IMG/VR virus record: IMGVR_UViG_3300025543_000016
Location: 1,785-65,784 of that record
Length of the DNA stretch: 64,000 nt
DNA from: a virus
Lineage: Duplodnaviria > Caudoviricetes
Direction: 5' to 3' (one strand)
In this document: positions 1 through 64,000 of the stretch, piece by piece
How positions within the stretch are numbered: the stretch's first letter is position 1
Layout: every line of letters starts with the position of its first letter
Notes under the pieces: generated by a model
The model's input: only the letters and a program-made list of their open reading frames with translations
Database searches by the model: none
What the model was told of the DNA's origin: nothing
Made by a program: the position numbers and the translations under genes

Positions 1-3000
1 ACTAACTACATCTCCTGTTTCTGGGTCTATAAATTCAACTTTGTTTTTATTTTGCCTAGTTAAACTTTGATAATTTGCTAAATAAGCATTAATTAATGTA
101 GCTGTAAATTCAGGTCCTTTTAATCCACCATATGTTTTACCTTCTTTATCTAAAATTATACCTCTATTTTCACTATCAAGAACATCTTCAGTTGTTGAAG
201 GTAAAAAGCCATCTTTGGTTCCTGCAACTCTTAATACTTGAAGTCTTTCTTCTTTTGATAATGTTAAAAAAGCAGGGCTATTTAAAAGAATATTTGTTAT
301 ATTAAATCCGTTATCTAATTGTTTTAATTCTTCTAATTTATTAGAATCATTTAAGTCTTGAATTTCTTTTAAATGAAAAGTACCCATTTGATGAGCGTAA
401 ACAAAATTACCTTCAGGATTTAAAAATACACTTTGTCCAATTGTTTCATCAAACATTGCATTTGATTTAGCAAGTTTTTGTAAACGACTTCTAGCACCAC
501 TACCTTTTTTATTAAATAAATAACCAGCACCTGTATTACCTTGTGTACTTAATTTAACTTGATTAGATAATTCTATAATAGCATCTGAATCAATAGCTTC
601 AGCTTGTTTGTTATTATTAATAACTTGATTTAAATAATCATTATTATTTAAATTGTCTGAATTATTTAAGTTAGATATAATGCTAAATTCAATATAAGAA
701 GGGCTTATATTTATACCAAGGTTTTCATAAATGTTAAGTGATAATTCTTTAGCTTTATTTTCAATTTGATCAATTAAATCAACTGAATTTAAATCAAATT
801 CAGCTTCAGTATTATCTAATAAATAAGCTAAATCAGATAAAGAATCAGCTGCTTTGTTTGCAGAAAAATCATCTTTTTTAATAGTATTATATCTAGAACT
901 GTAACCTTGTTTCCAAACATCAATTTGATTAGTTGCATCATCTCTATTTGAAGCATTATAAATAAGCACTTTTTTAATAACATCACTTTGAGATGCGCTA
1001 TGTATAAATAAATAATCAACTTTAAAGTTTTCAAATCCTTTATAGATTTGCATAAATAAACTTGTATTTTTTATTTCTTCTAATACATCTTCTCTTAAAC
1101 CTGTTCTTAATGTTTCTCTTGTTAAACCTATATCATTAAACATTCTATTTACAACAGCATGTGTTTGTTTATTTCCTTTAGAAAACGCATCCATTGCACG
1201 TAAAAAATTAACAGGATCATTAATGTTTTTAACTCCTTTTAATAAACCGTTATATGCGCTTTTAAAATCAACTGGTGTATATATAGGATTTCCTGATGGT
1301 AATTTTGTATTACCAAATTCATCTTCAGCTAAAAGCATTGTGGTTCCAATATAAGCTCTTAAAGCAGTTGGTAAATTGCTAAAACCACCAATCATTGATT
1401 GATCTTTATCCCAATCAGAAACATTTCTTAAACCTTCAAACTCTTCAAACTCTTCATTGAAGTATTCTTTATCTTTAATTTGCTGATCAAATAAAGATAT
1501 GTATTCTGTTATAGCTTCAGTTGCATTTTGTTCAAATTCAATCGCTTGAGTTATTACGTTAATATCTGCATTATCATCTTTACCACCTAAAGCGGTATAT
1601 AATTTATCTAATTTAATTAAATCTTCACCTGATTTATAGGCATTAGTTAAACTAGCAGGATTATATAAAGATCTAAAGTCTTCTATTGTTTCACTTAATA
1701 TGTTAGATCTTGATTCTCCTACTGTAATATTTTTTACTTTAGTTAAATAAGAAGCTGTAATTTGACGTATAACTAAATCAGCAGTATCCGGATCTAAATA
1801 TTTATTTGCAAATCCTCTTTCTAATTCTACTTTAGCATATGTAAGTACTTTGTATGCTTCTACAACAACACCTGTATTAAATTGATTGGTATAAATATTA
1901 TTAACAGAACTGCTAGATTTATATTTACCGGCATCAATGTTTTCAAACAAAGTATTTAATTCATTTTTATTATACTTGCTAAATACAGATTTAATCCATT
2001 CAATAAATCTTGTAAATAAAGATTTAATTACAGGGGATGTTTTAGTAGCGCTTGGGTTAGTTTTAAAAGTTTCAAATTCATCAGCTAAATATTCTTCCAA
2101 ATATTCTTTTTCTAACTGAGCATTTGTCATGCTTTGATACTTTTCAGCTCTGCTTTTAAATTTTTCTAATTCAAGTTTATAGTTTTTATTTTTAGCTTTA
2201 AGTTTAGCAATTACTTCTGTTTTAGCAATAGATAAATACTTTTTAATTTCAGCATCTGATAGTAACAATCTAAATACAGAATGAAACGCTTCATGATATC
2301 TAAAACCTTTTTCGCCAACATAAATTGTTCCTCCTATTTCAACGTTACCTGCAAGTTTATTTAGCTCCATAATAAATACACCAATAGGCATACCTTGAAC
2401 TTTTAATTTAGCAGCAACTTCTTTTATGTTTTTAATTTGAACAAAGTCAGGTAAATTTGCTTGAGCCCAAGCAATAAATTTATCAATAGCTTCTACATCT
2501 TCAACCGTAAAATCATCACTTACTAATTTTGGAGCATATGCATTTAACTTTCTTTCTATTACTGTTAATTCACTTGTAAGTTTTTTATATTGAGGATCAT
2601 TCTTTTTAACAGCAGCGTTAAGAAATTCTAAAGCTGTCATTTGACCTGAATCTTTCATTTCTTGTAATTCAATCAGTCTAACTTTTACCTCTTCTTTTTT
2701 AACATCATATTGATTTTGTAACTGAACTAATTCAGATTCAACATTTGAATTAGCTTTTATTTCATTAGCTTTATATTCAATTAAAGATTTTCTATTACTT
2801 TTAAGAATTATGTTTTCTCTTTCAGTTAAATTTTCTAAACCTTCTAATGCTAATTTGTTAGCTAAATTATTAATATATTCTTTTTCTAAAGTATTAAAAT
2901 TAGTTTTTAAATAAATATCAAACTCTTCATCTGTTAAATCATTAACGTTAGATGTAGAATCCAATACTTGATTTATTTCATCTAGTTTATCCTTAACATC

Positions 3001-6000
3001 TTTAGTAACTGTGCTCTTATCATTTTCATCAGGTAAATTATCTAATAATGCTTTTCCGGTTTTAAGTTTATTTACATCGTCATTACTAAATTGAAATCTA
3101 ACACTTAAATCTTCAAATAATTCTTTTTTTACATTTGTAACAGCAATTTCCATTACTTGATCTGCAGTTAAATCATCATTAATAAATGTTTTAACATTAT
3201 CAATAGAAACAGAAATACCTAAGTTTTTAGTGTCTTTACTTGTTTTAGTCACATCACCAAATACTTTAAGTAATTCAGTAAATGTCATTTTTTCTAAAGT
3301 GTCAACTCTTAAAAAAGCATCAATGTTTAATTTTTTTTCTTTGGCTCCTGTGCTATCAATATATATAATTTCTACACCACCTTTTGCTGTTACTTTAATC
3401 TCAGCATCAATACCTGGTTTAATAGAAATATAAAATTTAGAATTAAATTCATCATTAAATGCATCATTAAAATCAGAATTTAATTTATTACCATCTTCAG
3501 ATATATTTTCATCAATTGTTTTTTTAGCTTGTTTAATAAGATCTTCCATTAAACCTTCATGATTTTCTACAGGAAGAGCTGTAGATTGCAAAGGAACAAA
3601 AATAATTTTTCCGTTTGGTATTTTAACTACAGCATGATATCTATCTTTTCTTTGGCCAACATAATCTAATAAAGTTTTACCTACTGAATTATTAGTTTCA
3701 TTTAATTCATTTAAAATATCATCTCTTAATTTTTTTTCTTCAGGAGAATTCTTTTTATAATTAGTTATGTAACTAGTAAGTTTTTTTCTTTGTTTAGTTT
3801 TAGAATCATAACGTAATCTAGTATCAATAATAAATAATTCACCATTAATTGTGTTATATTCTAATTCAGATAAAGAATTTATACCATCTCTTGCAACATC
3901 AGTTTTAGTTTGATATGAAAATCTATATGCTGTAAAAAAATCAGGAGCAACTTCGTTTAATGGAATTTCAATAATATTATTATCACCAAGTTTTTCTAAT
4001 AAAGCTTGTCTTAATAATTCTTGTTGAGCCATTGCATTTAAAGACTCATCTTTTTTTACAAAATATTTAGCAGCATCGCTATCGCTAAGAGTATAAGGAT
4101 TTTTAATAACTTGACCATCTTCAGTAAGTAATTCAATATTACCAGAAGGAATTTGCAAATTTATATCATCTAGTGTACCTGCATTTCTTTCAACTAATAA
4201 AGCATTAATTTTTTTTCTTAAATCTTGATCTTTTACAACTATACGGAAGCTGTGTGTTTCACCATTAAGTTTAATTAATTTATTTTGTTCTCTACCTGGA
4301 GCTGAATGAAATCTATGATTAGAGACATTTTCATTTTTTTCTACAAGAATTGATAAATTAGAAAGTTGTTCTTTAGTTAAAAATTTAAATATAAGATCTA
4401 CAATATATCTTTGTCTATCGCTAGATTTACTATCTTCAGCTGTCATTGGATAAACATCACGTATATTTCTTACAGTAAGACGAGCTCTATTTTCATTTTT
4501 TAAATTATCAGCAAAGTTTTCTTTTATTAATTCATACTGAGATTTAAATTCGGATTCAGTTACTTTAGCTGAAACTTTCAATCTTTCTTTAGTTGTCTTA
4601 GCTGTTTCAAGTTTATTTTCAGGTAATAAATATAATTTACCTCCTGGATTTACTGTTGATGGAGATCCTAATACAACAAATCTTTCTTTTTTTTCATTTA
4701 TTACAATATCACCATACTTAATAGATTTATCTCCAAACTCAAAAGGAACAGTATCAGGAATTATTTTCTTTAGGATTATGCCAATTTCTATTGCTTTTTT
4801 ACTTGTTGGAAAAGCACGTTGTTCTACTCCTGCTGCTTCATAAAAACTATCAGATAATTCATCACCATTTATATCAACTATTTTATAATAATTATTTTCT
4901 TCATTCTTTTCTTTTATTTCAACAACATAAATATTAGAAGTTATTTTTTTTATAAGTTCTTGATTAGGTTTTAAATTTAATTTGGAATTTTTAGTTATAG
5001 GACCTTTTAAAAATTCAAATGTTAAACCTGCATTTAATACAGTATCTCTTAAAGCAGGATTACTTGAATTATTATTAATCCATTCAGCCATTCCAATTTC
5101 ATTTCTAATAATATTAGCAAAGTCTTTTTGTTTAGGGTCTAAATTTTGAACCCATAACTGTTTAATATCCATTAAATAACTAGCTAATACTTGAGCTTTT
5201 TCAGTTGCTGACCATTTTTCTAATGATAAAGGTTTTTTATTTAATGATAATTGTTCTGTTGCATACTCTGTATATTTTCTTTTTAATATATTTTTAGCAT
5301 AATTATTTACGTTATCATTATTAATAACTTTATTTGCTTTATCTGCTTTATCTTTATTATCAGGTTTATTTGTAGAATCATCAACAAAATTTCCAAATCC
5401 ATCATCAGCTAATTCTTCCTCTACTACTTCAGGTTCAGTTAGTTTAATATAATTATTTTTGTACATTTCAATTGTTATCATGAGCTTTGGGTTATTCATC
5501 ATGGTTATTTCACCACGCTCATCATAAAAATTAACTAATACAATTGAATCTCCATTAGCTAGAAATTCTTTAGCTTGTTCAGCATCAGGTAAAGCTCCTT
5601 CATCATCAATTAATTTTAATAATTGACTTGCTAATTGTTTATCAGAAGATCTTTTAATAGCATCTCTAATTTCAACTCTATCTTGAGCATATTTAATTTT
5701 AAAATAGTTAGCCGTTTTATCAGCAATATCATTAATTACTTCAGGATTAGTTAAAATTTCAGCAGCTTTATCATACATTTTAGTTCTATACTGAAGTGTA
5801 CCATAATCTACAATTTTCTTTAATACGGAATTAATTTTATTTTTATCAACAAAAGCATTATTTACTTTTGCTAAGTAAGCAATATAAGCTTCAAAAGAAG
5901 CTTGTAGTTTAGCAACTTTTCTTCCATCAAATTTACCAGTGCCTTCTTTTTTATTAATTGATGTTTGATTTTCTTTTGCTGTTACTACTTTATAATAGTT

Positions 6001-8610
6001 ATTAAGCAACTCTTTTCTTTTTTGTTTTTGTGCTAAAAGTACGGAGTCTGCTTTAGAATCTTTTAATACAAATATTTCAGCATCTAAAATCTCTAATTCT
6101 TGTTTTAGTGTTTCAGGATCTAATAAAATTCTTAAATCTGAAGCTTGAAGTTTAGACATTTTAATACCTGTATTATCTGCTTTATCTTTAGATGTATAAA
6201 TTAAATCATCAACAGCTAATTCATTAGTTATTGTTGCCATTCTACTTAATGAATCTTCAAAAGATTGATCATTAAATGCAGCTAAATATATAGCATGTTG
6301 ATATGCTCTTTGTTTAATTAGTTCATCTAAATAATCTCTTGAGTTTGGTTCAAATTGACTTGGGTCAAAAGGATTAGGATTTTTATTTAATCTATCTGTT
6401 AGCCTTTCTTCTATTCTATTAGATTTAGTTAAAACATTTTGAAGTCTTTCTCTTATTTTGCCATTTTTAGCATCTTTAATTTGAGTTGGAAAAGCTTCAG
6501 CTAATTCTTCATCAGTTAATTTTAATAAGTCTTTTAATTGATCTCTAAAAGGATCTATCATTCCGTTATCAATTAACGTATGTAATTGATTAAACTGAAT
6601 AAAATCTTTGTTATCTTGAAAGCCTAATGTGTCTTGATCATAAGCTGATTTATTTTGTGCAGCGGCGGCTTGTCTTTTAGCAATAAAATTTAAATTAAAA
6701 GTATCAAGCACTGATTTATCTTGAATATTATTCCATGTTTCATTAGCAATATTAACAAGTTTATCTATAGATTGTTCTCTTTCTAATTTATCTTTTTTAA
6801 ATTGTTCAGCATTAAATACTATATTACCAAGTGATGGTATATGCTTAAAAGTTAAAGTACCAAGTGCATTCATAGGACCTCCCATTGCAAATCCAGACAT
6901 AAAAGTTTCAAAACCTTGAGCCCCTAGCTGGCTAGTTACAGCAGATGATATTGCAGCGTTTTGTAATACTTTTAAATCTTGAGCTGGGTCTTTAATTAAT
7001 TCAGTATAGTATTCTGAAACTCCATGGGAAAGAGCTTCTTGAAAAAGTTCTTGACCACCTTCAGCTAAGTTAGCTGCAAAATATCTTAAAGCACCATGAC
7101 CACCTGCAGTAATTGTTCCTGCTACACTATAAGATTTTAATCTTTGACTAAGTCCTTTTGTTGAATATCTAAATGCTTTTTTCTCAAAAACATTTTGAGA
7201 AATTTTACCGTCTTTACCAACAGTTTTAGCTGTTTTAATTATTTTATTACCTAAACCACCAAGACTTTTATCAAAAATTCTAGCCATTGAAGTACTCATA
7301 CCACCTAAAGCAGAACCCAAAACAATTTTATTAGATAAATAAATAACAGCTAAATTTGCAAGAGTAGTTATATGAGCTCCTTCTAAGGCGTTATTATTAA
7401 TTTCTTCTAATTGGTTATCTGTTAAAGTATCTATACCAAGTTCTTTCTTTTTTGCTGCAATTCCATTTGATATTAATGTATTATATACAGTACCAGATTC
7501 AAGTCTAGCTTCATCTAATGCTAAATTTACACTTCTTATTTCTCTATAAAACCCACCAAATAATGCTCCTGTTTTTCCTAACTTATAAATGTTGTTACCT
7601 ACATCTTTAGTTGATTCAAAATTTTTAAGAGCTTGCATTGTTTCAGGAAGAAATATATTACCTATTTTTGATTCGCCTGTTTTAACAGCTGTCCAAAAAT
7701 CTCTAGCTTTTTCTGTATTTTTTAAAGTATTTACAAGATTTCTACTTGCATTAAATGTTTTACCAAGAAGAGTTCCTTCAGCAATTCTTTTTGCATATAA
7801 ACCCATTTTACCAAGCTTACCTACATTATAGGCAGTTCTTGCTGCTGCTGCTGTACCTGCTGTTACTGCAGCTGCGCCTGATGCGCCACCTGTTACTGGA
7901 GTAGCTAAACCTAATAACGCGGTTCCTCCCCACATAGCTAATTCTTCAACAGCAATTGTTCCCATTATACCAACGCTGTATCCGCTGTTTAAAGCAAAAT
8001 TTGTAAATGAGCTACCAAAACCTTCTTTGCTTGAATTACCAACTCGCATTGCATCAGCCATTTTCATAGCTGATTCAGTATCAGAATCCATTGTAAAATC
8101 TAAAATACCAAATGGTGAAAATGCAGGTAACATATTATTCATAAATTGACCTGTCATTCTACTCCAATCATCTGAAAAAGATGAATTTTCATTATAGATA
8201 CTTTCATTATCCCTATAAGGATGAAACCCTAATTCAGCAAATTTTGGATGGTGATAATACCTATCAAAATTAGTTTCTCTTATACTGAAATAAGTTTTAG
8301 GTTTAATTTTTATTTGAGTAGGTGCTTTTACAGATCCTGAATTTACATCTAAAAAATCTCCCCAATCAGATGTTGCAAGTGTATTTTCAGAAACAGGTTC
8401 ATTAACAGTTTCAATATTCTTATATTTATTTATAGCATAATTAACTTTAGGTGCAAATGCATTTATTTCATCTAAATAATCTTCATCTACAGTTTGTACA
8501 TAATTTTCATCAAAACCTAAATTTAAAATGTCATTAGGTGTATAATCAGTTAATGGTACATTAACTTCCATATTACTTTGGTCTTGTGTTATATTATCTT
8601 TATCAATCAT
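1..8610 (-). CDS. Giant (>2870 aa, C-terminus off the left edge) virion cargo protein with a zincin metallopeptidase motif; candidate virion RNA polymerase or polyvalent protein
   Basis: ATG at 8608-8610 (MIDKDNITQDQSNMEVNVP...). The same frame reads open wherever checked, down to base 1 (...VEFIDPETGDVVS). HEAFH at 2281-2295 is followed by EEYLADEF (~2077-2100). A Gly/Ala-rich hydrophobic stretch lies at ~7840-7980. The position matches the giant cargo/RNAP genes of crAss-like phages. It is absent from the ORF track because no stop lies in the window. Confidence 0.8.
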   Translation of the reverse strand, partial: MIDKDNITQDQSNMEVNVPLTDYTPNDILNLGFDENYVQTVDEDYLDEINAFAPKVNYAINKYKNIETVNEPVSENTLATSDWGDFLDVNSGSVKAPTQIKIKPKTYFSIRETNFDRYYHHPKFAELGFHPYRDNESIYNENSSFSDDWSRMTGQFMNNMLPAFSPFGILDFTMDSDTESAMKMADAMRVGNSSKEGFGSSFTNFALNSGYSVGIMGTIAVEELAMWGGTALLGLATPVTGGASGAAAVTAGTAAAARTAYNVGKLGKMGLYAKRIAEGTLLGKTFNASRNLVNTLKNTEKARDFWTAVKTGESKIGNIFLPETMQALKNFESTKDVGNNIYKLGKTGALFGGFYREIRSVNLALDEARLESGTVYNTLISNGIAAKKKELGIDTLTDNQLEEINNNALEGAHITTLANLAVIYLSNKIVLGSALGGMSTSMARIFDKSLGGLGNKIIKTAKTVGKDGKISQNVFEKKAFRYSTKGLSQRLKSYSVAGTITAGGHGALRYFAANLAEGGQELFQEALSHGVSEYYTELIKDPAQDLKVLQNAAISSAVTSQLGAQGFETFMSGFAMGGPMNALGTLTFKHIPSLGNIVFNAEQFKKDKLEREQSIDKLVNIANETWNNIQDKSVLDTFNLNFIAKRQAAAAQNKSAYDQDTLGFQDNKDFIQFNQLHTLIDNGMIDPFRDQLKDLLKLTDEELAEAFPTQIKDAKNGKIRERLQNVLTKSNRIEERLTDRLNKNPNPFDPSQFEPNSRDYLDELIKQRAYQHAIYLAAFNDQSFEDSLSRMATITNELAVDDLIYTSKDKADNTGIKMSKLQASDLRILLDPETLKQELEILDAEIFVLKDSKADSVLLAQKQKRKELLNNYYKVVTAKENQTSINKKEGTGKFDGRKVAKLQASFEAYIAYLAKVNNAFVDKNKINSVLKKIVDYGTLQYRTKMYDKAAEILTNPEVINDIADKTANYFKIKYAQDRVEIRDAIKRSSDKQLASQLLKLIDDEGALPDAEQAKEFLANGDSIVLVNFYDERGEITMMNNPKLMITIEMYKNNYIKLTEPEVVEEELADDGFGNFVDDSTNKPDNKDKADKANKVINNDNVNNYAKNILKRKYTEYATEQLSLNKKPLSLEKWSATEKAQVLASYLMDIKQLWVQNLDPKQKDFANIIRNEIGMAEWINNNSSNPALRDTVLNAGLTFEFLKGPITKNSKLNLKPNQELIKKITSNIYVVEIKEKNEENNYYKIVDINGDELSDSFYEAAGVEQRAFPTSKKAIEIGIILKKIIPDTVPFEFGDKSIKYGDIVINEKKERFVVLGSPSTVNPGGKLYLLPENKLETAKTTKERLKVSAKVTESEFKSQYELIKENFADNLKNENRARLTVRNIRDVYPMTAEDSKSSDRQRYIVDLIFKFLTKEQLSNLSILVEKNENVSNHRFHSAPGREQNKLIKLNGETHSFRIVVKDQDLRKKINALLVERNAGTLDDINLQIPSGNIELLTEDGQVIKNPYTLSDSDAAKYFVKKDESLNAMAQQELLRQALLEKLGDNNIIEIPLNEVAPDFFTAYRFSYQTKTDVARDGINSLSELEYNTINGELFIIDTRLRYDSKTKQRKKLTSYITNYKKNSPEEKKLRDDILNELNETNNSVGKTLLDYVGQRKDRYHAVVKIPNGKIIFVPLQSTALPVENHEGLMEDLIKQAKKTIDENISEDGNKLNSDFNDAFNDEFNSKFYISIKPGIDAEIKVTAKGGVEIIYIDSTGAKEKKLNIDAFLRVDTLEKMTFTELLKVFGDVTKTSKDTKNLGISVSIDNVKTFINDDLTADQVMEIAVTNVKKELFEDLSVRFQFSNDDVNKLKTGKALLDNLPDENDKSTVTKDVKDKLDEINQVLDSTSNVNDLTDEEFDIYLKTNFNTLEKEYINNLANKLALEGLENLTERENIILKSNRKSLIEYKANEIKANSNVESELVQLQNQYDVKKEEVKVRLIELQEMKDSGQMTALEFLNAAVKKNDPQYKKLTSELTVIERKLNAYAPKLVSDDFTVEDVEAIDKFIAWAQANLPDFVQIKNIKEVAAKLKVQGMPIGVFIMELNKLAGNVEIGGTIYVGEKGFRYHEAFHSVFRLLLSDAEIKKYLSIAKTEVIAKLKAKNKNYKLELEKFKSRAEKYQSMTNAQLEKEYLEEYLADEFETFKTNPSATKTSPVIKSLFTRFIEWIKSVFSKYNKNELNTLFENIDAGKYKSSSSVNNIYTNQFNTGVVVEAYKVLTYAKVELERGFANKYLDPDTADLVIRQITASYLTKVKNITVGESRSNILSETIEDFRSLYNPASLTNAYKSGEDLIKLDKLYTALGGKDDNADINVITQAIEFEQNATEAITEYISLFDQQIKDKEYFNEEFEEFEGLRNVSDWDKDQSMIGGFSNLPTALRAYIGTTMLLAEDEFGNTKLPSGNPIYTPVDFKSAYNGLLKGVKNINDPVNFLRAMDAFSKGNKQTHAVVNRMFNDIGLTRETLRTGLREDVLEEIKNTSLFMQIYKGFENFKVDYLFIHSASQSDVIKKVLIYNASNRDDATNQIDVWKQGYSSRYNTIKKDDFSANKAADSLSDLAYLLDNTEAEFDLNSVDLIDQIENKAKELSLNIYENLGINISPSYIEFSIISNLNNSDNLNNNDYLNQVINNNKQAEAIDSDAIIELSNQVKLSTQGNTGAGYLFNKKGSGARSRLQKLAKSNAMFDETIGQSVFLNPEGNFVYAHQMGTFHLKEIQDLNDSNKLEELKQLDNGFNITNILLNSPAFLTLSKEERLQVLRVAGTKDGFLPSTTEDVLDSENRGIILDKEGKTYGGLKGPEFTATLINAYLANYQSLTRQNKNKVEFIDPETGDVVS

Positions 8611-8643
8611 TATTAAAATATAAGATATTATTATTGGTTTTTA

Positions 8644-11600
8644 TTATTTCTTTTTTGCAGCAACTACAGCTTTATAATTTTTTATCTGTTCTTCTAACTC
8701 TTTAGAACTTATAACATATTTAGATTCTATATAATCAGCAACTCTCTGTATATCTTCAGGACCAACTAATTTACCTGCTAAATTACCATAACTTTCATCA
8801 TTAGGATAATAAATTGGTTGTAAAGTTCTATTTTTTTCTTTTTTATATGTAGGTGATTTAGGATCAAATACAGATTCTTTACCTCCTAACATATACATAC
8901 CTTGGTCTTTATATATAAAAAAAGAACCACCACTTGTTACGTTAACTGAATATTGAGAGTTAAATTGAATATCAGTATCTACTTGAGAATAATTAAAGTT
9001 ATTGCTAGAGTATGGATTTAAATCTTGATTTTTATCATCTACAAGAACTGAAATTGTTGAATATTTTGTTAGTTCTGTATTTGAAATTAAATTAGAACCT
9101 GCTTCACCATTAGCAGTCATTGTATATTTTTTTAAAAATTTTGTGTCAAATGTTAAAATATAACCTCCAGCTTTTGAATCAGAATCTTTAGCTCCATATG
9201 TATCAATATATTCTAGTTTAAATAAAGCATCATTTGATGATCCCATTCCTGCATCTAAAGATAATAAAGCTTGTTCAACTAATTTTTTTGCTGTTGCTGA
9301 TTCATCTTCTTCTATGTCAGATTTTTCTTTTGTTGCAGCATCTCCGGGAATATAAGATACACCACCTTGTTTAGTTTGATTTATAAAAGAAACAAGTATT
9401 CTTTCAGCTTCATCATTTAAGTTATTAATGTTTTTAGGTACAATTACACCTGTAGAATATGAGTTACCCATATATGCAGTTGCATCATTCATTTGATTAA
9501 CAGGATTTCCTGCTAAAAGATAATTAGCACCATAAGCTTTAAATGAAGGAGTATCTGATTCTTCAGATCCCATGTTATTATAAAACCTAGTAAAAGTACC
9601 GTTTAATACAGTTTTTTGATTTTCATAAGCTTCTTTAGCATATTCAGCTGCAGCTTCAGCATCAAATACAACTTCTGTTTCTGTAAACTCACCCCAACCT
9701 GTACTTTGATTTTTTTCAAACTTACCATCCCAAAAAGTACCTAAATCTTGCGTCTTACTAATTCTTGCGTTTTCAACAACTAAATTTACAAATTCAGATT
9801 CACTCATAAGTGAACCATCTTCTTTTACAATTTTAGGAACATTGTTTTCAAGATCTTCAAGTACTTTAGGAACACCATCTAAATTTGTAAATTTTAATGC
9901 TTGATCAAAATTTGATTTAGCTCTTTTTTTAAATTCTTCTTCTGCTAAACTAATTCTTGAAACTAAACCATCAATTTCTCTTGTTGAATGTTTAAATCTA
10001 TTTAATTCATTTACATCTAAATTAGGAGCATCTTTTTTAACATCAGCTTCCTTTGATAAAAGTTTTGATAATTTAGTATAAGCTTCAGCAACATATTTTA
10101 TATTTTCAGGTTTATTTAATTCAACTCTAGCATCGCTTATTGAAAGTTTTTTATTTCCGTCTGCTGTTTGAATTTCTATTTCATTAGGTGTACCAGAAGA
10201 GCCTTCTTTTTTTTGATGATAAGATAATAAAAGTTCTATTTGTTTACTTTTCATTTCAAGATTAACATTTTTAAACGCTTCATCTTTTAATGCTATTGCA
10301 TCAATTCTTGTGTTTGGATCACCCTGTTCATCTTTTTCAAATGCTACTTTAGTTTTATCTCCTTGTGCTAAAGCATTTTTAATGTTACTATTAACACCAG
10401 CTGTTATGTTAGCTGCTTTTATTGTTGCATTTCTGTTTTTTTGGTTTTCTGATGCTGTAAATTCATTTTGAATAAATTGTCTTTGTAAATCAAAATTATT
10501 TTTATCAATGTCTCTTTGATAACCATTAATCTCAATATCTCTACTTGCATCTTGCATTGAGTATTGCCTAGCTGCAGCTTTAAGATCATCACCCATATTC
10601 CAATTCATAAGCAATCCGTAAGCTTTATTTAAAAGAGCTTGATTGTTTCCGCTTAAAGGAGCTCTTGCTGAACTCATTAAATCATTTGTATTTTTTAATT
10701 TAGCTTCTTCTGTTTGCTGCTCTAAAAGAACTTGTTGCCATGTATCTTTTTCGGCAGGCGTTAAGTTTTCTTCACCCATTATTGAAACATATTCTTGATG
10801 TCTTTTTAAAACAGCAGATGATTCTTTAACTTTACCTTGTTGTATTAATTCTACAGCTTGAGCTTTAGAAAATATATCACTTATTGTTTCATTGGCCCAA
10901 GCAACGCGACCTTCATTTACTGTAGAAAACTTACCTGCTTTATAACCTTCTTCTGCATAATCTCTAGCTTTAACATAGCTGTTAGTAGCATATGCTTTTT
11001 GAACTCTAGGATCACCAGACAGTCCTTTTACAACCATTTCATAAGCAGCATTTTGAATTAAAGCTCCATTTTTTTGTTTAATAATAAAACGGTTATCTTT
11101 AGTAAAAGTAAAATCACTTGCTTCTAAACCTGAATCTTTTAAATACTTTAAAGCCATATCATAAAGATTAACGCTTGGTACATATTCAGGAATAGGCATT
11201 GTCATAGCTTCATTAGGATCAGCATTTATAAAATCCTGCATTTGATATTGCAAAGCTTTAATATGTGTTTCACTATACTGATCAACAATTTCTTTATTGG
11301 GAGAATCTAATAAACTTTGAGCTCTTTGTAATTCAGATTTATAACGCGATGTTCTATATACATCTTGTTGAATAAGTTTATTTTCAATAAAAGGTTTAAA
11401 TACACCTTGAGCAGCATCAATATTTTGATGTAAAGATAAATCTAAACCTGATATTTGTTGAATTTTTGGTGCTAATCTATTTGCAAAGTCATCTCTTTGC
11501 TGTTTAGTGTCTTCTCTTGATAAGTCGGCATATACAACACTTCCGTACAAATCACTCATTGCTTTATAATTTGTATTATAACGGTCTTCTCTTGTTGACA

Positions 11601-11685
11601 TAACCTTATTTGCAAATTCAAAATTTGGTGTGTAAGGTTTATAGTCTGGACGATATGATTGTATTCCTGGTATATATGTTGCCAT
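8644..11685 (-). CDS. Putative virion cargo/ejection protein (1013 aa)
   Basis: Long ORF with a Tyr/Pro-rich N-terminus (MATYIPGIQSYRPDYKPYTPNF) and a helical body, directly before the giant gene as in crAss-like cargo clusters. Confidence 0.6.
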   Translation of the reverse strand: MATYIPGIQSYRPDYKPYTPNFEFANKVMSTREDRYNTNYKAMSDLYGSVVYADLSREDTKQQRDDFANRLAPKIQQISGLDLSLHQNIDAAQGVFKPFIENKLIQQDVYRTSRYKSELQRAQSLLDSPNKEIVDQYSETHIKALQYQMQDFINADPNEAMTMPIPEYVPSVNLYDMALKYLKDSGLEASDFTFTKDNRFIIKQKNGALIQNAAYEMVVKGLSGDPRVQKAYATNSYVKARDYAEEGYKAGKFSTVNEGRVAWANETISDIFSKAQAVELIQQGKVKESSAVLKRHQEYVSIMGEENLTPAEKDTWQQVLLEQQTEEAKLKNTNDLMSSARAPLSGNNQALLNKAYGLLMNWNMGDDLKAAARQYSMQDASRDIEINGYQRDIDKNNFDLQRQFIQNEFTASENQKNRNATIKAANITAGVNSNIKNALAQGDKTKVAFEKDEQGDPNTRIDAIALKDEAFKNVNLEMKSKQIELLLSYHQKKEGSSGTPNEIEIQTADGNKKLSISDARVELNKPENIKYVAEAYTKLSKLLSKEADVKKDAPNLDVNELNRFKHSTREIDGLVSRISLAEEEFKKRAKSNFDQALKFTNLDGVPKVLEDLENNVPKIVKEDGSLMSESEFVNLVVENARISKTQDLGTFWDGKFEKNQSTGWGEFTETEVVFDAEAAAEYAKEAYENQKTVLNGTFTRFYNNMGSEESDTPSFKAYGANYLLAGNPVNQMNDATAYMGNSYSTGVIVPKNINNLNDEAERILVSFINQTKQGGVSYIPGDAATKEKSDIEEDESATAKKLVEQALLSLDAGMGSSNDALFKLEYIDTYGAKDSDSKAGGYILTFDTKFLKKYTMTANGEAGSNLISNTELTKYSTISVLVDDKNQDLNPYSSNNFNYSQVDTDIQFNSQYSVNVTSGGSFFIYKDQGMYMLGGKESVFDPKSPTYKKEKNRTLQPIYYPNDESYGNLAGKLVGPEDIQRVADYIESKYVISSKELEEQIKNYKAVVAAKKK

Positions 11686-11744
11686 AATGTAAATTTACTA
11701 AAATTTATTAAGTTTTAAAAACTCTATTTATACACTTTTTAAAT

Positions 11745-13961
11745 TTAGAAACCTGCTTTTCCTGTATAAAAAGGAATAGCATATTTTTTAATTTCTTTTC
11801 CTTTTTTAGCTTTAGATGCTCTTTGGGCCATTACAATTTGAGGATCTATACCGTACATATTACCATAAGCGTTTCCTGGTACTGTATCTTCTTCACCTGT
11901 TTCTAAATATTTAGCTCCTTTAACAGCATCTACTTTATCTCCAAACTGCTGATAAATAGTTTGCATGTTTTTTAATCTTTCATCTTTAATTGAAGATGAT
12001 CTAAGTTTGTTAGGTGTTATAGGTTTAACATTAGCTAAATCAATTGTACCTCCTGTTGTTGGATCAATATCAAATTTATATAATGAATTTAAATTATAAG
12101 CGTTAACAGCATTATCTAAAGCGTTTGCATACCAATCAGCATATTGTTCTCTATCAAAGTTTTTATCATTTTCATAATTTTGCAATGTAGCTTGAGTGTC
12201 ATCATATTGTTTAACTTTTCTTCTATCAGATTCAAAGTTATCTCTTTGTCTAAACTGAGCATTCATTGCTAAACCTTGATTTACAGTGTTTATATTTCTA
12301 CTATTAACCTGAGCAAAAGTGTTTGCGTTTTGTTTAAAAGCATTACCTTGAGCTTGTGCTAATCTAGCATTTAAAGATTGTGGTCCAGCAAACGCACCCA
12401 TTGCTTGAGCTGCAATATTATATTGTTCATTAGTATCGGCTAATGCTCTAGTAGGTTCTTCTAATACATAATCAGTTTTAGTTCTTTCAAGTTCAGGTTG
12501 CCATGGAAAATAAGGAGTTCTATCTCTCATTGCCATAGCAGCGCCTCTTGTTAAATCTTGCTGGTAAAAATTAAAATTAGGATCTTTAGGTTGATTAAAT
12601 TCAGGATCAGCTAAAGAATTTAATTTATCTTTTTGTTTTTCATTTTCTTGCTTTTTAATTTCAGGTTCTGTATAAGAAAAAGGTCTTCTACTAGAAGTAT
12701 ATGTTCCCATGAGTGAATCAAAGTCTGTACCTGTTCCTTTTTTAAAACCGTAATCATCAAGCAATTCTTTTTTTAATTCTTCTAGTTGCTTATCAGAAAT
12801 TTTTTCACCTTTAGAATTTACTTTTTCTTTAATTTTATTTACTTCTTCAGGTATATAATTAGAGTTTATCCAATTTTGAAATTTTTCTACTTCAGGATTT
12901 CTTTGATTTTTATTGTAATTAGGTAAAGATTCTATAAGATTATCTATATCAGGATATATATTTTGCCATGCATTTTTAAATCCTTCTAAATTATCTTTTG
13001 CATTGCCATATAAACCAGAGCCTTGAAATGTTTGTTTGTTACCGTAAGTTGTAGCACCAATACCAGAATCATTAATATTAATACCAAAAGATTTATAAGC
13101 TTTTCCTGTATTTGGATCATAAGCTATATTTTTGTCAGGTTTTTTTTCAATACCTACTTGAGCTTTAGATAGTTCCATACCATAAGAAGCTTCAGGCATT
13201 TGACCTGCTTGTTGCATCATGTTTTGCAACATCATCATTTGTTCTAATTTTTGAGGTGATGTTGAAGCTATTGCTTCCATAGATGCTTTTTGTTTATTAG
13301 CTTCTTCAACTTGTTGCGTAAATTTAATTGGATCTATACCTTTAGAAATTAAATAAGGATGTGAAGTTGCTGGAATACCGTCTGAAAATTGTTTTTTTAA
13401 TTCTTGAGCAAATGCTAATTTAGATAAACCTTTTTGATTTTTTTCTAGCATTAATTCAGCGCTTTTTAACTTTATAGGATCTACATCATCTTCATTCATT
13501 GCACCTATAAACTCATTAAGTTTATATTTTTTAGATATAGCAGCTGGCGTCATACTTTTTTTAGATTCAATACCAAACTCAGCTAATTCATTTTTTTTAA
13601 ATTTCATAGCTTTAGTATCAGAAAATACAAATGATTGTTCAGGTAAATACATAGGTACTCCACCACTTGTATGCCTTGGCCCTTTTATATTATAAAGTCC
13701 AAATTCACCATTATCACTTAACTTAGTTAAAACAGTTTCACCACCTTCAGCTTCTATGTTAGCTATTTCTCTTGGTACAGATGACAATGAATATCTCATA
13801 TCAGCAGCATCTGTATTATTTGATTTATAAGCTTGAGGATATGTAGTTAAAGCATAATTATTTTGATCACCTGTAGAGCCACCTTGTTGCATTTCTTTTA
13901 CAACTTTACCGTTTTGAATTTTAAATCCTTTAGGTAATTTATTTATTTTAATTTTTGCCAT
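11745..13961 (-). CDS. Putative virion cargo protein (738 aa)
   Basis: IEAEGGE...GPRHTSGGVP motif that I recognise from crAss-like internal virion proteins; Gln/Ala-rich helical C-terminal half; MQQGG and LSKAQVG motifs. Confidence 0.65.
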   Translation of the reverse strand: MAKIKINKLPKGFKIQNGKVVKEMQQGGSTGDQNNYALTTYPQAYKSNNTDAADMRYSLSSVPREIANIEAEGGETVLTKLSDNGEFGLYNIKGPRHTSGGVPMYLPEQSFVFSDTKAMKFKKNELAEFGIESKKSMTPAAISKKYKLNEFIGAMNEDDVDPIKLKSAELMLEKNQKGLSKLAFAQELKKQFSDGIPATSHPYLISKGIDPIKFTQQVEEANKQKASMEAIASTSPQKLEQMMMLQNMMQQAGQMPEASYGMELSKAQVGIEKKPDKNIAYDPNTGKAYKSFGININDSGIGATTYGNKQTFQGSGLYGNAKDNLEGFKNAWQNIYPDIDNLIESLPNYNKNQRNPEVEKFQNWINSNYIPEEVNKIKEKVNSKGEKISDKQLEELKKELLDDYGFKKGTGTDFDSLMGTYTSSRRPFSYTEPEIKKQENEKQKDKLNSLADPEFNQPKDPNFNFYQQDLTRGAAMAMRDRTPYFPWQPELERTKTDYVLEEPTRALADTNEQYNIAAQAMGAFAGPQSLNARLAQAQGNAFKQNANTFAQVNSRNINTVNQGLAMNAQFRQRDNFESDRRKVKQYDDTQATLQNYENDKNFDREQYADWYANALDNAVNAYNLNSLYKFDIDPTTGGTIDLANVKPITPNKLRSSSIKDERLKNMQTIYQQFGDKVDAVKGAKYLETGEEDTVPGNAYGNMYGIDPQIVMAQRASKAKKGKEIKKYAIPFYTGKAGF

Positions 13962-13963
13962 AG

Positions 13964-15400
13964 TTATAATATTTCTATATCCGCTCCAGCTGCTATTAAT
14001 GAAGCAAGTGTATCATTGTCTACTTCTATTTCACCACCTTTTTGCATTTCATCTTGATGTAAAAAACCTAATTTAGAAAATCTATTATGATCAGCTTCTA
14101 TATTAGCTTCATAACCTTTTCCTGATACGGGATCAAACATCATGTGTGGTTTAAATTCACCACCCGCTTTATACATTTCTTTACCGTACATTGCTTGAGC
14201 AAGAAAATTAACTAAATTATCTGGTTCAGCAAAACCTGAATTTTTATCAAATGTACCTCTTTTATTTACAGGGTTTTCAATAGCACCATAAACTTTATCT
14301 GCCATTGTAGAATTTCTTAATTTGTTAGTATAATCATTATACTCTTTTTCTTTAAATAATTCATTTACAAAATTAGCACCCATTACAGCTCCTTCCGATA
14401 CTTTACCAAAAGCTTGCATAGTAGGATTATATTTTATAAAATCTTCAGCTTGATCAAATGCATTACTTAAATTTCTTTTTCTTGTAATTTGAGGTTGAAA
14501 TCTAGATTGCATGTTTTGATCAGCAAACATATTTTGTTGTCTTTGCTGTTCTTGATCTAAAGGTGTTGCACCTAAATCAGGTTGTTTTTGTTGTAATTGA
14601 GAATCTTTAACGGCTTGTGTATCAGCAGCATAATTTGTTTGATTTTGATTTTTTAAATAATTACCCATATTAGGTAAAGAATATTGACTTACAAAATCTG
14701 AAATATTAGAATAATCAGGTATACCTATTTGAGCTTTAGGTAAATCACCTCCATATTTAAAATCATTTTCTTTAAAAGATAACTCGTAGCTTCTATTATT
14801 TAATTGTTTTTGTTTGTATCTTTTATTTTTAGCATCCCAATCTCTAAAGGATCCGTCCATTAAACCATCTTTATTTCTATCTTCTTTAGAACCCATTTCT
14901 CCAACAAAATCACTTAGCATCATTGCTGCACCAATTAGATTACCTCTAGCAGGTACTGGTGGCATATATAAAGGCCTTGCTGTTTGATTTGGTATTTGAT
15001 CCAAAAAACCTCTTGATGTAGTATTACCACCATATTGCATCATATTAGCTTCTTCTTGAGCCATATAAGCAGATTCTTCAGGACTCATGTTTTCTTGATA
15101 ATTTTGCTCTTGAGGTTTCTGCATTTGAGCTTCTTGTTGTTGATTTAATGCTATTTCAATTTTTTGAAATAAATCAACAACGGCGTCTGGGCTATATCCT
15201 AAATAAGATAAAGCAGAACTTATTGTTTCTTTTTGAACGCCTTGCTGGCTAAGTCCAACAATTACTTCTTCTAATGAAACACCGCTTTCCATAAGCTTAC
15301 CCATTTCTTCAAGGATTGGTTCAATAGAAGGATCTATACCTCTACTTGAAGATGATGCTTGTTCATTTACACTTATATTGTTTATGTTTTCTTGCTCCAT
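13964..15400 (-). CDS. Putative virion cargo protein (478 aa), Gln/Met-rich, with repeated xxxGG motifs
   Basis: ORF track; MQYGG, FKYGGDLPKAQIG, YKAGG and MQKGG motifs; located in the cargo cluster. Confidence 0.55.
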   Translation of the reverse strand: MEQENINNISVNEQASSSSRGIDPSIEPILEEMGKLMESGVSLEEVIVGLSQQGVQKETISSALSYLGYSPDAVVDLFQKIEIALNQQQEAQMQKPQEQNYQENMSPEESAYMAQEEANMMQYGGNTTSRGFLDQIPNQTARPLYMPPVPARGNLIGAAMMLSDFVGEMGSKEDRNKDGLMDGSFRDWDAKNKRYKQKQLNNRSYELSFKENDFKYGGDLPKAQIGIPDYSNISDFVSQYSLPNMGNYLKNQNQTNYAADTQAVKDSQLQQKQPDLGATPLDQEQQRQQNMFADQNMQSRFQPQITRKRNLSNAFDQAEDFIKYNPTMQAFGKVSEGAVMGANFVNELFKEKEYNDYTNKLRNSTMADKVYGAIENPVNKRGTFDKNSGFAEPDNLVNFLAQAMYGKEMYKAGGEFKPHMMFDPVSGKGYEANIEADHNRFSKLGFLHQDEMQKGGEIEVDNDTLASLIAAGADIEIL

Positions 15401-15452
15401 GATATATTATTAATATACAAATAAATTAACAGATTTACTAATTTTTTAAAGT

Positions 15453-18400
15453 TTAAGCTTGGTTTATAATGTTACTCATAATATAATTAGGAGGTGTTGT
15501 TCCTGAAATTTTTGCTTGTTTATAATAAATTCTATTTAATTTATCATATACTTTTTTTGCATTAAGTTCCATATCACTACCATCATAAACACCATCAATA
15601 TAATTATTATAAATAAATAAATTATTTTCTAATTCACCTCCATTTTTAAAATTTTGTTCTTGATTTGTAAAAGATTTTTTTCTTTTATCTTTTAAAACTT
15701 TTAAAATTCTTTCATATTGTTCTTTAGTAATATCCGGCTTAGAAAAAACTTTTTTATCATTAGGATTTTTTTTCATATACTCATCTCTAACCATTTGATG
15801 AGTTATAATACTTTCTAAATCTAAATTATGTTTTAAAGCAATACCATCATAATATTCTATAAAAGAATCTATTTGTTTGTTTGTTAAAGGTTTTCTATTT
15901 GTATTACCTTGAAACTCTACACCAACACTAAAATCATTTACATTATCATTTTCTCCCCAAGCACTTTTACCTGCATGAAAAGTAACTTGTTCTGGAGAAG
16001 CATAAACTGTTCTTTTACCATCCTCTTCAATAACTACATGAGCTGAAGCATTGTTAGGTTGCATAAATTGATTTCTAACTTGTTTTTCATTTAAAGCCTC
16101 GTTTTCATAAGCAGTATGGTGTAATACAATATTTTTTATTTTATTTTTTAGAGCATGTCCTTTTTTATAACTTTCATCTTTTTCTGTACGTACATTAGGC
16201 ATTCCTTCTACGTACTCTTCTTCAAAATTATAAACTGGTTCATTGTAACCTTGAATGTATAATCCATTGCCTCCACCACCAGCATTTTCTTTATCATAAG
16301 ATTTTAATCTCTCTTTTGTTAATTTTTTATCTTTATAAGAAAGACCTCTAGAATATGTTCCATTATCTAAACTGTAAACAGTTAAATATTCTGTATTTCC
16401 TTTTATTTTATTAAATTCATTTTTTATGTGTTTAAAGCTTCCAGATAAAAGATGTGTTTGTCCTGTTTCAGGGTTTTGTACTAATAATCTACCTCCTTGA
16501 ACATTTCCATAAAAATCTTCATTATTACCTCTTATTAAAAAGTTTAAAGAACCGTTTACAATTTCTCCATTATCTTTTTTAATTGTAGCTACCGGTTGAT
16601 TGTATCCTTTATTTTTTACAGACGGTTTATATTTACTTTTACCGTTAATTTCTGGAAAATCAACTACATTGTTTCTTACTGTATTACTAAATTTCCATCC
16701 TTTTTTATTTCTAAAATCAACAGCTTGACCAGCATGAATATTCCCTTCAGGGTCTAAAGCTATAACTGTTGTTTTATCTGGAAATTGTTTTTCCACAAAA
16801 GGATTAAAAGTTGTTATTTCTAAACCGTCTGTTTCTATTTCATTAAAATCTCCTCTATTTCTAATACCAAATTTAATAGTATTAGTAGGAAGTCTTTGTT
16901 GTTTATATACTCTTCCATCTGTTTTAGGAGCGTCTAAAACAGCTGTTACAGTTCCTCTATTAGGATTGTTATAATATTCTTTTATATTTTTAGGAATAAG
17001 ATTTTCTTTGACTTCTACTTTTACATCATCAGTATTACCTGTTTTAATAGACCATTTTCTTTTAATACCATTAGATATTACATCTAAAATATCTCCAGCA
17101 TTGTCATTATCAGAAAAAACATTAGTAATATCATCCCATAAACTATCTTCCGGTTTTTGTTTTTTAATTCTTTCAGCTTCTTTTTGATTTTCTATTTTTA
17201 AATCAGCATCTTTATAAATCTTTTTTAAATCAATATTTTCTATTGGTTTTAAATTAGAACTTAATTGTATATTGTTAATAGCATTATTAGCATTTTCTGG
17301 AATAATTTTTTGTTCTAAATTTTTCTTTAAATCAATATTTTTATTATTATCAAAATAACCATCATACCAATTACTTTGTTTTTCTTCTATTGGTTTTACA
17401 TTTTCAACAGGATTATATCTAATATCAAAAGAATTTTTATAGTTATAACTTCCTTTTTTAATATCTTCAAAAACTTGCTTTTCATAATCAGAATATCCTT
17501 TTAAAGCGTATTTATTATTTAAATGATTATAAATATTTGTTTTTGCTTTATCATTATCGCTAATATCTGCCCAATTATCATTACCCTTTTTAGAATAATA
17601 AAATTTATCTCCTTGAATTAAATAATTAAAATTAGGACTATAATCATTTACAACAATATTTTTATGATGTTCTGTAGGTATTTCTTTTAATTTTAAAGGC
17701 TTATCATATTTAAAAGGAATTTTTAATTTTTCTCCAGCATAAATTAAATCAGGATTTTTAATGTTATTAGTTTTTACTAATTGATCTACACTAATACCTG
17801 TTCTTTGACTTATTTTACTTAAACTATCTCCTTTTTGTATTAAATAATTTTCATCTTTTTTTAATTCACCTCCTTGTTGATAATATTCTCTAGCTTTTTT
17901 TAAATATTCTTCTGGGGTTTTATTAGTTTGATTTGCATTTTTACCATATAAATTAGGAAAAACTTTTTCTAAAGGTTTACCATCTCTTACATGTTCTCCT
18001 AAATAATTTCTTGTTCCTTGTCTTCCTAAAAAATTAGAAAGAACAGCAATATCTTCTTTTGAATATTCAAAATTTTTAAATTGAGGAGAATAATCTTTAT
18101 ACAAATCATTTGCATCTTTTTGTAAAGAAGTAGTTTTACTAGATTTTAATCCATTATAAAATCTATCTTTAAAAAATTGTTTTTGTGCAATAGTATCTTT
18201 AGCAAATTCTTTTCTGGTTCCTTTATAATCATTTTTTATTTCACTGAATCTTTGTCCAAATAATCCTGTAGCTGTAGATTCTGGGTTCCACATTAATTTA
18301 CCATTTAAGCTTTCTACATTTCTAATTGCGTTAGATACTCCATCAAAGTCTACAGATTTATATGGGTTGTTTCCAATAGTACCAAAAGAATAATGTTGCT

Positions 18401-20948
18401 CTTGTTCTTTTGTCATAGGAAAAATATATTCTACAGTAGTTTCATTTTGTGCTTTAGGAATATTTCCTCCAAATTGTTTTTGATTTTGTGATTGAGCTGC
18501 CGCACCTGCACCCAATATTGTTGGAACAACTGCTTTATAAATATTAGGATTAGTCATATCAAACATTCCGTTATTACCCCATTTAGATTTTAAATAATTA
18601 CCTGGTTTTTGATGATTTATCAAAACATCTCCAATACCATTATCATTTATGTTTTTAAGTTTAACATAATCAATATTATTATCTTCTATATATTTAGCAA
18701 CATCTACAGTTTTCACTCCTTGTCCAATATCTTTTTTAAGATCTTTTTTCATCTTCATTAATATTGGATTTTTCATATTATCTAACTGTACTTCTAACTC
18801 CTTTTCAAGATTATTTAGTTTACTCAAAGCCCTTTTAGAAAACTCACTATTATCGCCCCTAAGCTTATTTCTTGATACTTTTTTCCTAAAGTAATCTACT
18901 TGGTTTTGTAAGTTTTCTAGAGTTATCTCGTCTGCATTATCTACAAACCCTAAAGACTCCCATGCCTCTCCTTGTCCAGTAGTTTCAGCAGAGTTTTTAG
19001 ATATTTTACCAATAAGTTCATGAATACCTTCTACTTCATCAGTTTGACTAAGAGCTGGGCTATTATCAATACTGTTTACAGTAAATGGTTTTTTAGTTTT
19101 GGCATATTTATAGTAGTCATCTGCATAATTTTCAGCTAACTCTTTATTTGCTGTAAATACAGCTCTAAAATCTGTATTAGGGTCTATTAAATATCTATTC
19201 TGCGAATGTGCTCCTCGGTATGTATCATAGTAACCATTAGGAAAAGCTTTTTTAAAATTAACACTCTGTTGCTGTATAAAAAACTCAGGTGGTCCTTTAT
19301 AGTCAGATCCATCAGGATTTTTCATCCAAGTACCATTTGCTTTAGCTTGTTGTTCAATAGCATTATACTCTTGCAGTAAAGATTTATTTTCTGGTATTTC
19401 TTTATTCCACTTACCCCAATTTAGTTCTGATTTAAATTTAGGTACTTTAGGTATATTAATTAAATTAGGATTAAGTTTGTTTTTGCCTTTTAAATTTTTG
19501 GTTAACTTTTTTGCACTATCTCCTAGCATACCAATTGGAGCTACACCAGCAGCACCCTCTAAAACTTGCATCCCATCTCTATTGTAAGCACCTTGAGCAA
19601 CATTTTTAGCATCGTTAACATACTGAACAGGATTAATTATATCTACAGCATAATCTAAAGCATTTCTAGGTCCTCTTGAAAAATTATCAGGTAAGTTTTT
19701 ATTTCTTGCCATATAACCCATAGCAGTCATAGGGTTTAATGCTACTTCTAAAGTTTTATCTAACCGACCTTGTTTAGGGTCTGAGGCTCTTATAGAACCT
19801 TTTGGCTTAGATTGCATATTCATTAATTGAATATAATCTAATACAGCTTTTTCATCTTCTTTAGAAACTGTTTCTTCAGGGCATGGTGGTTGTCCAGGCC
19901 CTCCACAATTAGTACTAACAGTACCTCCTAATTCTTTTTTATTTGTTTTTTCAAAATTTCTAAGTGTGCTAATTAGTACAGGAATATCTTGTTTATCAAC
20001 ATTACCTCTAGCAAATTCTCTTAGTAAAGGTTCTACTATTCTGTGTGTATCAAATTCTAATTGTCCTGGTGTATCATAGTTTTCTTGTTGCCCTTCTTTG
20101 GACATAAAAGGTTTTTCTTTATAAGATTTTAAAAAGTCAGTGACAGTACTACTACCTTCAAAATTTTCTTTATAGGCATGTGCCATTTCAGGCAATACAC
20201 TTCCTAAAGACCTTATATTTATATTATTGGTAAGAGGATTGTAATAACCTGTTGGACCATCTGCGTTTACATAAACTTTAGGATTACCACTCATACCACT
20301 AAGTTGTAGCAGTCTTCTGAAAGAAATTTCTTTTATGCTATCAAGTTTATTTTTTTCATAAGGTTTTCCCTCAGAAGATATCTTATGATCATTGTGATAG
20401 CCAGCTAATTTTTTTGAGTACTCTTTTAAGTGTGATAATGTTTTTTTATCTAACTTATTTATATTTTCATATCCCTCAAGATTTTTAATATAATCCCAAA
20501 CAGCTTTCTCATCTTCTTTAGATACAGTTTGTCCACCAACTTGTGCTTTAGGTAATGCGCTACCACCACACTTATGGCATGTAGATACATCATTACCACC
20601 ATCTGCTGCTTTCCAAGACCAACCACAGCTATTACACTTCATTGTTTTAGTTAAAAGACCTCCTCCATATTTAGCCATTGGCACTTCAAACACTTGATCA
20701 CCGGGAAACTGATAATTATTACCTGGTGTCATTATTTGACTATTACCTAAATTATCTGTCCCCATAACAGGAAAATCTACATCTTCCATTGTAATATTTC
20801 CAGATGGTATAATATTATATGGATTGTTTACATCAGGGCTATTTCTTTTATATCCATCAATACTAAACATACCAGATACATGTGTAATATATTCATTTGG
20901 CCCACCCGGTAAACCTAAACTTTGTTTATAACTAAATTTTTTTTTCAT
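15453..20948 (-). CDS. Polyvalent multi-domain protein (1831 aa): Zn ribbon, zincin-like, ADP-ribosyltransferase-like, lysozyme/SLT-like, LysM, N-acetylmuramoyl-L-alanine amidase
   Basis: CNSC..CHKC; PEMAHAY..EFDTH; QQQSVNFKKAF..YRG..LKSKWGNNGMFDMTNPNIY (ART-PolyVal-like); VESLNG..NPESTATGLFG; YLIQKGDSLSKIS..NNIKNPDLIYAGEKLKIP (LysM); IVLHHTA..SAHVVI..FHAG..SVGVEFQG..ITH (Amidase_2). Confidence 0.8.
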   Translation of the reverse strand: MKKKFSYKQSLGLPGGPNEYITHVSGMFSIDGYKRNSPDVNNPYNIIPSGNITMEDVDFPVMGTDNLGNSQIMTPGNNYQFPGDQVFEVPMAKYGGGLLTKTMKCNSCGWSWKAADGGNDVSTCHKCGGSALPKAQVGGQTVSKEDEKAVWDYIKNLEGYENINKLDKKTLSHLKEYSKKLAGYHNDHKISSEGKPYEKNKLDSIKEISFRRLLQLSGMSGNPKVYVNADGPTGYYNPLTNNINIRSLGSVLPEMAHAYKENFEGSSTVTDFLKSYKEKPFMSKEGQQENYDTPGQLEFDTHRIVEPLLREFARGNVDKQDIPVLISTLRNFEKTNKKELGGTVSTNCGGPGQPPCPEETVSKEDEKAVLDYIQLMNMQSKPKGSIRASDPKQGRLDKTLEVALNPMTAMGYMARNKNLPDNFSRGPRNALDYAVDIINPVQYVNDAKNVAQGAYNRDGMQVLEGAAGVAPIGMLGDSAKKLTKNLKGKNKLNPNLINIPKVPKFKSELNWGKWNKEIPENKSLLQEYNAIEQQAKANGTWMKNPDGSDYKGPPEFFIQQQSVNFKKAFPNGYYDTYRGAHSQNRYLIDPNTDFRAVFTANKELAENYADDYYKYAKTKKPFTVNSIDNSPALSQTDEVEGIHELIGKISKNSAETTGQGEAWESLGFVDNADEITLENLQNQVDYFRKKVSRNKLRGDNSEFSKRALSKLNNLEKELEVQLDNMKNPILMKMKKDLKKDIGQGVKTVDVAKYIEDNNIDYVKLKNINDNGIGDVLINHQKPGNYLKSKWGNNGMFDMTNPNIYKAVVPTILGAGAAAQSQNQKQFGGNIPKAQNETTVEYIFPMTKEQEQHYSFGTIGNNPYKSVDFDGVSNAIRNVESLNGKLMWNPESTATGLFGQRFSEIKNDYKGTRKEFAKDTIAQKQFFKDRFYNGLKSSKTTSLQKDANDLYKDYSPQFKNFEYSKEDIAVLSNFLGRQGTRNYLGEHVRDGKPLEKVFPNLYGKNANQTNKTPEEYLKKAREYYQQGGELKKDENYLIQKGDSLSKISQRTGISVDQLVKTNNIKNPDLIYAGEKLKIPFKYDKPLKLKEIPTEHHKNIVVNDYSPNFNYLIQGDKFYYSKKGNDNWADISDNDKAKTNIYNHLNNKYALKGYSDYEKQVFEDIKKGSYNYKNSFDIRYNPVENVKPIEEKQSNWYDGYFDNNKNIDLKKNLEQKIIPENANNAINNIQLSSNLKPIENIDLKKIYKDADLKIENQKEAERIKKQKPEDSLWDDITNVFSDNDNAGDILDVISNGIKRKWSIKTGNTDDVKVEVKENLIPKNIKEYYNNPNRGTVTAVLDAPKTDGRVYKQQRLPTNTIKFGIRNRGDFNEIETDGLEITTFNPFVEKQFPDKTTVIALDPEGNIHAGQAVDFRNKKGWKFSNTVRNNVVDFPEINGKSKYKPSVKNKGYNQPVATIKKDNGEIVNGSLNFLIRGNNEDFYGNVQGGRLLVQNPETGQTHLLSGSFKHIKNEFNKIKGNTEYLTVYSLDNGTYSRGLSYKDKKLTKERLKSYDKENAGGGGNGLYIQGYNEPVYNFEEEYVEGMPNVRTEKDESYKKGHALKNKIKNIVLHHTAYENEALNEKQVRNQFMQPNNASAHVVIEEDGKRTVYASPEQVTFHAGKSAWGENDNVNDFSVGVEFQGNTNRKPLTNKQIDSFIEYYDGIALKHNLDLESIITHQMVRDEYMKKNPNDKKVFSKPDITKEQYERILKVLKDKRKKSFTNQEQNFKNGGELENNLFIYNNYIDGVYDGSDMELNAKKVYDKLNRIYYKQAKISGTTPPNYIMSNIINQA
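19830..20528 (-). repeat. Duplicated 42-nt / 14-aa segment TVSKEDEKAV(W/L)DYI
   Basis: Copies at 20487-20528 and 19830-19871 within the 1831-aa ORF. Confidence 0.9.
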
Positions 20949-23900
20949 TATCTAAAGGACATGTTTAATTTTGTATTTGCTAATTTAAGTAGCATTTTTC
21001 TATTTCCAGAGACATTTCTTCTTAAAATAACTTTGTTGTAATAATGTCTAAACTTTTTATGTTGTAAAGATTCTTTTTTATAGTTTAAATTAAAAGCATT
21101 TAAATCTCTAATGTATCCATTAAGTTGTGTAATAAAAATACTTTGTTCAAAATTAGTAAATTCACCTCTATCTCTAGTTGTATCCCAAAATTGATTAAAT
21201 CTATATTTTTGTTCTTCTTTAGAATATAATATTCTAATGTCATTAGTTCCAATTATAGGATATTGCAACATACCATAAGGATCTTCTTTAGGATTAAGTT
21301 CTAATTTTAATAAACCTGATACTTGTTCTGAATTATATATAATAGATTCATCAAAGTTAAAATCTAAATCATGCCATCTATCATCAGCACAGCCATTATA
21401 AAGATCACCTTTATAAACATAAGATTCTAATTGATATTCAATACTTCTTAAAGTTGTAACATTTTGACCTGTATTTTCAATTAACTCAACTTCCCAAGGA
21501 TAATCAATACCATAAAAATTAGCAAATGAATCACATCTAACATTATGTCTCCATATACGACTTTCTTCATTATTTGCTGGTGTAGATAATAAACCAAAAT
21601 ATGAACACAATAATGGATTTGGATTTACATAAGATAAATCACCAACTAAATATAAATCATCACATTCACCTGACTCTGTAGTTACAGAACCAGAAAATTG
21701 AGCCGGTGGACAATTACATTCTATCTTTCTACAAATAGGAGGAAAATTAGAATCATAAGAACCTGTTTCTAAAGTATAATTACCATTAACATCTGAATAT
21801 ATTAATTCATATCCATTAGGGCATGATAAACAAGCTTGTGCAGATACAGCATCTGCTACAGCAGTAATTGTATTTGGTTGATTTGCAGCTATACCAAATT
21901 CATAAGCTGAATTATTACAGCTTATATTTGATAATACTCCTTGGTCATATGGAACAGGGTTTGTTGCTCCTGCAAATAAAGCAATTATATATTGATAGCT
22001 TATTGCACTACCACCTAACAAAGATGATTGATAAGGACAACCTACATTTGTTGAAGGAGCTGTTGAAGTATCTGTTACAAATAATATATATTGTCTAAAG
22101 TTATTGTTACTTGTTCTATCACCTAACTGAGAAATTGTTTTATTATTTAATATTGTTTGAGCATGAATTAAAGCTGGTTCAATACTTGTTCCACCACCTA
22201 ACCATGTAGATGTAAACCAAATATCTACTTCCGATGGTGTAATTGTATTACTCATACTAAAACCTAAAGGATTCATTGATAGTTGGGATGAACCCCACAT
22301 TGTAAAACCAACTTGAATTTTACCTGCTGCCATTCCAGAAGCAATAGATGTGTTATTTAAAACACCTTGAACAAGAGCTCTTTCTGCTGCACCAATAGCA
22401 CCAGCAGCACCTCCAGTACTACCTGAAACATCAACAGCAAAAATAATATCTATAAGACAGTTTGAATTATTATCAGTGCTTATTTCATCAATTAAAACAG
22501 ATGCTTTAGTTGTTTCTTGATATACTTTTTCACATTGATTTGTAAGAGAATTAAAGTTATAACCATCAGGGCAATAAAATGTATCAGATATAGTTGTTTG
22601 AGTTGTAAGAAAATGATTAATACTAGGTAATACTAACTCAGGAAACCAATCATGAAATGATATCCAAGCTTTAGATTTAGGATCGTACGATACAGTCCAA
22701 GATGCGTTATTAAAATAAAGAGGATTTCCAATTTTTAAAGGTATAGGTCTAGAATTTGGTTTTGATCTTATTACAAATTCATCATTTTCAAAAGATATAT
22801 TATTTAAAAATTCTTCTTTTACAGAATAATCTTTTTTCATAAAATAAACTACATCATCATTTGCATCATATATAGTTTGACATCCAATACCTATTACAGG
22901 GTTATCAGCTAATTTACTAAATTCTAAATCACGATATTGTCTTATAAGAGTTGATGGTAAATATTTGTTAAACCAAGCTTTCATACCGGAATTAGCAATA
23001 TTTTCTAATTGACCTGTGTAATGAAATATTTTACCTTGAGCTTGAGATATATAAAACACACCCATTGGTGTACTTACAACAGAACGGGCGTTTTCAGATG
23101 AACCGTATTCATTTGAAAGATCTGAATTTACAATATTTTGAAATGGTTGACTAAATAAACCACCATCCCCAATAGTAAGCTTAGTGCCTAAATCTGTTTG
23201 TAGTTGATCAATTCCTTGAAACATTTGAGGAGATTGATATGGAAAAAATATAATTGCTCCGTTTTTATTTATAGGTTTGATTACATTAACTCTATTTTTA
23301 AAATCTTTATAATTGTTAGGTAAAAATACTCTCCAAAAATCTTTCTTAGCTTCTCTTTGTGCTTGTAAAGAATAAATTAATCTTTTAGGATAATACTGGT
23401 AACAGTTTTCTGCAATTAAAGGATCATAATCTCTTTCTTGGACATTACCAAAAGAACTAACTTGAGTTATCATTTTATCAATGCTTAATGACAAATCATA
23501 TTTATAAAAATTACCTTCTTTAATTATGTCTGCATGAAATAAATCATCAACGTTAGTGTACTGATAATTATCATAATGTCTACCTTTTGTTTCATCATCC
23601 CAATCTCTTTGTGCTAAATTATATTCAGATTCAACAAAGAAATCTTGTACGCCATTAACGTGAGTATACATATAGGCATATCTCATTGCAAAAGCAGGAT
23701 TAGGGTCACTGCTGTTAAACACGGCTCCCATACCTGATGCGCAACTATTAGAACCTCTATCTAAATAAAATAAATCATTTGGTAAAGCGTTTTTAGTATT
23801 TGCAAAACCCAAAGTTACAATTTCATCTGCTAATTGTGTTGTATCATATTTACGTGTATCCATCCAAAATCTTGGATAAGGTATATTTATTCTTTGTAAA

Positions 23901-26900
23901 TAATCATAAGAATATTGATTAGGTTGACCATTTAAAAAGTCAGCAAAAATTGGCATTATTGTTTTTTCAGTGTATCTATTAATATAAACATCACCAGCAA
24001 ATATAGGTTTAGATTTAAATTTTTCTTGTGGTATTTTAATATCAACTAACTCTAAACAACCTCTCATTTGAATTTGTTTAACGCCATCTAATTGACCGTA
24101 TTGATTTTTAAAATTATATTTTAATGCCCCATATATTGCAGAAATAGATCTTGATTGTTCTTGTTCCGGATTTTTTATATAAGTATTTCCATAATCATTA
24201 ACCGTATCACCACCAATTGTATATCTTGATTTATCAACAACTAAAGGATTTTCTAATTCATTTTCAGTAGCAACTAAAACAGTCATTGGTCTAAATAAAT
24301 TATTTATTTTATAACCCTCAAATTCTTGAAATGAACTTCCTATGTAATTAGAATTTAAATTTTTAGTTCTAAATGTTAAATTACTATTTCTAAGTGTAAA
24401 ATTATTATAAAAACCATGTGAATTGTGTTTAAAAGCAAAATCTTCTTCACTAACAAGATTATAAAATAAATCTATTATTTCTTGAGCGCCTGTTGCAATA
24501 TTTGTTTTTGCAATAACTAGTCCTAAAAAAGTACTTATAACTTTAGGTAATGCTCCAGAAGGATGTGTAACGTTATAAGTTTCATAATACTTGCCGCTAT
24601 TAATACCGGGTACTCCACTTGCAAGTAAGTTTGCTTCATTATTTATTCTAAGATTAAGTTGATTAGCTAATTTACCACCTGAGTATAATGAAGCAAAAGA
24701 AGCTAAATCATCTAATAAAAGTTCAAAAATACCATATGTAATCAAAGAGGCTTCTATTGCAGCTGCAGCTGCAGTTACAGAAGATGCTAATTTCAGACCT
24801 GGAATTGAAAAAGATGTACCTCCAACAGCTATGTTTGGATCTGTATGTTGAGATAATCCTTCAAGACCATAAGATTGATTACCTTTAACTCTACTAATAG
24901 CATATCCAACACCAAATAATCCAGCAATTAAAGCACCTCCGTTTCTTAATAATTTATTTTGAGGATGATTTTCTGATTTAATAAAATGACCTATAGCACT
25001 ACCGTCAAGATCTCCGTAAACTCTTGTTTCATAAGCATTTAAAAAAGGTCTTCTAAACATTAACTCTGGAGAATGAAATGTAAAATAATCTTTTTTATAC
25101 CCCGTTAATGGTTTAAATGAAACTTTAGATTGAGTAAATGTATCACAACCATCTGTTCTATGATCACTGTTTTGTTTACCGTCATGAAAATAAACGTCAG
25201 GTCTTAAATCATTATAAGGATAGTTAGGATATAAACCTTTACTATTACCTAAAGTTTGGCCACCTTCAGGTATATTATATTCACGCATATTTTTAAATAT
25301 ACCTTTTGCAAGAATAGATTTATGACCTTCTCTTGAACCTCTTAATATTTCATAACCAACAATGTTAGTTATAATGTTTCCATTATTATCTAAAGGTGGA
25401 GATATATTTTCAAATTCAACACCTAATACTCTTATTGTTGTTCCATTTGTAGAAGATATTTGTAATTGAGATCCTATTTCTTCAGTAGGCATTTTATGAT
25501 GTCTAATATTTTTACCGCATAAATTGTCCCATATATCAGGTCTAGTTGCTGGATATTTTTCAGTAGACTCCCAATAAGCCATATCACCCTTAGCTATTAT
25601 AATACCGTTATCTTCTGTTGGTATAGATAAATTACTATTTGTAACAGTTGCTGTATTATAAATTTCAAAATTCATTTCATCATTAGCTAAAGAATTTAAT
25701 CCGCCACTAATAGCAATTTCATTTATTACTTGACCAAATTGATTTAATCCATTGGTTTTAGGTGCTCTACCTGGAATATGATATGAACTAGATCTTTCAC
25801 CTGTATTATAAATCCATCTAATAAAAAAAGCATACTGCTCATCTCTCATAAATCCTGTTTTATTACCTCCTTTATAATAATAAGAAGCAGGATACTCGGC
25901 AACAACCCATTTAGCTTTAATTTGATTTGCTAATGGTTGATAATTAAAATCAAATTGTTCTACAGGACCTTGTCTTATTAACCAATCATTTACAACATAC
26001 ATTGTATCTGATTTTTCATAAGCAGGTGATCTTAAAGGAATTATTTCTAATGGTATACTAATTAATGATTGATCTATATAATCAATTTCAATATCCATTT
26101 GTTCTGTGCTATATAATCCTATTTTTTTAGCTACAGTATTTTGTTGATTATTAGAAAGAATTACAAGTTCATAATAATCAAATTGCTTATCTAAATTTGA
26201 TATTGTAATACGTAAAGAACCTGAAGTTCCTGAATGATCAAATAAAGATTGAACATTTGATACACCAATGTAATCTGTAACTTTTTGATTATTTACAGTA
26301 TAAGCAACAAAAACTTGATATGATCCGTTTCTTAATTGACCACCACTTTCACCTTTATTTAATTTAATACACGGCGTATCAACCAATGGGGCCAATCTTA
26401 TTTTTTCACAATCTAATTCATTTGTATTTTCATAAATAAGACAATCAGCTCCAGGTTTTGAAGTTATTATTTGTTTCCATGGTATATCATTTAAATTAAG
26501 AGTTCTTGATGGATTATTACCATCATCCCAATATGTTTGCCAAGAGCAATCAAAATTTTCTTTTGCTGCTCCAACAATTAAATGTTTTTTATTAAAGTTT
26601 AAACAAGGATCATTAACAAGAGTTGTATACTCACATTTACTATCATCAAATAATCCTATCTCAGAGTTTATATTATCTGTAGAATATAAGACCCATTGAT
26701 CAGAATAAGTATGTATAGCACCTATAATTGTATAAGGCACTTTAGCACATTCTAAATTTGAAGGTTCATTTCCTATAAGACCAGTATCACCATCTACAGA
26801 ATTATTTGCAGCATTACGAGCATGAGACCAAGCTTCTTTTGGTTGATAAGAAGATGACATATCTTTCATCATACCTTTAATAAAAATTCTAGAGTCTATA

Positions 26901-26941
26901 CTTGATGTATTTTGCACAGATGGTTCATTTTGTTTTGCCAT
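20948..26941 (-). CDS. Tail stabilisation/muzzle-like protein (crAss-like) with inserted vWA domain
   Basis: N-terminal KGMMKD..NAANNS..GNEPSN and WTVSYDPKSKAWISFHDW motifs typical of crAss-like muzzle proteins; follows two ring-protein genes; DIIFAVDVSGS MIDAS motif near 22420-22450. Confidence 0.75.
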   Translation of the reverse strand: MAKQNEPSVQNTSSIDSRIFIKGMMKDMSSSYQPKEAWSHARNAANNSVDGDTGLIGNEPSNLECAKVPYTIIGAIHTYSDQWVLYSTDNINSEIGLFDDSKCEYTTLVNDPCLNFNKKHLIVGAAKENFDCSWQTYWDDGNNPSRTLNLNDIPWKQIITSKPGADCLIYENTNELDCEKIRLAPLVDTPCIKLNKGESGGQLRNGSYQVFVAYTVNNQKVTDYIGVSNVQSLFDHSGTSGSLRITISNLDKQFDYYELVILSNNQQNTVAKKIGLYSTEQMDIEIDYIDQSLISIPLEIIPLRSPAYEKSDTMYVVNDWLIRQGPVEQFDFNYQPLANQIKAKWVVAEYPASYYYKGGNKTGFMRDEQYAFFIRWIYNTGERSSSYHIPGRAPKTNGLNQFGQVINEIAISGGLNSLANDEMNFEIYNTATVTNSNLSIPTEDNGIIIAKGDMAYWESTEKYPATRPDIWDNLCGKNIRHHKMPTEEIGSQLQISSTNGTTIRVLGVEFENISPPLDNNGNIITNIVGYEILRGSREGHKSILAKGIFKNMREYNIPEGGQTLGNSKGLYPNYPYNDLRPDVYFHDGKQNSDHRTDGCDTFTQSKVSFKPLTGYKKDYFTFHSPELMFRRPFLNAYETRVYGDLDGSAIGHFIKSENHPQNKLLRNGGALIAGLFGVGYAISRVKGNQSYGLEGLSQHTDPNIAVGGTSFSIPGLKLASSVTAAAAAIEASLITYGIFELLLDDLASFASLYSGGKLANQLNLRINNEANLLASGVPGINSGKYYETYNVTHPSGALPKVISTFLGLVIAKTNIATGAQEIIDLFYNLVSEEDFAFKHNSHGFYNNFTLRNSNLTFRTKNLNSNYIGSSFQEFEGYKINNLFRPMTVLVATENELENPLVVDKSRYTIGGDTVNDYGNTYIKNPEQEQSRSISAIYGALKYNFKNQYGQLDGVKQIQMRGCLELVDIKIPQEKFKSKPIFAGDVYINRYTEKTIMPIFADFLNGQPNQYSYDYLQRINIPYPRFWMDTRKYDTTQLADEIVTLGFANTKNALPNDLFYLDRGSNSCASGMGAVFNSSDPNPAFAMRYAYMYTHVNGVQDFFVESEYNLAQRDWDDETKGRHYDNYQYTNVDDLFHADIIKEGNFYKYDLSLSIDKMITQVSSFGNVQERDYDPLIAENCYQYYPKRLIYSLQAQREAKKDFWRVFLPNNYKDFKNRVNVIKPINKNGAIIFFPYQSPQMFQGIDQLQTDLGTKLTIGDGGLFSQPFQNIVNSDLSNEYGSSENARSVVSTPMGVFYISQAQGKIFHYTGQLENIANSGMKAWFNKYLPSTLIRQYRDLEFSKLADNPVIGIGCQTIYDANDDVVYFMKKDYSVKEEFLNNISFENDEFVIRSKPNSRPIPLKIGNPLYFNNASWTVSYDPKSKAWISFHDWFPELVLPSINHFLTTQTTISDTFYCPDGYNFNSLTNQCEKVYQETTKASVLIDEISTDNNSNCLIDIIFAVDVSGSTGGAAGAIGAAERALVQGVLNNTSIASGMAAGKIQVGFTMWGSSQLSMNPLGFSMSNTITPSEVDIWFTSTWLGGGTSIEPALIHAQTILNNKTISQLGDRTSNNNFRQYILFVTDTSTAPSTNVGCPYQSSLLGGSAISYQYIIALFAGATNPVPYDQGVLSNISCNNSAYEFGIAANQPNTITAVADAVSAQACLSCPNGYELIYSDVNGNYTLETGSYDSNFPPICRKIECNCPPAQFSGSVTTESGECDDLYLVGDLSYVNPNPLLCSYFGLLSTPANNEESRIWRHNVRCDSFANFYGIDYPWEVELIENTGQNVTTLRSIEYQLESYVYKGDLYNGCADDRWHDLDFNFDESIIYNSEQVSGLLKLELNPKEDPYGMLQYPIIGTNDIRILYSKEEQKYRFNQFWDTTRDRGEFTNFEQSIFITQLNGYIRDLNAFNLNYKKESLQHKKFRHYYNKVILRRNVSGNRKMLLKLANTKLNMSFR

Positions 26942-26945
26942 GATA

Positions 26946-27824
26946 TTATCTTATTGTAGGTGTGCTTTTAAACATGTTATAATAATTGTGGTATTGAGCT
27001 TTTCTATTTACTTCCCACATTTTTTTTAATTCAGCAAAGTCAGGTGTATTAATAAAACTTAATGCATTATTTCTAGAAGCTCTAAGTCTTTGTTCTATTA
27101 GTCCCATTTGGTTACTTACATTCTCACCAGCAAACATCATATTTTCAAGTATTCTTTGCTTTAAAGCATACTCATAATATTCATTACAATAAGGATGATC
27201 TAATACAAGAAGATTACCTTCATTATCTTCCATTGCTCCTTGAAAATTTAAATATACTTTTCCTGAAGTAAAATTAGTTTTTATAAAACCGTCTTTAATT
27301 TCAGCAAGATTTTGAGATCTTGTATTTATATTTGGACAATCACATGTTGCATCATTAATAGTTGTTATCGTTAAAGGTTCAAATGTACTATAAGATCTGT
27401 ATTGACTAGTTCCAACTTTTTGAACAAGTTTATATTCCGAATCACCGCAAGCTGTTAAAACACAAACATCATTACATTTAGAATCTTCACATGGTCCGGT
27501 CATACCCGGATCAGGAACATAATTAACATCTACAGTTTCAACATGTGTACCGGAAGGCATTTTTGTTTCAATAGTATATTCGTTACAAATAAAAGCATAA
27601 TTTAAATAAGCAAAATCATGGGGTAGTCTAGCTTTATTATGCTCAATATCTAAAACAACTTGTTTAGTTCTATTAATTTTTAAACCTAAATCATAATTTA
27701 CTCTTGTTGCAACTTTAATAAGTTGTCCAGGTTCTATCATACCCTCAAGAGCATAGCTAGAAAAATCAATCGTTACATCATTTAATAATTGATTAAAAGT
27801 TCTATATTTATGTGATACGCTCAT
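26946..27824 (-). CDS. Tail ring/tubular protein (crAss-like)
   Basis: Size and position between the IHF-like gene and the muzzle; IKTNFTSGKVYLNF..DNEGNLLVLDHP..YYEYALK motif. Confidence 0.6.
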   Translation of the reverse strand: MSVSHKYRTFNQLLNDVTIDFSSYALEGMIEPGQLIKVATRVNYDLGLKINRTKQVVLDIEHNKARLPHDFAYLNYAFICNEYTIETKMPSGTHVETVDVNYVPDPGMTGPCEDSKCNDVCVLTACGDSEYKLVQKVGTSQYRSYSTFEPLTITTINDATCDCPNINTRSQNLAEIKDGFIKTNFTSGKVYLNFQGAMEDNEGNLLVLDHPYCNEYYEYALKQRILENMMFAGENVSNQMGLIEQRLRASRNNALSFINTPDFAELKKMWEVNRKAQYHNYYNMFKSTPTIR

Positions 27825-28492
27825 TATCTATGTAAATTAATTTTGTTATCTGAATCTTCAGCCGGTATACTTAAAGTGTTAGTCATAACAAGCATAACTT
27901 GTTGTTCTATTTCAGCAAATAATGCTTCAGGTATATTTATTTTTTGTAAGTATCTTGGTATACATTCATCTTTTTCAGAAGTCCATTTTGAAATATCACC
28001 ATTAAATACACCTTCTAATTTAATTGCATCCCATTCTATATTAGGAAAATAAAGATAACCATTAAGATACCAAAAATATTTTGTTTTGTTATATCTAAAA
28101 GATGTAGTATTACTCATAGAAGTATAAGTGCCAGGATGCGTAGGTTGTAATTCTGTAGATCCATCTATAGAACTTACTGTCCTGATTAATGGACCCCAAT
28201 AACCTTCAATCATGTGAGGTAGTTTATCTTTAGTTCTTTTTATTATACAACCGCTTTTTATTCCAGTACAAGTAGCTTCTACTTTATCTACTTCTATTAA
28301 TTCAATAAACGGTAAAGTTTGCCAAACTGAATTAAATTTCATTAATTTGTTAGCGTTGTCTTGCCTTCTCATTAATAATTGAGAAAACTTTTGTATCAAA
28401 CTATATACATATCTGTCTGTTACAAAAGCATCTTGTACTTCAGCTTTTACTTGACCTCTTATTCTTGATATAACTTCTCCTATTGTTGTCAT
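27824..28492 (-). CDS. Tail ring protein (crAss-like)
   Basis: Synteny; CIIKRTKDKLP..YFWYLNGYLY motif; translationally coupled to the next gene. Confidence 0.6.
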   Translation of the reverse strand: MTTIGEVISRIRGQVKAEVQDAFVTDRYVYSLIQKFSQLLMRRQDNANKLMKFNSVWQTLPFIELIEVDKVEATCTGIKSGCIIKRTKDKLPHMIEGYWGPLIRTVSSIDGSTELQPTHPGTYTSMSNTTSFRYNKTKYFWYLNGYLYFPNIEWDAIKLEGVFNGDISKWTSEKDECIPRYLQKINIPEALFAEIEQQVMLVMTNTLSIPAEDSDNKINLHR

Positions 28493-28497
28493 GATGT

Positions 28498-29064
28498 TTA
28501 TATTTTAAATTCATCATAGTTCTTTAACGCTTCTTTAGTATTAAGAGGATCAGAGTCATACAGTTGTGAAACTTTTATTTTAGTCTGCATCTTTAAATAT
28601 TTAGTCCAATTTTTTAAATATTCTTTAGACACTGTTCTTTTAAATTCTCTTCCTGCTGTGAAAGACCAAAGCTCTCTGTTTTTAAATCTATACTTTGTTG
28701 ACCAATTAGTATAAAATATTTTACATATGTTGCCGTCTGTTTCCCAGTTTTTATTTCTTAATACTTTACCGTATTCATTAGATTTTGAATAATCAACATT
28801 TATAGATTTTGCTGGTGGGCATGTGCCTATAAATAAATAACCTAAAGAATCAGGTAGTTCTACACCTTCTCTATGTTTTATGACACCTTCCCATAATGCT
28901 TTATTGTATAGCTTAATTATTTCTTTTAATTTGCTATTATTAATATTTGCATATAATGGTTTTTTGTCTTTAAATTCCTTAAATGTTTTTTTGTTCAGAA
29001 AGCTTAATATTTTTTTCCTATATCTAGGCGCATTTAAATCAGGCTTTTTAAAATTATTATTCAT
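28498..29064 (-). CDS. IHF/HU-like DNA-binding protein
   Basis: Basic protein; GVELPDSLGYLFIG resembles the HU/IHF beta-arm; crAss-like phages carry an IHF-like gene at this position. Confidence 0.55.
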   Translation of the reverse strand: MNNNFKKPDLNAPRYRKKILSFLNKKTFKEFKDKKPLYANINNSKLKEIIKLYNKALWEGVIKHREGVELPDSLGYLFIGTCPPAKSINVDYSKSNEYGKVLRNKNWETDGNICKIFYTNWSTKYRFKNRELWSFTAGREFKRTVSKEYLKNWTKYLKMQTKIKVSQLYDSDPLNTKEALKNYDEFKI

Positions 29065-29124
29065 ACTATTATATTATTAATTTACAAAAAAAAGAGCACT
29101 TATGAAAGTTTATACGTTGAACTT

Positions 29125-30348
29125 TTATAGTGCTTGATAAGTTAACTCACATATGTTACCTTTAATGGGATCTTGCAGCTCTAATTTACCTGATCTTTTG
29201 TTACCAACATATTTATTACTGTAATGATAATAATCCGTTTTACCTAAACTAGGAAGTGTTTTTTCTACAAATCCAGCTGTTTCATTAGACGTCATATATT
29301 CTACTTTTCTATCTGTGTGAATATGACCTTTATACAATGTTCTATTAGTTGTATTACCCCATTGTTTAGGATATTCAGATGCATAAATCAAAGGATTATT
29401 TTTAGAAGATTTATCTCCGTGTTCAAATGCATTAAAATTATTATGCCATACATGCACTTTTCTTTCTTCATATTTTACATCCCATATAATTTCATCTGAT
29501 TCAATTGATTTAGATAAAGCATGCGCTAAATGAAATGATGATAATCTATCATGGTTACCCGGAACATAAACAACAACTAAATTTTTACAAAAATTTTTAA
29601 TGTATCCAATGGCCCAATGCATTGCATCAAATGCTTGTTTGTAAGCTTCTGTTGCACTCATGCAATTATCTAAAGGTGTGCCGCTTGTTGTAGTTCCTGT
29701 AAATGTGTCCATATTAATTAAGTCACCACCGACAACAAAATACATTGTTTCTATATAATAAATTTTATCAGCTCTACCTAACAAATCTATTATGGTATCT
29801 TCAAAGTCTTTATCAATTGTTTCATTACCTTGTTTGCCAAAATGTATGTCCTGTAAAGAAATTATACCACAAACTTTTTGTAATTTTTTTAAATTGCTAA
29901 TATTTGTTTTTGGTAATTTATATGTTTTAGGTTTCCAGCTTTCTAATAATTTTTTTAAATTGTCTGTATCTGTATTTTTTAATTTAGTTACTAATGCTGA
30001 AACTCTCCAATGATCTCCCATTTGTTTGTTCCAGTATTGAGACAATTTCCATTCTTTTGTATCAATTTTAAGTAAAGATATAATTTCTTCTGAATTTTTT
30101 GGTTCATTTGTAAATGTACCAGAAACAGTTTTTTCTCCTTTATCTAAGTTTACTGATTCTGCTATTTGTGAATGTTCAGCAGCTTTGGTAAAAAACTTAT
30201 CTTTTTTCTTATTGTTTTTTCTATCAGCAAGAACTTGTTTTTTTAATTTTATATAATACTCTTGAGATATACCTAATCTTTTAGCAGAATAAGAGGGATC
30301 TTTTTTCCATCTTAAACTTTCAATTATTTGTTTTGTTAAATTATTCAT
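29125..30348 (-). CDS. Calcineurin-like metallophosphoesterase with N-terminal HTH-like region
   Basis: Motifs DIHFG, GGDLI, GNHD, HGD and GHIH in canonical order. Confidence 0.85.
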   Translation of the reverse strand: MNNLTKQIIESLRWKKDPSYSAKRLGISQEYYIKLKKQVLADRKNNKKKDKFFTKAAEHSQIAESVNLDKGEKTVSGTFTNEPKNSEEIISLLKIDTKEWKLSQYWNKQMGDHWRVSALVTKLKNTDTDNLKKLLESWKPKTYKLPKTNISNLKKLQKVCGIISLQDIHFGKQGNETIDKDFEDTIIDLLGRADKIYYIETMYFVVGGDLINMDTFTGTTTSGTPLDNCMSATEAYKQAFDAMHWAIGYIKNFCKNLVVVYVPGNHDRLSSFHLAHALSKSIESDEIIWDVKYEERKVHVWHNNFNAFEHGDKSSKNNPLIYASEYPKQWGNTTNRTLYKGHIHTDRKVEYMTSNETAGFVEKTLPSLGKTDYYHYSNKYVGNKRSGKLELQDPIKGNICELTYQAL

Positions 30349-30404
30349 AATAAGTTAATTACAAAAGTTTATAAATACATCAAATATAACAAAAAATATT
30401 TAAT

Positions 30405-30435
30405 AAAAAAGAAGGCCTCTGTAGAGACCTTCTTC
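30405..30435 (-). terminator. Probable intrinsic terminator
   Basis: aagaagg...ccttctt hairpin with an A-run on + (U-run on -), downstream of 30480-31040. Confidence 0.55.
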
Positions 30436-30479
30436 CAACGTCAGTAGTAGAAAACCAACAAACCACTACTTTTTTGTTG

Positions 30480-31040
30480 TTATATTAATGTTTTAATAAG
30501 AATCTCTAAGGTATCGCATGTTCCGTTACCTGTTGTTGATTGTAATTTTATTTTATATTCAGTATCTGGATTTAATTCTGTAATAGTAAAATCAGAAACT
30601 GTTGGTATTAATAAAGATGTATTTGCTTGAATCCATCCAGATGGTGAAATTACCGTATCATAAAAAACATTTACGCCAATACTAATTGATGAAATACCAT
30701 TCCATGTAATTGATGTTGTAGTATTAGTAATTGTTTCAGCATATAAATTATAAGGAGCATGATGCACATTATCTGCAGTACAAGCACCTAAACCCTTTGT
30801 AATTATTAATGCAAATTTTTGAATTATTTGGTCAAGTCTTTCTCCTGATTCTACTTTTAAAATACCTCCAGGTGATTCAATTTGAAATGATGTACCACAA
30901 TAACTAACACATTCAGCACATTGGACATCGTCACATCTTTCATTACCAACACCACATTGAGTATAACTACACGGTGTAGTTAATGTTGTGTCTTTACATC
31001 CACAAGGGTTATTTGAACTATTACAATTATTACAAGCCAT
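30480..31040 (-). CDS. Cys-rich structural protein with C-terminal fibronectin type III-like domain
   Basis: 12 Cys, mostly N-terminal; TSITWNG..FTITELNPDTEYKIKL is an FN3 signature. Confidence 0.6.
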   Translation of the reverse strand: MACNNCNSSNNPCGCKDTTLTTPCSYTQCGVGNERCDDVQCAECVSYCGTSFQIESPGGILKVESGERLDQIIQKFALIITKGLGACTADNVHHAPYNLYAETITNTTTSITWNGISSISIGVNVFYDTVISPSGWIQANTSLLIPTVSDFTITELNPDTEYKIKLQSTTGNGTCDTLEILIKTLI

Positions 31041-31061
31041 TTTAATTTATTTATTATTTTA

Positions 31062-32708
31062 TTAATTTGCAGGACAAGGACCACCCGTTAAACTAAAAGT
31101 TTCAGTACTACTAATAATTGATCGACCACATATTGTTGTACTACAAATTGGAGATGAACATGTCTCTGTTCTATTTTGCTGAATTCCATTACAATCAATA
31201 TAACTGTATGTAATACTAGTATCATAAGGAGCAGATTGCCATTCAAGACATTGAAAATTAGTTGTTGTAAATAAAACATCTGAACAAACAGATTCTTTAC
31301 CGTTTATTTGTGTTGTTACTCTAATAGCATAATCAGTTAGATCTATAAGACCAGTAAATATTTCCGATATATTTGTTCCAGGTGCTGTAACATTTCTTGT
31401 TGCAGTTACAGCATTTGTAGCAACATTTATTAATTTAATTATATAAGATGCTGTATTACCAAGATTATTATTAAAAGTTACAGTTACACCATCAGGTTCA
31501 ATATTAGTAGCTGCAATATTGCTTGGACATGGTACGGTTAAATTTATAGTTTTATTAATTGTTTCTTTACATTCATTTACACCGTCAGTTAAACAAAAAG
31601 CAATACTAACATTTAAATTATCAAAAACATTTAAATTAGTTAAAGGTACATTAACAGAAGTTGCTGTACCAGCTACAGCATTAAAATTAAATACACTTGA
31701 AGAAGTTAATCCATTTACATCTGTTACTATAGCATTTGTACTACCTCCGCAATCTGTATATCCCGAAGAAGTAATCGCTGTATTAAAATTTAATGCAACA
31801 TTAGTTGGTATTTCCAAATTATCTTTAACAACAGATGCTGTATAGTTATACACTATTGAATCACAAGCTCCAGGACAACAATTTAATTTAATATCTTGAA
31901 TAGCTTGATACATATCGCATACAACAAGCCATAAATTTTTATTTGATTCAGCTAATGTATTAGTATTTGTAACCCAACCAGGTATGGAAGAATAAGTTGA
32001 ATTGCCATTTAACATATTATCACTTCCTAAAATACACTGTGCGTTTATAGCTGTTGTTATAAGTGAAGGTGATCCTACAGCAGATTCTAAATTACAATGT
32101 ACTCTTTCAATCTCTAATAATAATGTAGAAGCATTAATTAATGTACCTCCAGGTATTAAACAAGAAGATAAAACTTGAGCTTCATTAACGTTATTAGCAG
32201 AACATGGTAATACGCAATTTTCTAATACAATAAGTCTAGCTTCATGATCATCTAGTGTAGTTTGAATTAAAGTAATTGTGCTTAATATGTTGCATATTTT
32301 ATTACCTAGTAATATAGAAAATTCTTCAATAGGTAATACAGTTACTAAATTACCAAGATTATCATTATATTTAAGACATTCAGCTAATGTTATATTAATA
32401 GGATCCGCTGCTGCTGTTTGTGTTATGTTACATACGTAATCAATTATAAGTTGTAATATTTCTTCTAATGTGCTAGGTTCAGTTTGACCATCTGGTAATA
32501 CACAAAATAAATCCAAACCTGTAAGATTTGGTTCAGTTGCAGTACTATTTATTATTAAACAAAGCTCTTCTGCAAGTTTAGCAATAACATCGCTTATTGT
32601 GTCACCGTTACATAGATTTATACAAGGAATATCAGGACCTTGCCAAACAACACAATTTGAAGATATATTTGAGCATGGATTTATGCTTCCTGTATTTGTT
32701 GGTATCAT
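31062..32708 (-). CDS. Cys-rich fibre-like structural protein with FN3-like domain
   Basis: About 29 Cys; CSNISSNCVVWQGPDIPC N-terminus; short coiled coil (LDDHEARLIVLE); FTGLIDLTDYAIRV FN3-like segment. Confidence 0.6.
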   Translation of the reverse strand: MIPTNTGSINPCSNISSNCVVWQGPDIPCINLCNGDTISDVIAKLAEELCLIINSTATEPNLTGLDLFCVLPDGQTEPSTLEEILQLIIDYVCNITQTAAADPINITLAECLKYNDNLGNLVTVLPIEEFSILLGNKICNILSTITLIQTTLDDHEARLIVLENCVLPCSANNVNEAQVLSSCLIPGGTLINASTLLLEIERVHCNLESAVGSPSLITTAINAQCILGSDNMLNGNSTYSSIPGWVTNTNTLAESNKNLWLVVCDMYQAIQDIKLNCCPGACDSIVYNYTASVVKDNLEIPTNVALNFNTAITSSGYTDCGGSTNAIVTDVNGLTSSSVFNFNAVAGTATSVNVPLTNLNVFDNLNVSIAFCLTDGVNECKETINKTINLTVPCPSNIAATNIEPDGVTVTFNNNLGNTASYIIKLINVATNAVTATRNVTAPGTNISEIFTGLIDLTDYAIRVTTQINGKESVCSDVLFTTTNFQCLEWQSAPYDTSITYSYIDCNGIQQNRTETCSSPICSTTICGRSIISSTETFSLTGGPCPAN

Positions 32709-32752
32709 AAATATTTTATTTTACAACTAATTGATTCTATTAGTATATACTA

Positions 32753-32764
32753 TAATATACAAAA
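32753..32764 (-). promoter_or_regulatory. Representative copy of a recurrent promoter-like motif TTTTGTATATTA
   Basis: Near-identical copies at 15411, 29078, 37577, 38904, 44580 and 54050; TAnnTTTG variants at 30381, 41229 and 53650; all are intergenic and upstream of minus-strand genes. Confidence 0.65.
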
Positions 32765-32811
32765 GTTTTTATAATCAAACAAGTAGTTTAATTAAATTAT
32801 TACTATTAAGC

Positions 32812-33132
32812 TCATACAGACCATGGCGGAGAAGATGTTTCTTTTGAAGGATTTGTAATAGACTCTATTTGTGATATAACACTTTTTTTAATATCCTCGA
32901 CATCAATATTAGATTCAAGCCATTTAATAACCTCTTCTTCTGATATTTCAGAGTATGGCGTAAATGATTCATAATTAGGTTCATTAAGTTTTTGAGAACC
33001 ATAAACTTGACCTGTTATTCCATTTTCATCTTTTCCAATATATCTCCAATGAACTTCTGTAATTACATCTGCAAGTCCTTTCAAAATAAATTGTTTTTCT
33101 ACCGCTGGTATTGTCCATTTATATGTTATCAT
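32812..33132 (-). CDS. Small tail-fibre-associated protein (assembly/chaperone-like)
   Basis: TYKWTI..VITEVHWRY..FTPYSEISEEEVIKW..PPW family that commonly follows phage fibre genes. Confidence 0.55.
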   Translation of the reverse strand: MITYKWTIPAVEKQFILKGLADVITEVHWRYIGKDENGITGQVYGSQKLNEPNYESFTPYSEISEEEVIKWLESNIDVEDIKKSVISQIESITNPSKETSSPPWSV

Positions 33133-33151
33133 TATTTTTATTTTTAATTAT

Positions 33152-36100
33152 TTAAAAAACAGCATTTGTAACTAACGTTCCATTATCTGCAACTGTAATT
33201 CTGTGTCGTGTTCCATTTGGAGATTTAATTATAATACCACTTGCAATATCTTCAATCTCTACATCTTTTTTAACATTTACTCCACCGCTATTAGAAAATA
33301 TAATTTTTTTACCACCTCCTGGAACATCACTAAAAACTAAATCGTTAGTAGCGTTTAGTCTAACAGTAACCTCAGGAGTTTGACTACTCCCTAAAGAGCC
33401 AAAAAAAACACTATCTCTCGCAAATATGCCCCCTTGAACATCTAAAGTCGCGCCTGGATTAGTTGTTCCTATACCCACTCTTCCGTTTTTATTTAATGAC
33501 ATTATATTACCTACACCACCAGACGAATTACCCATAAAAAAGTCAAGTCTGTCCGAGTCATTTCTAATAATGGAATGTGTTACATATCCTTCAAGTATAA
33601 CGCCTTTAACACCTGCAATATATGCGCCAAAAGATAAAGTTGAAAAACATTTTAAATGATTTACTTGAGAAATGCCATCTAAATCTATATAATATACTAC
33701 AGACGCTCCCGTTTTGTAATATCTATTAGCTGATATGTTTACTGGAAACGTTAAATCGCTTGTGTTTTCCCATCTGCTATTTGCTTCGTTGTACATTAAT
33801 ATTTGACTATTGACAGGATTGTCAATATTTACATCGTGTAGTTCCCCTAACTCATATCCATTATCCACTTTAACAAATATCTTACCATTATTTTGGTGAG
33901 CATATTCTACAAACCCCACAATAATAAGATGGTTTGGTGAAATTGGTTTAACGTTTGTTAGAACCCCTGGAGTCACTGCTGACAAATAAAGTACGTCACC
34001 ATCGCTCCATGTTTCTCCTTGCAATGAACCAGTTGTATTTACTTTATTAATAGTTCCTTGAGTTGTTATAAAGCCTTCTTGATTGTTATTTATATCCTCA
34101 GTGACTAAACCTATTGTAGTTGCTGAATTAGCATCAGAATTAGCTTGAGCTAAATCTACTTGTAATCTTTGACCTTGAGCACCTACAACTTTAACTGCTC
34201 TATATTGAGATTCTAATAAATTAGAGTTTGTTCCGTTTACAACTCTTATGACTTGCTCTTGTCCTATTTGTAATGTTACATTACCTCCTTTTAACCCTAA
34301 GTCTAAAGTACCGTCAGTATCATTCCATCTAACAACACCTACACCTTCTAATCCTAAAGGTAATTGATCTAAAACACCATTTCCTGTTGATTTTATTTTT
34401 AATCCATCATGTAAAATTAAAGGCTTTTTAATACCCAAGTGATGTTCATCTAAAGTAGGTTGTGTTTGTATAGGATCTATTACAGGTTCTACAGCATACA
34501 TTATATTACCATAGTTATCATTTAAATAAAGATTTCTACCTTGATTGTAAAAACCTCTATTATTAAAAGCATCGTAATAATTATTTAAACCCCCATTTGT
34601 AGTGTATAAATGAACCTTACCTGGCGTAATTGTAGGAAATGATGTAGCTACATTTTTATGAGATGTAATTATTATTCTATTTGCTCTTTCATCAAGAGCA
34701 ACGTATCTACCAAATCTATGAAAGTATTCAGGATCTTCATTTCCAAATTGAATTTTAATATCAAATTCATTAGTAGTTTCGTTATAGTCAAATAAATACA
34801 CTTGACCAGTAGACTCTCCTCTTGTTTTATTATTCCCTTCGTATAATCCAGTTGGGTCTGAAATGGAAGTTCCATCAAAAAGTCTTATGTAAGCATCTAA
34901 ACCATCTCCTTCTTCCCAAGTCCAAGAACCTATTCCTAATGTTTTTCCATCATTTGAAATTCCCATACCTGAAGCAAACCAATCATTAAAGCTTCTATCA
35001 GGTGCTGTTATAGTTTGTTTGTATTTAAAATTAGTACCGTCATGTTGATAATAAAATGCAGCACCAAGTTGAGTTTTTTTCATGTTTAAATAAAACTCTT
35101 CAGGCGTTGGTTGAGATAAATTTGCAGGAATAGTTCCTTCTCCGTAACCAGACATCCCAATAATAATTTTAGTACCATCTCCACTTATTGAAACTGAAGC
35201 ACCAAATCTAGGTTGCATAGATGCAAAATTAGACAAAATACCATTTGGTAAAGCATATTGCTGATCTTCTAGTGGAAAATTAGTTGTACTATTTTTAAAA
35301 TAATCTGATTCAGCTTGACCCAGACCTCCAAGCCAATACTGTTTAGTAGTATGATAAACAATGTTATCCATAATATCAGGTGGACATAAAAACGTTTGTT
35401 CTCTACTCCAACCTCCTAGGTTTTTTACAAAGTAATGAGCTGTGCCTGCCTCAGCATAATCTCTTACAAAATAAGAAATATTATTAGTTGAGTAATCACG
35501 ATAATACTCTCCAACTACAAGTTTTGTTCCTGAGTCATCTAAGTCTACTCCAATACCAAATCTACTTTCAGTTTGAGGTCCTTCTACATTTCCGTACCCT
35601 GGTGACAGTAAAACATCTCTATAATCCCAAGAATTAGTTGTATTATTCCAATCATAAGTAAATACGGCGCCTGCTTGCGTAATAATATCAGTAGTGTTTG
35701 GTACCGTATAATTTGCATAATCGGCTCCTACAACCATTATTGTACCATCTCTATTTAAAGCACAACTTATACCATAATAAGATTCATTACTAACACTAGG
35801 TTCTGGATATGTCCTACACACAAAAATCCAAGTAGATCCATTCCAAGCATACGTTGTTACGCTTCCTCTATCTGCAGTATCTTCAGGATCTGTATTTCCA
35901 AATATATTACCTACAATTAATTTAGAACCGTCAGAACTAATAGCTGCTGATGAGCCAAATCCCATTCCATTTGAATCAAACCCTAATTCATTTGAAGGTC
36001 CTCCAACTATAGAACTTATATGCTGCGGAATATTATTTTTTTGAATTTCAGCATCAATTTTAATTTCTAAAAAATTTATAAATTCATCTGACTGTTCTTT

Positions 36101-36295
36101 TGTATAACTTGATATCCACTTCGAACCTTGCCAAATTTCTATTACTTTTAATGTTTCATTATACATTATTTGACCTTCTATAGGTTCAGAAGGTCTATTT
36201 TCAGTTGTTAAAGGTTGTATTATCGCATTAGATAATACATTTTGCAGCATATTAATATTTAAAGTTTTTATGTCAGAAAGATAAGTAAGCGCCAT
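33152..36295 (-). CDS. Tail fibre/receptor-binding protein with FG-GAP-like beta-propeller
   Basis: Six FG-GAP-like repeats (e.g. FGSSAAISSDGSKLIVG, FGASVSISGDGTKIIIG); ELGELHDVNI, GRVGIGTTNP and IKSPNGTRHRITV fibre motifs. Confidence 0.75.
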   Translation of the reverse strand: MALTYLSDIKTLNINMLQNVLSNAIIQPLTTENRPSEPIEGQIMYNETLKVIEIWQGSKWISSYTKEQSDEFINFLEIKIDAEIQKNNIPQHISSIVGGPSNELGFDSNGMGFGSSAAISSDGSKLIVGNIFGNTDPEDTADRGSVTTYAWNGSTWIFVCRTYPEPSVSNESYYGISCALNRDGTIMVVGADYANYTVPNTTDIITQAGAVFTYDWNNTTNSWDYRDVLLSPGYGNVEGPQTESRFGIGVDLDDSGTKLVVGEYYRDYSTNNISYFVRDYAEAGTAHYFVKNLGGWSREQTFLCPPDIMDNIVYHTTKQYWLGGLGQAESDYFKNSTTNFPLEDQQYALPNGILSNFASMQPRFGASVSISGDGTKIIIGMSGYGEGTIPANLSQPTPEEFYLNMKKTQLGAAFYYQHDGTNFKYKQTITAPDRSFNDWFASGMGISNDGKTLGIGSWTWEEGDGLDAYIRLFDGTSISDPTGLYEGNNKTRGESTGQVYLFDYNETTNEFDIKIQFGNEDPEYFHRFGRYVALDERANRIIITSHKNVATSFPTITPGKVHLYTTNGGLNNYYDAFNNRGFYNQGRNLYLNDNYGNIMYAVEPVIDPIQTQPTLDEHHLGIKKPLILHDGLKIKSTGNGVLDQLPLGLEGVGVVRWNDTDGTLDLGLKGGNVTLQIGQEQVIRVVNGTNSNLLESQYRAVKVVGAQGQRLQVDLAQANSDANSATTIGLVTEDINNNQEGFITTQGTINKVNTTGSLQGETWSDGDVLYLSAVTPGVLTNVKPISPNHLIIVGFVEYAHQNNGKIFVKVDNGYELGELHDVNIDNPVNSQILMYNEANSRWENTSDLTFPVNISANRYYKTGASVVYYIDLDGISQVNHLKCFSTLSFGAYIAGVKGVILEGYVTHSIIRNDSDRLDFFMGNSSGGVGNIMSLNKNGRVGIGTTNPGATLDVQGGIFARDSVFFGSLGSSQTPEVTVRLNATNDLVFSDVPGGGKKIIFSNSGGVNVKKDVEIEDIASGIIIKSPNGTRHRITVADNGTLVTNAVF

Positions 36296-36316
36296 AATTT
36301 TTATTTATAAAATTTT

Positions 36317-36835
36317 TTAATTTAAATAAGCTGTACCAGTAATTGGTATAACAAAGATTATATTTAATGTATTAATATTAAGATAATTTATTTCTGCTAT
36401 AATATCATTACCTTCAGCATCTTCTATTCTGACAGAAGGATTTTTACCAAGGTTATGATTTATTGTCCAAATACTTAAAGGTACTTCTTGCGTATGAACA
36501 TAATTTAAATCACTTCCACTTAAAGGTTTAGCAGCTTCAAGAATTTCAATTCTATTTATTAATTCTTGTATGTCAGCAGATGTCCAAGAAACAATTCCCG
36601 CATCAGAAGCTGTTTGACAAACTTGAATATTTGCAATAGACGAGTTAACATCAGATATAGCTACAAGATTTAAATTTAAAGCATCCCAATCACACAATTC
36701 TTTTTTTATTGTAGCTGATTCTACATCTAGAATACAACACGGTTCCATACCAAAACGCATTGCTGTAAAGTTTTTATAAATAGCTGTAGCAAATTTTGTT
36801 TTAGTTTCTATAATTTTACGTGTGATTGCACTCAT
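36317..36835 (-). CDS. Tail-associated structural protein
   Basis: C-terminal YVHTQ..WTINHNLGKNPSV beta domain seen in phage fibre proteins. Confidence 0.55.
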   Translation of the reverse strand: MSAITRKIIETKTKFATAIYKNFTAMRFGMEPCCILDVESATIKKELCDWDALNLNLVAISDVNSSIANIQVCQTASDAGIVSWTSADIQELINRIEILEAAKPLSGSDLNYVHTQEVPLSIWTINHNLGKNPSVRIEDAEGNDIIAEINYLNINTLNIIFVIPITGTAYLN

Positions 36836-36837
36836 TT

Positions 36838-36966
36838 TTATTTTGTTTTAGTTACAACTTTTGCTTCATATTCTTTAAGACAAGTTTTATGAACTATTGT
36901 TCCATCAGAAGCTTTTATTTTTTGACATCCACAAGTAAATCCTTTATTACAGTGTTTACAATTCAT
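36838..36966 (-). CDS. Small Cys-rich, putatively Zn-binding protein (42 aa), not in the ORF track
   Basis: MNCKHCNKGFTCGCQKIKASDGTIVHKTCLKEYEAKVVTKTK*; fills the gap exactly and has an A-rich leader. Confidence 0.7.
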   Translation of the reverse strand: MNCKHCNKGFTCGCQKIKASDGTIVHKTCLKEYEAKVVTKTK

Positions 36967-36987
36967 AATATATTGGTTTTTAATTAG

Positions 36988-37539
36988 TTAACATCCTATA
37001 GTTTTACAAGATATTTTTTGTAATCTTTTTTTAGCGTGGTTATATAATTCCATTCCTTCACCTGGGCTATTACAATATTCTGTTTTTGCAATAGCAGCAT
37101 CTATAATTGTTCTGATATATTTTATCTCATCAATTAAATCCTTTCTTTCGCTGTGAGGTTCACAACTAGTAACATCTATATGACATAAAGTTTCATAATA
37201 AAGTTTAAGTAAATTTGTTGTTCTTAAATGATTATATTCAACAAAAACTTTATTTGTTGGAGCAACGCTATATTTAATAATGTAAATACCATCTGTTAAA
37301 GCAGTTCTCATAGTTCCACAATTTTGAGTTTGCGTACCTAATAAACAACCATTTAAATTTAAATTAAAATTAGAATTTAATTTAATTAATACAGGTGTAT
37401 TATATCCAGGAGAAGTAATAAGCAATTCTTCACAATCTATGTCAAGATTAGATGCATATTGACTAGTATCTTTTATACTTAAAATTTCAGAGTTTGCAAC
37501 TGTAGGAACTTCAAGGCTTAATATATGTTTATTTGCCAT
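36988..37539 (-). CDS. Conserved structural protein (tail hub/ring-like)
   Basis: LTDGIYIIKYSVAP motif; synteny in the crAss-like tail block. Confidence 0.5.
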   Translation of the reverse strand: MANKHILSLEVPTVANSEILSIKDTSQYASNLDIDCEELLITSPGYNTPVLIKLNSNFNLNLNGCLLGTQTQNCGTMRTALTDGIYIIKYSVAPTNKVFVEYNHLRTTNLLKLYYETLCHIDVTSCEPHSERKDLIDEIKYIRTIIDAAIAKTEYCNSPGEGMELYNHAKKRLQKISCKTIGC

Positions 37540-37608
37540 TTTAATTTAATTATAAATATTTGCATTCTTATATATACAATATACAAAAAAAACTAATCAT
37601 ATTAAAAT

Positions 37609-37640
37609 AAAAAAAAGTGAGAGATTACTCCCTCACTTTT
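37609..37640 (-). terminator. Intrinsic terminator
   Basis: aaaagtgag..ctcactttt hairpin plus A-run, just downstream of 37663-38850. Confidence 0.7.
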
Positions 37641-37662
37641 AGTGTTTATAATTCTATTAATA

Positions 37663-38850
37663 CTATTGATCAATAGCATCTTCAATTGCAATTGGATTTC
37701 CAGAAGAATTAGCTGCTGTAACAAGTTTAGCTAATAATGCTTCAACTTCAGTTTGAGTTGCTGTATCACTACATTTAACAAAAATTTCATAAACATATTG
37801 ATCATTATCAAACACGCTAGTTGCATTATTTAATCTTGGAACACTATGTTGTACATAATAAGTTTTGTATAAAGCTGTGCGGTCTACTGCAGCAATAACT
37901 AAATCAGAACCTTCAATTTCACGCATACGCGTAGAATCAATATTTCCTTGATGATAAGGATCTTGTCCATAAGCTCCACTTAACAATAATTGTCTAAGTA
38001 CAGTTTCACCAGAAGTTTGTTGCATTGTACCAGGAGTAGAAGTTGATAAACCACAATCATTACATGGGTTTCCTGTTTCATCCATTACCGATGCAATTAA
38101 TTGTACAGGCTCTTTACCATAGTAATCACGTGTATCAAAAGAACAATCTCCAAATTTAGTATCAACATAAGCACCAACAAAAGTTACTTTAGCTGAAACA
38201 ACGTCAGTAACTGGATCAAGAGATGGCGTATAAGTTCCATCAAGAACTTCAGCAATTGTATAAGTAGTAGCAACACCATCAACTGTTACAACAACACCAC
38301 CTTCCGTGATAAAAGGAGCAACAATAGGATCAGCTAAAACCATTTTAGCTGCTTCAGCTATAACCAATGCTGGATCTAAAAAATCTTGACCTTCAACACA
38401 ACAAATATTAGCTGAGTCACCAATAGCATATGCATTACGATTTAAAAAACGTAAAGCAGGAGCACCTTTAACATCTAATCTTATTAAAAGAGAAGTATTA
38501 CAAGGAGCGCATTGAGGACCAACTTCAATAGAAGCTGTAGCTGCAGTAGCAGATATACAATTAGATTCCCATACTCTAGTTAAGTATTTAGGATTAATCC
38601 CTTTAGATTTTATGGATTCTGCGTAACCACCGTGGTTTTTGTTTCCACCAATAGTATCATTTGTACGCAAAGAACCTTGAACAAGGTAAGCTAAACCAGG
38701 TACAGGAAAAGTTCCAGTTACAGCAGTCCAGTTTTTACCATCAACTAATGCTAATTGACCTGCAGTCAAAGCACTTGTTTTAGTTCCGTTAGCAGCAGAA
38801 GCGTCTGTTGCTAAAAAGCTTTTATAAAAAGCATGATTAAAATAAGCCAT
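37663..38850 (-). CDS. Abundant virion structural protein (auxiliary capsid-like; crAss gene 73 position)
   Basis: MAYFNHAF N-terminus; own promoter-like motif and terminator; synteny downstream of the capsid gene. Confidence 0.55.
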   Translation of the reverse strand: MAYFNHAFYKSFLATDASAANGTKTSALTAGQLALVDGKNWTAVTGTFPVPGLAYLVQGSLRTNDTIGGNKNHGGYAESIKSKGINPKYLTRVWESNCISATAATASIEVGPQCAPCNTSLLIRLDVKGAPALRFLNRNAYAIGDSANICCVEGQDFLDPALVIAEAAKMVLADPIVAPFITEGGVVVTVDGVATTYTIAEVLDGTYTPSLDPVTDVVSAKVTFVGAYVDTKFGDCSFDTRDYYGKEPVQLIASVMDETGNPCNDCGLSTSTPGTMQQTSGETVLRQLLLSGAYGQDPYHQGNIDSTRMREIEGSDLVIAAVDRTALYKTYYVQHSVPRLNNATSVFDNDQYVYEIFVKCSDTATQTEVEALLAKLVTAANSSGNPIAIEDAIDQ

Positions 38851-38931
38851 TTTTAAAAAAATTTAAATTTATAAATAAAGTTTTTGTGCTATATGCACAT
38901 ACATAATATACAAAATATTTTTAATAATTCA

Positions 38932-39453
38932 TTATGCTAAGAATATTAATTTATATTTAGCGCTATTAATTGCTAATTTAGTGTTATCAAGCTCATTAAC
39001 AATTTCACTATGAGGCATAACTTTTTGTAAGTTTGCAATTTTTAAATTAATATCCCTAATATATTCAATAGCAGATTCTACATCTGGTAAATTAATCGGA
39101 GCTTGTGTTGTATATTCTAATATAACTTCGCAAGCACCTTGATATCCTTCAGCAATAATATCCGCTAAACCAGGTAAAGAATCATATATTTCATTTAAAG
39201 CTGTGTGTTGAGCATATGAACCTTCACCTTTAACTCTTAAATGTAATCTATGAAAACTTGTAGCAGCATTCATTAACTCTTGCACTAAAGTTCCTGTCAT
39301 TTTATCAACCTTTTGCATTTCAGGAGTTCTTTCCATAACACCTGTTTTATAAGTCATAGATTCCATTTTTTCATCTTCTAATTCAGATTCTTCTGAATAA
39401 GTTTTTCTAGATAATCTTTTAGGTTGTTCCATTTTTTTTAATGTTCTTTCCAT
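38932..39453 (-). CDS. Dps/ferritin-like protein
   Basis: FHRLHLRVKGEGSYAQHTALNEIYD..ADIIAEGYQG matches the Dps four-helix/ferroxidase pattern. Confidence 0.75.
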   Translation of the reverse strand: MERTLKKMEQPKRLSRKTYSEESELEDEKMESMTYKTGVMERTPEMQKVDKMTGTLVQELMNAATSFHRLHLRVKGEGSYAQHTALNEIYDSLPGLADIIAEGYQGACEVILEYTTQAPINLPDVESAIEYIRDINLKIANLQKVMPHSEIVNELDNTKLAINSAKYKLIFLA

Positions 39454-39455
39454 TA

Positions 39456-40157
39456 TTAATTGTTTCTTTCAGCTGTTTGTTGATTAGTTTGATATTGATT
39501 AAAATTTTCTATATCTCCCGCAATTAATGATGCTGCTTCATCTAATAATACTTCAACAACATCATTTTTAAATTCGCAATTAATATCTTTTAATGTATTT
39601 TTTCCATTGTAAGGATTTTGACAACCTGCTATTTCTATAAGTATAGGTTGTCTGTAATATGTTAATATTACATCTTTAATATCAAAATCTGTTTTATAAA
39701 CTCTAACTTTGTTTCCTATCCAAGTACAAAAAGTTTCACCCCATTCATAATCAGGACGTTTTAAAGGGTCTCTAAAAATTAAATCTACATTAGCTTCTTC
39801 TGATAAATAAACAGTCATAAGCCTTGGTTCTGAACAACATTCACTTGTAGCATAAGCTTTTATTCTTTTATATTCCATATAATTATCTGGAATACCTGAA
39901 CTTTCAAAATAAGTATCTGTAATAGAACCCGTAAGATTTATTTCTTTTAATAAAGGTTGTAAATCATCAATTCTTCTTTTAGACATTTCATCCCCTTCAC
40001 GATACATGTTATTACCATGAAGTTGTCTTCTTACCCATTCAGTTTGAGCTTTATTAAATGCTTCAACAATTTGCCAGCACTCTATGTTATCATAGTCATT
40101 GCTGGCCAATTTGTTTAATCTTTGTTTTAATTTAATTTGTAGAGTTTGATTATTCAT
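39456..40157 (-). CDS. Head-tail ring protein (crAss gene 74 position)
   Basis: LNKLASNDYDN..FNKAQ..RRIDDLQPLL motif; synteny. Confidence 0.65.
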   Translation of the reverse strand: MNNQTLQIKLKQRLNKLASNDYDNIECWQIVEAFNKAQTEWVRRQLHGNNMYREGDEMSKRRIDDLQPLLKEINLTGSITDTYFESSGIPDNYMEYKRIKAYATSECCSEPRLMTVYLSEEANVDLIFRDPLKRPDYEWGETFCTWIGNKVRVYKTDFDIKDVILTYYRQPILIEIAGCQNPYNGKNTLKDINCEFKNDVVEVLLDEAASLIAGDIENFNQYQTNQQTAERNN

Positions 40158-40167
40158 GTTTTATGTG

Positions 40168-41184
40168 TTAAGCGTTCCAATAAGGTTCAACTTTAGCCAA
40201 TAAACTTAATAATGTATCTTCATTAGATGGGTCTTTTAAATAATCCATAACTTCACCCGGTCTTTTACCTAATTTTTCTGAACTAAATATTGTTTCAATC
40301 CAACCAGAAGCTTTTGTTACTAAAAATCTATAATATAAAGCATCTTTTACTAAAGCTCTAACTTTTAAATCTTCCATGGAAGAGTTGGCCGCTTCAATAA
40401 ATCCTTGAGCTGCTCTTTTTTTATTAGACTCATTACCATCACCATTAATAAATGCATCCATGTTTTCATAAATAACATCATTAGGTGTAGATTTAGTATA
40501 TTGAACGCTATCAATATCAACAGCCTTAGCTACATACATTAACTTAGTAATATTTTTATCATAAAGTTTTTGTAACTCTACTAAAGCTTTATTTCTAAGT
40601 TTAGTATATTGAGTTCTTTCACTAATAGTTTCTTCCAATTGATCTAAATAAAACTTAGGTGCATTAACTGCTTTTTTAGCATCTTTTAAAGATTTAGCAA
40701 CAATTGAAAAACCACCAGCATTAATAGCATAAATTTTTACTAAATCATAAGCATCTTTAATTGGATCTAAAAATACAGGATCATTACCACATCTTAAACT
40801 AATTCTTGACCAAAATTTATCATTATCAGGTTTAAGTAAAGTTACTTTATTCCAGAAATCTTTATCTTCAACATCAAGCACATTAGATGCTAATTCAGCT
40901 TCTAATTGAGCAACAGTTTTTCTAATTTCTTTAATCTTAGCTTCTTTTTCTGCAGGAGGTAACATTTTTACATCTGGTGCAAATTCATTTAATCCAGTAA
41001 CATATCTTTTAACCCCATTGAGTTCTAAGCAAGCTAAGTTTTCTTCATGCCATACTCCGTCATGAAGTGCCATTCCATAATTTTCTAATCCCATGTTTTG
41101 CTTATTAGAATTAAAAAATGGACGTATGGCAATAGTTTTACTTTTGTTTTGCTGATACTTTTCTACAATTGTGTAATCATTCAT
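40168..41184 (-). CDS. Conserved crAss-like protein (gene 75 position)
   Basis: Downstream of the capsid gene; RYVTGLNEFAP..DKFWS motif. Confidence 0.6.
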   Translation of the reverse strand: MNDYTIVEKYQQNKSKTIAIRPFFNSNKQNMGLENYGMALHDGVWHEENLACLELNGVKRYVTGLNEFAPDVKMLPPAEKEAKIKEIRKTVAQLEAELASNVLDVEDKDFWNKVTLLKPDNDKFWSRISLRCGNDPVFLDPIKDAYDLVKIYAINAGGFSIVAKSLKDAKKAVNAPKFYLDQLEETISERTQYTKLRNKALVELQKLYDKNITKLMYVAKAVDIDSVQYTKSTPNDVIYENMDAFINGDGNESNKKRAAQGFIEAANSSMEDLKVRALVKDALYYRFLVTKASGWIETIFSSEKLGKRPGEVMDYLKDPSNEDTLLSLLAKVEPYWNA

Positions 41185-41270
41185 TTTTATTTTGGTTTTT
41201 GTTAATTAATAATTTGTTTAGGTTTAATCAAATGTACAAAATATTGTACGGTTATTATTAATATTTCTAA

Positions 41271-41310
41271 TGCTGATTTAAATCAGCAAAAGTTATTTGA
41301 TTTAAATAAC
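41271..41310. promoter_or_regulatory. Perfect 18-bp palindrome plus a second inverted repeat (possible operator)
   Basis: tgctgatttaaatcagca (41271-41288) and gttatttgatttaaataac (41292-41310). Confidence 0.45.
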
Positions 41311-41331
41311 AAACTTTAATAATATATATTA

Positions 41332-41508
41332 TTAAGGTGTTTCTAACGCAGTAACTCTAACAGCTAATTGTTCAACTGTTGTTTGCAATGCGTTAATGTA
41401 AGTAACTAGCTCATTAATATGAGCAAATTTTGGTATTCCGTATTCTGCTTTAGTAGCGTTTGCTAATACAGAATCTTCATTAACTTGTTTAAATTTTTTA
41501 AGTGCCAT
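41332..41508 (-). CDS. Small coiled-coil protein after the capsid gene (possible head fibre/decoration protein)
   Basis: Likely start is MALKKFKQ at 41508, because the longer ORF-track start overlaps a terminator; heptad C-terminus LQTTVEQLAVRVTALE. Confidence 0.55.
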   Translation of the reverse strand: MALKKFKQVNEDSVLANATKAEYGIPKFAHINELVTYINALQTTVEQLAVRVTALETP

Positions 41509-41536
41509 GTTCTTATTTTTTTGTAATGTTAAAATT

Positions 41537-41572
41537 AAAAAAAAGGGGAGATATTTAATCATCCCCTTTTTT
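41537..41572 (-). terminator. Intrinsic terminator after the major capsid gene
   Basis: aaaagggga..tcccctttt hairpin flanked by A/T runs. Confidence 0.75.
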
Positions 41573-41584
41573 AATTATTTAATA

Positions 41585-43204
41585 CTAGAATGATCCGCCG
41601 GTAATTGGGTTTCTCATAACTATTTTAAGAACTTTAGTTGGATCTTTAACCCAGATAGCAGGCATTGTTTGTGACATCATTACTCTGTATCCATTAAAGT
41701 TACCAGATGAAGCGAACCCTTGAGTACGTCCCATATAATCCATGGTACCATTTTGATAGAACCATTTTAATTGGTTATCCCAAGACAATTTCAATAAGTG
41801 AATGTTATCATTACCACCGTCAGTGATATCAAAGATAATAAAGCTGTAAGAACTTAATGGACGTCCGTCAATTAATGGATTCTCAACATCATTAGTATGT
41901 AAGTTATCAAAAGCAGGATTCAATACAAACTTAACATTAGCTAAGAAAGGAATAGTAAAGCTTGTGTAAGCAAAACCATAATCTAAATCCATACCTTTAC
42001 CTTTAACAGCACCAATGTCAGAAGCATTCTGAACTAAACCAGAACCATATACTTCATCAGCAATAGCTTTATTAATTAATTGCATACCACCAATACCAGT
42101 TTGTACAACTAATTGACGTTGTGGATCCGGTCCTTTGAATTCAACTTTACCTTGGTAGAAGTTATATAATTCAGATTTAAACATATCTAAAGTAAATGAA
42201 GACTTGTTATATACCCTTTTAAAAGAGTTATCTAACTGTGACCATAAACCTACTGATAATCTAATATCATCTGGACCATCTTGTTTTACTCTACCACCTT
42301 TACCCCACATAAGGTAAGTTTCAATATCATTTGCAATTTTAGATAAGTGAGCTGCTTCAAGATTAGTAACAAAAGTTCTTGATAATTTACCACTTTCAAA
42401 TGCATCACGCGCTCCAGATTTACCCATTCCAGCAACTAATTCTTCAATAGAAGATACAGAAGGATTAGCAGCGTTTTGATCAAAGTTTCTCCAGATTTCA
42501 GTTACAGGAACTGTACCATCTGCATTTAAACCACCTTTGATCATTAAATCAGCACGACTAGATATTGAATAATGTACATGTGCTTCAGCTCCTCCTACAA
42601 AGTTGTAAAATTCACGGAAACCAGAACCAGTTTCAATATCAGAAAATCTTTCTCCGTATTCTCCACGGGCAGAACCTTTTCTAAAGAATTTAGTTCCTGA
42701 TGTTAAATAAGCGCTATCTAATGTAGAAGCACTATTGTTATTTACTAACTGCACAGTATAGATAAAACCATCACCAGCAGGGATAATATCATCAGCTGTA
42801 ATGTAAAGTTCTAAACCATTGTACTTGTCATAAGTAATAATATCACCATGTCCAAAAGCTCTTTTAGAAAGCTTAATTTTGAATGTAGTTCCATCAATAC
42901 CTTTTTCACTGTTTGCAGGCTCAATGTCTGCTACTACGAAAGGTAAATCTTGCGCAATTGGTGTTTGCCATTTGTACTCACCACGAGCGTTGTCTACCAT
43001 AATTGTGTTCTTTCCACCAAAAGAAGCCATTTGATAAAGGGGCATTTCAACTTTTTGAGTCATTGCCCACAAATCAACAGGTCCCATATCCATAGGCTCA
43101 GCAGAACCAAGCATTTGGGTAAGGTGATAAGAATCAACGTGAGAACTTGCTTTATAAGAAGTATCTCTAAGGAAAATTCCATTATTTAATACAGGAGTTG
43201 CCAT
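41585..43204 (-). CDS. Major capsid protein (crAss-like)
   Basis: 539 aa; order terminase-portal-scaffold-capsid; biased codon use and a strong terminator; IWVKDPTK C-terminal motif. Confidence 0.85.
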   Translation of the reverse strand: MATPVLNNGIFLRDTSYKASSHVDSYHLTQMLGSAEPMDMGPVDLWAMTQKVEMPLYQMASFGGKNTIMVDNARGEYKWQTPIAQDLPFVVADIEPANSEKGIDGTTFKIKLSKRAFGHGDIITYDKYNGLELYITADDIIPAGDGFIYTVQLVNNNSASTLDSAYLTSGTKFFRKGSARGEYGERFSDIETGSGFREFYNFVGGAEAHVHYSISSRADLMIKGGLNADGTVPVTEIWRNFDQNAANPSVSSIEELVAGMGKSGARDAFESGKLSRTFVTNLEAAHLSKIANDIETYLMWGKGGRVKQDGPDDIRLSVGLWSQLDNSFKRVYNKSSFTLDMFKSELYNFYQGKVEFKGPDPQRQLVVQTGIGGMQLINKAIADEVYGSGLVQNASDIGAVKGKGMDLDYGFAYTSFTIPFLANVKFVLNPAFDNLHTNDVENPLIDGRPLSSYSFIIFDITDGGNDNIHLLKLSWDNQLKWFYQNGTMDYMGRTQGFASSGNFNGYRVMMSQTMPAIWVKDPTKVLKIVMRNPITGGSF

Positions 43205-43244
43205 AATTGTTAATTGTTTTTGTTTGTGTTAATATAATTGTTTA

Positions 43245-44540
43245 CTAAAATCTTTTAAAAATATTATTATTTCTTTGAATTTTTCTGTTTGATTTAGAAC
43301 GTTGGTTATCACTTTCTCTTTCTTCTACCCCAAGTGATGATCCTCCAGCATTAGCTTGTTCAGTCTTAAGTTTTCTTACAGTGCTTTCAACACTTTTTTG
43401 AGCACCTTTATCCATAATTTTAGATTTATATCCATCTGGATCAGAAAGCAACCATAATGCTTCTGAAATCAAATTATAATTTGGTTCTACAAATTGATAC
43501 TTTTCTAATAAATGACCTAACAAGTTTGTATTTCTTCCACTTACAGAAGGGTAATCGGCTTTAACTAAACCATTATAAAGCATTGATTGTGTTTTTTTAT
43601 CAAGCTTTACATCTCCTAAAGAACCTTCTTTAAGTGTGTTATATACATTCTCCATATATTGATGAGATGCTTGTTCTTGTTGTTGCTTTCTCATTTGTTG
43701 TTCCTCCAACTTTTTAGCAATAACTTTTTCTTGCATCTTGTCTAACTTAGGTTTAAATTTAGCAGCTTGTTGTTCAAGCTTTCCTAAGTCTTTCCAGATT
43801 TCAATTTCTTCTGCAATCTCTTCAGCATTTCCGTAACCTGTAGCTTGTAAATAGTCTTTGATAATTGTTTCTTGGTGTGATTCATTAGTGATATCTAATG
43901 ATTTTTTTTCTTCACTTTGTGCAAGTGTTGAAAACAAACCTTTTAAATCTTGACCACCATCTGCTACATAACGCGCTGCAATTTGGAGTTCTTCCGGTAA
44001 ACTTTCAAAGAACTGTTTTGGGGTTTCTCTTCTAACTTGATTTGCTCTTTCTTCTAAATTAGCTTCTATTAGTTCCTCCCAATCTTTAGCTGTATATTCC
44101 GCTAAATCTTTATCATCATCAAAAGGAACAATTTTATCATCTTTAATAAGTTTTGTAAATACATCATTTATTCCAGTAATAGCTTTTCTTCCTCTTGTTT
44201 CTTTATTTTTTGCTTCATCATTATCTTGATCATCTTCTTCATCATTAGATAATAATTCATCAATTAATTCTTTTCCTGTTTCTTTATTATTTTTTGTTTC
44301 AATAACTGGTTTTGCAATTTCATCATCTTGATTTTCATCTTCATTAGTATCTTCATTATCACTATCTTCATTAGGATCAGTAAATGAAAAATCAGCTTTT
44401 TCTTTTACTGGACTAAATATTGATTTTGCTTTTGATTGTTCTTCTGGTAGAGTTACACTTCCAACACCTACGCCAGGATTAAACATTTCATCTAAATCAA
44501 TTTCAACTTGACTAACATTTGTTTGGTTTTTTGTTTCCAT
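43245..44540 (-). CDS. Putative scaffolding protein (crAss gene 77 position)
   Basis: Acidic low-complexity N-terminus, coiled coils and basic C-terminus; lies between portal and capsid. Confidence 0.65.
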   Translation of the reverse strand: METKNQTNVSQVEIDLDEMFNPGVGVGSVTLPEEQSKAKSIFSPVKEKADFSFTDPNEDSDNEDTNEDENQDDEIAKPVIETKNNKETGKELIDELLSNDEEDDQDNDEAKNKETRGRKAITGINDVFTKLIKDDKIVPFDDDKDLAEYTAKDWEELIEANLEERANQVRRETPKQFFESLPEELQIAARYVADGGQDLKGLFSTLAQSEEKKSLDITNESHQETIIKDYLQATGYGNAEEIAEEIEIWKDLGKLEQQAAKFKPKLDKMQEKVIAKKLEEQQMRKQQQEQASHQYMENVYNTLKEGSLGDVKLDKKTQSMLYNGLVKADYPSVSGRNTNLLGHLLEKYQFVEPNYNLISEALWLLSDPDGYKSKIMDKGAQKSVESTVRKLKTEQANAGGSSLGVEERESDNQRSKSNRKIQRNNNIFKRF

Positions 44541-44679
44541 TATATTATTGGTTTATATAATTATTAATACTTACATATATAATATAAAACTATTTATTTA
44601 AATAAACTTATAAAATGCAAGTAATTTTTATCTTTTGTTGCAGTATATAGCTATCATTAGTTTTATATGTTTTTATTAA

Positions 44680-47436
44680 TTATTTTTTATCATTTTTGCT
44701 ATTTTTAAAATCATATTTGTTTTTATTTTCTCTTGCTATTTGAAGTTGTTTGTCAGCAATTTCTCTCTTAGCGTTAAGCTCTTCTCTTTTAATTTGCAGT
44801 TTAGAATTTTCAGCGCTATTTTTTATAGATGCTTGTTCTCTTTTAAAATTAAAGTCTTCACGTCTTTCATTACTACTTCTAATATCTTTCATTGCATCTT
44901 GATAATCACTTACTTTATTTTCATTAATGTCAACTGTAGCTCCATAACCAGCAGCTCTAATTTCAGCAACTGTAATATCTTTCTGACGTTCTTTTTCATT
45001 TTCATCTAACTCACTTTGCAATTTCATTTGATATTCTTCAGTTCTTGCTTGTAATTCTTTTTCTTGCATTTCTCTTTGCTGCTGCATTTCTTGTTCTCTT
45101 AATTCACTTTGTTTAGTTTCAGCATCTTTAAGTATGTCAGTTACTTCAGCAACAGAATGAGATTTAATAATATTACCTAAATCGTAAATACTAGCACCTG
45201 AAGTATTATTTTGCATTGCTAATTGCTTTAGTTGTTCTAAAGTTTGTCTATGATTTGTTTTAGTTGTAGCAAAAACATTAAAGTCTCTTAATAGTAAATC
45301 GGTACCATTCATTGTAAAATTTACTTTTTCTGCTTCACTGCTTGTATATGATAATCTTATGCTTGGATTTTTGCTGTGATAGTATTGAGATAAATCAGTA
45401 CGCATTTGATGAACTCTTGGCATTAAATGATCGCAATGTTGAGTAAAGTAAACTTCAGTTTGAGCGTAGGATTGATTTAAAGCTTGGGTTACACCAGTAG
45501 CAGTTTCTTGAGCAATTGGAGCACCTAATCTTTCAGGATTAATACCTATTGATTCAAATGCTTGTTGCTTAAAATAATTAGCTAATTGTATTCTAGACAT
45601 TAATCTACCAGTTTGCTCCATATTAAGAGTTTGATAATGATTAAAGTTTGTAGCATTTTCAGTGTTTGTTATAGATGTATCTAAAGGTAACATTTGAAAA
45701 TCTTTCATTGCAACAAATGCTTTACTATAATTACCCTTACCCCAATCTTCTCCCATTGAATGTCTAGGTAAAGCATTCTGATCAAACATTATAATTGTAC
45801 CTAATTCATCAACAAGTATATCTGCAATTTGATTGTTTACCATGTTATAACCAATCTGAAATGATTTCATTAAATCAATTAATGATGTAGATCTAGTATT
45901 ACGATCAGAAAATACTCTGCCTTCAACGGGTAATTTACAACCATATAAAGTTGAATCACCTTTAAACTGAAAAGGTATTCTTCCTGGATGTGCCTTATTT
46001 ATACCTAAATATATAGGGCTTATATTATCTGAGGCTTCGGTGCGCCATGTCATTGGTAAGTTAGGACCTAACTTAACACCACCCCATGTTTCATTAATCC
46101 ATATCCAATCTATATGTTCACCATATAAAAGATTTTCTTTATTTTTATTTTTAAACAATGATGTATCATAAATTGGTTTTTCAGTAATAATATATGTTTC
46201 ATCTATAATTTCTTGAAATACTTCACCATCTTCTGTTATTTTTACTAAATGTCCTACTTTACGTTGAGTTTTCCAATATATAGTTGATACCCTCATTAAA
46301 GAACTTTCTCCCCACGTTGGTAAATCTTCTCCTTCATTAAGAATTTTATTTAAAATATCATCACCTAAAGTTTTACCATGTTGTGTATTACTCATAAACT
46401 GTCTGTAAGACAAACTTGGTGAATCAGTATTCCAACTATGTGATTTGGTAGCATCATAGTATGCTCCATCATTTTGATAACCATTTAATTGATATTGAGC
46501 TCCTGATTTAGGATGTATTTCTTGAAGTGAACGTAATTGTTTTTCATCCATTAAATAACCATACTTATCTATAACATCAGCAACCGTCATTAAATCAAGT
46601 TTACCTACATAATTTGATTCTGATATATATCTTGTATCCGGAGATTTATGATAAAATGTAAGTACGGGATTCCACAATTCAACATCATAATCATCTTCCA
46701 TCATTCTAAAATGCCAAAATTCTCTATCTGTAATAAGCATATCACGAAAACCTCTTTCTTCTAACTCAGCCATTTTAAATCTTTCTTCATCAACTGTAGT
46801 TTGATGTGTGGCCCATTCTTCAACTAAAGATCTATAATCTTTAGAGAAAAATTCTTCAATTTCAGGAAGAGTTTTTAAATTTTCAGGAGCAAGTCTTTTT
46901 TGAATTTCAGGATCTTCCATGTCAGCACCCATTTCTAACATGTTAAGAATCATTTTATTAGCCGCATCAGCTAATAAATTTTCTTCTATTTGTGTTCTTT
47001 TTTGCTCAAGCATTTCATTATAAGATAAATCATCTACAGCTCTAAATTGAACTTTAGAATATCTTTTAGAAAATTCTCCTGATAATACATTTATTACACT
47101 TGGAATAATAGGATAGAATTTAAGCTCTAAAGCTGATTCATCTTCTTTAGTTAATACATCAACTAAATCTTTATATTCATTATCTTCTTCAACTATATAA
47201 TCTGTTTTATCTATAATACCTTTTGCAAGTTTATAGTTTTTTAACATTTTTCTTGAATTTTGTTTTAAGAAATTCATACCTTGAACTTCTAACCAATCCA
47301 AATTCCAAGCAGCCCAATTAGCATCTTTTTTTTTAGCGGAAATAAACTGTATGGGTTGGGTTAAACTGTTGCTAGCACTATAACTACTTTCGGCTTTAGC
47401 ACCATTTTTTAATTGCATTGCATTAAATACTTTCAT
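44680..47436 (-). CDS. Portal protein
   Basis: 918 aa directly after the terminase; FYPIIPSVINVLSGE, WIWINETWGG and GINPERLG motifs; coiled-coil C-terminus. Confidence 0.85.
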   Translation of the reverse strand: MKVFNAMQLKNGAKAESSYSASNSLTQPIQFISAKKKDANWAAWNLDWLEVQGMNFLKQNSRKMLKNYKLAKGIIDKTDYIVEEDNEYKDLVDVLTKEDESALELKFYPIIPSVINVLSGEFSKRYSKVQFRAVDDLSYNEMLEQKRTQIEENLLADAANKMILNMLEMGADMEDPEIQKRLAPENLKTLPEIEEFFSKDYRSLVEEWATHQTTVDEERFKMAELEERGFRDMLITDREFWHFRMMEDDYDVELWNPVLTFYHKSPDTRYISESNYVGKLDLMTVADVIDKYGYLMDEKQLRSLQEIHPKSGAQYQLNGYQNDGAYYDATKSHSWNTDSPSLSYRQFMSNTQHGKTLGDDILNKILNEGEDLPTWGESSLMRVSTIYWKTQRKVGHLVKITEDGEVFQEIIDETYIITEKPIYDTSLFKNKNKENLLYGEHIDWIWINETWGGVKLGPNLPMTWRTEASDNISPIYLGINKAHPGRIPFQFKGDSTLYGCKLPVEGRVFSDRNTRSTSLIDLMKSFQIGYNMVNNQIADILVDELGTIIMFDQNALPRHSMGEDWGKGNYSKAFVAMKDFQMLPLDTSITNTENATNFNHYQTLNMEQTGRLMSRIQLANYFKQQAFESIGINPERLGAPIAQETATGVTQALNQSYAQTEVYFTQHCDHLMPRVHQMRTDLSQYYHSKNPSIRLSYTSSEAEKVNFTMNGTDLLLRDFNVFATTKTNHRQTLEQLKQLAMQNNTSGASIYDLGNIIKSHSVAEVTDILKDAETKQSELREQEMQQQREMQEKELQARTEEYQMKLQSELDENEKERQKDITVAEIRAAGYGATVDINENKVSDYQDAMKDIRSSNERREDFNFKREQASIKNSAENSKLQIKREELNAKREIADKQLQIARENKNKYDFKNSKNDKK

Positions 47437-47438
47437 AC

Positions 47439-49625
47439 TTATCTAAAATTTTTATATGCTGATCTTTTGATCTTCAGACCACCAATTGCAGTTTTTCTTT
47501 TTCCTATATTACTAAACGGACTATACTTTAATTTATACAAATTTTTTGACTTATCCAAGTTATTATCGTCAGATTCAGTTCTTTTTAAATAACCTCTGTT
47601 TGATTGTTGTATTCTAACAAAAGCAATTAATGCAGAAAAAGCAACAAGTCTATCTACGTTTAACCCAGGATAATAAGCTAACATTTCCGTAAGTAACATT
47701 TTATCAGGTATTCTTTCAATACCTAAAGTTGTACTTAAAATATTACCATCAACATCTGTTTCTTCATCTATTTCTTCTCTTAAAAATTCAATTGCATAAG
47801 AAATAAGATGTTGTTTAAATAAAGTTCCTGTATTTTTCCAACCATATTCTTGATATACAGTTTTGTTTGAGCCAAGATCTTTTAGAAAAAGAATTTGTTG
47901 TTTTGGTACAAGATATTTTTGCTTTCTTTTAGCAATCATGTGTTGTATAAATAATGAAATATTATTTTCAACAAGAGTCCACGCATTAAACCATTCAATA
48001 ATTAATTCTAATTGTTCATGTGTTTTATTAATATCATCATATCTACCGCACCAAGCAGCTACAATTTTATCACCTTCAATAAAGCGTTCTAAGCCATTAG
48101 AAGTTTCTCTAGTAACCTCAACACTATTCTTATAGACAAAGATTGAACAGAGAGAGTCTGAGGTAGTTGTTTTACCTTCTGATACGGGATCCACAGATGC
48201 ATAATAAGCTCCAAATCCAGGATTAGCTACGGGTCTTTCCCATACAACAAGACATCCTGTTTTGTCTTGCATTTTTTTATCTACTGGAAATTTATTAATT
48301 GGTAATTTATTAGAGCGTTTTACATTAATACTTTCATTAGTTCTTTCAAGTTCTATATGCTCAAAAGCATATTCTTTATCTTCAATTTTTTTAAGTTGTT
48401 TGGATATAATACCTTGAGGAAATAAAGATTCATTTCTATAAGCAAATGCTTCTGCTATGTTAGTAGGTTTTTGTGATATACGTAATTGATATTGTTCAGC
48501 ATTAAGTTCTGATTTCCATCTTTTTCTTTCTAAAGCAATTGCTTCTAACGCATCTTCAATTAATGAGTTGCCATATTTATCTATATGTGGAGGCATTGAC
48601 CATTGTTCAGGTATAAATAAACCTGAAATACCAATAGTTCCATCTTTATCTAAAAGGTTGGTTTTTACAGGGTAAATATCATTGTTAATTGGATTCATTA
48701 CCATATCTTTCAATGGTTCACATTGATTTAAATCCCCCACAGATCCTGCTGCAATAAACATACCTGTTGTAATCATACCCGAAGACATTGCTGGACGCAA
48801 GTATTCATATGTCTGCATCATCTTAGGTGCAATACCAGCTTCTTCATGAAAGAAATAAGTTGTTGGTCCTCCTACACCGGCTGTTGCATTTTTTTCAAAA
48901 GATGCACCCTGTATTTTAGATTTTAATCCTCTTGATGTTTTTCTATTACCTATTTTAACTTCAATTTGTTGTTGCCATAGTAAAACTTTTTCTGGATTAC
49001 TTGGTCTATACCAGGCAGTATGTTCATTAAGAAATGTTTTATATTCATCTAAGAACTTCCAAGATCCTTTATCATTAATGTAATCTTTTAATGAAGCTCC
49101 TATTTTACATGTACTACCTTCTTCAAACCAATAAGTATTAATAAGCTTACCCATGTGAAAATATGAAGAAGCTATTTGACGTTTTTTTAATATAGCTGAA
49201 TGTTTGTAATGTAACTCTGCTAATAACTCATATAAAGCCATATGATACTGAGCATCACGTACTTTAGCAAAACCATACTTTTTTTCTTCTTTATCATAAA
49301 TAGGTAAAAAGTTTAACCACATATAATAATCACGGGTTAAATACCAAGTAAGGGGTCCATCTTTGTAAATGACCCCTTCTCTGCATTTATCTTTTTCTTC
49401 ATTCCAATATATAATAAAATCTTTAGATCTAAATGGAGCTAAACAATAAACACCTTCATTATTAAATCTTCTTGCTTGTAGATTAAATAACTTTGACATT
49501 TCTGTAAATTGATATTCTCCAGGCTCTTTAAAAATTGATTTTATAAACGTAATAAAATCTTCTTGTGTTTCAAACTCTGTTGATACCCATTCACCATTAT
49601 CATACGTTGGAATAATTTTAAACAT
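47439..49625 (-). CDS. terL: Terminase large subunit
   Basis: LKKRQIASSY Walker A-like motif, FFHEEAG Walker B, and RNase H-like nuclease motifs ASVDPV, VENN and NVDRL. Confidence 0.9.
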   Translation of the reverse strand: MFKIIPTYDNGEWVSTEFETQEDFITFIKSIFKEPGEYQFTEMSKLFNLQARRFNNEGVYCLAPFRSKDFIIYWNEEKDKCREGVIYKDGPLTWYLTRDYYMWLNFLPIYDKEEKKYGFAKVRDAQYHMALYELLAELHYKHSAILKKRQIASSYFHMGKLINTYWFEEGSTCKIGASLKDYINDKGSWKFLDEYKTFLNEHTAWYRPSNPEKVLLWQQQIEVKIGNRKTSRGLKSKIQGASFEKNATAGVGGPTTYFFHEEAGIAPKMMQTYEYLRPAMSSGMITTGMFIAAGSVGDLNQCEPLKDMVMNPINNDIYPVKTNLLDKDGTIGISGLFIPEQWSMPPHIDKYGNSLIEDALEAIALERKRWKSELNAEQYQLRISQKPTNIAEAFAYRNESLFPQGIISKQLKKIEDKEYAFEHIELERTNESINVKRSNKLPINKFPVDKKMQDKTGCLVVWERPVANPGFGAYYASVDPVSEGKTTTSDSLCSIFVYKNSVEVTRETSNGLERFIEGDKIVAAWCGRYDDINKTHEQLELIIEWFNAWTLVENNISLFIQHMIAKRKQKYLVPKQQILFLKDLGSNKTVYQEYGWKNTGTLFKQHLISYAIEFLREEIDEETDVDGNILSTTLGIERIPDKMLLTEMLAYYPGLNVDRLVAFSALIAFVRIQQSNRGYLKRTESDDNNLDKSKNLYKLKYSPFSNIGKRKTAIGGLKIKRSAYKNFR

Positions 49626-49915
49626 TAAGCTTCTTCTATTACGGCAAAAACATCACCTATATTAATTAATAAGTGTTTTTCACCGTTATGTTTCATTTGA
49701 GTTGGTACACAAAAATCAGCATATTGTATAGTATCTCCTACTTTAATTTCTCCCGCTTCCATTACATCTTTACCTACAGCTATAACAATTCCTTTATATT
49801 CTTTTTCTAAAGCCATATCAGGAATTATAATGTTTGTACCCGGCACAAATTTACTTTGCTCTGCTGTTTTTATTAAAACTTTCTTTCCTATTGGTTTTAC
49901 TATTAATTTTTTCAT
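49625..49915 (-). CDS. groES: Co-chaperonin GroES-like protein
   Basis: VKPIGKKVLIK..IIIPD..GIVIAVG..IKVGDTI..LLINIGDVFAVI. Confidence 0.85.
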   Translation of the reverse strand: MKKLIVKPIGKKVLIKTAEQSKFVPGTNIIIPDMALEKEYKGIVIAVGKDVMEAGEIKVGDTIQYADFCVPTQMKHNGEKHLLINIGDVFAVIEEA

Positions 49916-49994
49916 CTTTATTATTTTTTAATTTATCATTAAATACAAAATCATCCCAGTAACAAAATACCCAGTTATCTTTTTTTTCTAACAT
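49851..49994 (-). CDS. Possible small protein (47 aa) overlapping the start of groES
   Basis: MLEKKDNWVFCYWDDFVF...; ATG right after the stop of 49996-50514. Confidence 0.3.
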   Translation of the reverse strand: MLEKKDNWVFCYWDDFVFNDKLKNNKDEKINSKTNRKESFNKNSRAK

Positions 49995-49995
49995 T

Positions 49996-50514
49996 TTAAA
50001 TTTGATCATAAGCTAATCCAGCGCCACCTCTTACTGAACTTTGTTGTTCTTGTTGCATATCATTAAAAGCTCCTTTATAAGAGTTACGTATTTGTTCAAA
50101 TTTAGCTGCTGCATTTACCATAGAATTAATGTTACCATCTCTACCATGCTCAATAGCTGTAGTTTCCATATATCTAGCTAATCTATCAAGCATAGATTTA
50201 ATTCCTTTGTATGCTCTATAAGTTGGCGTTTCATAAAGCTTAATACACATTTCCATTGAGTATCTAATTTTAGCATCTTCTGGAGATTCTTCTAATCCTA
50301 TTTGCTCTATAATTAAATCTTCTTTTTCATGTTCAGGTACATTAAAAAATGGGTTTAAATCTGGATTAGGGCAACTCATATAAAATAAGTATTGATATAT
50401 TGACATATAAGTATCAGGATAATCTTGCATTAAATCTTTTAAAAATGTTAAAGTATAGCAATGTTCTGTTGGTATTACTTTACCGTTTTGTATGTCAAAT
50501 AACTTTACTATCAT
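49996..50514 (-). CDS. Conserved phage protein; possible terminase small subunit
   Basis: Helical 172-aa protein just upstream of groES/terL, ending VRGGAGLAYDQ; function inferred from position only. Confidence 0.4.
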   Translation of the reverse strand: MIVKLFDIQNGKVIPTEHCYTLTFLKDLMQDYPDTYMSIYQYLFYMSCPNPDLNPFFNVPEHEKEDLIIEQIGLEESPEDAKIRYSMEMCIKLYETPTYRAYKGIKSMLDRLARYMETTAIEHGRDGNINSMVNAAAKFEQIRNSYKGAFNDMQQEQQSSVRGGAGLAYDQI

Positions 50515-51326
50515 TTTTTATGATCTTTAAACCACATTATAAGATTATTAACTTCATCTTTTAAATACGGTACATTATACATTTTAATTTTTTCTATCAT
50601 AGGTTCTCCGTTTTCTATTTTAGAAATAGGATAACCATGAGCATCTTCACCTACAGTTTGAAATTTAACATGTTGAACTACAAGCTTTCCTATTTTTAGT
50701 TTAGGGTTGTGCTTTTTAATAATATACGCATAAATACTGAGTTGTAAGTTATAATGATTTAAATTACAATCATCTAAATTATTTACAGGTTTAAACATTT
50801 TAGAAGTAATACCTTCCCAATTAGTAAATCCTTTTTCTTTAATTTCTTTGTTTGTTTTGTAATCTGTAATGTTTATTTCACCATTAACAACTTCAACTAA
50901 GTCAGCTTGACCGCAAATACCTAAAGACTTTAAGTATACAAAATGTTCTGGATATACACCATCTTTTAGTTTTTGATCAGGTGCTGTTTTAACACCATCC
51001 TCACTTACTAAAGGTTTTATGATAGGTAATTCAACACCTTCACGACCAATTGTTTGAAGATCAAGTAAATCTGATTCACGTTGATTGTGATACCAGTTAC
51101 CTAAACCGATAGCTCTTTGAGTTTCAGATTCCCATGCAGCTAATATTTCTTTTTCAGTCATACCAAACCATTTAGAATTTTTATTCTTAGCTGATTTTTT
51201 AGCTTGACCTTTTGCATCAAATTTAGGTTTAAACATTCCTATAAAGGATGTTACACTTGTCCAATCTATTTGATCTTGGTCATTACTTTCGTAAACGTGA
51301 CCTTCTTCTTTAAATATTACACTCAT
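50511..51326 (-). CDS. PD-(D/E)xK exonuclease
   Basis: SVTSFIG..GNWYH..GQADLV..ITDYKT..YNLQLSIY; likely start MSVIFKEEGH at 51326. Confidence 0.8.
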   Translation of the reverse strand: MSVIFKEEGHVYESNDQDQIDWTSVTSFIGMFKPKFDAKGQAKKSAKNKNSKWFGMTEKEILAAWESETQRAIGLGNWYHNQRESDLLDLQTIGREGVELPIIKPLVSEDGVKTAPDQKLKDGVYPEHFVYLKSLGICGQADLVEVVNGEINITDYKTNKEIKEKGFTNWEGITSKMFKPVNNLDDCNLNHYNLQLSIYAYIIKKHNPKLKIGKLVVQHVKFQTVGEDAHGYPISKIENGEPMIEKIKMYNVPYLKDEVNNLIMWFKDHKK

Positions 51327-51328
51327 AT

Positions 51329-51415
51329 TTATGTTATTGTTGCGTACCACCAATAACCTTCTTGGTTAGTAATAATACTGGTTATTTTATCTTTGTATAT
51401 GTAATTAATTTGCAT
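51329..51415 (-). CDS. Possible 28-aa peptide
   Basis: MQINYIYKDKITSIITNQEGYWWYATIT*; start overlaps the upstream stop and the ORF fills the gap. Confidence 0.4.
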   Translation of the reverse strand: MQINYIYKDKITSIITNQEGYWWYATIT

Positions 51416-51714
51416 TATTTTAATTTTTCTTCTTGTTCTTCTGTTAATAAAGCTAACCATTTTTCTTTTGGACAAGCTGATGATGGAGATCTAACTTTAA
51501 ACTTAAGACTGCATCCGCAATCACTACAACAAGGTTGTGTTCCAGGTGCAAAACAATTATCACCTTTATTATCAATAAATTCACAACTATTACAAATATC
51601 CATTCTTGTAGTTGCCATAATTTCTATATGCTCTTTTTTAAAAATAGTATTAAAAGTTCCTTCATAGATCTTATCTATATTTTTAATTGCATCAAGTATG
51701 TTTTTAATTTTCAT
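51415..51714 (-). CDS. Small Cys-rich Zn-binding protein
   Basis: RMDICNSC..C..PCCSDCGC..SACPKEKW; likely start MKIKNILD. Confidence 0.65.
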   Translation of the reverse strand: MKIKNILDAIKNIDKIYEGTFNTIFKKEHIEIMATTRMDICNSCEFIDNKGDNCFAPGTQPCCSDCGCSLKFKVRSPSSACPKEKWLALLTEEQEEKLK

Positions 51715-52069
51715 TCTTTTTGGCTTTAAAGTTTTTTCTTTCTTCATGCAGCTCATTCATTTTTGTTTTTGCTTTTTCAAGCAATTCTAACTTTTCTATA
51801 ACACCCAAATGTTTTTTATATCCATTAAAAGTATTTTTTTCAAGGTTACCTAAACAGCTTTTATTTTTTTTAATTGCGTTATCTAGCTTTTGTTTTCTTA
51901 ATGTAAAAATACCCAAACCAAAAACAGATATGTTTGGGTATTCTACATTCGATAAACTGCTTCTTAGCTTGCTATAATAAAAAGCGACAAAATCATCTAC
52001 AACATCTTGATGAACTCCTACTTTATTAGCGATACCTGTTTTAAATTCTTTATAATGCTTTGGTCTCAA
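51704..52069 (-). CDS. HU/IHF-like DNA-binding protein
   Basis: IANKVGVHQDVVDDFV..NISVFGLGIFTLR HU-like pattern. Confidence 0.6.
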   Translation of the reverse strand: MRPKHYKEFKTGIANKVGVHQDVVDDFVAFYYSKLRSSLSNVEYPNISVFGLGIFTLRKQKLDNAIKKNKSCLGNLEKNTFNGYKKHLGVIEKLELLEKAKTKMNELHEERKNFKAKKNEN

Positions 52070-52421
52070 TACCTAATATTTTATAGTCTAACAATACAGT
52101 ACCTTCTGTTTGAACATTTATTCCTGTATAGAGAGAGATTTTCTTTTTATTATTTCCAATCTTTATGATTAGATTTTTTTTGCTTGCTTTTGCAATTGAG
52201 TTACGAGCTGACTGAGGGCTTTTAAAAATACCCTTATCCGTTAAGTTATTGCAAAATACTGTAAGCTCAATTTCTTTTTGTTTAGCTAATTCAGCTAAGC
52301 ACTTTAAATCAGCATTGCTAATTTGTAACTTATTAAAAAAACAATATGTAATTATTTGATATTCAATTATTTCATCAAGACTTACTTTTATTTTTTTATC
52401 TACTTTATTTACTAATGTCAT
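52050..52421 (-). CDS. Putative winged-helix DNA-binding protein
   Basis: SNADLKCLAEL..KSPQSARNSIAKASKKNLI wHTH-like pattern. Confidence 0.5.
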   Translation of the reverse strand: MTLVNKVDKKIKVSLDEIIEYQIITYCFFNKLQISNADLKCLAELAKQKEIELTVFCNNLTDKGIFKSPQSARNSIAKASKKNLIIKIGNNKKKISLYTGINVQTEGTVLLDYKILGIETKAL

Positions 52422-52425
52422 ATTT

Positions 52426-53343
52426 TTATAATTTTAATAACATTTCAATTAATTTAGGATTAGGATAACAATCAAACTTATCTCTTCTAACATTAGTGTG
52501 TGTAAGTAATCCTTTAACTTTACCTTGATAAGCTTCTTGTTGAAATTCAAATGCTTTAGTTGGCCCGTATTTTTTAATCCATTGTACTAAACCTACTCTT
52601 AAATCAATAGCATCTCTTTCACCAATGTGTCTTAAACATTTTTCTAATTCTTCAATTTGTTTGTTAGAATAATTATGCCAAGTAGTATATCCTTTAAAAG
52701 GTTCTTTTAATTTGCATATTTGAGATATAGCTGCTTTCTGGCCAACGTATGTTTTTAATTCTTTACTCAAGTATCCAAAATTACAAAGCTCAATACCTAC
52801 GGATTTTCTATTCATAATACCCGATCCGGTTTTACCTAAGTGCCAACCCTGACCTCCATCAGGAAAAGCTTGTAAAGTAACACCATCATAAGTATCATCA
52901 CCGTTAGTTATTTTTTGACCACCTAAAACAAACTCAGTTGCAATTTGACCGCGATTATCTCTACCCCAACTATCAATACACTTATAAGGATTTTCCCATC
53001 CAGCAGTGTGGTGAATAAAAACATATTCATTTTTAATAGGACCTTTAATGTATTCATGTTTAGGTAAATAATGTCTATGAATTATTTGATTATAATTAGT
53101 GGTGTAAAATTGACCCATAACATCAGTGTCTTCATCAATAGCATTTTTTTCTGAGTTTATTGTAAAAAGCAAAGACCATAAATTATTATTAACTATACCA
53201 TCAGGATTAGAGTTAACATTTAACTGATATTTAATAACTGCTTTTTTTGTTTTTGGTCCAAATACACCATCAGGATTAATACCTAAAAGTATTTGGAGTT
53301 TTTTAACGTCAGCTCCTTTAGAACCTTCTTTTAAAAACTCCAT
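52426..53343 (-). CDS. Endolysin: peptidoglycan-binding domain plus Amidase_2
   Basis: LKEGSKGADVKKLQ..DGVFGPKTKKAV (PG_binding_1); FIHHTAG..WHLG..SVGIELCN..LTHTNVRRDKFDC. Confidence 0.85.
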   Translation of the reverse strand: MEFLKEGSKGADVKKLQILLGINPDGVFGPKTKKAVIKYQLNVNSNPDGIVNNNLWSLLFTINSEKNAIDEDTDVMGQFYTTNYNQIIHRHYLPKHEYIKGPIKNEYVFIHHTAGWENPYKCIDSWGRDNRGQIATEFVLGGQKITNGDDTYDGVTLQAFPDGGQGWHLGKTGSGIMNRKSVGIELCNFGYLSKELKTYVGQKAAISQICKLKEPFKGYTTWHNYSNKQIEELEKCLRHIGERDAIDLRVGLVQWIKKYGPTKAFEFQQEAYQGKVKGLLTHTNVRRDKFDCYPNPKLIEMLLKL

Positions 53344-53624
53344 TACTTTATTTTTAATTTGTTATTTAATTTTTCTTTTGTAAAATCTTTAGCTGCTTCT
53401 GATTTTTCATCTGAATTTTCTTCAGTATACATTTGAGCTAAAATCATTTGAGCTTGAATTTTTTCTACTCTGGCTTTTTCTATATCTCTAAGCAGTTCTT
53501 CATATTCTTTCTGAACTTTAAGATGCTCAATGTTTGTTTTGTAAAAAGCTGTAATTTCTTCTCTACGTTTTTCTAATTCTTCTTTAGTAAGACTTGCATT
53601 TTCATTTGTTTCATTCTGTACCAT
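53343..53624 (-). CDS. Hypothetical coiled-coil protein
   Basis: ORF track; translationally coupled to the endolysin. Confidence 0.6.
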   Translation of the reverse strand: MVQNETNENASLTKEELEKRREEITAFYKTNIEHLKVQKEYEELLRDIEKARVEKIQAQMILAQMYTEENSDEKSEAAKDFTKEKLNNKLKIK

Positions 53625-53697
53625 AACATGTTGATTTATATGTGAAGTACAAATATAAGAAATAAAGTTTAAATTTGATAAGTTTAAAATATTATTC

Positions 53698-54012
53698 TTA
53701 AAGCTTTGCAGTTAACATTTTATGTAATACAGCACATTTTTCATATTCTTCATTTTTTTCATAATATTTAATTATTCCATTAAGTATATTTTCAGTTAAC
53801 TCTTCATCAATATTATGTGCAATTATTGTAATTGGATTAGATGTTTTTATGTTATTATTAATTAAATCTTTAAATGTTATTTTTTTAGTTATAATATCAT
53901 ATGAATTGTCAAAAGCTTTTTTTATAAATTCTTTACTTTCTAAAAAACTCTTTATTACTTCAGTACTTAATTCATCGTCATCTAAATCTTCAAAATCATC
54001 ATAATTATTCAT
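53698..54012 (-). CDS. Hypothetical protein with C-terminal UVR-like motif
   Basis: YYEKNEEYEKCAVL resembles the UvrB/C (UVR) motif. Confidence 0.55.
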   Translation of the reverse strand: MNNYDDFEDLDDDELSTEVIKSFLESKEFIKKAFDNSYDIITKKITFKDLINNNIKTSNPITIIAHNIDEELTENILNGIIKYYEKNEEYEKCAVLHKMLTAKL

Positions 54013-54255
54013 AGTAGTTATTTTATTTGTTATAGGAATACATCCTTATTAATATACTAATTTAAAACATCAAATATAATTATTTTTTTGATCTGTAACA
54101 ACAAGCCCCCCTTCTTATACAAAAAATAATGACCCCCCTGGTACTTATAATTATTTATGTATTGCATAGGCTAGGGGACATAGGATATTGCTCCCCTCCT
54201 AAATATTGAGCGGTATGTACCCCGTATAAGTCTAACATTTAAATTTTTAATTACC

Positions 54256-54600
54256 ATGAAAAATCAAGTTTATTTCAGCAAGATGAGAGTAAATGCTAAC
54301 ACGAAAAACGTAACCATTTACGTCACATCTGAACCAAGGCAACGCAAAGACCTAAAAGTCTTAGGTTTTGCCATGGCACTACGCGTCCAAGACAATGTCT
54401 TGAATGGTCAGCTTAATCTAGTAGACCCTGAAACGGGAACTAGCATGAAGTCTAACCATCCCTTGGTACAGAAGATGCAATCATCTCTTAAACCAGGAGA
54501 CGCTATGCCAGGATTAACAATAAATCCTGACAACCCAGTGACAAGCCTTGAAACAGGCGAGCCACTACGTAACCTGTATTGGGTAGAAGCAGCAGTATAG
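54256..54600 (+). CDS. Hypothetical protein; first gene of the plus-strand (early-type) block
   Basis: ORF track; higher GC than its neighbours; followed by the agcagc..gctgct hairpin. Confidence 0.7.
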   Translation: MKNQVYFSKMRVNANTKNVTIYVTSEPRQRKDLKVLGFAMALRVQDNVLNGQLNLVDPETGTSMKSNHPLVQKMQSSLKPGDAMPGLTINPDNPVTSLETGEPLRNLYWVEAAV

Positions 54601-55027
54601 CTGCTTTGACCCGCAAAGGTTTAAATTAATAATGAAAGATCGCCTGTTACGCACAGCTACCAGCTACCAATAACCACAATACCAGTTAGAAAACAATACA
54701 GAATATAGTGAATGTTATATGTTATTTTTATTTATTTGTGTGTTGAGTTGTTAATAGGTCATCATATAAGCCATAATCATTGGTTGTATGCTTATCATAA
54801 TAGCAGTCACACAGTATAATATAAATATAGCTATAATAATTACGTGCACTCAACAAGCACTCAAATTATAATTGCATTGTGTATTATGTTCTTCTCTCTA
54901 TGTATCTATATAAAGAGTAGTATAATATTACCCGCAATATCAAAACAGGCACATAGACAAATACCTGTATAAATTATGTATTATTTTATTAATCACCTAA
55001 AGCTGAAGAGCATTGTACTACAACATT

Positions 55028-55300
55028 ATGATAAATACAATTAAAGTATATCCGCATACATACATGGATAGAGCAGAAGGAGATCATTTCAAAGCTTTTC
55101 ATATAGCTGATCTTATTCATCAGGGAATTATGAACTTCTTGACTAATAAGTTAGGTTCTATAACCTTTAATGATATTAGTACTAATGAAAGTTATGAAAT
55201 TGAATTAGTTAACGTTGATGATAGAACATTAGATGAAATTAAACTAATGTATCCAAATATATCAATGAGAACTCTTTGCACTTATAAAGACTGGTGCTAA
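55028..55300 (+). CDS. Hypothetical protein
   Basis: ORF track; ATG at 55028 preferred as start. Confidence 0.55.
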   Translation: MINTIKVYPHTYMDRAEGDHFKAFHIADLIHQGIMNFLTNKLGSITFNDISTNESYEIELVNVDDRTLDEIKLMYPNISMRTLCTYKDWC

Positions 55301-55428
55301 TGTTCTTTGAAGATGCAGAATTTGCTTGGGAGCTCTATAAGATATCTCCTGAGCTAACTTGTACTTGTGATGAAGTACATGTATGTCAACAGTGCTATAA
55401 AGAATGGCAAGAAGACTTAGAAGAGTAG
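55300..55428 (+). CDS. Small acidic Cys-rich protein (42 aa)
   Basis: MFFEDAEFAWELYKISPELTCTCDEVHVCQQCYKEWQEDLEE*; TAATG coupling to the upstream ORF. Confidence 0.55.
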   Translation: MFFEDAEFAWELYKISPELTCTCDEVHVCQQCYKEWQEDLEE

Positions 55429-55446
55429 CCTGTCAGCTTATCTTCG

Positions 55447-55580
55447 TACACGTTAGGTCCAAGTATGGCCGTTGGGTTTGACAACCCTGAACCGTGTATT
55501 TGACTTGTCTGTGGTATATGTAACAGTCACCGTCAACCGGGTAAACGGTCGTTAAGAGGTAACCATGCTCTTTATTTTTT
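55447..55580 (+). ncRNA. Candidate structured RNA (multi-hairpin) ending in a terminator-like stem
   Basis: tacacg/cgtgta encloses the ggtc/ggcc and gggtt/aaccc hairpins; then tgact/agtca, ccgt/acgg and aagag/ctctt plus a U-run. Confidence 0.45.
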
Positions 55581-55600
55581 CACCTTAAAACAAAAACATC

Positions 55601-55777
55601 ATGCTAACAAGAATCTTAGTAGTGCTATTAACAATATTTGTAGCATTTAACTGCTTTAGAGCAGGACATTATGCATCACAAGGAGGAGATACTGGAAGTG
55701 CAGTGTTACTCTTCATTATTGGTGTTGCATCTTTATATATACCATTAATCCTAAAAGAAAAACCTAATAATACCTAA
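55601..55777 (+). CDS. Small two-TM membrane protein (58 aa)
   Basis: MLTRILVVLLTIFVAFNCF..SAVLLFIIGVASLYIPLILKEK; A-rich leader. Confidence 0.6.
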   Translation: MLTRILVVLLTIFVAFNCFRAGHYASQGGDTGSAVLLFIIGVASLYIPLILKEKPNNT

Positions 55778-56084
55778 ACATCATGAGAATATATGTAAAA
55801 AATCCAGGCAGATTTGCCAAGTACAAGGATCAAGTTGTACTAACACACTTATAATAATTATTACATGAATATATATTTATATAGCTACAAAGATCATAAT
55901 TACTGTAGTTGCAAATAGATATTTATTGTTATCTCTCTCTATAGTATTATATGTCTTATTACTTATAAGAGAAGTATTATATCAACCGTGATGTTGTAAA
56001 AATATTAAACACTTTAAATCAGCTGTCTATATAGATAAGAGTTCAAAGCCTCTATAAATGATGATGAGAGTGTATTTAGTTAGT

Positions 56085-56480
56085 TTAGCATTTAAGTCTT
56101 ATTTATAAGCTTTGAAGTCCAGCTGACAAATGACAATTAACACATTTACCACTTTGAACAGGTAAATGCTAATATCAGTCATTTGTTAACATGTACAAAC
56201 ACTAAACCTAAGAAACTAACGATTATGTGATACCTATTTAACATAATGACGAAAAGTAGGGAGCTTTTAATATTATTCTGTATTAATTGCTATATCTTCA
56301 AATGTGAGAAACTTGAAGATGAATCTCATTAAACATTGAGTAAACATTATAGAATTGCAGTTTAGTAGCTGTAAATGTTTTTACTAACTCAATGTTTATT
56401 AAATATTACAAGTGTGTAGGATGCTAAAAGGCTAGACCACTCTGACAGTTAAACTCTGTTGGCACACTTGTTTTATTTTT
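56085..56480 (+). ncRNA. Cluster of candidate structured RNA domains
   Basis: Closing stems 56085-56094/56163-56172, 56330-56341/56387-56398 and 56408-56416/56463-56471; possible pseudoknot at 56294-56329. Confidence 0.45.
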
Positions 56481-56591
56481 ATTACATTAAAGACAACCAG
56501 GAGTCTATAAAATAACCTTTTGATAAGACTGGACGAAATATTACATTAACTATAATTAATATCAAGGTTTAACAATATAAATAACAATATT

Positions 56592-56825
56592 ATGTCACAT
56601 AATACAACTAAAATAATAACAGCAATTGCAATACAACTACTATCACAACATAGTGTTAAAGTGATTGAGGGGTATAAATTATCAGTTATAACTAGTTATA
56701 CATCTGAATTAGAAGATATATCTAAAAAATATAACTTAAAAATGGTTGAGTCATTTAATCAACAATTTACTGTTCAAGGTATATTTGAAGTAACAAATAG
56801 TACTCATCATACTATAACATTATAA
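56592..56825 (+). CDS. Hypothetical protein
   Basis: ORF track; A-rich leader. Confidence 0.5.
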   Translation: MSHNTTKIITAIAIQLLSQHSVKVIEGYKLSVITSYTSELEDISKKYNLKMVESFNQQFTVQGIFEVTNSTHHTITL

Positions 56826-56897
56826 TAGAATAACAACATTAAACCTGACTAGAGATAACATCAAAGGTCAGGTTATTAAAAACAAATAAATAATACT

Positions 56898-57137
56898 ATG
56901 AACATCACATTAATTTACCTCGTAACAACAGATAATGGAGAATTACCTGAATTTGCAACAACTGAAAGATTATTAGCAGTAGTTGATAATGAAAAAGATT
57001 TACATACAATAGTAGATAAATATCATACTGCTGAAAGAAATTATAAAGCTGATGGAGATATTCCTCAATATCTACAAGATTTATATGATACAGAAATTAG
57101 AACTGAAGAAATTACACTTAATCAAGAAATAGAATAA
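56898..57137 (+). CDS. Hypothetical protein
   Basis: ORF track; A-rich leader. Confidence 0.6.
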   Translation: MNITLIYLVTTDNGELPEFATTERLLAVVDNEKDLHTIVDKYHTAERNYKADGDIPQYLQDLYDTEIRTEEITLNQEIE

Positions 57138-57141
57138 GTGT

Positions 57142-57299
57142 ATTTAAAAATAACGGCAGGTGGATGTATTATTCCTTAAATGAAAAGACTGCACAGACCC
57201 GTAAAGTCGGGTGGATATATTGTGATTATTCCACAATGACTTAGAGCTGAAATTCAAAGTAAGTAGCCCTTTAAGGTAGGTAGGTAAACCTTTTTAAAT
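57142..57299 (+). ncRNA. Candidate multi-stem structured RNA
   Basis: atttaaaaa/tttttaaat and ccttaaa/tttaagg enclose the acccg/cgggt, attgtg/cacaat and actta/taagt hairpins. Confidence 0.5.
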
Positions 57300-57322
57300 T
57301 AAATCCAATAAATAATAATATT

Positions 57323-57703
57323 ATGAATATTCAATTTGAAAAAAAATGGGATAATATGTCTCAAGAAGAATTAGTAAAAAAGATTAAAGCTGTAAAAAGC
57401 CAACTCTTTGCTCTTCAGTATCAGTTACACGCATATAATGATGGGTATTTATACCTAACATGTTTGCGTAGCTATGGTTCTTTGTCCTGGGAAACTCATA
57501 TTAATGAGTATACAGTTCAAGAACTTTGTGACCAGTATGACGGTTATGATGGAATAGTAGATGTTTATACTACTAATCCTAACACTACTGTTACTACTGA
57601 GGGATCTGTAGAAATAATGACTCTTGATGAAATTAAAAATGTTTCTCAAGATAACATTTCCATGTCAGCAGCTGTAAGTAACTGGATTACGAAGAGTATG
57701 TGA
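57323..57703 (+). CDS. Hypothetical protein
   Basis: ORF track; A-rich leader. Confidence 0.65.
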   Translation: MNIQFEKKWDNMSQEELVKKIKAVKSQLFALQYQLHAYNDGYLYLTCLRSYGSLSWETHINEYTVQELCDQYDGYDGIVDVYTTNPNTTVTTEGSVEIMTLDEIKNVSQDNISMSAAVSNWITKSM

Positions 57704-57949
57704 TTAAGATGGGGGCTTATTATTAGCCTGGCAACAGAAAAATTTCACCTAAGCATGTGTCTAAACTGCTTTATAAACTCTCATCCAATTGCAGGTGTTA
57801 TAGCAATAACAAGAAGAATTTATAAACAAACATTTATATTATTAATATTTAAATCACCCAGAAAGAAGAAGGGTTAGTGTAAATAAATAAAAATATAGCA
57901 CGCTTTCTGGTAGTGATTTTACTGACAGAGTGGGAAGCCCACATCTTAA
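57704..57949 (+). ncRNA. Candidate ~245-nt structured RNA A
   Basis: 14/15-bp closing inverted repeat at 57704-57718/57935-57949; internal GNRA hairpin, possible pseudoknot and ccagaaag/ctttctgg stem. Confidence 0.55.
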
Positions 57950-57966
57950 AATAAAACATTATAATT

Positions 57967-58222
57967 AAACATTGAACCAAGTGAATAAGGGACCAATCCT
58001 GCCAGCAAATTTGGTGTGAGTTGATAGCTGGTATTCACATAAAGATACTAATCCTGAATTGACAGGTTCTAATAGTAAGGAAACTTATGCTATTATTGAG
58101 AGAGTAATCTTAGTTGTGTTGTTCCTGTTGAAAGGAATGCGGGGATAAATAGAGATAGAAGTTGCTAACCGTAACTCTACAACACAGATGTCTCAACATC
58201 ATCTTTAGGTTCAATGTTTTTT
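57967..58222 (+). ncRNA. Candidate ~255-nt structured RNA B
   Basis: Perfect 12-bp closing stem at 57967-57978/58208-58219, at least eight nested helices, and a terminal U-run. Confidence 0.65.
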
Positions 58223-58243
58223 AATATAAAAAAATATAATACA

Positions 58244-58447
58244 ATGAAAAAAACAAAAATAATGTTAGCAATAATAATAACATTTCTTACCACTTGGTTT
58301 GTAGTAACTTTAATTACTTATATGTTAAGTAGTGATATAAGTTTAAGAAAAGCTGCAACAGAACATTTTACTTTAATAATTATGGTAGTTTTTGGGTGGA
58401 TTCCTTCAGTTGTAATTGGAATAGATCTTGACAAAAAATTATATTAA
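58244..58447 (+). CDS. Small two-TM membrane protein
   Basis: MKKTKIMLAIIITFLTTWFVVTLITYML..FTLIIMVVFGWIPSVVIG; ATG at 58244 preferred. Confidence 0.65.
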   Translation: MKKTKIMLAIIITFLTTWFVVTLITYMLSSDISLRKAATEHFTLIIMVVFGWIPSVVIGIDLDKKLY

Positions 58448-58469
58448 CAAACATTTAAATCAATTTAAT

Positions 58470-58751
58470 ATGCAATTTACATTTATAATACATGATTGGC
58501 CATTTCGTAAATATAACAACCAAGTTGTTATAATTATATCAAATGAAGGAAAAAAGTCTTTAATATTGGATCAACAAGGTGATTACAATACTATAGAAAC
58601 TACAAAACTTAAAGAAGTTACTCGTGAGTATGTAGAAAAAATGGTCATTAAAAATCAATTATTCCGTGAAATATGTTCAGATGAAGGTTTAATTGAAGTA
58701 AAATACCAAGATTCAATTGGTTATTTATCATATATAAGTAGTTATATGTAA
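58470..58751 (+). CDS. Hypothetical protein
   Basis: ORF track; ATG at 58470 preferred. Confidence 0.55.
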   Translation: MQFTFIIHDWPFRKYNNQVVIIISNEGKKSLILDQQGDYNTIETTKLKEVTREYVEKMVIKNQLFREICSDEGLIEVKYQDSIGYLSYISSYM

Positions 58752-58757
58752 AATTTT

Positions 58758-58792
58758 AATAGATGAAGTTGTAATGACTTCATCTATTTTTT
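58758..58792 (+). terminator. Intrinsic terminator
   Basis: aatagatgaagt/acttcatctatt 12-bp stem plus T-run. Confidence 0.8.
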
Positions 58793-58816
58793 ATTAATAT
58801 TATAAACTTAAACATT

Positions 58817-58975
58817 ATGCAACAACAAGAAGAAGAATGTCAGTATTTCTATATTAAAAACGGTGTTGAATTTGTAACACCATCATTAGAACATGCAATA
58901 GAAAAATGTACAACAAATATTATTAAAGTAAAATACGGTAATAATACAACAGCAGAAATAAAATTAAAAAATTAA
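58817..58975 (+). CDS. Small hypothetical protein (52 aa)
   Basis: MQQQEEECQYFYIKNGVEFVTPS...; below the ORF-track length cutoff. Confidence 0.5.
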   Translation: MQQQEEECQYFYIKNGVEFVTPSLEHAIEKCTTNIIKVKYGNNTTAEIKLKN

Positions 58976-58978
58976 ATT

Positions 58979-59134
58979 ATGATCAACAAAACAAAATTAT
59001 TTAGCAAGTTTAAAGATTTTTTTAACAAGTTTACTTTCATGGGAGGCAAATTCATAGGAATTGGTATAGTTTGGGATAATTGTGACATAGCTCTTTGTTT
59101 ACCTTTAATTGTAATATCATTTAAATATAAATAA
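58979..59134 (+). CDS. Small hydrophobic protein (51 aa)
   Basis: MINKTKLF..FIGIGIVW..LCLPLIVISFKYK*; TAATG-coupled to the next ORF. Confidence 0.5.
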   Translation: MINKTKLFSKFKDFFNKFTFMGGKFIGIGIVWDNCDIALCLPLIVISFKYK

Positions 59135-59724
59135 TGAAAAACGCTTTAGATAGTCTTTTATTAAATCAAAATGCTTATAAATATAACAATGATGTTATTA
59201 ACAAAGATATTTTAAAACTAAATCTTAGTAAATTACATAAAGGACATAGAACTGTAATTAATTTATATTTAGATAAAGAAGATGAAAACGTATTAAATAT
59301 AACTAATGTATGGTGGGGAACTGAAGTATTTCAAAAACTGTATTTTAATAAAGAAAAAACAAAAATAAGAGTATCATTAACTTATCCTATTGTACCAAAA
59401 TATGTTATAAAGTTTTTTGGATTAATGAAAAACAAATACAATAACATTAATAAAATTGAATTTGATAAAAACAATAATTATTTTTTAAAAGGTTATTTAA
59501 CAACTAATAATAATTTTGTAATTCCTTATATTAATTTTGAGCAAAGTTTAAATGAACGTATTTTATTTAATCCATCAGAAACATTAATGTTAGTTATGGA
59601 TTTTAATAAACGTTATAAAAAATTAAAATATTTAATTAAAACAAATATGAATAATGAAGAATTTATAAATGATTTTTTTACTGTTAAAAATAAAACACTT
59701 TACATATCACATCAATTATTTTAA
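59134..59724 (+). CDS. Hypothetical protein
   Basis: ORF track. Confidence 0.55.
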   Translation: MKNALDSLLLNQNAYKYNNDVINKDILKLNLSKLHKGHRTVINLYLDKEDENVLNITNVWWGTEVFQKLYFNKEKTKIRVSLTYPIVPKYVIKFFGLMKNKYNNINKIEFDKNNNYFLKGYLTTNNNFVIPYINFEQSLNERILFNPSETLMLVMDFNKRYKKLKYLIKTNMNNEEFINDFFTVKNKTLYISHQLF

Positions 59725-59734
59725 ATAAAAAACA

Positions 59735-60208
59735 ATGATAACATCAGAAAAAACTATTCATGAAATACTTTTAAAAGCATTTGACAATACTAAAATTAAA
59801 AAAGATTTGTTTGTTAAAGGTTTAGTTTCATCTCTTAAAAGCGGTTATAAATTAGAATATTTGTTATATTTACTTTTTACAGATGAACCAGATATTTTTT
59901 ATCCTAATGATTATTTTAAAACAAAACCGGATAAATACCAATTAGGAAAATTATTTAATTATGATGATTTAATTGATTTAGGTCTTTTGTCAGATGATTA
60001 TATGACTTACGGTCAAATTATAAAAGATGATGGTTATAGTTCAGATTATGATCCTTTTTATGGTAGAGTTAAAGTTAATATGTTTTATTATGATGATGAA
60101 AAAAACTTATTAAAAAAGGAATGTTCTTTGTCTACTCATGATTTAATAAAAATAAACAAAGAAGATATATTACATTTTAAAAACTTAAAAAATGGCAAAA
60201 ATCAGTAA
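59735..60208 (+). CDS. Hypothetical protein
   Basis: ORF track. Confidence 0.6.
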   Translation: MITSEKTIHEILLKAFDNTKIKKDLFVKGLVSSLKSGYKLEYLLYLLFTDEPDIFYPNDYFKTKPDKYQLGKLFNYDDLIDLGLLSDDYMTYGQIIKDDGYSSDYDPFYGRVKVNMFYYDDEKNLLKKECSLSTHDLIKINKEDILHFKNLKNGKNQ

Positions 60209-60386
60209 AGAGCTTTTAAGAAAAGAAATTAATTGTTGGAAAAGTCCAATGAAATTGTTTAAAAAACAATATAAAAGTTTTGGTTCTTATATGGACAAGA
60301 AATATAACTTTTTCAACAATGATTTAAAAACTGTTTCTAATAGAGAAGCTATTAAAATTATTATTAAAACCAAATTAAAAAACTAA
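60192..60386 (+). CDS. Small basic hypothetical protein
   Basis: ORF track. Confidence 0.5.
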   Translation: MAKISKELLRKEINCWKSPMKLFKKQYKSFGSYMDKKYNFFNNDLKTVSNREAIKIIIKTKLKN

Positions 60387-60517
60387 AAAAATGAAATAAA
60401 AACAAAAAACTTAGCTATATTAATACTAATTAATTACCGTACTATCATCTTAATACTCAATTAATTCAATATTTATACGTATTATATTATTATTTTTACA
60501 TATACATGTAAAACAAA

Positions 60518-60796
60518 ATGATATATCAATTACCAAACGGACGTATAATAGAATTATCTATAGAACAATTTCTTGATTTAAATGATGCAGAAATTAAAGA
60601 TCTTAATGGTCTTAGTACATTATATAGTCATGAATGTAATAATCCTTTTTATAATTTATTTAGTGCAGTTCAAACAATAGACCCAACTATAATACCTGAA
60701 GATCTTTTAGAAGATGAAGAATTTATTGAAGATATGTTTATTAATGAAATGTATGATGATTATCTTGATGATTATTTTCATAGAAATGAAACTTAA
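60518..60796 (+). CDS. Hypothetical acidic protein
   Basis: MIYQLPNGRIIELSIEQFLDL N-terminus; very acidic tail. Confidence 0.6.
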   Translation: MIYQLPNGRIIELSIEQFLDLNDAEIKDLNGLSTLYSHECNNPFYNLFSAVQTIDPTIIPEDLLEDEEFIEDMFINEMYDDYLDDYFHRNET

Positions 60797-60827
60797 TTAT
60801 ATTTAAAAATTTTAAACCAACAAAAAA

Positions 60828-61439
60828 ATGAATAACAAAGTTCAAATTATCGCTGATGAGTTAGGGAATGTAATCCGTGTGTCTAATAACCCTGATTATG
60901 GTTACGTAAGACTTTCTCAAAATACCTTTCAAATAAATAATGGTTTCATGCAAAAAAAAAGCGTTACTGCTCTATTGCATGGTAAGCTAGAAGATTTAAA
61001 AGAAATGGGAATACAAAACAAAACAGAAATTACAGGAAAAATTGTTGTTAAAGAGCAACTTACACCATTTAGAGAAATTAATCCGGAACAAGATTACAAA
61101 ATTGCTGGAGCAACTGGCATTGTATGTTCTGTAAATGATAAACCTATTTATAGGAAAACTGTATTTACTTCTGATGTAACAGCAGAAGATGTATTGTTAG
61201 ATCACACTAATGGTGACGATATCCGTGAAGCAAACGGCAACAGTTTTATGGGAAATAAAACAAAACAAGTTGCAAAAAATGTTACAGCTACACTTGAAGA
61301 AGCTTTTGATATAGAAGATTCAAGTGAAATAACTAATTCAATTAGCACAAATGATTCAGATGATTTTATTGAAGAATCAACTGCTGAACTAAATGAAGAA
61401 ATTGAAATTGAAATTGAAGATTCAACATTTGAATTGTAG
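60828..61439 (+). CDS. Putative single-stranded DNA-binding protein
   Basis: Beta-rich core with a long acidic tail ending ..EDSTFEL, followed by a terminator; function is an inference. Confidence 0.45.
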   Translation: MNNKVQIIADELGNVIRVSNNPDYGYVRLSQNTFQINNGFMQKKSVTALLHGKLEDLKEMGIQNKTEITGKIVVKEQLTPFREINPEQDYKIAGATGIVCSVNDKPIYRKTVFTSDVTAEDVLLDHTNGDDIREANGNSFMGNKTKQVAKNVTATLEEAFDIEDSSEITNSISTNDSDDFIEESTAELNEEIEIEIEDSTFEL

Positions 61440-61445
61440 TATTAG

Positions 61446-61564
61446 TTAAAAGGTAGTGAAGCTGTATAATATAATCTTAGTCCTTCTGGTTGTCAAAAAA
61501 GCATTAAGAGATTCAGATGTGTTGATTATATTACAGAATGCTTGAAAGACCCGAAACCTTTTAA
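61446..61564 (+). ncRNA. Candidate structured RNA in the 3' region of the SSB-like gene
   Basis: ttaaaaggt/accttttaa encloses ctgtataatataatc/gattatattacag. Confidence 0.4.
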
Positions 61565-61570
61565 TTCATA

Positions 61571-61602
61571 AAGAGTCAGTAGAAATATTGACTCTTTTTT
61601 TT
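61571..61602 (+). terminator. Intrinsic terminator
   Basis: aagagtca/tgactctt stem plus T-run. Confidence 0.8.
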
Positions 61603-61625
61603 ATTAATTTATATACTTTTAAAAC

Positions 61626-62138
61626 ATGTTAACACAAAACCAAAAACAAATTTTAGAATTACAAGATAATATAAATAAATTAGCTCTTAGAGAAGAACGT
61701 TATATGTATTTAGGTTTATTATCTGAATATCAACTGCAACCTGAAGCAATAATACAAAAACTTGAATATAGTAAGTTAAACCCTAAACAACATTTTTTAT
61801 TTAAAAGAGTATTACATGGTTTAAACATGTATACAAATGAAGAACAACAATCATTGCATTGGGACAAAAAAAGAAGAATTAAAAAAGTTTGGAAACGCGG
61901 GCAAGAAGAAGTTAATGCATGGAAACAAGTTCTTTGCAATAAATCAGCTCAAAAAATTTTTAGTTTGTTTACAAACACAAGAGCTGGTAAATTACTTAAT
62001 TCATTATCAATTGATGAAATTGATCATTCTTATACAAATACAATGAGTTTGAAAGAACTAGGTATTAAATATGAAGACTTAATATTGTTTTATATGAGTA
62101 AAGGATTATTACCACGTAATTTTTTATCTGTAAAATGA
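61626..62138 (+). CDS. Hypothetical phage protein
   Basis: ORF track; ATGA-type overlap with the next gene. Confidence 0.65.
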   Translation: MLTQNQKQILELQDNINKLALREERYMYLGLLSEYQLQPEAIIQKLEYSKLNPKQHFLFKRVLHGLNMYTNEEQQSLHWDKKRRIKKVWKRGQEEVNAWKQVLCNKSAQKIFSLFTNTRAGKLLNSLSIDEIDHSYTNTMSLKELGIKYEDLILFYMSKGLLPRNFLSVK

Positions 62139-62539
62139 TAGATAGAAAGAAAAAACTATGTAACAATTGCAATACTGAACAATTTATCTGGAAAAACGAT
62201 AAAAATGGTAAGTATTGCAAAAGTTGCTGGTATAAAACCAAAAAACCCACAACTAAATTATTAAAAGTTAAACCTATAAGTTTTAAATCTAAAAATATGA
62301 TTGCAATTAATAGCGCATATGTTATTCTTAGAAGAAAATTTATGGAAAAAAAACCTATGTGTGAAGCAGCATTGCCTGGTTGCGGTAATAATGCTACAGA
62401 TGTGCATCACAAAAAAGGCAGAGGTAAATATTATTTAGATGTGTCTACCTGGTTATCTACATGTAGACAATGTCATTCTTATATAGAAGAACATCCACAA
62501 GAAGCAATTGAATTAGGATTTTCTGAAAAAAGAATATAA
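62135..62539 (+). CDS. HNH-like (NinG/Rap-like) endonuclease with N-terminal Zn finger
   Basis: CNNC..CKSC; CEAALPGC..ATDVHHKKGR..TCRQCH. Confidence 0.7.
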   Translation: MIDRKKKLCNNCNTEQFIWKNDKNGKYCKSCWYKTKKPTTKLLKVKPISFKSKNMIAINSAYVILRRKFMEKKPMCEAALPGCGNNATDVHHKKGRGKYYLDVSTWLSTCRQCHSYIEEHPQEAIELGFSEKRI

Positions 62540-62562
62540 ACTTAATAACAAAATTTAAAATT

Positions 62563-62688
62563 ATGACACTAGATAAAATAGAAATTTGGAAAATTATAGA
62601 AAGCTATACTTCAAATTTATCAGATAAAATAGGATGGGGAAAAATGGATAGTTTATGTGATGAATTAATTGAATATTATGACAAATAG
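62563..62688 (+). CDS. Small hypothetical protein (41 aa)
   Basis: MTLDKIEIWKIIESY..LIEYYDK*; fills the gap before the helicase. Confidence 0.45.
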   Translation: MTLDKIEIWKIIESYTSNLSDKIGWGKMDSLCDELIEYYDK

Positions 62689-63781
62689 AGAATCAATACA
62701 AAAAGAAGCTTTAGAAGAAGCTTATAAACACAAACGTTGCGGATTAGCAATATCAATGGGTGTGGGTAAAACAAGAATTGCAATTAAACACTTTCAAAAA
62801 AATTATAATCCTTTTATAAAAGCCCTTGTAGTAATACCAAAGTTGTCTATTAAAATTTCTTGGTTAAATGAACTTAAAAAAATGAATCTTGAAAATTTAG
62901 AAAGTCATTTTGTTTTTACAACATATTTATCAATTAATAAACATAATACTAACAATTATGATGTTGTTTATTTAGATGAATGTCATAATTTATTACAATC
63001 ACATTCTACTTTTTTATCTAATTTTAAAGGTAAAATATTAGGTTTAACAGGTACACCTCCTGTAAAACAAAATACAATAAAGTATGAAATGGTTAAAACT
63101 TATTGCCCTATTGTTTTTAATTTTTCAGTAGATCAAGCAACTGATAAAAAAATATTAAATGATTATCAAATAATAGTTCATCAGTTGTCTTTATCAAATG
63201 TACCTAACTTAAAAAAGAAGAAAAAAAATGGTGGTTTTTGGTACACAACAGAAAAAAAAGATTATGATTATTTTGACAATAGATGTTTTTTAGCTGAAAC
63301 ACCAAAACAAAAACAATTCGCATCTATAATGAGAATGAGAGCTTTAATGGATTACAATACAAAAGAATTATATGTAAAATCTATACTTCAAAATTTATCA
63401 AATAAATGTGTTGTATTTGCTAATACTCAGAAACAAGCAGATAGAATTTGCAAATATAGTTATCACTCTAAAAACCCTCAATCTGATTATAATCTTGAAT
63501 TGTTTTCTGACGGCAGAATAGATAAATTATCATGTGTAATGCAATTAAGTGAAGGTATTACTATACCAAATCTTAAACAAGGTATTATAATGCATTCATA
63601 CGGTAATGAAAGAAAAACTACTCAAAGAATAGGTAGACTTCTTAGACTAAATCCTAATGAAAAATCTACTTGTCACATATTGTGTTATACTAATACACAA
63701 GATGAAAAATGGTTAGAAATAGCACTTAAAGATTTTGATAAATCTAAAATTAAATACTATAATTCTTTAGAAGAAAATTAA
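62678..63781 (+). CDS. Superfamily 2 DNA helicase
   Basis: MGVGKT (motif I), LDECH (II), LTGT (III), LSEGITIP (V), QRIGRLLR (VI); ATG at 62678 preferred. Confidence 0.9.
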   Translation: MTNRESIQKEALEEAYKHKRCGLAISMGVGKTRIAIKHFQKNYNPFIKALVVIPKLSIKISWLNELKKMNLENLESHFVFTTYLSINKHNTNNYDVVYLDECHNLLQSHSTFLSNFKGKILGLTGTPPVKQNTIKYEMVKTYCPIVFNFSVDQATDKKILNDYQIIVHQLSLSNVPNLKKKKKNGGFWYTTEKKDYDYFDNRCFLAETPKQKQFASIMRMRALMDYNTKELYVKSILQNLSNKCVVFANTQKQADRICKYSYHSKNPQSDYNLELFSDGRIDKLSCVMQLSEGITIPNLKQGIIMHSYGNERKTTQRIGRLLRLNPNEKSTCHILCYTNTQDEKWLEIALKDFDKSKIKYYNSLEEN

Positions 63782-63792
63782 AAACTAATAAT

Positions 63793-63987
63793 ATGAAACC
63801 AGTAAAACTAAACACAGATGTACTTATCACTTACAACAAAAAAGGCAATATTAAAACGATTACAACTCCTTATGATGATAGTTGTGTTATGCAACCAATT
63901 AATGCTAACGCTATTGCTAACGAGTTAACATTGCGTAATTTGTTTACAAAATGGGGAAACGATTTTTTAACCAACCAAAACAATTAA
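63793..63987 (+). CDS. Hypothetical protein
   Basis: ORF track. Confidence 0.5.
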   Translation: MKPVKLNTDVLITYNKKGNIKTITTPYDDSCVMQPINANAIANELTLRNLFTKWGNDFLTNQNN

Positions 63988-64000
63988 GATGAAACATTTT

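Follow-up and report, generated by a model that had tools for sequence, protein, structure and literature searches.

The window, a 64,000-nt stretch of phage DNA, is a Crassvirales-like contig. Pfam models recognised a crass-type major capsid protein (Crass_capsid, E = 1.2e-31), a muzzle protein (crAss_MUZ, E = 6e-23) and two tail ring proteins (CrAss_Ring_1, E = 6.7e-8; CrAss_Ring_2, E = 5.4e-16) within one and the same block, which identifies this block as a Crassvirales virion module, and portal and terminase were assigned by matches to PHROGs families. The cargo block starts with the muzzle gene (20948..26941, minus strand) and continues on the same strand with p1831 (15453..20948), the first gene past the muzzle, which encodes a putative ejected multi-domain cell-wall enzyme, followed by the genes of a second and a third cargo-type protein, p478 (13964..15400) and p738 (11745..13961), by the next cargo-like gene, p1013 (8644..11685), and by a giant ORF (1..8610) that is truncated by the contig end. 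Together with their relatives, the last five are referred to as classes A, B, C, D and G. Judged from gene position after the muzzle gene, p1831, p478 and p738, which add up to 3,047 aa, are most likely carried in the particle and injected into the host.

p738 is a candidate homologue of crassvirus cargo protein 1. Its best 10 named matches in an embedding comparison all belong to the cargo protein 1 family (look-alike score 0.93), and hhalign of a 54-sequence p738-family alignment against a 6-sequence cargo-1 alignment returned a weak match (probability 61.8%, E = 7.7e-5, 87 columns). The Pfam model PF25725 (crAss_CARG1) matches PhiCrAss001 gp45 at E = 2.3e-66; it gave no match on the window proteins and none at E <= 10 in six-frame searches of 5/5 genomes. 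p738 itself had no Pfam match at E <= 0.01 and no tblastn match in cultured phages, and Foldseek of a model of its residues 1-290 against the PDB gave none with E <= 0.001. p1013 resembles cargo protein 2 by embedding alone (score 0.91), as the corresponding Pfam model PF25712 (crAss_CARGO2) matched neither p1013 nor, at E <= 10, any of the 5/5 genomes, and PDB sequence searches with p1013 and with the p738-family profile produced chance-level matches only. For p478, tblastn against cultured phages found a sole match, a ~120-aa mini-module in Methylophilales myophages.

An earlier note made from the sequence of the window had listed 13 copies of a short motif in p738, p478 and p1831 and had described these proteins as otherwise unrelated. 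All 13 copies are present where that note had placed them, and all-against-all blastp of the three proteins yielded no HSP better than E = 0.019, three of the weak inter-protein HSPs being the motif itself. The motif core consists of an aromatic residue or Met, followed by K or Q (A in gut crassviruses) and x-G-G, usually with an acidic or small polar residue next. In the marine clade to which the window belongs, this core is often lengthened to K-Y-G-G-x-L-P-K-A-Q-x-G-x-E, and core and extended forms replace each other at orthologous sites. Information content is high across ~15 residues, and each of the five successive residues L-P-K-A-Q is conserved at 2.7-4.0 bits.

When the three proteins were shuffled 20,000 times with their composition preserved, neither the four observed matches to [LIVM][PS]KAQ (0.022 expected) nor the seven to [FYMWLIV][KQ].GG[EDNST] (0.245 expected) were reached once. 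Plain GG, which is somewhat raised (23 observed, 16.0 expected) and to that extent speaks for an origin in composition, was reached by 916/20,000 shuffles, so that glycine richness alone does not explain the excess of the motif. Moreover, relatives that are 41-46% identical keep the motif where the alignments place it. These shuffles and the class counts given below rule out chance or low-complexity composition, to which we assign next to no probability. Since synonymous codons differ among the copies, conservation acts at the protein level and does not reflect a DNA repeat; with varying codons and a conserved stretch of ~15 nt, a recombination junction at the DNA level was likewise ruled out.

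The motif is concentrated in the three proteins directly past the muzzle. Within the contig of the window (43 ORFs, 19,650 aa), all three matrix matches and all seven GG-type matches fall in p1831, p478 and p738, and in two complete relatives the three cargo proteins contain 5/5 and 3/3 of the matrix matches. Across 80 related contigs, a strict KAQ regular expression found 87 copies in classes A, B and C (226,775 aa) versus one in muzzle, D and G proteins (316,861 aa), counts that do not represent independent events because the loci are related to one another. This bears out the enrichment in cargo genes that the earlier note had proposed to check. The two matrix matches of >=15 bits in the control classes proved to be split A genes misassigned by the synteny rule. 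p1013 and the giant ORF, like the muzzle protein, lack the motif and served as controls: strict matches numbered 0 in 85,198 aa of the p1013 class in the 80 contigs and 0 in 162,469 aa of the giant class, which combines a putative zincin and an RNA polymerase, and the full-length giant proteins of 4,988 and 4,374 aa had no GG-type match. Capsid, portal and scaffold-like proteins of the contig contain no copy either.

These distributions bear on the proposal, also made in the earlier note, that the motif is a reusable capsid or virion address tag, each copy of which would bind scaffold, capsid interior, portal or tail lumen for loading. Several copies could provide avidity, and the possible receptors vary little from one relative to the next (identities of 93-95% for the capsid protein, 81% for the portal and 79% for the rings) while the cargo proteins diverge. 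In addition, short cargo segments of PhiCrAss001 do dock on rings and muzzle, according to the accessible text of Bayfield et al. 2023. However, D and G, which are packaged-type proteins as well, are devoid of the motif, KAQ-form copies vary from 0 to 4 per protein among relatives, and the docked PhiCrAss001 segments adjoin the copies, with only F426-G427-G428 at the edge of an ordered segment. We therefore consider a general address tag very improbable.

In p1831, Pfam identified LysM (aa 1035-1078) and Amidase_2 (aa 1602-1726) domains. AKYGG (aa 92-96; 20661..20675, minus strand as all copies) lies at the end of a conserved N-terminal domain, with 38 HSP ends at aa 90-102, and GGSALPKAQVGG (aa 128-139; 20532..20567) immediately follows a CxxC...CHKC zinc-ribbon-like segment, with 14 HSP ends at aa 136-142. 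YQQGG (aa 1023-1027; 17868..17882) precedes LysM by 8 residues, and FKNGG (aa 1767-1771; 15636..15650) marks the start of a conserved ~60-aa C-terminal module, where 35 HSP starts cluster at aa 1763-1770. Thus, the earlier claim that the copies of p1831 fall at domain boundaries holds for four of the six, at which homology-block edges cluster or a Pfam domain has its edge. It does not extend to the weak copy KELGG (aa 338-342; 19923..19937) and to KQFGGNIPKAQ (aa 824-834; 18447..18479), which lacks the trailing Gly and stays under the 10-bit matrix threshold; no clear homology-block edge coincides with either. Among relatives, the motif stands immediately N-terminal of LysM in three different A proteins. 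A GG occurs within the last 85 residues of all 64 A proteins that end in the canonical C-terminus; in 56 of them it is 53-70 residues from the end, just ahead of the conserved terminal module. Class A relatives combine LysM with YkuD, or LysM with SLT and SET, and the matches of a motif-profile database search with 41-residue windows carry LysM, SLT, YkuD, PG_binding_1, SET and PF18760.

p478 contains four motif sites, three of which lie in segments of pLDDT<50 in the AlphaFold2 model, the fourth being located in a block of mean pLDDT 57. MQYGG (aa 121-125; 15026..15040; segment 115-143) adjoins two insertion hot spots, which follow residues 115 and 126, and the full motif FKYGGDLPKAQIG (aa 214-226; 14723..14761; segment 213-229) lies beside the biggest insertion hot spot of class B (mean 220 aa), after residue 210. 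YKAGG (aa 410-414; 14159..14173; segment 404-414) is placed ahead of a PHMMFDP mini-module, and MQKGG (aa 452-456; 14033..14047) ahead of a C-terminal peptide that hardly varies, ...LIAAGADIEIL. At the latter site relatives have PKAQxGxE variants; following the PHMM module they read DAPKAQTGNE, ELPKAQTGMD or DELKKAQEGTE versus DEMQKGGE in the window. In the alignment of 65 class B sequences, six of seven insertion hot spots are within 10 residues of a motif site, and one relative (L001) has an additional ~200-aa module flanked by two motif copies.

In p738, MQQGG (aa 24-28; 13878..13892) lies in or overlaps the pLDDT<50 segment 25-56, and its GG at residues 27-28 is invariant in 54/54 aligned homologues. 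ASYGMELSKAQVG (aa 258-270; 13152..13190), C-terminal of a conserved N-terminal module, lies in segment 255-276, so that the pLDDT<50 segments in the model of residues 1-290 correspond to both motif sites. Thus, each of the six copies in the modelled parts of p478 and p738 falls in a low-confidence linker, although low AlphaFold2 confidence does not by itself prove disorder in the virion. The third copy, KAKKG (aa 717-721; 11799..11813), is a degenerate K-A-x-x-G-x-E form (KAKKGKE) ahead of the conserved C-terminal PFYTGKxG. The motif is conserved in homologues and placed at module borders. Altogether, we describe it as a junction motif, short, linear and conserved, that belongs to the cargo or ejection proteins whose genes directly follow the muzzle in crAss-like phages. 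It sits in linkers at the borders of independently evolving, independently inserted modules. Among the modules so bordered are the N-terminal domain, the zinc-ribbon-like segment, LysM and enzyme domains, a module resembling cargo protein 1, and conserved short peptides at the termini.

Both Cellulophaga phage phi4:1 and cargo protein 1 of PhiCrAss001 (gp45) contain a reduced core, aromatic-[A/K/Q]-x-GG, as judged with a relaxed expression composed after these sequences had been inspected. A database search with the gp45 domain gave at least 120 matches; those listed were all 97-100% identical to PhiCrAss001 and thus offered no diversity, and GenBank phage records were used for the comparison instead. 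Like p1831, gp45 is encoded by the first gene past the muzzle; it is mostly disordered, with separate short segments docked on portal and tail-barrel rings (PDB 7QOG, 7QOI, 7QOJ, 7QOL and 8CKB). In the available portion of Bayfield et al. 2023, the ordered segments are 214-245 on tail-barrel rings R1/R2 and 425-552 on the portal, and gp45 is taken as one chain across rings and portal. The five core copies (208-210, 260-265, 331-333, 426-428 and 559-563) include copies near the ends of these two segments, and the GG right after the crAss_CARG1 domain (424-555 by Pfam) is invariant in 6/6 aligned Steigviridae cargo-1 proteins and also found in IAS virus. The excess of the core in gut cargo-1 proteins is modest in five of seven, for which the observed number was attained in 7, 23, 49, 53 and 225 out of 1000 shuffles. 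gp040 and gp041 of phi4:1 are distant homologues that, according to the GenBank record, were detected by virion MS/MS, and no motif copy was found in the proteins following the muzzle homologue of Flavobacterium phage FpV4. In contrast to the window, where three genes (3,047 aa) occupy this place, PhiCrAss001 has one (842 aa), and gp45 lacks the LPKAQxG extension.

A pair of glycines at module borders might instead be a place for cutting. The three proteins would then be polyproteins processed at or beside hydrophobic-[KQ]-x-GG by a protease of the phage (e.g. through the zincin-like domain in the giant protein) or of the host, or by one not yet recognised, which would set individual enzymes free and strip short N- or C-terminal assembly peptides. 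We regard this as the main rival, a realistic possibility that falls well short of being probable. Q-x-G-G resembles the sites cut by ubiquitin-like-protein proteases and adenovirus protease, a similarity that we presume to speak for processing, and in the models the Gly-Gly pair falls within exposed linkers. Short N-terminal peptides ending in GG occur in all three motif-bearing classes, at ~15 in A ('GLPGG'), at ~12 in many B relatives ('KQQGG') and at 27 in C ('MQQGG'), and the motif precedes conserved short C-terminal peptides in A, B and C. Such GG-ended N-terminal and GG-preceded C-terminal peptides also fit removal of propeptides, which we count against an uncut joint. Furthermore, large packaged multidomain phage proteins have been proposed to undergo processing by zincin-like peptidases embedded in them (Iyer et al. 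2017, PMC5512222, in the text accessible to us), and the accessible part of a preprint by Drobysheva et al., in which a giant RNA-polymerase-type protein is packaged in crAss-like virions, calls fused crAss RNA-polymerase polyproteins 'likely cleaved'.

However, no candidate protease emerged from the families searched. Pfam models for C39 (PF03412), C48 (PF02902), the prohead protease family S78 (PF04586) and Prok-JAB had no match in 5/5 genomes, four of them >=99% complete, and no protease family was found on the window proteins scanned; as a control, the C39 model matched in 7/14 reference genomes. The neighbouring zincin named in the earlier note corresponds to HEAFH in the giant ORF (window ~2281-2295), an assignment that rests on the HExxH motif, as no Pfam model matches this ORF; its full-length relatives carry DFDID too, and p1831, p478 and p738 have no HExxH. 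The giant zincin and polymerase protein would be the expected substrate of a general polyprotein code, yet it contains no copy, which weakens the zincin as the cutter of such a code, and capsid, portal and scaffold-like proteins lack the motif as well. Cleavage by the zincin or another protease is consequently not supported in the form originally put forward. In gp45, F426-G427-G428 is part of the contiguously modelled segment 425-552, which argues against a cut at this copy. PhiCrAss001 virion gels show bands at 270 and >300 kDa, implying that its giant proteins are not chopped, and bands at 85 and 100 kDa that are close, by size alone, to the 90.8-kDa gp45 (Shkoporov 2018, as far as this source was available). 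A broader cleavage code at aromatic/Met-[K/Q/A]-x-GG, read by an unrecognised viral or hijacked host protease and including the gut cargo protein 1, is in our estimate likewise realistic, though well short of probable.

Another reading is a role after ejection. As a host-directed linear motif, it would bind a periplasmic or envelope component of the host or peptidoglycan, and so position cell-wall enzymes or help to build a trans-envelope channel. Consistent with this, the motif is confined to the three proteins for which an envelope role is expected (LysM and amidase in A; SLT, YkuD and PG_binding_1 in relatives) and absent from proteins expected in the cytoplasm, and its high information over ~15 residues would suit a docking peptide. 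On the other hand, no host partner is known, the host itself being hinted at only by the distant Cellulophaga and Flavobacterium phages, the core is common to gut Bacteroides phages despite very different hosts, and the motif tracks module borders, which is not required of a pure host-binding peptide. This role thus seems unlikely.

Tentatively, we favour reading the motif as a joint that stays uncleaved and connects modules docking separately, in which hinge and docking function and the lack of cleavage are what we infer. The polypeptide chain would be left uncut, and the Gly-Gly joint would free every module to fold and dock at its own site, as for PhiCrAss001 cargo protein 1 on portal and tail-barrel rings; it would also allow module-by-module unfolding and threading through the tail during ejection. 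In the marine clade the joint may in addition be read by a conserved partner, as suggested by the strong conservation of L-P-K-A-Q: a passive hinge does not need these five conserved residues, a point against it which implies that a specific reader must exist. Against the joint also stand the motif-free proteins of FpV4 and those relatives, e.g. L061, in which A, B and C are all devoid of KAQ-type copies, so that no single site is indispensable. When ring proteins 1 and 2 were modelled as a complex with the first 300 residues of the muzzle and a motif alignment of 41 residues, the score was 0.00 in a calculation without control runs, which speaks neither way on binding.

Several known systems share single features with this arrangement. 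Capsid targeting sequences of the T4 type are short terminal peptides of packaged proteins that end in a fixed short motif. The cargo proteins described here likewise carry a fixed motif at short terminal peptides, but in the window the motif is repeated and most copies are internal, none occurs in capsid, portal or scaffold-like proteins, and no prohead protease of the S78 family, the one covered, was detected. In Gly-Gly processing, double-glycine leaders are cleaved by C39 proteases and ubiquitin-like or adenovirus-type sites by clan CE proteases; the placement of Gly-Gly after a hydrophobic and a polar residue in an exposed segment is similar, whereas C39, C48 and Prok-JAB domains are missing from the 5/5 genomes searched. 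The ejection proteins of T7 (gp14/15/16) and N4 are packaged and leave ahead of the DNA, some with cell-wall enzymes, and to our knowledge no common junction motif has been described for them. T7 gp15- and gp14-like clusters were among the weaker embedding look-alikes, a resemblance short of established homology. A parallel in domain content is offered by polyvalent proteins, which are large, multidomain and codelivered with DNA and combine cell-wall enzymes, zincin-like peptidases and effectors (Iyer et al. 2017, PMC5512222, accessible text). p1831 unites at least two unrelated effector domains (LysM and Amidase_2) in one phage polypeptide, and with its relatives it combines LysM, Amidase_2, SLT, YkuD, PG_binding_1, SET and PF18760. 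The proteins described here differ in having a defined junction motif, which is nevertheless missing from the zincin-bearing giant protein; the available portion of PMC5512222 names no junction or cleavage motif, 'glycine' and 'linker' occurring 0 times. The motif goes unmentioned in the accessible text of the PhiCrAss001 structural paper, and literature searches, including the portions available to us of the crass structure, crAss polymerase and polyvalent-protein papers, returned no description of it, in line with the earlier note, which knew of no functional description.

Crassviruses are among the most abundant phages known, and it is an open question how the megadaltons of protein in their cargo are arranged, loaded and ejected (Bayfield et al. 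2023, accessible text). The junction motif splits fast-evolving, mostly unannotatable cargo proteins into modules, and provides concrete sites that bear on the question of a single threaded chain versus separate pieces for cargo protein 1. Should it prove to be a hinge and no more, it would keep its use as a rule for annotation, with modest biological novelty. If a cleavage code is true, a changeable set of small effectors would be released and short assembly peptides stripped, and the gp45 pieces on tail and portal would be distinct polypeptides, with no single chain through the portal. If a partner or a protease reads the motif, it would offer a handle on modular protein delivery, in which payload modules such as amidase, LysM, transglycosylase, L,D-transpeptidase, SET and ADP-ribosyltransferase-type domains are swapped between phages.

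All 13 copies of the short GG / LPKAQxG motif that the earlier note had named in three cargo-type proteins, p1831 (A), p478 (B) and p738 (C), were present where it had placed them. Composition-preserving shuffling of the three proteins (20,000 shuffles) never reached the four matches to [LIVM][PS]KAQ (0.022 expected) or the seven to [FYMWLIV][KQ].GG[EDNST] (0.245 expected), and plain GG was in mild excess (23 vs 16.0 expected; 916/20,000 shuffles as high). We thus exclude a chance origin of the motif. Of the contig's 43 ORFs, only A, B and C had matches to a motif matrix or to the GG-type pattern. The description of these proteins as otherwise unrelated was borne out, the best HSP among them having E = 0.019; the motif itself accounts for three of the weak HSPs. 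Codon usage varies between the copies, which implies that selection acts on the peptide. The consensus from 70 distinct instances in relatives was K-Y-G-G-x-L-P-K-A-Q-x-G-x-(G/E)-E, with an information content of 2.7-4.0 bits per position in L-P-K-A-Q and 1.1-2.6 bits in the flanking glycines. Judged by sequence, xxxGG and KAQxG are alternative versions of a single motif: following a small PHMM...H module, DEMQKGGE of the window has as its orthologous counterparts in relatives DAPKAQTGNE, ELPKAQTGMD, DELKKAQEGTE or DEMQGGKAQMGFE, and both forms have the core hydrophobic-[Q/K]-x-G-x-E in common.

The viral contig (65,784 bp, 57% complete by CheckV estimate) belongs to the crAss-like phages. Pfam matched a crass-type major capsid protein, muzzle protein and tail ring proteins 1 and 2 on the window, PHROGs matched portal and large terminase, and the minus-strand order is terminase, portal, acidic scaffold-like protein, capsid, rings, fibres, muzzle. 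The muzzle gene (20948-26941, minus strand, Pfam) is followed by five genes, A, B, C, D (p1013) and the giant ORF G, which runs off the contig end. The 3,464 aa of G present in the contig (window 1-8610) carry the zincin-type motif HEAFH, and the window's portion had no Pfam match. Full-length G in complete relatives measures 4,988 and 4,374 aa; HEAFH lies near residue 2,110-2,130 and, in two complete relatives, a DFDID polymerase motif near residue 3,600-3,780. Both motifs agree with the fused zincin and virion RNA polymerase that the Drobysheva et al. preprint reports from crAss-like phages, and G is predicted to be such a protein. Protein A contains LysM and Amidase_2 while a separate endolysin-type gene stands elsewhere (52426-53343); from this and its gene position, A is most likely a virion-borne cell-wall enzyme. 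The 431-aa protein encoded between the portal and capsid genes (43245-44540) is very acidic and helix-prone with a basic C-terminus; it looks like a scaffolding protein and had no family match in Pfam or PHROGs. A tail-module gene at 29125-30348 matched PHROG 704 'DNA repair exonuclease' (E = 7.8e-41), an odd annotation for its position, and had no Pfam match.

An alignment-based IMG/VR scan yielded 80 syntenic loci, 81 with the related locus L001, whose ORFs were assigned to classes by position relative to the p738 homologue. Strict KAQ copies numbered 43 in class A (88,486 residues), 33 in class B (65,349 residues), 11 in class C (72,940 residues), one in the muzzle class (69,194 residues) and none in class D (85,198 residues) or class G (162,469 residues), counts that are not independent events since the loci are mutually related. 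Non-redundant matrix matches of at least 15 bits numbered 61, 60, 14, 2, 0 and 0 in the same order, of which only the control classes are informative because A/B/C instances were the training set of the matrix. Both muzzle-class matrix matches were split A genes misfiled by the synteny rule. In two complete relatives (117.8 and 117.3 kb), 5/5 and 3/3 matrix matches fell in A, B and C; the GG-type regex gave four matches inside and three outside these proteins per genome. The motif is absent from D and G, and the proposal that it is a universal capsid address tag is therefore unlikely.

Searching 5.8 billion proteins with a profile of 41-residue motif windows gave 7,998 scored candidates, of which 301 had E <= 10. 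The 120 matches listed of these 301 measured 216-1,972 aa, on contigs up to 118.6 kb, and many of them contained LysM, SLT, YkuD, PG_binding_1, SET or PF18760 domains; the database matches are of the same protein kind. The A proteins of relatives (e.g. 1799-6883 of locus L018) combine SET-domain, PF18760, YkuD and SLT modules in varying ways. Certain relatives have an A or B gene divided into two ORFs (L033 3-6642; L069 3101-9995; L063 7339-9995). The second A ORF of L033 starts seven residues ahead of a motif copy (MNWKEFTMKYGGGL...), and its split A gene finishes in a tail like that of B; for L063, the B ORFs overlap each other in a frameshift-like manner.

Structure models and alignments placed the motif in linkers and at module borders. 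In the AlphaFold2 model of p478 (65-sequence alignment, mean pLDDT 71), segments with pLDDT <50 include 115-143, 213-229 and 404-414, corresponding to three of its four motif sites, and the fourth lies between two helices in a block of mean pLDDT 57. Likewise, the low-confidence segments 25-56 and 255-276 in a model of p738 residues 1-290 (54 sequences) are its two motif sites. Six of the seven insertion hot spots relative to p478 in the B alignment lie <=10 residues from a motif site, and the L001 B protein has an extra ~200-aa module with one motif copy on either side. For p1831, the claim that the motifs fall at domain boundaries held in part: blastp against 68 A proteins gave clusters of HSP edges at four of the six copies (90-102, 38 ends; 136-142, 14 ends; 1025-1034, six ends; 1763-1770, 35 starts), whereas copies 338-342 and 824-834 had no edge. 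In the window and in two relatives, a motif copy stands ahead of LysM. Structural proteins of the window and two relatives are 79-95% identical, whereas A, B and C are alignable in patches only, indicating that the motif is conserved inside rapidly changing proteins. The motif also delimits terminal peptides: GG 27-28 of p738 is invariant in 54/54 sequences, and 56/64 A proteins have a GG 53-70 residues from the C-terminus.

The best-conserved parts of the fast-evolving A, B and C are short terminal pieces: a ~58-aa module of p1831 ending ...PNYIMT... (15453-15635), the p478 C-terminus ...LIAAGADIEIL (13964-14029), and the p738 C-terminus ...PFYTGKMG (11745-11795). The B peptide, which follows the last GG, is nearly invariant (90% or more in 65 sequences). 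These pieces may be the true docking or assembly elements. A zinc-ribbon-like four-cysteine segment (CNSC...CHKC; 20568-20639, p1831 aa ~104-127) directly precedes GGSALPKAQVGG, and 'CHKCGG..[LMV].KAQ' is found again in A proteins of many relatives. Between two motif copies of p478 lies a mini-module of ~40 residues (14036-14158, aa ~415-455; counterpart L002, 5401-6789) with the pattern F-x-PHMM[FY]DP-x-[ST]GKGY-x-A-x(3)-ADH-x-R-x(3)-G[FY]-x-H, whose conserved His residues suggest putative metal binding. The module is likewise present, but with no motif beside it, in a Melnitz hypothetical protein (Methylophilales myophage, Kyanoviridae; 29.8% identity to p478, E = 9e-6).

Outside the marine clade, a distant homologue of the muzzle protein is encoded by Cellulophaga phage phi4:1, and the next two proteins, gp041 and gp040, both marked in the record as detected by virion MS/MS, carry the motif-like copies FLKEGGE, NFQAGG, YQNGGQPKMLKSGGE, TFQIGG and KFQSGGS. 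Flavobacterium phage FpV4 had no such copy in the proteins that follow its muzzle homologue. Cargo protein 1 of PhiCrAss001, gp45, had no KAQ form and has aromatic-[A/K/Q]-x-GG copies at 208-210, 260-265, 331-333, 426-428 and 559-563. A relaxed core regex, composed after the gp45 and phi4:1 sequences had been seen, matched six times in gp45 (0.49 expected) and four times in phi4:1 gp040 (0.27 expected), each with 0/2000 shuffles as high, and did not match gp46, the muzzle, gp041 or gp039. With this regex, six further gut crassvirus cargo-1 proteins had 1-7 copies each (0, 7, 23, 49, 53 and 225 per 1000 shuffles reaching the observed count), and five cargo-2 proteins had none. The crAss_CARG1 Pfam domain corresponds to gp45 424-555, and the GG just after it is invariant in 6/6 aligned proteins. 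According to Bayfield 2023, exactly two segments of gp45 are ordered, 214-245 on the tail-barrel rings R1 and R2 and 425-552 on the portal, so that four of the five copies lie <=18 residues from segment ends. The junction motif thus occurs in several crAss-like lineages (the marine clade, phi4:1 and seven gut Steigviridae), its carriers are cargo proteins of the type whose genes directly follow the muzzle gene, and the LPKAQ extension is specific to the marine clade.

By embedding p738 is similar to cargo protein 1, by profile weakly so; as the Pfam HMM of cargo protein 1 did not match p738, we describe it as cargo-1-like without assigning it to the family. Its conserved segment EAEGGETVLT...GPRHxxGGVPMxLPEQSFxFSD (13617-13793, aa ~57-115; counterparts L095, 28650-31337, and L096, 25888-27684) is similar to SEIKGETHEKGGVAIDLKEGEKVLSD in phi4:1 gp040, AEVEGASHEQGGVNMNVPEGTKIYSK in FpV4 gp30 and ...NEGGSHEENP...DYVFSDR in gp45. 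It is probably a divergent portal-binding cargo-1 domain, the hhalign alignment covering no more than the portion from FVFSD onward.

The original observation holds and reaches beyond the three proteins to further crAss-like lineages. The motif was undescribed in the literature searched, which includes few subscription journals, and novelty is claimed within that literature; the accessible portion of Iyer 2017 mentions neither glycine nor linker, and that of Bayfield 2023 makes no mention of cleavage, proteolysis or protease.

Regarding function, the earlier note had also proposed a di-glycine protease site, perhaps cut by the neighbouring zincin. The GG-terminated N-terminal and GG-preceded C-terminal peptides resemble propeptides, and processing of such packaged multidomain proteins is proposed in two papers (Drobysheva et al. 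preprint; Iyer 2017). However, none of five genomes had any of four relevant protease families, no protease family appeared in any Pfam or PHROGs scan made, the usual targets of a maturation protease (capsid, scaffold-like protein, portal and G) lack the motif, and gp45 copy 426-428 falls within a segment that Bayfield 2023 models as contiguous. On these grounds we tentatively favour an uncleaved junction joint, with cleavage at the motif a less likely but serious rival. The strongly conserved L-P-K-A-Q still points to a specific reader. A host-directed peptide is possible. The data agree with a junction motif, which would be a flexible Gly-Gly joint with a conserved cap, separating modules that would fold, dock and be exchanged independently. 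Payload modules are shuffled between these phages, and the junction motif is retained.

What the first reader, a model, noticed from the sequence alone, without database searches (positions are those of the whole stretch)
55430..58222. Island of long-range-paired non-coding elements interleaved with early genes
Seen: most of this ~2.8 kb is non-coding, unlike the densely coding remainder. It divides into at least seven domains, each closed by a 6-15-bp inverted repeat: 55447-55498, 56085-56172, 56330-56398, 56408-56471, 57142-57299, 57704-57949 and 57967-58219. Two closing stems share the core aaacattga/tcaatgttt. Inference: an array of phage ncRNAs (decoys or antitoxin-like RNAs against host defence, or ribozymes), or RNase III-type processing stems like those in the T7 early transcript. 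I could not match any to a known family.
Basis: partly seen in the sequence, partly recalled or inferred. Interest (0 to 1): 0.8.

Follow-up and report, generated by a model that had tools for sequence, protein, structure and literature searches.

The report
Ribozyme-studded early RNA island in phage

Summary
The seven stems exist where stated, and about 63% of the span lies outside ORFs. Stems of 9-10 bp are no commoner than in shuffles; only the two 12-bp stems stand out. What is really there came from homology. A RAGATH-1 hammerhead lies at 56490-56568, over Rfam's cut-off. A twister-like ribozyme lies at 56011-56071; it scores below the cut-off, but all its helices and both pseudoknots are kept by compensatory changes. 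Together they bracket a 548-nt hairpin-rich RNA (fold z -5.2) that contains reader domains 2-4. Domain 7 (57967-58219) belongs to a covarying RNA family absent from Rfam (profile E 3e-23). Its phi14:2 homologue lies in the gap that holds the published abundant early lncRNAs. Domain 6 carries only the 5' half of a second conserved motif. Domains 1 and 5 have no support beyond their stems. Contigs from three RNA libraries cover the non-coding elements exactly. Best reading: an early transcript cut by ribozymes into stable ncRNAs and leader-trimmed small-ORF mRNAs. No cleavage or function was tested.

The parts
55429..55575 (+). GC-rich (about 47%) non-coding spacer. It contains reader domain 1 (55447-55498) and ends in a weak hairpin followed by a T-run. 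Unresolved.
   Evidence: GC profile. Fold z +0.4 for the whole spacer and -0.5 for domain 1. No homologue by blastn in 977 kb of related loci or by an 18-mer scan of viral contigs, which gave 6 unrelated hits. One exact 151-nt contig in RNA library X6 at 55417-55567.
56011..56071 (+). Twister-like self-cleaving ribozyme, type P1 layout. P1 can extend to 56009-56073. Predicted cut between U56015 and A56016.
   Evidence: Rfam twister-P1 46.6 bits, E 2.7e-8, below the gathering score of 67.2. P1, P2 and P4 pair. The T1 and T2 pseudoknots are kept by compensatory changes, also in a second copy at L056 1551-1613. Pseudoknot definitions come from PMC5408937 (passages).
56016..56563 (+). Predicted 548-nt RNA bounded by the two ribozyme cuts, expected to carry a 5'-OH and a 2',3'-cyclic phosphate. 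It is hairpin-rich and contains reader domains 2, 3 and 4.
   Evidence: MFE -128.2 kcal/mol, z -5.17, 0 of 100 shuffles as stable. Exact RNA-library contigs at 56030-56180 (X17), 56037-56200 (X8), 56307-56464 (X6), 56312-56462 (X8) and 56313-56463 (X17). No homologue found.
56330..56398 (+). Long imperfect hairpin (reader domain 3). Its 5' arm repeats the decamer TAAACATTGA, which is the invariant loop of the domain-7 RNA family.
   Evidence: z -5.13, 0 of 200 shuffles as stable. It is one of only two 12-bp stems above chance. Covered by contigs of three RNA libraries.
56408..56483 (+). Stem-closed element (reader domain 4, 56408-56471) followed by a T-rich run. Terminator-like. Contigs from three RNA libraries stop at 56462-56464.
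   Evidence: z -1.5; sequence; contig ends, with DNA-run contig 56435-56585 running through that point. This is a weak hint only.
56490..56568 (+). RAGATH-1-type hammerhead ribozyme (type I layout). Predicted cut after C56563.
   Evidence: Rfam RF03152 57.0 bits against the gathering score of 56.3. Stems I and III pair. The loop/stem-II pseudoknot covaries across copies. The core reads UUGAUAA in 4 of 4 copies of the window's group and CUGAUGA in 12 of 14 other copies.
56564..56591 (+). 28-nt leader left on the first small-ORF mRNA after hammerhead cleavage.
   Evidence: Almost identical after the cleavage site in the window, L037 and L116. The 18-mer before the ATG recurs at 57308-57325: 2 matches against 0.30 expected.
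56592..56825 (+). Small ORF (77 aa) with no family.
56832..56874 (+). Conserved intergenic hairpin: stem 56842-56849 with 56867-56874, and a loop holding GATAACATCAA.
   Evidence: Five clear copies in four related loci, plus one weak copy in L061, with G-C to C-G swaps in the stem.
56898..57137 (+). Small ORF (79 aa) with no family.
57142..57299 (+). Reader domain 5. Unsupported apart from its A/T-only closing stem. It sits upstream of ORF 57323, the same relative position the hammerhead holds before ORF 56592.
   Evidence: z -0.36. No homologue. No exact RNA contig. No Rfam match at E up to 5.
57323..57703 (+). Small ORF (126 aa) with no confident family and no relatives in viral contigs.
57704..57949 (+). 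Reader domain 6. It contains the exact 20-mer AACTCTCATCCAATTGCAGG (57776-57795), which is the 5' half of a conserved two-part motif ('motif 1'). The 3' half is absent from the window.
   Evidence: The 20-mer is exact in 33 viral-contig stretches. There are 27 distinct full copies, with P1 in the MFE fold of 24 of 27. The profile matches only 57774-57804, E 3.5e-7. The 3' half is not in the window at up to 3 mismatches. z -1.9.
57965..58219 (+). Reader domain 7: a 3'-shortened member of a conserved structured RNA family ('motif 2'). Helices: 57981-57986 with 58033-58038; hairpin 58052-58067; GNRA hairpin 58101-58110; 58115-58121 with 58180-58186; hairpin 58122-58137.
   Evidence: A profile built from 17 relatives without the window matches 57965-58195 at E 3e-23, the only hit in 64 kb. 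Covariation is shown. The phi14:2 homologue is at 2910-3218, E 2.4e-53. RNA contigs at 57984-58204 (X6) and 58016-58197 (X8). z -3.65.

Best explanation
The island is the early non-coding RNA and RNA-processing region of a distant crAss-like phage. Rightward early transcription runs through a series of RNA modules set between small orphan ORFs.

Two of the modules are self-cleaving ribozymes. A twister-like element would cut at 56015/56016. A RAGATH-1 hammerhead would cut at 56563/56564. Together they would release a 548-nt hairpin-rich RNA with a 5'-OH and a 2',3'-cyclic phosphate. They would also leave the next ORF (ATG at 56592) with a conserved 28-nt A/U-rich leader that starts with a 5'-OH.

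Further downstream lie a conserved intergenic hairpin, a half copy of a conserved motif, and a shortened member of a conserved structured RNA family. The phi14:2 homologue of that family lies in the g004-g006 gap, which holds the two junctions reported to be transcribed early, very strongly and stably.

Shown here: the family matches, the covariation and the RNA-library coverage. Inferred: that the ribozymes cleave, that cleavage serves to separate stable ncRNAs from mRNAs and to set mRNA 5' ends, and that the region is 'early'. The closing inverted repeats are mostly incidental.
For: Hammerhead. It scores over Rfam's curated cut-off (57.0 against 56.3). Stems I and III are intact. The loop/stem-II pseudoknot covaries across copies (CCAG/CUGG, CUAG/CUAG, CCAAGG/CUUGG, CCUAGG/CUAGG).

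Conserved layout. Long leader, then hammerhead, then near-identical post-cleavage leader, then ATG is shared by the window, L037 and L116. The copy in L058 runs off its contig end.

Twister. E 2.7e-8. P1, P2 and P4 pair. L4 reads UCA where the model has CCC, and the L1 3' strand reads UGA where the model has GGG, so T1 is kept. L2 GC pairs with L4 GC, so T2 is kept. The copy in G001 keeps both with different letters (UCUA/UAGA for T1; AC/GU for T2) (definitions from PMC5408937).

The 548-nt RNA folds at z -5.17.

RNA libraries. In three libraries from three study codes, 9 of the 10 exact contigs lie wholly or mostly on non-coding elements (the exception is 55119-55428), and none lies on ORFs 56592-57703.

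Domain 7. nhmmer E 3e-23. In the family alignment, 9 of 21 pairs show changes on both sides, against 3.5 +/- 1.2 in shuffles (0 of 500 reached 9). 96.3% of cells are paired, against 29-52% when the partners are slid by 1-3 columns.

Published context. Drobysheva et al. (bioRxiv 10.1101/2020.03.07.982082; passages read) report that the phi14:2 junctions g004-g005 and g005-g006 are transcribed above most genes, early and stably, with function unknown. Reviews (passages) state that bacterial and phage ribozymes cluster together, flank small non-conserved ORFs, and may process polycistronic transcripts.
Against: No cleavage was tested.

The twister is 20 bits below Rfam's gathering score and changes four nucleotides that are normally strongly conserved. 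The hammerhead is only 0.7 bit over its cut-off and departs from the core at positions 3 and 8. That this pair is tolerated is my recollection and comes from no call.

The closest relatives by endolysin (15 loci) share the flanks but not the island DNA. Rfam at gathering threshold found only tRNAs in the 9 of those loci that were searched. A model of the two twisters found no third copy in 1.0 Mb of related loci. The ribozymes are therefore sporadic, not a fixed part of the locus.

The RNA evidence consists of contigs. They give no strand and no true ends, and DNA carry-over cannot be excluded. No contig joined 56563 back to 56016.

Domains 1, 2 to 4 and 5 have no homologues, so their structures are untested. 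'Early' rests on analogy with phi14:2, and the coordinates of its g005 were not visible to me.
Confidence: 0.6

Rival explanations
1. RNase III-type processing array, as in the T7 early transcript. The stem-closed domains would be double-stranded substrates for a host endonuclease that separates the early mRNAs, and the ribozymes would be incidental.
For: Hairpin 56330-56398 has about 26 paired positions with internal loops and folds at z -5.1. The 548-nt stretch is a chain of long hairpins. Structured elements sit between ORFs.
Against: Five of the seven closing stems are at chance level. The one intergenic hairpin that is conserved has only an 8-bp stem, which to my knowledge is too short for RNase III. 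The two positions where processing is best predicted are occupied by self-cleaving ribozymes. No RNase III site model was available to test.
Confidence: 0.12
2. The RNAs are anti-defence decoys or sponges. In this reading they are abundant, stable early RNAs whose conserved loops (the invariant UAAACAUUGA of the domain-7 family, and the 12-nt core of motif 1) bind a host protein or RNA. This concerns function and is compatible with ribozyme processing.
For: The decamer is invariant in 18 of 18 aligned family members. In 21 of 23 regions examined it has no complementary partner nearby, as expected for a site that acts in trans. The phi14:2 homologue lies in the gap that holds the abundant, stable early lncRNAs (paper passages). 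The family is phage-specific: its core 20-mer matched only 2 contigs among the genomes of 185,579 species, and one of them, about 100 kb long, looks like a binned phage.
Against: No target is known. No defence gene or host is linked to this phage. In the window the decamer is paired to a complementary arm both times it occurs, so it may not be exposed. Nothing here tests binding.
Confidence: 0.15
3. Miniature inverted-repeat mobile elements. The closing repeats would be terminal inverted repeats of small insertions, two of them from one family that shares AAACATTGA.
For: The units are bounded by inverted repeats, two of which share a 9-12-nt terminal sequence. The island's content differs from that of close relatives.
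Against: Homologues of domain 7 in 21 of 23 regions lack the 3' arm altogether, so the repeat is not an element end. No further copies turned up in the window or in viral contigs, where the gapped pattern gave one unrelated hit. No target-site duplications were seen in the sequence.
Confidence: 0.03
4. Chance stems in an AT-rich spacer. For reader domains 1, 2 and 5 in particular, nothing functional is defined by the stated stems.
For: The number of 9-10-bp inverted repeats equals that in shuffles and in coding chunks. z-scores are -0.4 to -0.7. No homologues were found. Domain 2 is not in the MFE fold of its own stretch or of the 548-nt RNA.
Against: As an account of the whole island it fails. 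Two Rfam ribozymes, two conserved RNA motifs, a fold z of -5.2 and RNA contigs are all present. Domain 1 lies in a stretch of 47% GC within a 28% GC genome.
Confidence: 0.1

Closest known systems
RAGATH-1 hammerhead ribozyme (Rfam RF03152)
   Same: Full-length match over the gathering score. The 5' hairpin, AUAAAAU linker, stem I, GAAA, stem III and cleavage triplet are all in place. The pseudoknot between the 5' hairpin loop and the stem-II position covaries as in other copies. It lies in a large phage genome, as do the 24 other loci found with the pattern.
   Different: The core reads UUGAUAA instead of CUGAUGA: positions 3 and 8 are changed together. This is so in all 4 copies of the window's group. 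It is very AU-rich and scores only 57 bits, against 69-86 bits for 19 of the other 20 matches (the 20th, 60.7 bits).
Twister ribozyme, type P1 (Rfam RF03160)
   Same: The order P1, U-A site, P2, L2, small hairpin, P4/L4, UAAA, P2', L1, P1' is kept. Both pseudoknots can form. The A after the cut is kept. So is the first G of the L1 3' strand, which I recall to be the catalytic guanine.
   Different: It scores 46.6 bits against the gathering score of 67.2. The three T1 pairs are U-A, C-G and A-U instead of three C-G pairs. GC content is 31%.
Early long non-coding RNAs of Cellulophaga phage phi14:2 (Drobysheva et al., bioRxiv 10.1101/2020.03.07.982082)
   Same: Window 57965-58195 is homologous to phi14:2 2910-3218. 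That stretch starts 6 nt after g004 in the 1.7-kb gene-free gap between g004 and g006. The paper reports rightward, early, strong and stable transcription of the junctions in this gap. In both phages the RNA lies in a rightward block of small ORFs.
   Different: The window's copy lacks the 3' domain: the blocks after the fourth helix and the long terminal hairpin. It also lacks the local hairpin that presents the invariant decamer, which pairs instead with the RNA's own 3' end. phi14:2 has a tmRNA gene in the same gap, and the window has none. In its first 9 kb phi14:2 shows no ribozyme (E up to 0.01) and no motif 1. That 2910-3218 equals the 'g004-g005 junction' is my inference.
Ribozyme-rich loci near small phage ORFs (the basis of the RAGATH searches; reviews PMC6765202 and PMC6155905, passages read)
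   Same: Different self-cleaving classes lie close together, flanking small non-conserved ORFs in phage DNA. Their function is unknown, and processing of polycistronic transcripts has been proposed. Other loci with RAGATH-1 hammerheads fetched here also carry hatchet, RAGATH-14 and RAGATH-34 RNAs.
   Different: Here the ribozymes share the locus with two conserved RNA motifs that are in no Rfam family, in a crAss-like phage.
RNase III processing sites of the T7 early transcript
   Same: Structured elements lie between early genes of a lytic phage.
   Different: Here the best-supported cutters are cis-acting ribozymes, and most of the stems are at chance level. What I know of the T7 sites is recalled.

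Membership tests
RAGATH-1 hammerhead (RF03152) | Score at or above Rfam's gathering score | tested here: met
   57.0 bits against 56.3, over model positions 1-77 of 77.
RAGATH-1 hammerhead (RF03152) | Catalytic core CUGAUGA ... GAAA and a cleavable triplet | tested here: inconclusive
   GAAA and the triplet AUC are present. The core reads UUGAUAA, with positions 3 and 8 both changed, in 4 of 4 copies of this group. That these two positions pair and tolerate a swap is recalled, not tested.
RAGATH-1 hammerhead (RF03152) | Stems I and III, and the pseudoknot that stands in for stem II | tested here: met
   Stem I is AACCUU/AAGGUU and stem III is AUAUUA/UAAUAU. Pseudoknot CCAG/CUGG in the window; other copies show other complementary pairs.
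RAGATH-1 hammerhead (RF03152) | Self-cleavage | not testable with these tools
   Needs an in vitro assay.
Twister, type P1 (RF03160) | Score at or above Rfam's gathering score | tested here: not met
   46.6 bits against 67.2, E 2.7e-8. I therefore call it twister-like and do not file it as a member.
Twister, type P1 (RF03160) | Helices P1, P2 and P4 | tested here: met
   All pairs are standard in the cmscan alignment and in the two-sequence model.
Twister, type P1 (RF03160) | Pseudoknots T1 (L4 with L1) and T2 (L4 with L2) | tested here: met
   Window: T1 UCA/UGA, T2 GC/GC. G001 copy: T1 UCUA/UAGA, T2 AC/GU. Definitions come from PMC5408937.
Twister, type P1 (RF03160) | U-A scissile dinucleotide next to P1, and the active-site guanine | tested here: met
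   U56015-A56016. G56063 aligns with the first G of the model's GAGGG. The identification of that G as the catalytic one is partly recalled (table seen).
Twister, type P1 (RF03160) | Self-cleavage | not testable with these tools
   Needs an in vitro assay.
phi14:2-type early structured RNA ('motif 2', unnamed, not in Rfam) | Match to a sequence profile built from the other members | tested here: met
   nhmmer E 3e-23 at 57965-58195, with the profile built without the window.
phi14:2-type early structured RNA ('motif 2', unnamed, not in Rfam) | The four covarying helices | tested here: met
   The window forms a standard pair at 20 of the 21 counted positions; at columns 135/150 its hairpin 2 has a U-U.
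phi14:2-type early structured RNA ('motif 2', unnamed, not in Rfam) | A local 5' hairpin that presents the invariant UAAACAUUGA | tested here: not met
   The decamer is present, but the flanking GG..CC stem is missing. The decamer pairs instead with 58208-58219.
phi14:2-type early structured RNA ('motif 2', unnamed, not in Rfam) | The 3' domain (the block holding TCTCAGC and the terminal hairpin that starts CCCTACTCTTAT) | tested here: not met
   Absent from the window. TCTCAGC is present in 19 of the 27 other rows and CCCTACTCTTAT in 15 of them.
Motif 1 (AACUCUCA ... UGAGAGUU, unnamed, not in Rfam) | The 5' block of 20 nt | tested here: met
   Exact at 57776-57795.
Motif 1 (AACUCUCA ... UGAGAGUU, unnamed, not in Rfam) | The 3' block (hairpin CAAGG..CCUUG plus the P1 3' strand) | tested here: not met
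   No match in the window at up to 3 mismatches. The profile covers only positions 2-32.
RNase III processing site (T7 type) | A long irregular duplex between genes that RNase III cuts | not testable with these tools
   Only 56330-56398 has a suitable length. No model or assay was available.
Miniature inverted-repeat transposable element | Terminal inverted repeats kept in all copies, several copies, target-site duplication | tested here: not met
   The 3' arm is missing in 21 of 23 relatives' regions. No other copies were found.

The most novel reading that the evidence does not exclude
The island is an 'RNA operon' with two unusual products. The first is a 548-nt hairpin RNA cut out by a twister and a hammerhead. 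It would carry the end chemistry (5'-OH, 2',3'-cyclic phosphate) that a host RtcB-type ligase could join into a circle. The second is a shortened member of an undescribed, widespread family of large structured RNAs of aquatic crAss-like phages. The working part of that family would be the invariant decamer loop UAAACAUUGA, acting in trans on a host molecule. In this phage the decamer occurs twice, and both times it is masked by a perfectly complementary arm. Its exposure would then depend on processing or refolding.
Probability: 0.2. Interest if true: 0.8.

Novelty: new variant of a known kind. Interest (0 to 1): 0.62.

Why it matters
What self-cleaving ribozymes do in phages and bacteria is an open question (reviews read). 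The crAss-like model phage phi14:2 makes abundant early lncRNAs whose function is also unknown.

This locus ties the two questions together. It shows ribozymes placed exactly at the borders between a structured RNA and a small-ORF mRNA with a conserved leader. It also shows that the phi14:2 gene-free gap that holds those lncRNAs contains a member of a covarying RNA family, here also traced to 26 viral-contig stretches and 2 genome-collection contigs, plus what is probably a tmRNA.

That gives concrete, cheap tests: cleavage assays, end mapping, and deletion in phi14:2. It also gives two candidate new RNA families for curation.

Tried and rejected
Database and homologue searches that found nothing:
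- tRNA or tmRNA in the window: none.
- blastn of the island against cultured phages: no match.
- Relatives through the 126-aa ORF: none.
- PHROGs for 9 small ORFs: nothing confident.
- Island DNA in the 15 endolysin relatives: only the flanks match. Rfam on 9 of them found only tRNAs.
- Metagenome scan with the hammerhead variant: 2 contigs, one already held.
- Homologues of 55429-55600, 56072-56329, 56330-56489 and 57138-57322: blastn against 113 loci (977 kb) found nothing below E 0.01. Only the AT-rich stretch 55778-56010 gave weak hits, which look like low-complexity matches.
- Gapped-stem scan for domain 3: one unrelated contig-end repeat.
- 18-mer scan for domain 1: 6 chance hits in unrelated phages.
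- Twister covariance model over 1.0 Mb: only its two training sequences.
- Rfam on a relative's motif 1 plus motif 2 at E up to 10: only noise.

Readings considered and dropped:
- TAG or TGA read-through to make 55429-55600 coding. Rejected because the long late ORFs are open under table 11.
- The sigma-70 promoter scan is not informative: 47 sites against 37.9 +/- 7.1 in shuffles.
- The motif-1 20-mer as an early promoter. This could not be tested. phi14:2 lacks the motif, and the paper found no common early motif.

Weak or unavailable evidence:
RNA-library parts without cover are not evidence of silence.
- The original RAGATH paper is not held, so its content is recalled.
- Supplements of the phi14:2 paper, which hold gene coordinates and transcript tables, could not be seen.

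Full report
**Setting.** The window is nearly all of a 65.8-kb IMG/VR virus record, estimated 57% complete, with about 28% GC. A long leftward block encodes a terminase, a portal, a major head protein, giant virion proteins and an endolysin. The portal finds only distant relatives, at most 33% identity, among crAss-like, Flavobacterium, Cellulophaga and one Leptolyngbya phage. Transcription turns rightward near 54.1 kb into small orphan ORFs. DNA runs that hold the stretch are labelled freshwater or aquatic.

**The observation.** A shuffle test shows that the stems as a class are not special. Perfect inverted repeats of 9 bp or more within 300 nt number 7, against 6.6 +/- 2.5 expected. Those of 10 bp or more number 3, against 1.9. 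Only those of 12 bp or more are enriched: 2 against 0.13, with 5 of 300 shuffles reaching 2. Coding chunks of the window have as many short repeats. Fold z-scores are strong only for 56330-56398 (-5.1) and 57967-58219 (-3.65). They are weak for 57704-57949 (-1.9) and 56408-56471 (-1.5), and nil for the other three. The shared core AAACATTGA occurs 7 times in the window against 2.4 expected.

Rfam at gathering threshold gives one hit in 64 kb: a RAGATH-1 hammerhead at 56490-56568 (57.0 bits, cut-off 56.3).
- A permissive scan of 54-59 kb adds a type-P1 twister match at 56011-56071 (46.6 bits, cut-off 67.2, E 2.7e-8). The three other rows are noise at E 2-4.
- I fetched other RAGATH-1 copies with a pattern (24 loci). 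Twenty of those loci were scanned, and they held 20 hammerhead matches over the cut-off in 18 loci.
- Side by side, the loop of the 5' hairpin and the stem-II position stay complementary through changes on both sides: CCAG/CUGG in the window, and CUAG/CUAG, CCAAGG/CUUGG or CCUAGG/CUAGG elsewhere.
- The window, L037, L058 and L116 (4 of 4) read UUGAUAA where 12 of the 14 other copies printed read CUGAUGA. The other two were not parsed; one of them holds CUGAUGA by eye. From memory, positions 3 and 8 pair in the active hammerhead, so this would be a compensated change. I did not verify that.
- The predicted cut is after C56563.

**The twister.** A review (PMC5408937; passages) defines T1 as three Watson-Crick pairs plus an A-A between L4 and L1. 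It defines T2 as two L4 nucleotides pairing with a conserved GC in L2.
- In the cmscan alignment the window has UCA in L4 where the model has CCC, and UGA in the L1 3' strand where the model has GGG. These are two double changes, and all three pairs are kept. The T2 pair GC/GC is kept as well.
- A second sub-threshold twister in a related record (L056 1551-1613; 45.8 bits) keeps T1 as UCUA/UAGA and T2 as AC/GU.
- P1, P2 and P4 pair in both copies. The U-A site and the first G of the L1 3' strand are present.
- I read it as a genuine AU-rich twister fold. Because it fails Rfam's cut-off and was not assayed, I call it twister-like.
- A model of the two sequences found no third copy in 1.0 Mb of related loci.

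**What the two cuts would do.** Cleavage at 56015/56016 and 56563/56564 bounds a 548-nt RNA that contains reader domains 2, 3 and 4.
- It folds far better than shuffles (-128.2 kcal/mol, z -5.17, 0 of 100).
- In that fold domain 2's stem is replaced by other pairings, while domains 3 and 4 persist.
- Downstream, the mRNA of ORF 56592 would start with a 28-nt leader. That leader is nearly identical in L037 and L116.
- Those contigs show the same order: upstream ORF with terminator, a 430-700-nt non-coding leader, the hammerhead, the conserved leader, and a small ORF. L058 shows it as far as its hammerhead, where the contig ends. L037 and L116 continue with a conserved hairpin.
- That hairpin (window 56832-56874) has five clear copies in four related loci, with G-C to C-G swaps in the stem.

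**Domain 7.** Per-domain blastn linked 57950-58230 to L066, L068 and to phi14:2.
- The conserved 20-mer ACTAATCCTGAATTGACAGG is exact in 26 viral-contig stretches. In the genome collection it is exact in only 2 MAG contigs, one of them about 100 kb long.
- I aligned 18 of the 21 distinct copies; L095, L103 and L110 were dropped. The alignment shows invariant blocks separated by variable inserts.
- RNAalifold predicts 25 pairs, 9 of them with compensatory changes.
- For 21 pairs in four helices, 96.3% of cells pair, against 89.1% in shuffles and 29-52% when slid. Nine pairs change on both sides, against 3.5 +/- 1.2 (0 of 500). The covariation score is 0.236 against 0.105 (0 of 500). The structure was derived from the same alignment, which favours it in the slid control.
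- A profile built without the window hits the window once, at 57965-58195, with E 3e-23. It hits phi14:2 at 2910-3218 with E 2.4e-53.
- The window forms a standard pair at 20 of these 21 positions. It lacks the family's 3' domain. Its invariant decamer UAAACAUUGA is not held in the usual local hairpin but pairs with 58208-58219.
- In 21 of 23 relatives' regions no such complement exists within -150 to +800 nt.
- Neither this family nor motif 1 matches any Rfam model.

**Link to phi14:2.** In NC_021806 the homologue starts 6 nt after g004, in a 1.7-kb gap whose small ORFs were withdrawn in 2020.
- The bioRxiv paper (passages) says the g004-g005 and g005-g006 junctions are transcribed rightward, at the earliest time point, above most genes and without later decline, with functions to be determined.
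- ARAGORN and Rfam place a tmRNA at 4031-4500 in the same gap. L066 has a permuted tmRNA just after its motif-2 copy.
- I infer that one of the two lncRNAs is the motif-2 RNA and the other is the tmRNA. The supplements that would settle this were closed.

**Domain 6.** Its only conserved part is the 20-mer at 57776-57795, which is exact in 33 viral-contig stretches.
- In 27 distinct full copies it is the 5' half of a unit AACUCUCA-UCCAAUUGCAGG-[35-165 nt of variable hairpins]-CAAGG(loop ending GCAA)CCUUG-UGAGAGUU.
- The outer helix appears in the MFE fold of 24 of 27 copies, and the variable middle has a mean z of -1.06.
- The window lacks the 3' half; the copy in L058 likewise shows only the 5' part. 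Where both motifs occur in one locus, motif 1 lies upstream of motif 2 on the same strand (5 of 5 loci), as in the window. Many loci have only one of the two.
- I could not assign a function.

**RNA evidence.** One call laid contigs of three RNA libraries (X6, X8, X17; three study codes, same year) and one DNA run.
- Exact RNA contigs: 56030-56180 and 56313-56463 (X17); 56037-56200, 56312-56462 and 58016-58197 (X8); 55119-55428, 55417-55567, 55732-55882, 56307-56464 and 57984-58204 (X6).
- None lies on ORFs 56592-57703. Three libraries stop at 56462-56464, where a DNA contig runs on.
- This fits stable RNAs from the twister-hammerhead segment and from domain 7. But contigs give no strand or true ends, DNA carry-over is possible, and no control stretch could be laid.

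**Unresolved.** Domains 1 and 5, and the inner structure of the 548-nt RNA, have no homologues, so nothing beyond thermodynamics speaks for their stems.

**Verdict.** This is a real and interesting early RNA island. Its substance is two ribozymes plus conserved but uncharacterised phage RNAs, not the inverted repeats. The kind of locus (ribozymes clustered around small phage ORFs) is known. The AU-rich compensated ribozyme variants, and their company of two RNA families absent from Rfam, one tied to the phi14:2 lncRNA, are new variants worth follow-up.

Noticed in passing
L090 (NC_021806) 4031-4500; L066 3463-3817: phi14:2 carries a tmRNA gene (ARAGORN gives a tag peptide; Rfam tmRNA 46 bits against a cut-off of 47) inside the gene-free gap described in print as a source of abundant lncRNA. 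A related contig has a permuted tmRNA right after its motif-2 RNA. The window has none.
   Followed up: partly
L059-L089 (for example L063 13292-13372): Motif 1 is a compact conserved RNA-like unit of 81-212 nt with invariant ends AACUCUCA/UGAGAGUU, an invariant 12-nt strand, and a hairpin whose loop always ends in GCAA (complementary to UUGC in that strand). It is absent from Rfam. It could be a new structured RNA or ribozyme candidate.
   Followed up: partly
phi14:2 record 3256-3364, against Cellulophaga phages phi4:1 and phi17:2 at about 131.5-132.0 kb: The 3' module of the phi14:2 RNA is shared at about 75% identity with unannotated DNA of 145-kb Cellulophaga phages that otherwise lack the RNA. 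The RNA therefore looks modular.
   Followed up: no
window 56246-56332 (+): A 28-codon ORF (ATG to TAA) with three cysteines lies inside the ribozyme-bounded RNA, and its stop overlaps the start of hairpin 56330-56398. It is too short to judge and no homologues were sought.
   Followed up: no
L023 18-165, L039 652-845, L030 8775-8872: Other large phage contigs that carry RAGATH-1 hammerheads also hold a hatchet ribozyme, a RAGATH-14 RNA and a RAGATH-34 RNA within a few kb, along with many tRNAs.
   Followed up: no
L056 1549-1615 and 1645 onward: In related record G001 the twister-like ribozyme ends about 30 nt before the ATG of a small ORF, so it would stay attached to that mRNA's 5' end.
   Followed up: no
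L016 246-3050; L002 1793-2036: Endolysin relatives of this phage carry tRNA arrays (20 tRNA matches in L016, 3 in L002). The window has no tRNA at all.
   Followed up: no
L117, L118: The only two genome-collection contigs that hold the motif-2 core are MAG contigs labelled Clostridium and Mollicutes. One is 100,089 nt long, the size of a crAss-like phage genome, so it is probably a phage contig binned with bacteria.
   Followed up: no
window 57151-57170 and 57202-57221: Domain 5 contains two 20-nt direct repeats 51 nt apart (80% alike), each able to form a small GGA/UCC-type hairpin. Their meaning is unknown.
   Followed up: no

Follow-up and report, generated by a model that had tools for sequence, protein, structure and literature searches.

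A short form of a widespread, uncatalogued family of structured phage RNAs encoded by a crAss-like phage

Locus and predicted fold of the element

The window analyzed here is a 64,000-nt stretch (positions 1,785 to 65,784) of the 65.8-kb IMG/VR virus record IMGVR_UViG_3300025543_000016, which is estimated to be 57% complete. Its 728-aa protein is a large terminase about 25% identical to those of Crassvirales. The element lies at 57967-58222 on the + strand, in a 546-nt intergenic region, and the start codon of a small membrane-protein gene (ORF 58244-58447) follows 22 nt downstream. The upstream 126-aa ORF has no relatives in IMG/VR by pattern search, and if TGA is read as Trp it would extend to 184 aa through one TGA (57323-57877), but there was no other sign of recoding in this region, and ORFs under TAG=Q or table 4 did not explain the non-coding region. 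The G+C content rises to 0.35-0.37 over the element against about 0.23-0.29 around it. ARAGORN found no tRNA or tmRNA in the window. At gathering scores, Rfam 15 found only a RAGATH-1 hammerhead in the whole window (56490-56568, +; 57 bits, gathering score 56.3), and at E <= 10 over 55400-58900 it added a twister-P1-like motif (56011-56071, +; 46.6 bits, below the gathering score of 67.2) but nothing over the element. These two motifs lie 1.4-2 kb upstream of the element, in the same ORF-poor early region.

To test the stability of the fold, the minimum-energy structure of 57967-58222 was compared with that of dinucleotide shuffles. The + strand folded at -69.6 kcal/mol, while the shuffles averaged -54.6 +/- 4.6 (z = -3.26), and 1 of 200 shuffles folded as well. 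The same closed domain formed when the whole 546-nt region was folded, and the - strand folded less well (-57.4 kcal/mol, z = -2.89). The initial annotation had proposed a highly branched, probably novel ncRNA of unknown function, and each helix it named was located by string search; the minimum-energy fold contains the closing stem and most of the arms. The closing stem joins 57967-57978 with 58208-58219 by 12 perfect pairs, and a U-run follows at 58217-58222. However, inverted repeats with an exact 12-base seed within 300 nt are not rare in this AT-rich window (52 pairs), so the closing stem alone is weak evidence, and the strength comes from homology and covariation.

Within the closing stem, helix H2 (GUGAAUA/UAUUCAC, 57981-57987 with 58032-58038) encloses a copy-specific insert with two small hairpins, GGGA/UCCU and GCCAGC/GCUGGU. 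The latter (58001-58006 with 58027-58032) shares base 58032 with H2, so one pair must be given up. The junction AUAAAGAUA follows at 58039-58047, and its bases 58040-58046 (taaagat) can pair with atcttta at 58201-58207. A CUA...UAG-closed branch (58048-58113) holds three hairpins, namely H3 (UCCUG/CAGG, with cctg at 58053-58056 and cagg at 58063-58066), the GAAA-capped H4 (58070-58095), and H5 (GAGA-GUAA-UCUU, 58100-58111). Helix H6 (UGUGUUGU/ACAACACA, 58115-58122 with 58179-58186) encloses H7 (ttcct/aggaa, 58122-58137) and the hairpin AGUUGC/GUAACU (58160-58176). The annotated helix ttgaga/tctcaa (58096-58101 with 58191-58196) competes with the GUAA-capped hairpin and with a pseudoknot, both of which are supported by the family described below, and it is probably replaced by the pseudoknot.

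Relatives of the phage lack the element

To find homologues in related phages, we searched IMG/VR by pattern for relatives of the 728-aa protein; 592 of 599 hits encoded such relatives, and 80 loci were kept. Blastn and nhmmer of the element against these 80 loci gave only chance hits, and none had the element by the covariance model described below (1.04 Mb searched). Five complete 116-kb relatives had no match anywhere, so the element is dispensable in this phage group. The gap between two conserved flanking genes is 0.5-1.6 kb in relatives and 3.6 kb here, and relatives keep the membrane-protein gene without the element. Folding the syntenic gaps of three of these loci (L007, L018, and L019) showed no similar shape, although a 29-base motif at 57746-57774 (+), unique in the window and containing a 5-pair hairpin, is shared with them at 87-93% and likewise lies upstream of the small membrane-protein gene there. 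Blastn of 57700-58260 against 50,697 phage records gave no match.

A conserved core defines a large family

Four sequencing runs were then compared with the region. RNA run X14 held a 221-nt contig lying wholly inside the element (57984-58204, one mismatch), and nothing else of the 1301 nt was covered at 95% or better in that run. This is one low-depth contig in a library that may hold DNA, and parts of the stretch without cover are uninformative; transcription of this copy is supported only indirectly. RNA run X16 held four contigs at depth 18-155 that shared only the 30-34 nt at 58032/58033-58062/58066, three of them exactly and one with a single mismatch, and then ran on unlike the window. 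This pattern suggested a conserved core shared by many different RNAs.

The 20-mer at 58040-58059 occurred exactly in 32 IMG/VR phage contigs and in 6 MAG contigs, of which two were clear members and the others weak. Alignments showed conserved blocks separated by variable hairpins, which define a structured RNA family of about 270-550 nt (229-552 nt by the boundaries we set). In order, the full-length form has a 5′ hairpin (H1) whose loop is the nearly invariant UAAACAUUGA (L1), helix H2, the junction AUAAAGAUA, a CUA/UAG-closed GNRA hairpin (in long forms a branch with two extra hairpins), helix H6 enclosing hairpin H7, the strand UUCUCAG that pairs with the H7 loop, and a 3′ domain of two long hairpins comprising H9, GUGACCCUAC, H10, and GGGUGCUAA. 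Compact members replace the whole branch by one GNRA hairpin.

Covariation supported the shared helices. On a MAFFT alignment of 19 sequences, 93.7% of cells were paired against 36-46% when the partners were slid, 19 of 38 pairs changed on both sides against 3-9 slid, and none of 500 shuffles reached any of these measures. Both sides changed at 4 of 6 pairs in H2, 3 of 3 in the H5 stem, and 6 of 8 in H6. For the 3′ domain (30 sequences), 89.2% of cells were paired against 41-51% slid, and 15 of 17 pairs changed on both sides against 7-10 slid. The sequences were found through exact motifs, so the invariance of those motifs is by construction.

No Rfam family covering the element was found in 20 member loci at gathering score or in 12 loci at E <= 1, where the only hits were tRNA, tmRNA, and weak noise. 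One could suppose that the element belongs to a described class, such as a group I intron, GOLLD, ROOL, RNase P RNA, a piece of tmRNA, or a self-cleaving ribozyme like its neighbors, because it is large, pseudoknotted, rich in GNRA loops, and phage-borne, and family members lie near tRNA and tmRNA genes. We consider this very unlikely, since none of the 4227 Rfam 15 models matched over 57700-58250 at E <= 10, and members are flanked by unrelated sequence, by complete tRNA or tmRNA genes, or by new ORFs with their own starts, not by split exons. GOLLD and ROOL (10.1101/2024.12.08.627333) are also large, many-helix phage-borne RNAs, apparently without known function and often beside tRNA genes, in which variable insertions seem to hang on a conserved core, and multimeric cages are shown for them. 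The present family did not match their Rfam models and is smaller. Candidate structured RNAs of IMG/VR viruses (PMC10690425) rest on the same data source and the same kind of evidence, covariation in phage intergenic regions, but are 29-151 bases long, and pieces of this family could be among them. Apart from this possibility, our literature searches gave no description of the family.

The window copy is a short form

To test membership of the window copy, we built a covariance model (R1; 193 positions, 20 pairs) from 14 members without the window. R1 scored 58032-58200 on the + strand at 94.1 bits (E = 8e-21) over the full model length, 19 of its 20 pairs were standard, and there was no other hit below E = 0.1 in the window. 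Other members scored 49-175 bits, and R1 gave 67 matches in 69 new loci. The loop of H7 (UGUUGA, 58126-58131) pairs with UCAACA (58193-58198) at -6.2 kcal/mol, while typical members pair UUGAGAA with UUCUCAG at -6.9 kcal/mol, which indicated that the pseudoknot is kept through changes on both strands. Its 3′ strand lies in a degenerate family block, B5 (GAUG-UCUCAACAUC, 58187-58200), aligned to model positions 176-193.

However, two parts of the full-length form are missing. The L1 decamer UAAACAUUGA is present at 57966-57975, but it is a hairpin loop in full-length members, whereas here the 5′ strand of H1 is absent and no local hairpin can form (-1.3 kcal/mol). The 3′ domain is also absent; nhmmer with a 66-member profile found nothing in the window at E <= 10, and no block matched with up to 3 substitutions. 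Among 73 members found with the B5 motif, 61 had both strict motifs of this domain and, by eye, 71 had the domain; lacking it, the window copy is classed as a short variant and not as a standard member. Instead, it has a copy-specific 3′ tail (58201-58222), 19 nt of which pair with two conserved family motifs: AUCUUUA pairs with the junction and GGUUCAAUGUUU pairs with L1, zipping the RNA into a closed three-way junction that ends in a U-run. No such complement of L1 was found at a corresponding place in other members. The closing stem and taaagat/atcttta of the initial annotation are peculiar to this copy, and that the element is a truncated, self-closed variant of a much larger family could not be seen from the sequence alone.

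Because the 3′ domain and the 5′ strand of the L1 hairpin are missing and close relatives of the phage manage without the RNA, the element could be a decaying relic that lost its 3′ domain by deletion or recombination and no longer does anything. This is the main rival explanation, but we consider it unlikely. Besides the 19 intact pairs, the pseudoknot is restored by six Watson-Crick pairs after changes on both strands (by our rough estimate the chance of this is below 0.01), the 19-nt tail complements two separated conserved motifs, and an RNA-library contig covers the element. Moreover, at least one other member (locus L107) has a non-canonical 3′ end, a single long hairpin, so the 3′ domain is replaceable.

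The perfect terminal inverted repeat and the absence from relatives could also point to a DNA-level feature, a small mobile or recombination element bounded by 12-base inverted repeats of the motif AAACATTGAACC. A second inverted repeat built on the same decamer lies at 56330-56341 and 56387-56398 (+), where UAAACAUUGAGU pairs perfectly with ACUCAAUGUUUA, and the 91-nt stretch around it (56318-56408) folds at -21.7 kcal/mol (z = -3.67). The decamer thus occurs twice on each strand of the window, each + copy with a downstream complement, while L1 complements elsewhere in the window occur at chance frequency. But the interior is homologous to an RNA family whose helices covary, G-U pairs and fold energy favor the + strand transcript, a scan for the two motifs 220-250 nt apart gave 116 stretches, none of them family members, and no transposase or recombinase lies nearby (PHROGs search of 9 neighboring ORFs, which gave nothing usable). 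This explanation is very doubtful.

A family member in Cellulophaga phage phi14:2

Blastn of a member against phage records hit only the cultured Cellulophaga phage phi14:2 (KC821624), a member of the Crassvirales. R1 gave 137.3 bits at 3016-3208, within a full member at about 2913-3360 that has the L1 hairpin and the 3′ domain, and Rfam 15 at E <= 10 gave only three noise hits above E = 6. The RNA lies in the rightward early region and a small hydrophobic ORF follows. GenBank annotates three minus-strand ORFs of 34-39 aa (gp007-gp009) in the RNA region (3106-3431), and a tmRNA predicted by ARAGORN at 4031-4500 is unannotated and overlapped by gp013 and gp014. Two long intergenic regions of this phage, g004-g005 and g005-g006, were reported as transcribed rightward, early, persistently, and above most genes, without a structure, family, or function (Drobysheva et al., bioRxiv 10.1101/2020.03.07.982082). 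From gene order, we infer that g004-g005 is this RNA and the other region is the tmRNA. If this mapping is right, the family explains one of the two abundantly transcribed regions.

Genomic context and possible role

A tRNA or tmRNA lies within 1 kb in 20 of 90 distinct loci and within 150 nt in 9, almost always on the same strand, and tmRNA follows within 150 nt in 5 loci. These genes are not homologous to the element and were called separately, next to it, by ARAGORN and Rfam. No protein family recurs beside the RNA, as the best cluster covers 5 of 30 loci and Pfam is silent on it. This context bears on whether the element is a cis-acting leader or terminator controlling transcription read-through or translation of the small membrane-protein gene, which is suggested by the closing stem, the U-run, and the ORF that follows, and by the small hydrophobic ORF downstream of the phi14:2 copy. 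However, in 62 family loci with a downstream ORF the following gene is unrelated from locus to locus, and only 10 are hydrophobic against 228 of 963 background ORFs. The terminator scan listed no site here, and the stem before the U-run closes a 229-nt interior rather than a short G+C-rich hairpin. Cis regulation is therefore unlikely.

Taken with the homology and covariation, we consider with good confidence that the element is a genuine structured RNA gene on the + strand and a shortened, self-closed member of a widespread phage RNA family that no catalogue holds. No function is shown for any member, and a stable trans-acting RNA is the best guess. We infer that it is transcribed rightward with the early genes, folds into a compact, nuclease-resistant RNA, and acts in trans through the conserved pseudoknotted core, either as a binding platform for a host or phage factor or as a catalytic or assembling RNA, and not as a regulator of the neighboring gene. 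Large bacterial and phage RNAs with many conserved helices have repeatedly turned out to be ribozymes, guide RNAs, or self-assembling particles, and few such classes remain unexplained.

A more speculative possibility, which we hold only tentatively, is that the class has hundreds of members or more in phages of 18-373 kb, is modular, sometimes tandem and in at least two phages split into two genes that each start with the same hairpin, includes what we infer to be the abundant, persistent early non-coding RNA of phi14:2, and has a pseudoknotted core that is a ribozyme or an RNA-only assembly unit, with the short form delimiting the minimal active core. Split members, each half with its own L1 hairpin, were found in loci L108 (2980-3330 and 3571-3842) and L089 (4440-4880 and 3760-4160 (-)), and a full copy followed directly by a compact copy was found in locus L091 (3856-4361 and 4380-4640). 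With the short form, these natural dissections show which parts can stand alone. Hairpins that look like tRNA T-arms (stem GUGG/CCAC with a UUCAAAU-type loop) recur inside variable insertions of members, in the 3′ domain of loci L130, L184, and L190 and in H2 of L165 and L118. In the window itself, two non-coding blocks at 54728-54945 and 55300-55617 (+) are conserved in several relatives (69-96% identity), the second has a G+C of about 0.42 in a 0.27 background, and they may be further structured RNAs.
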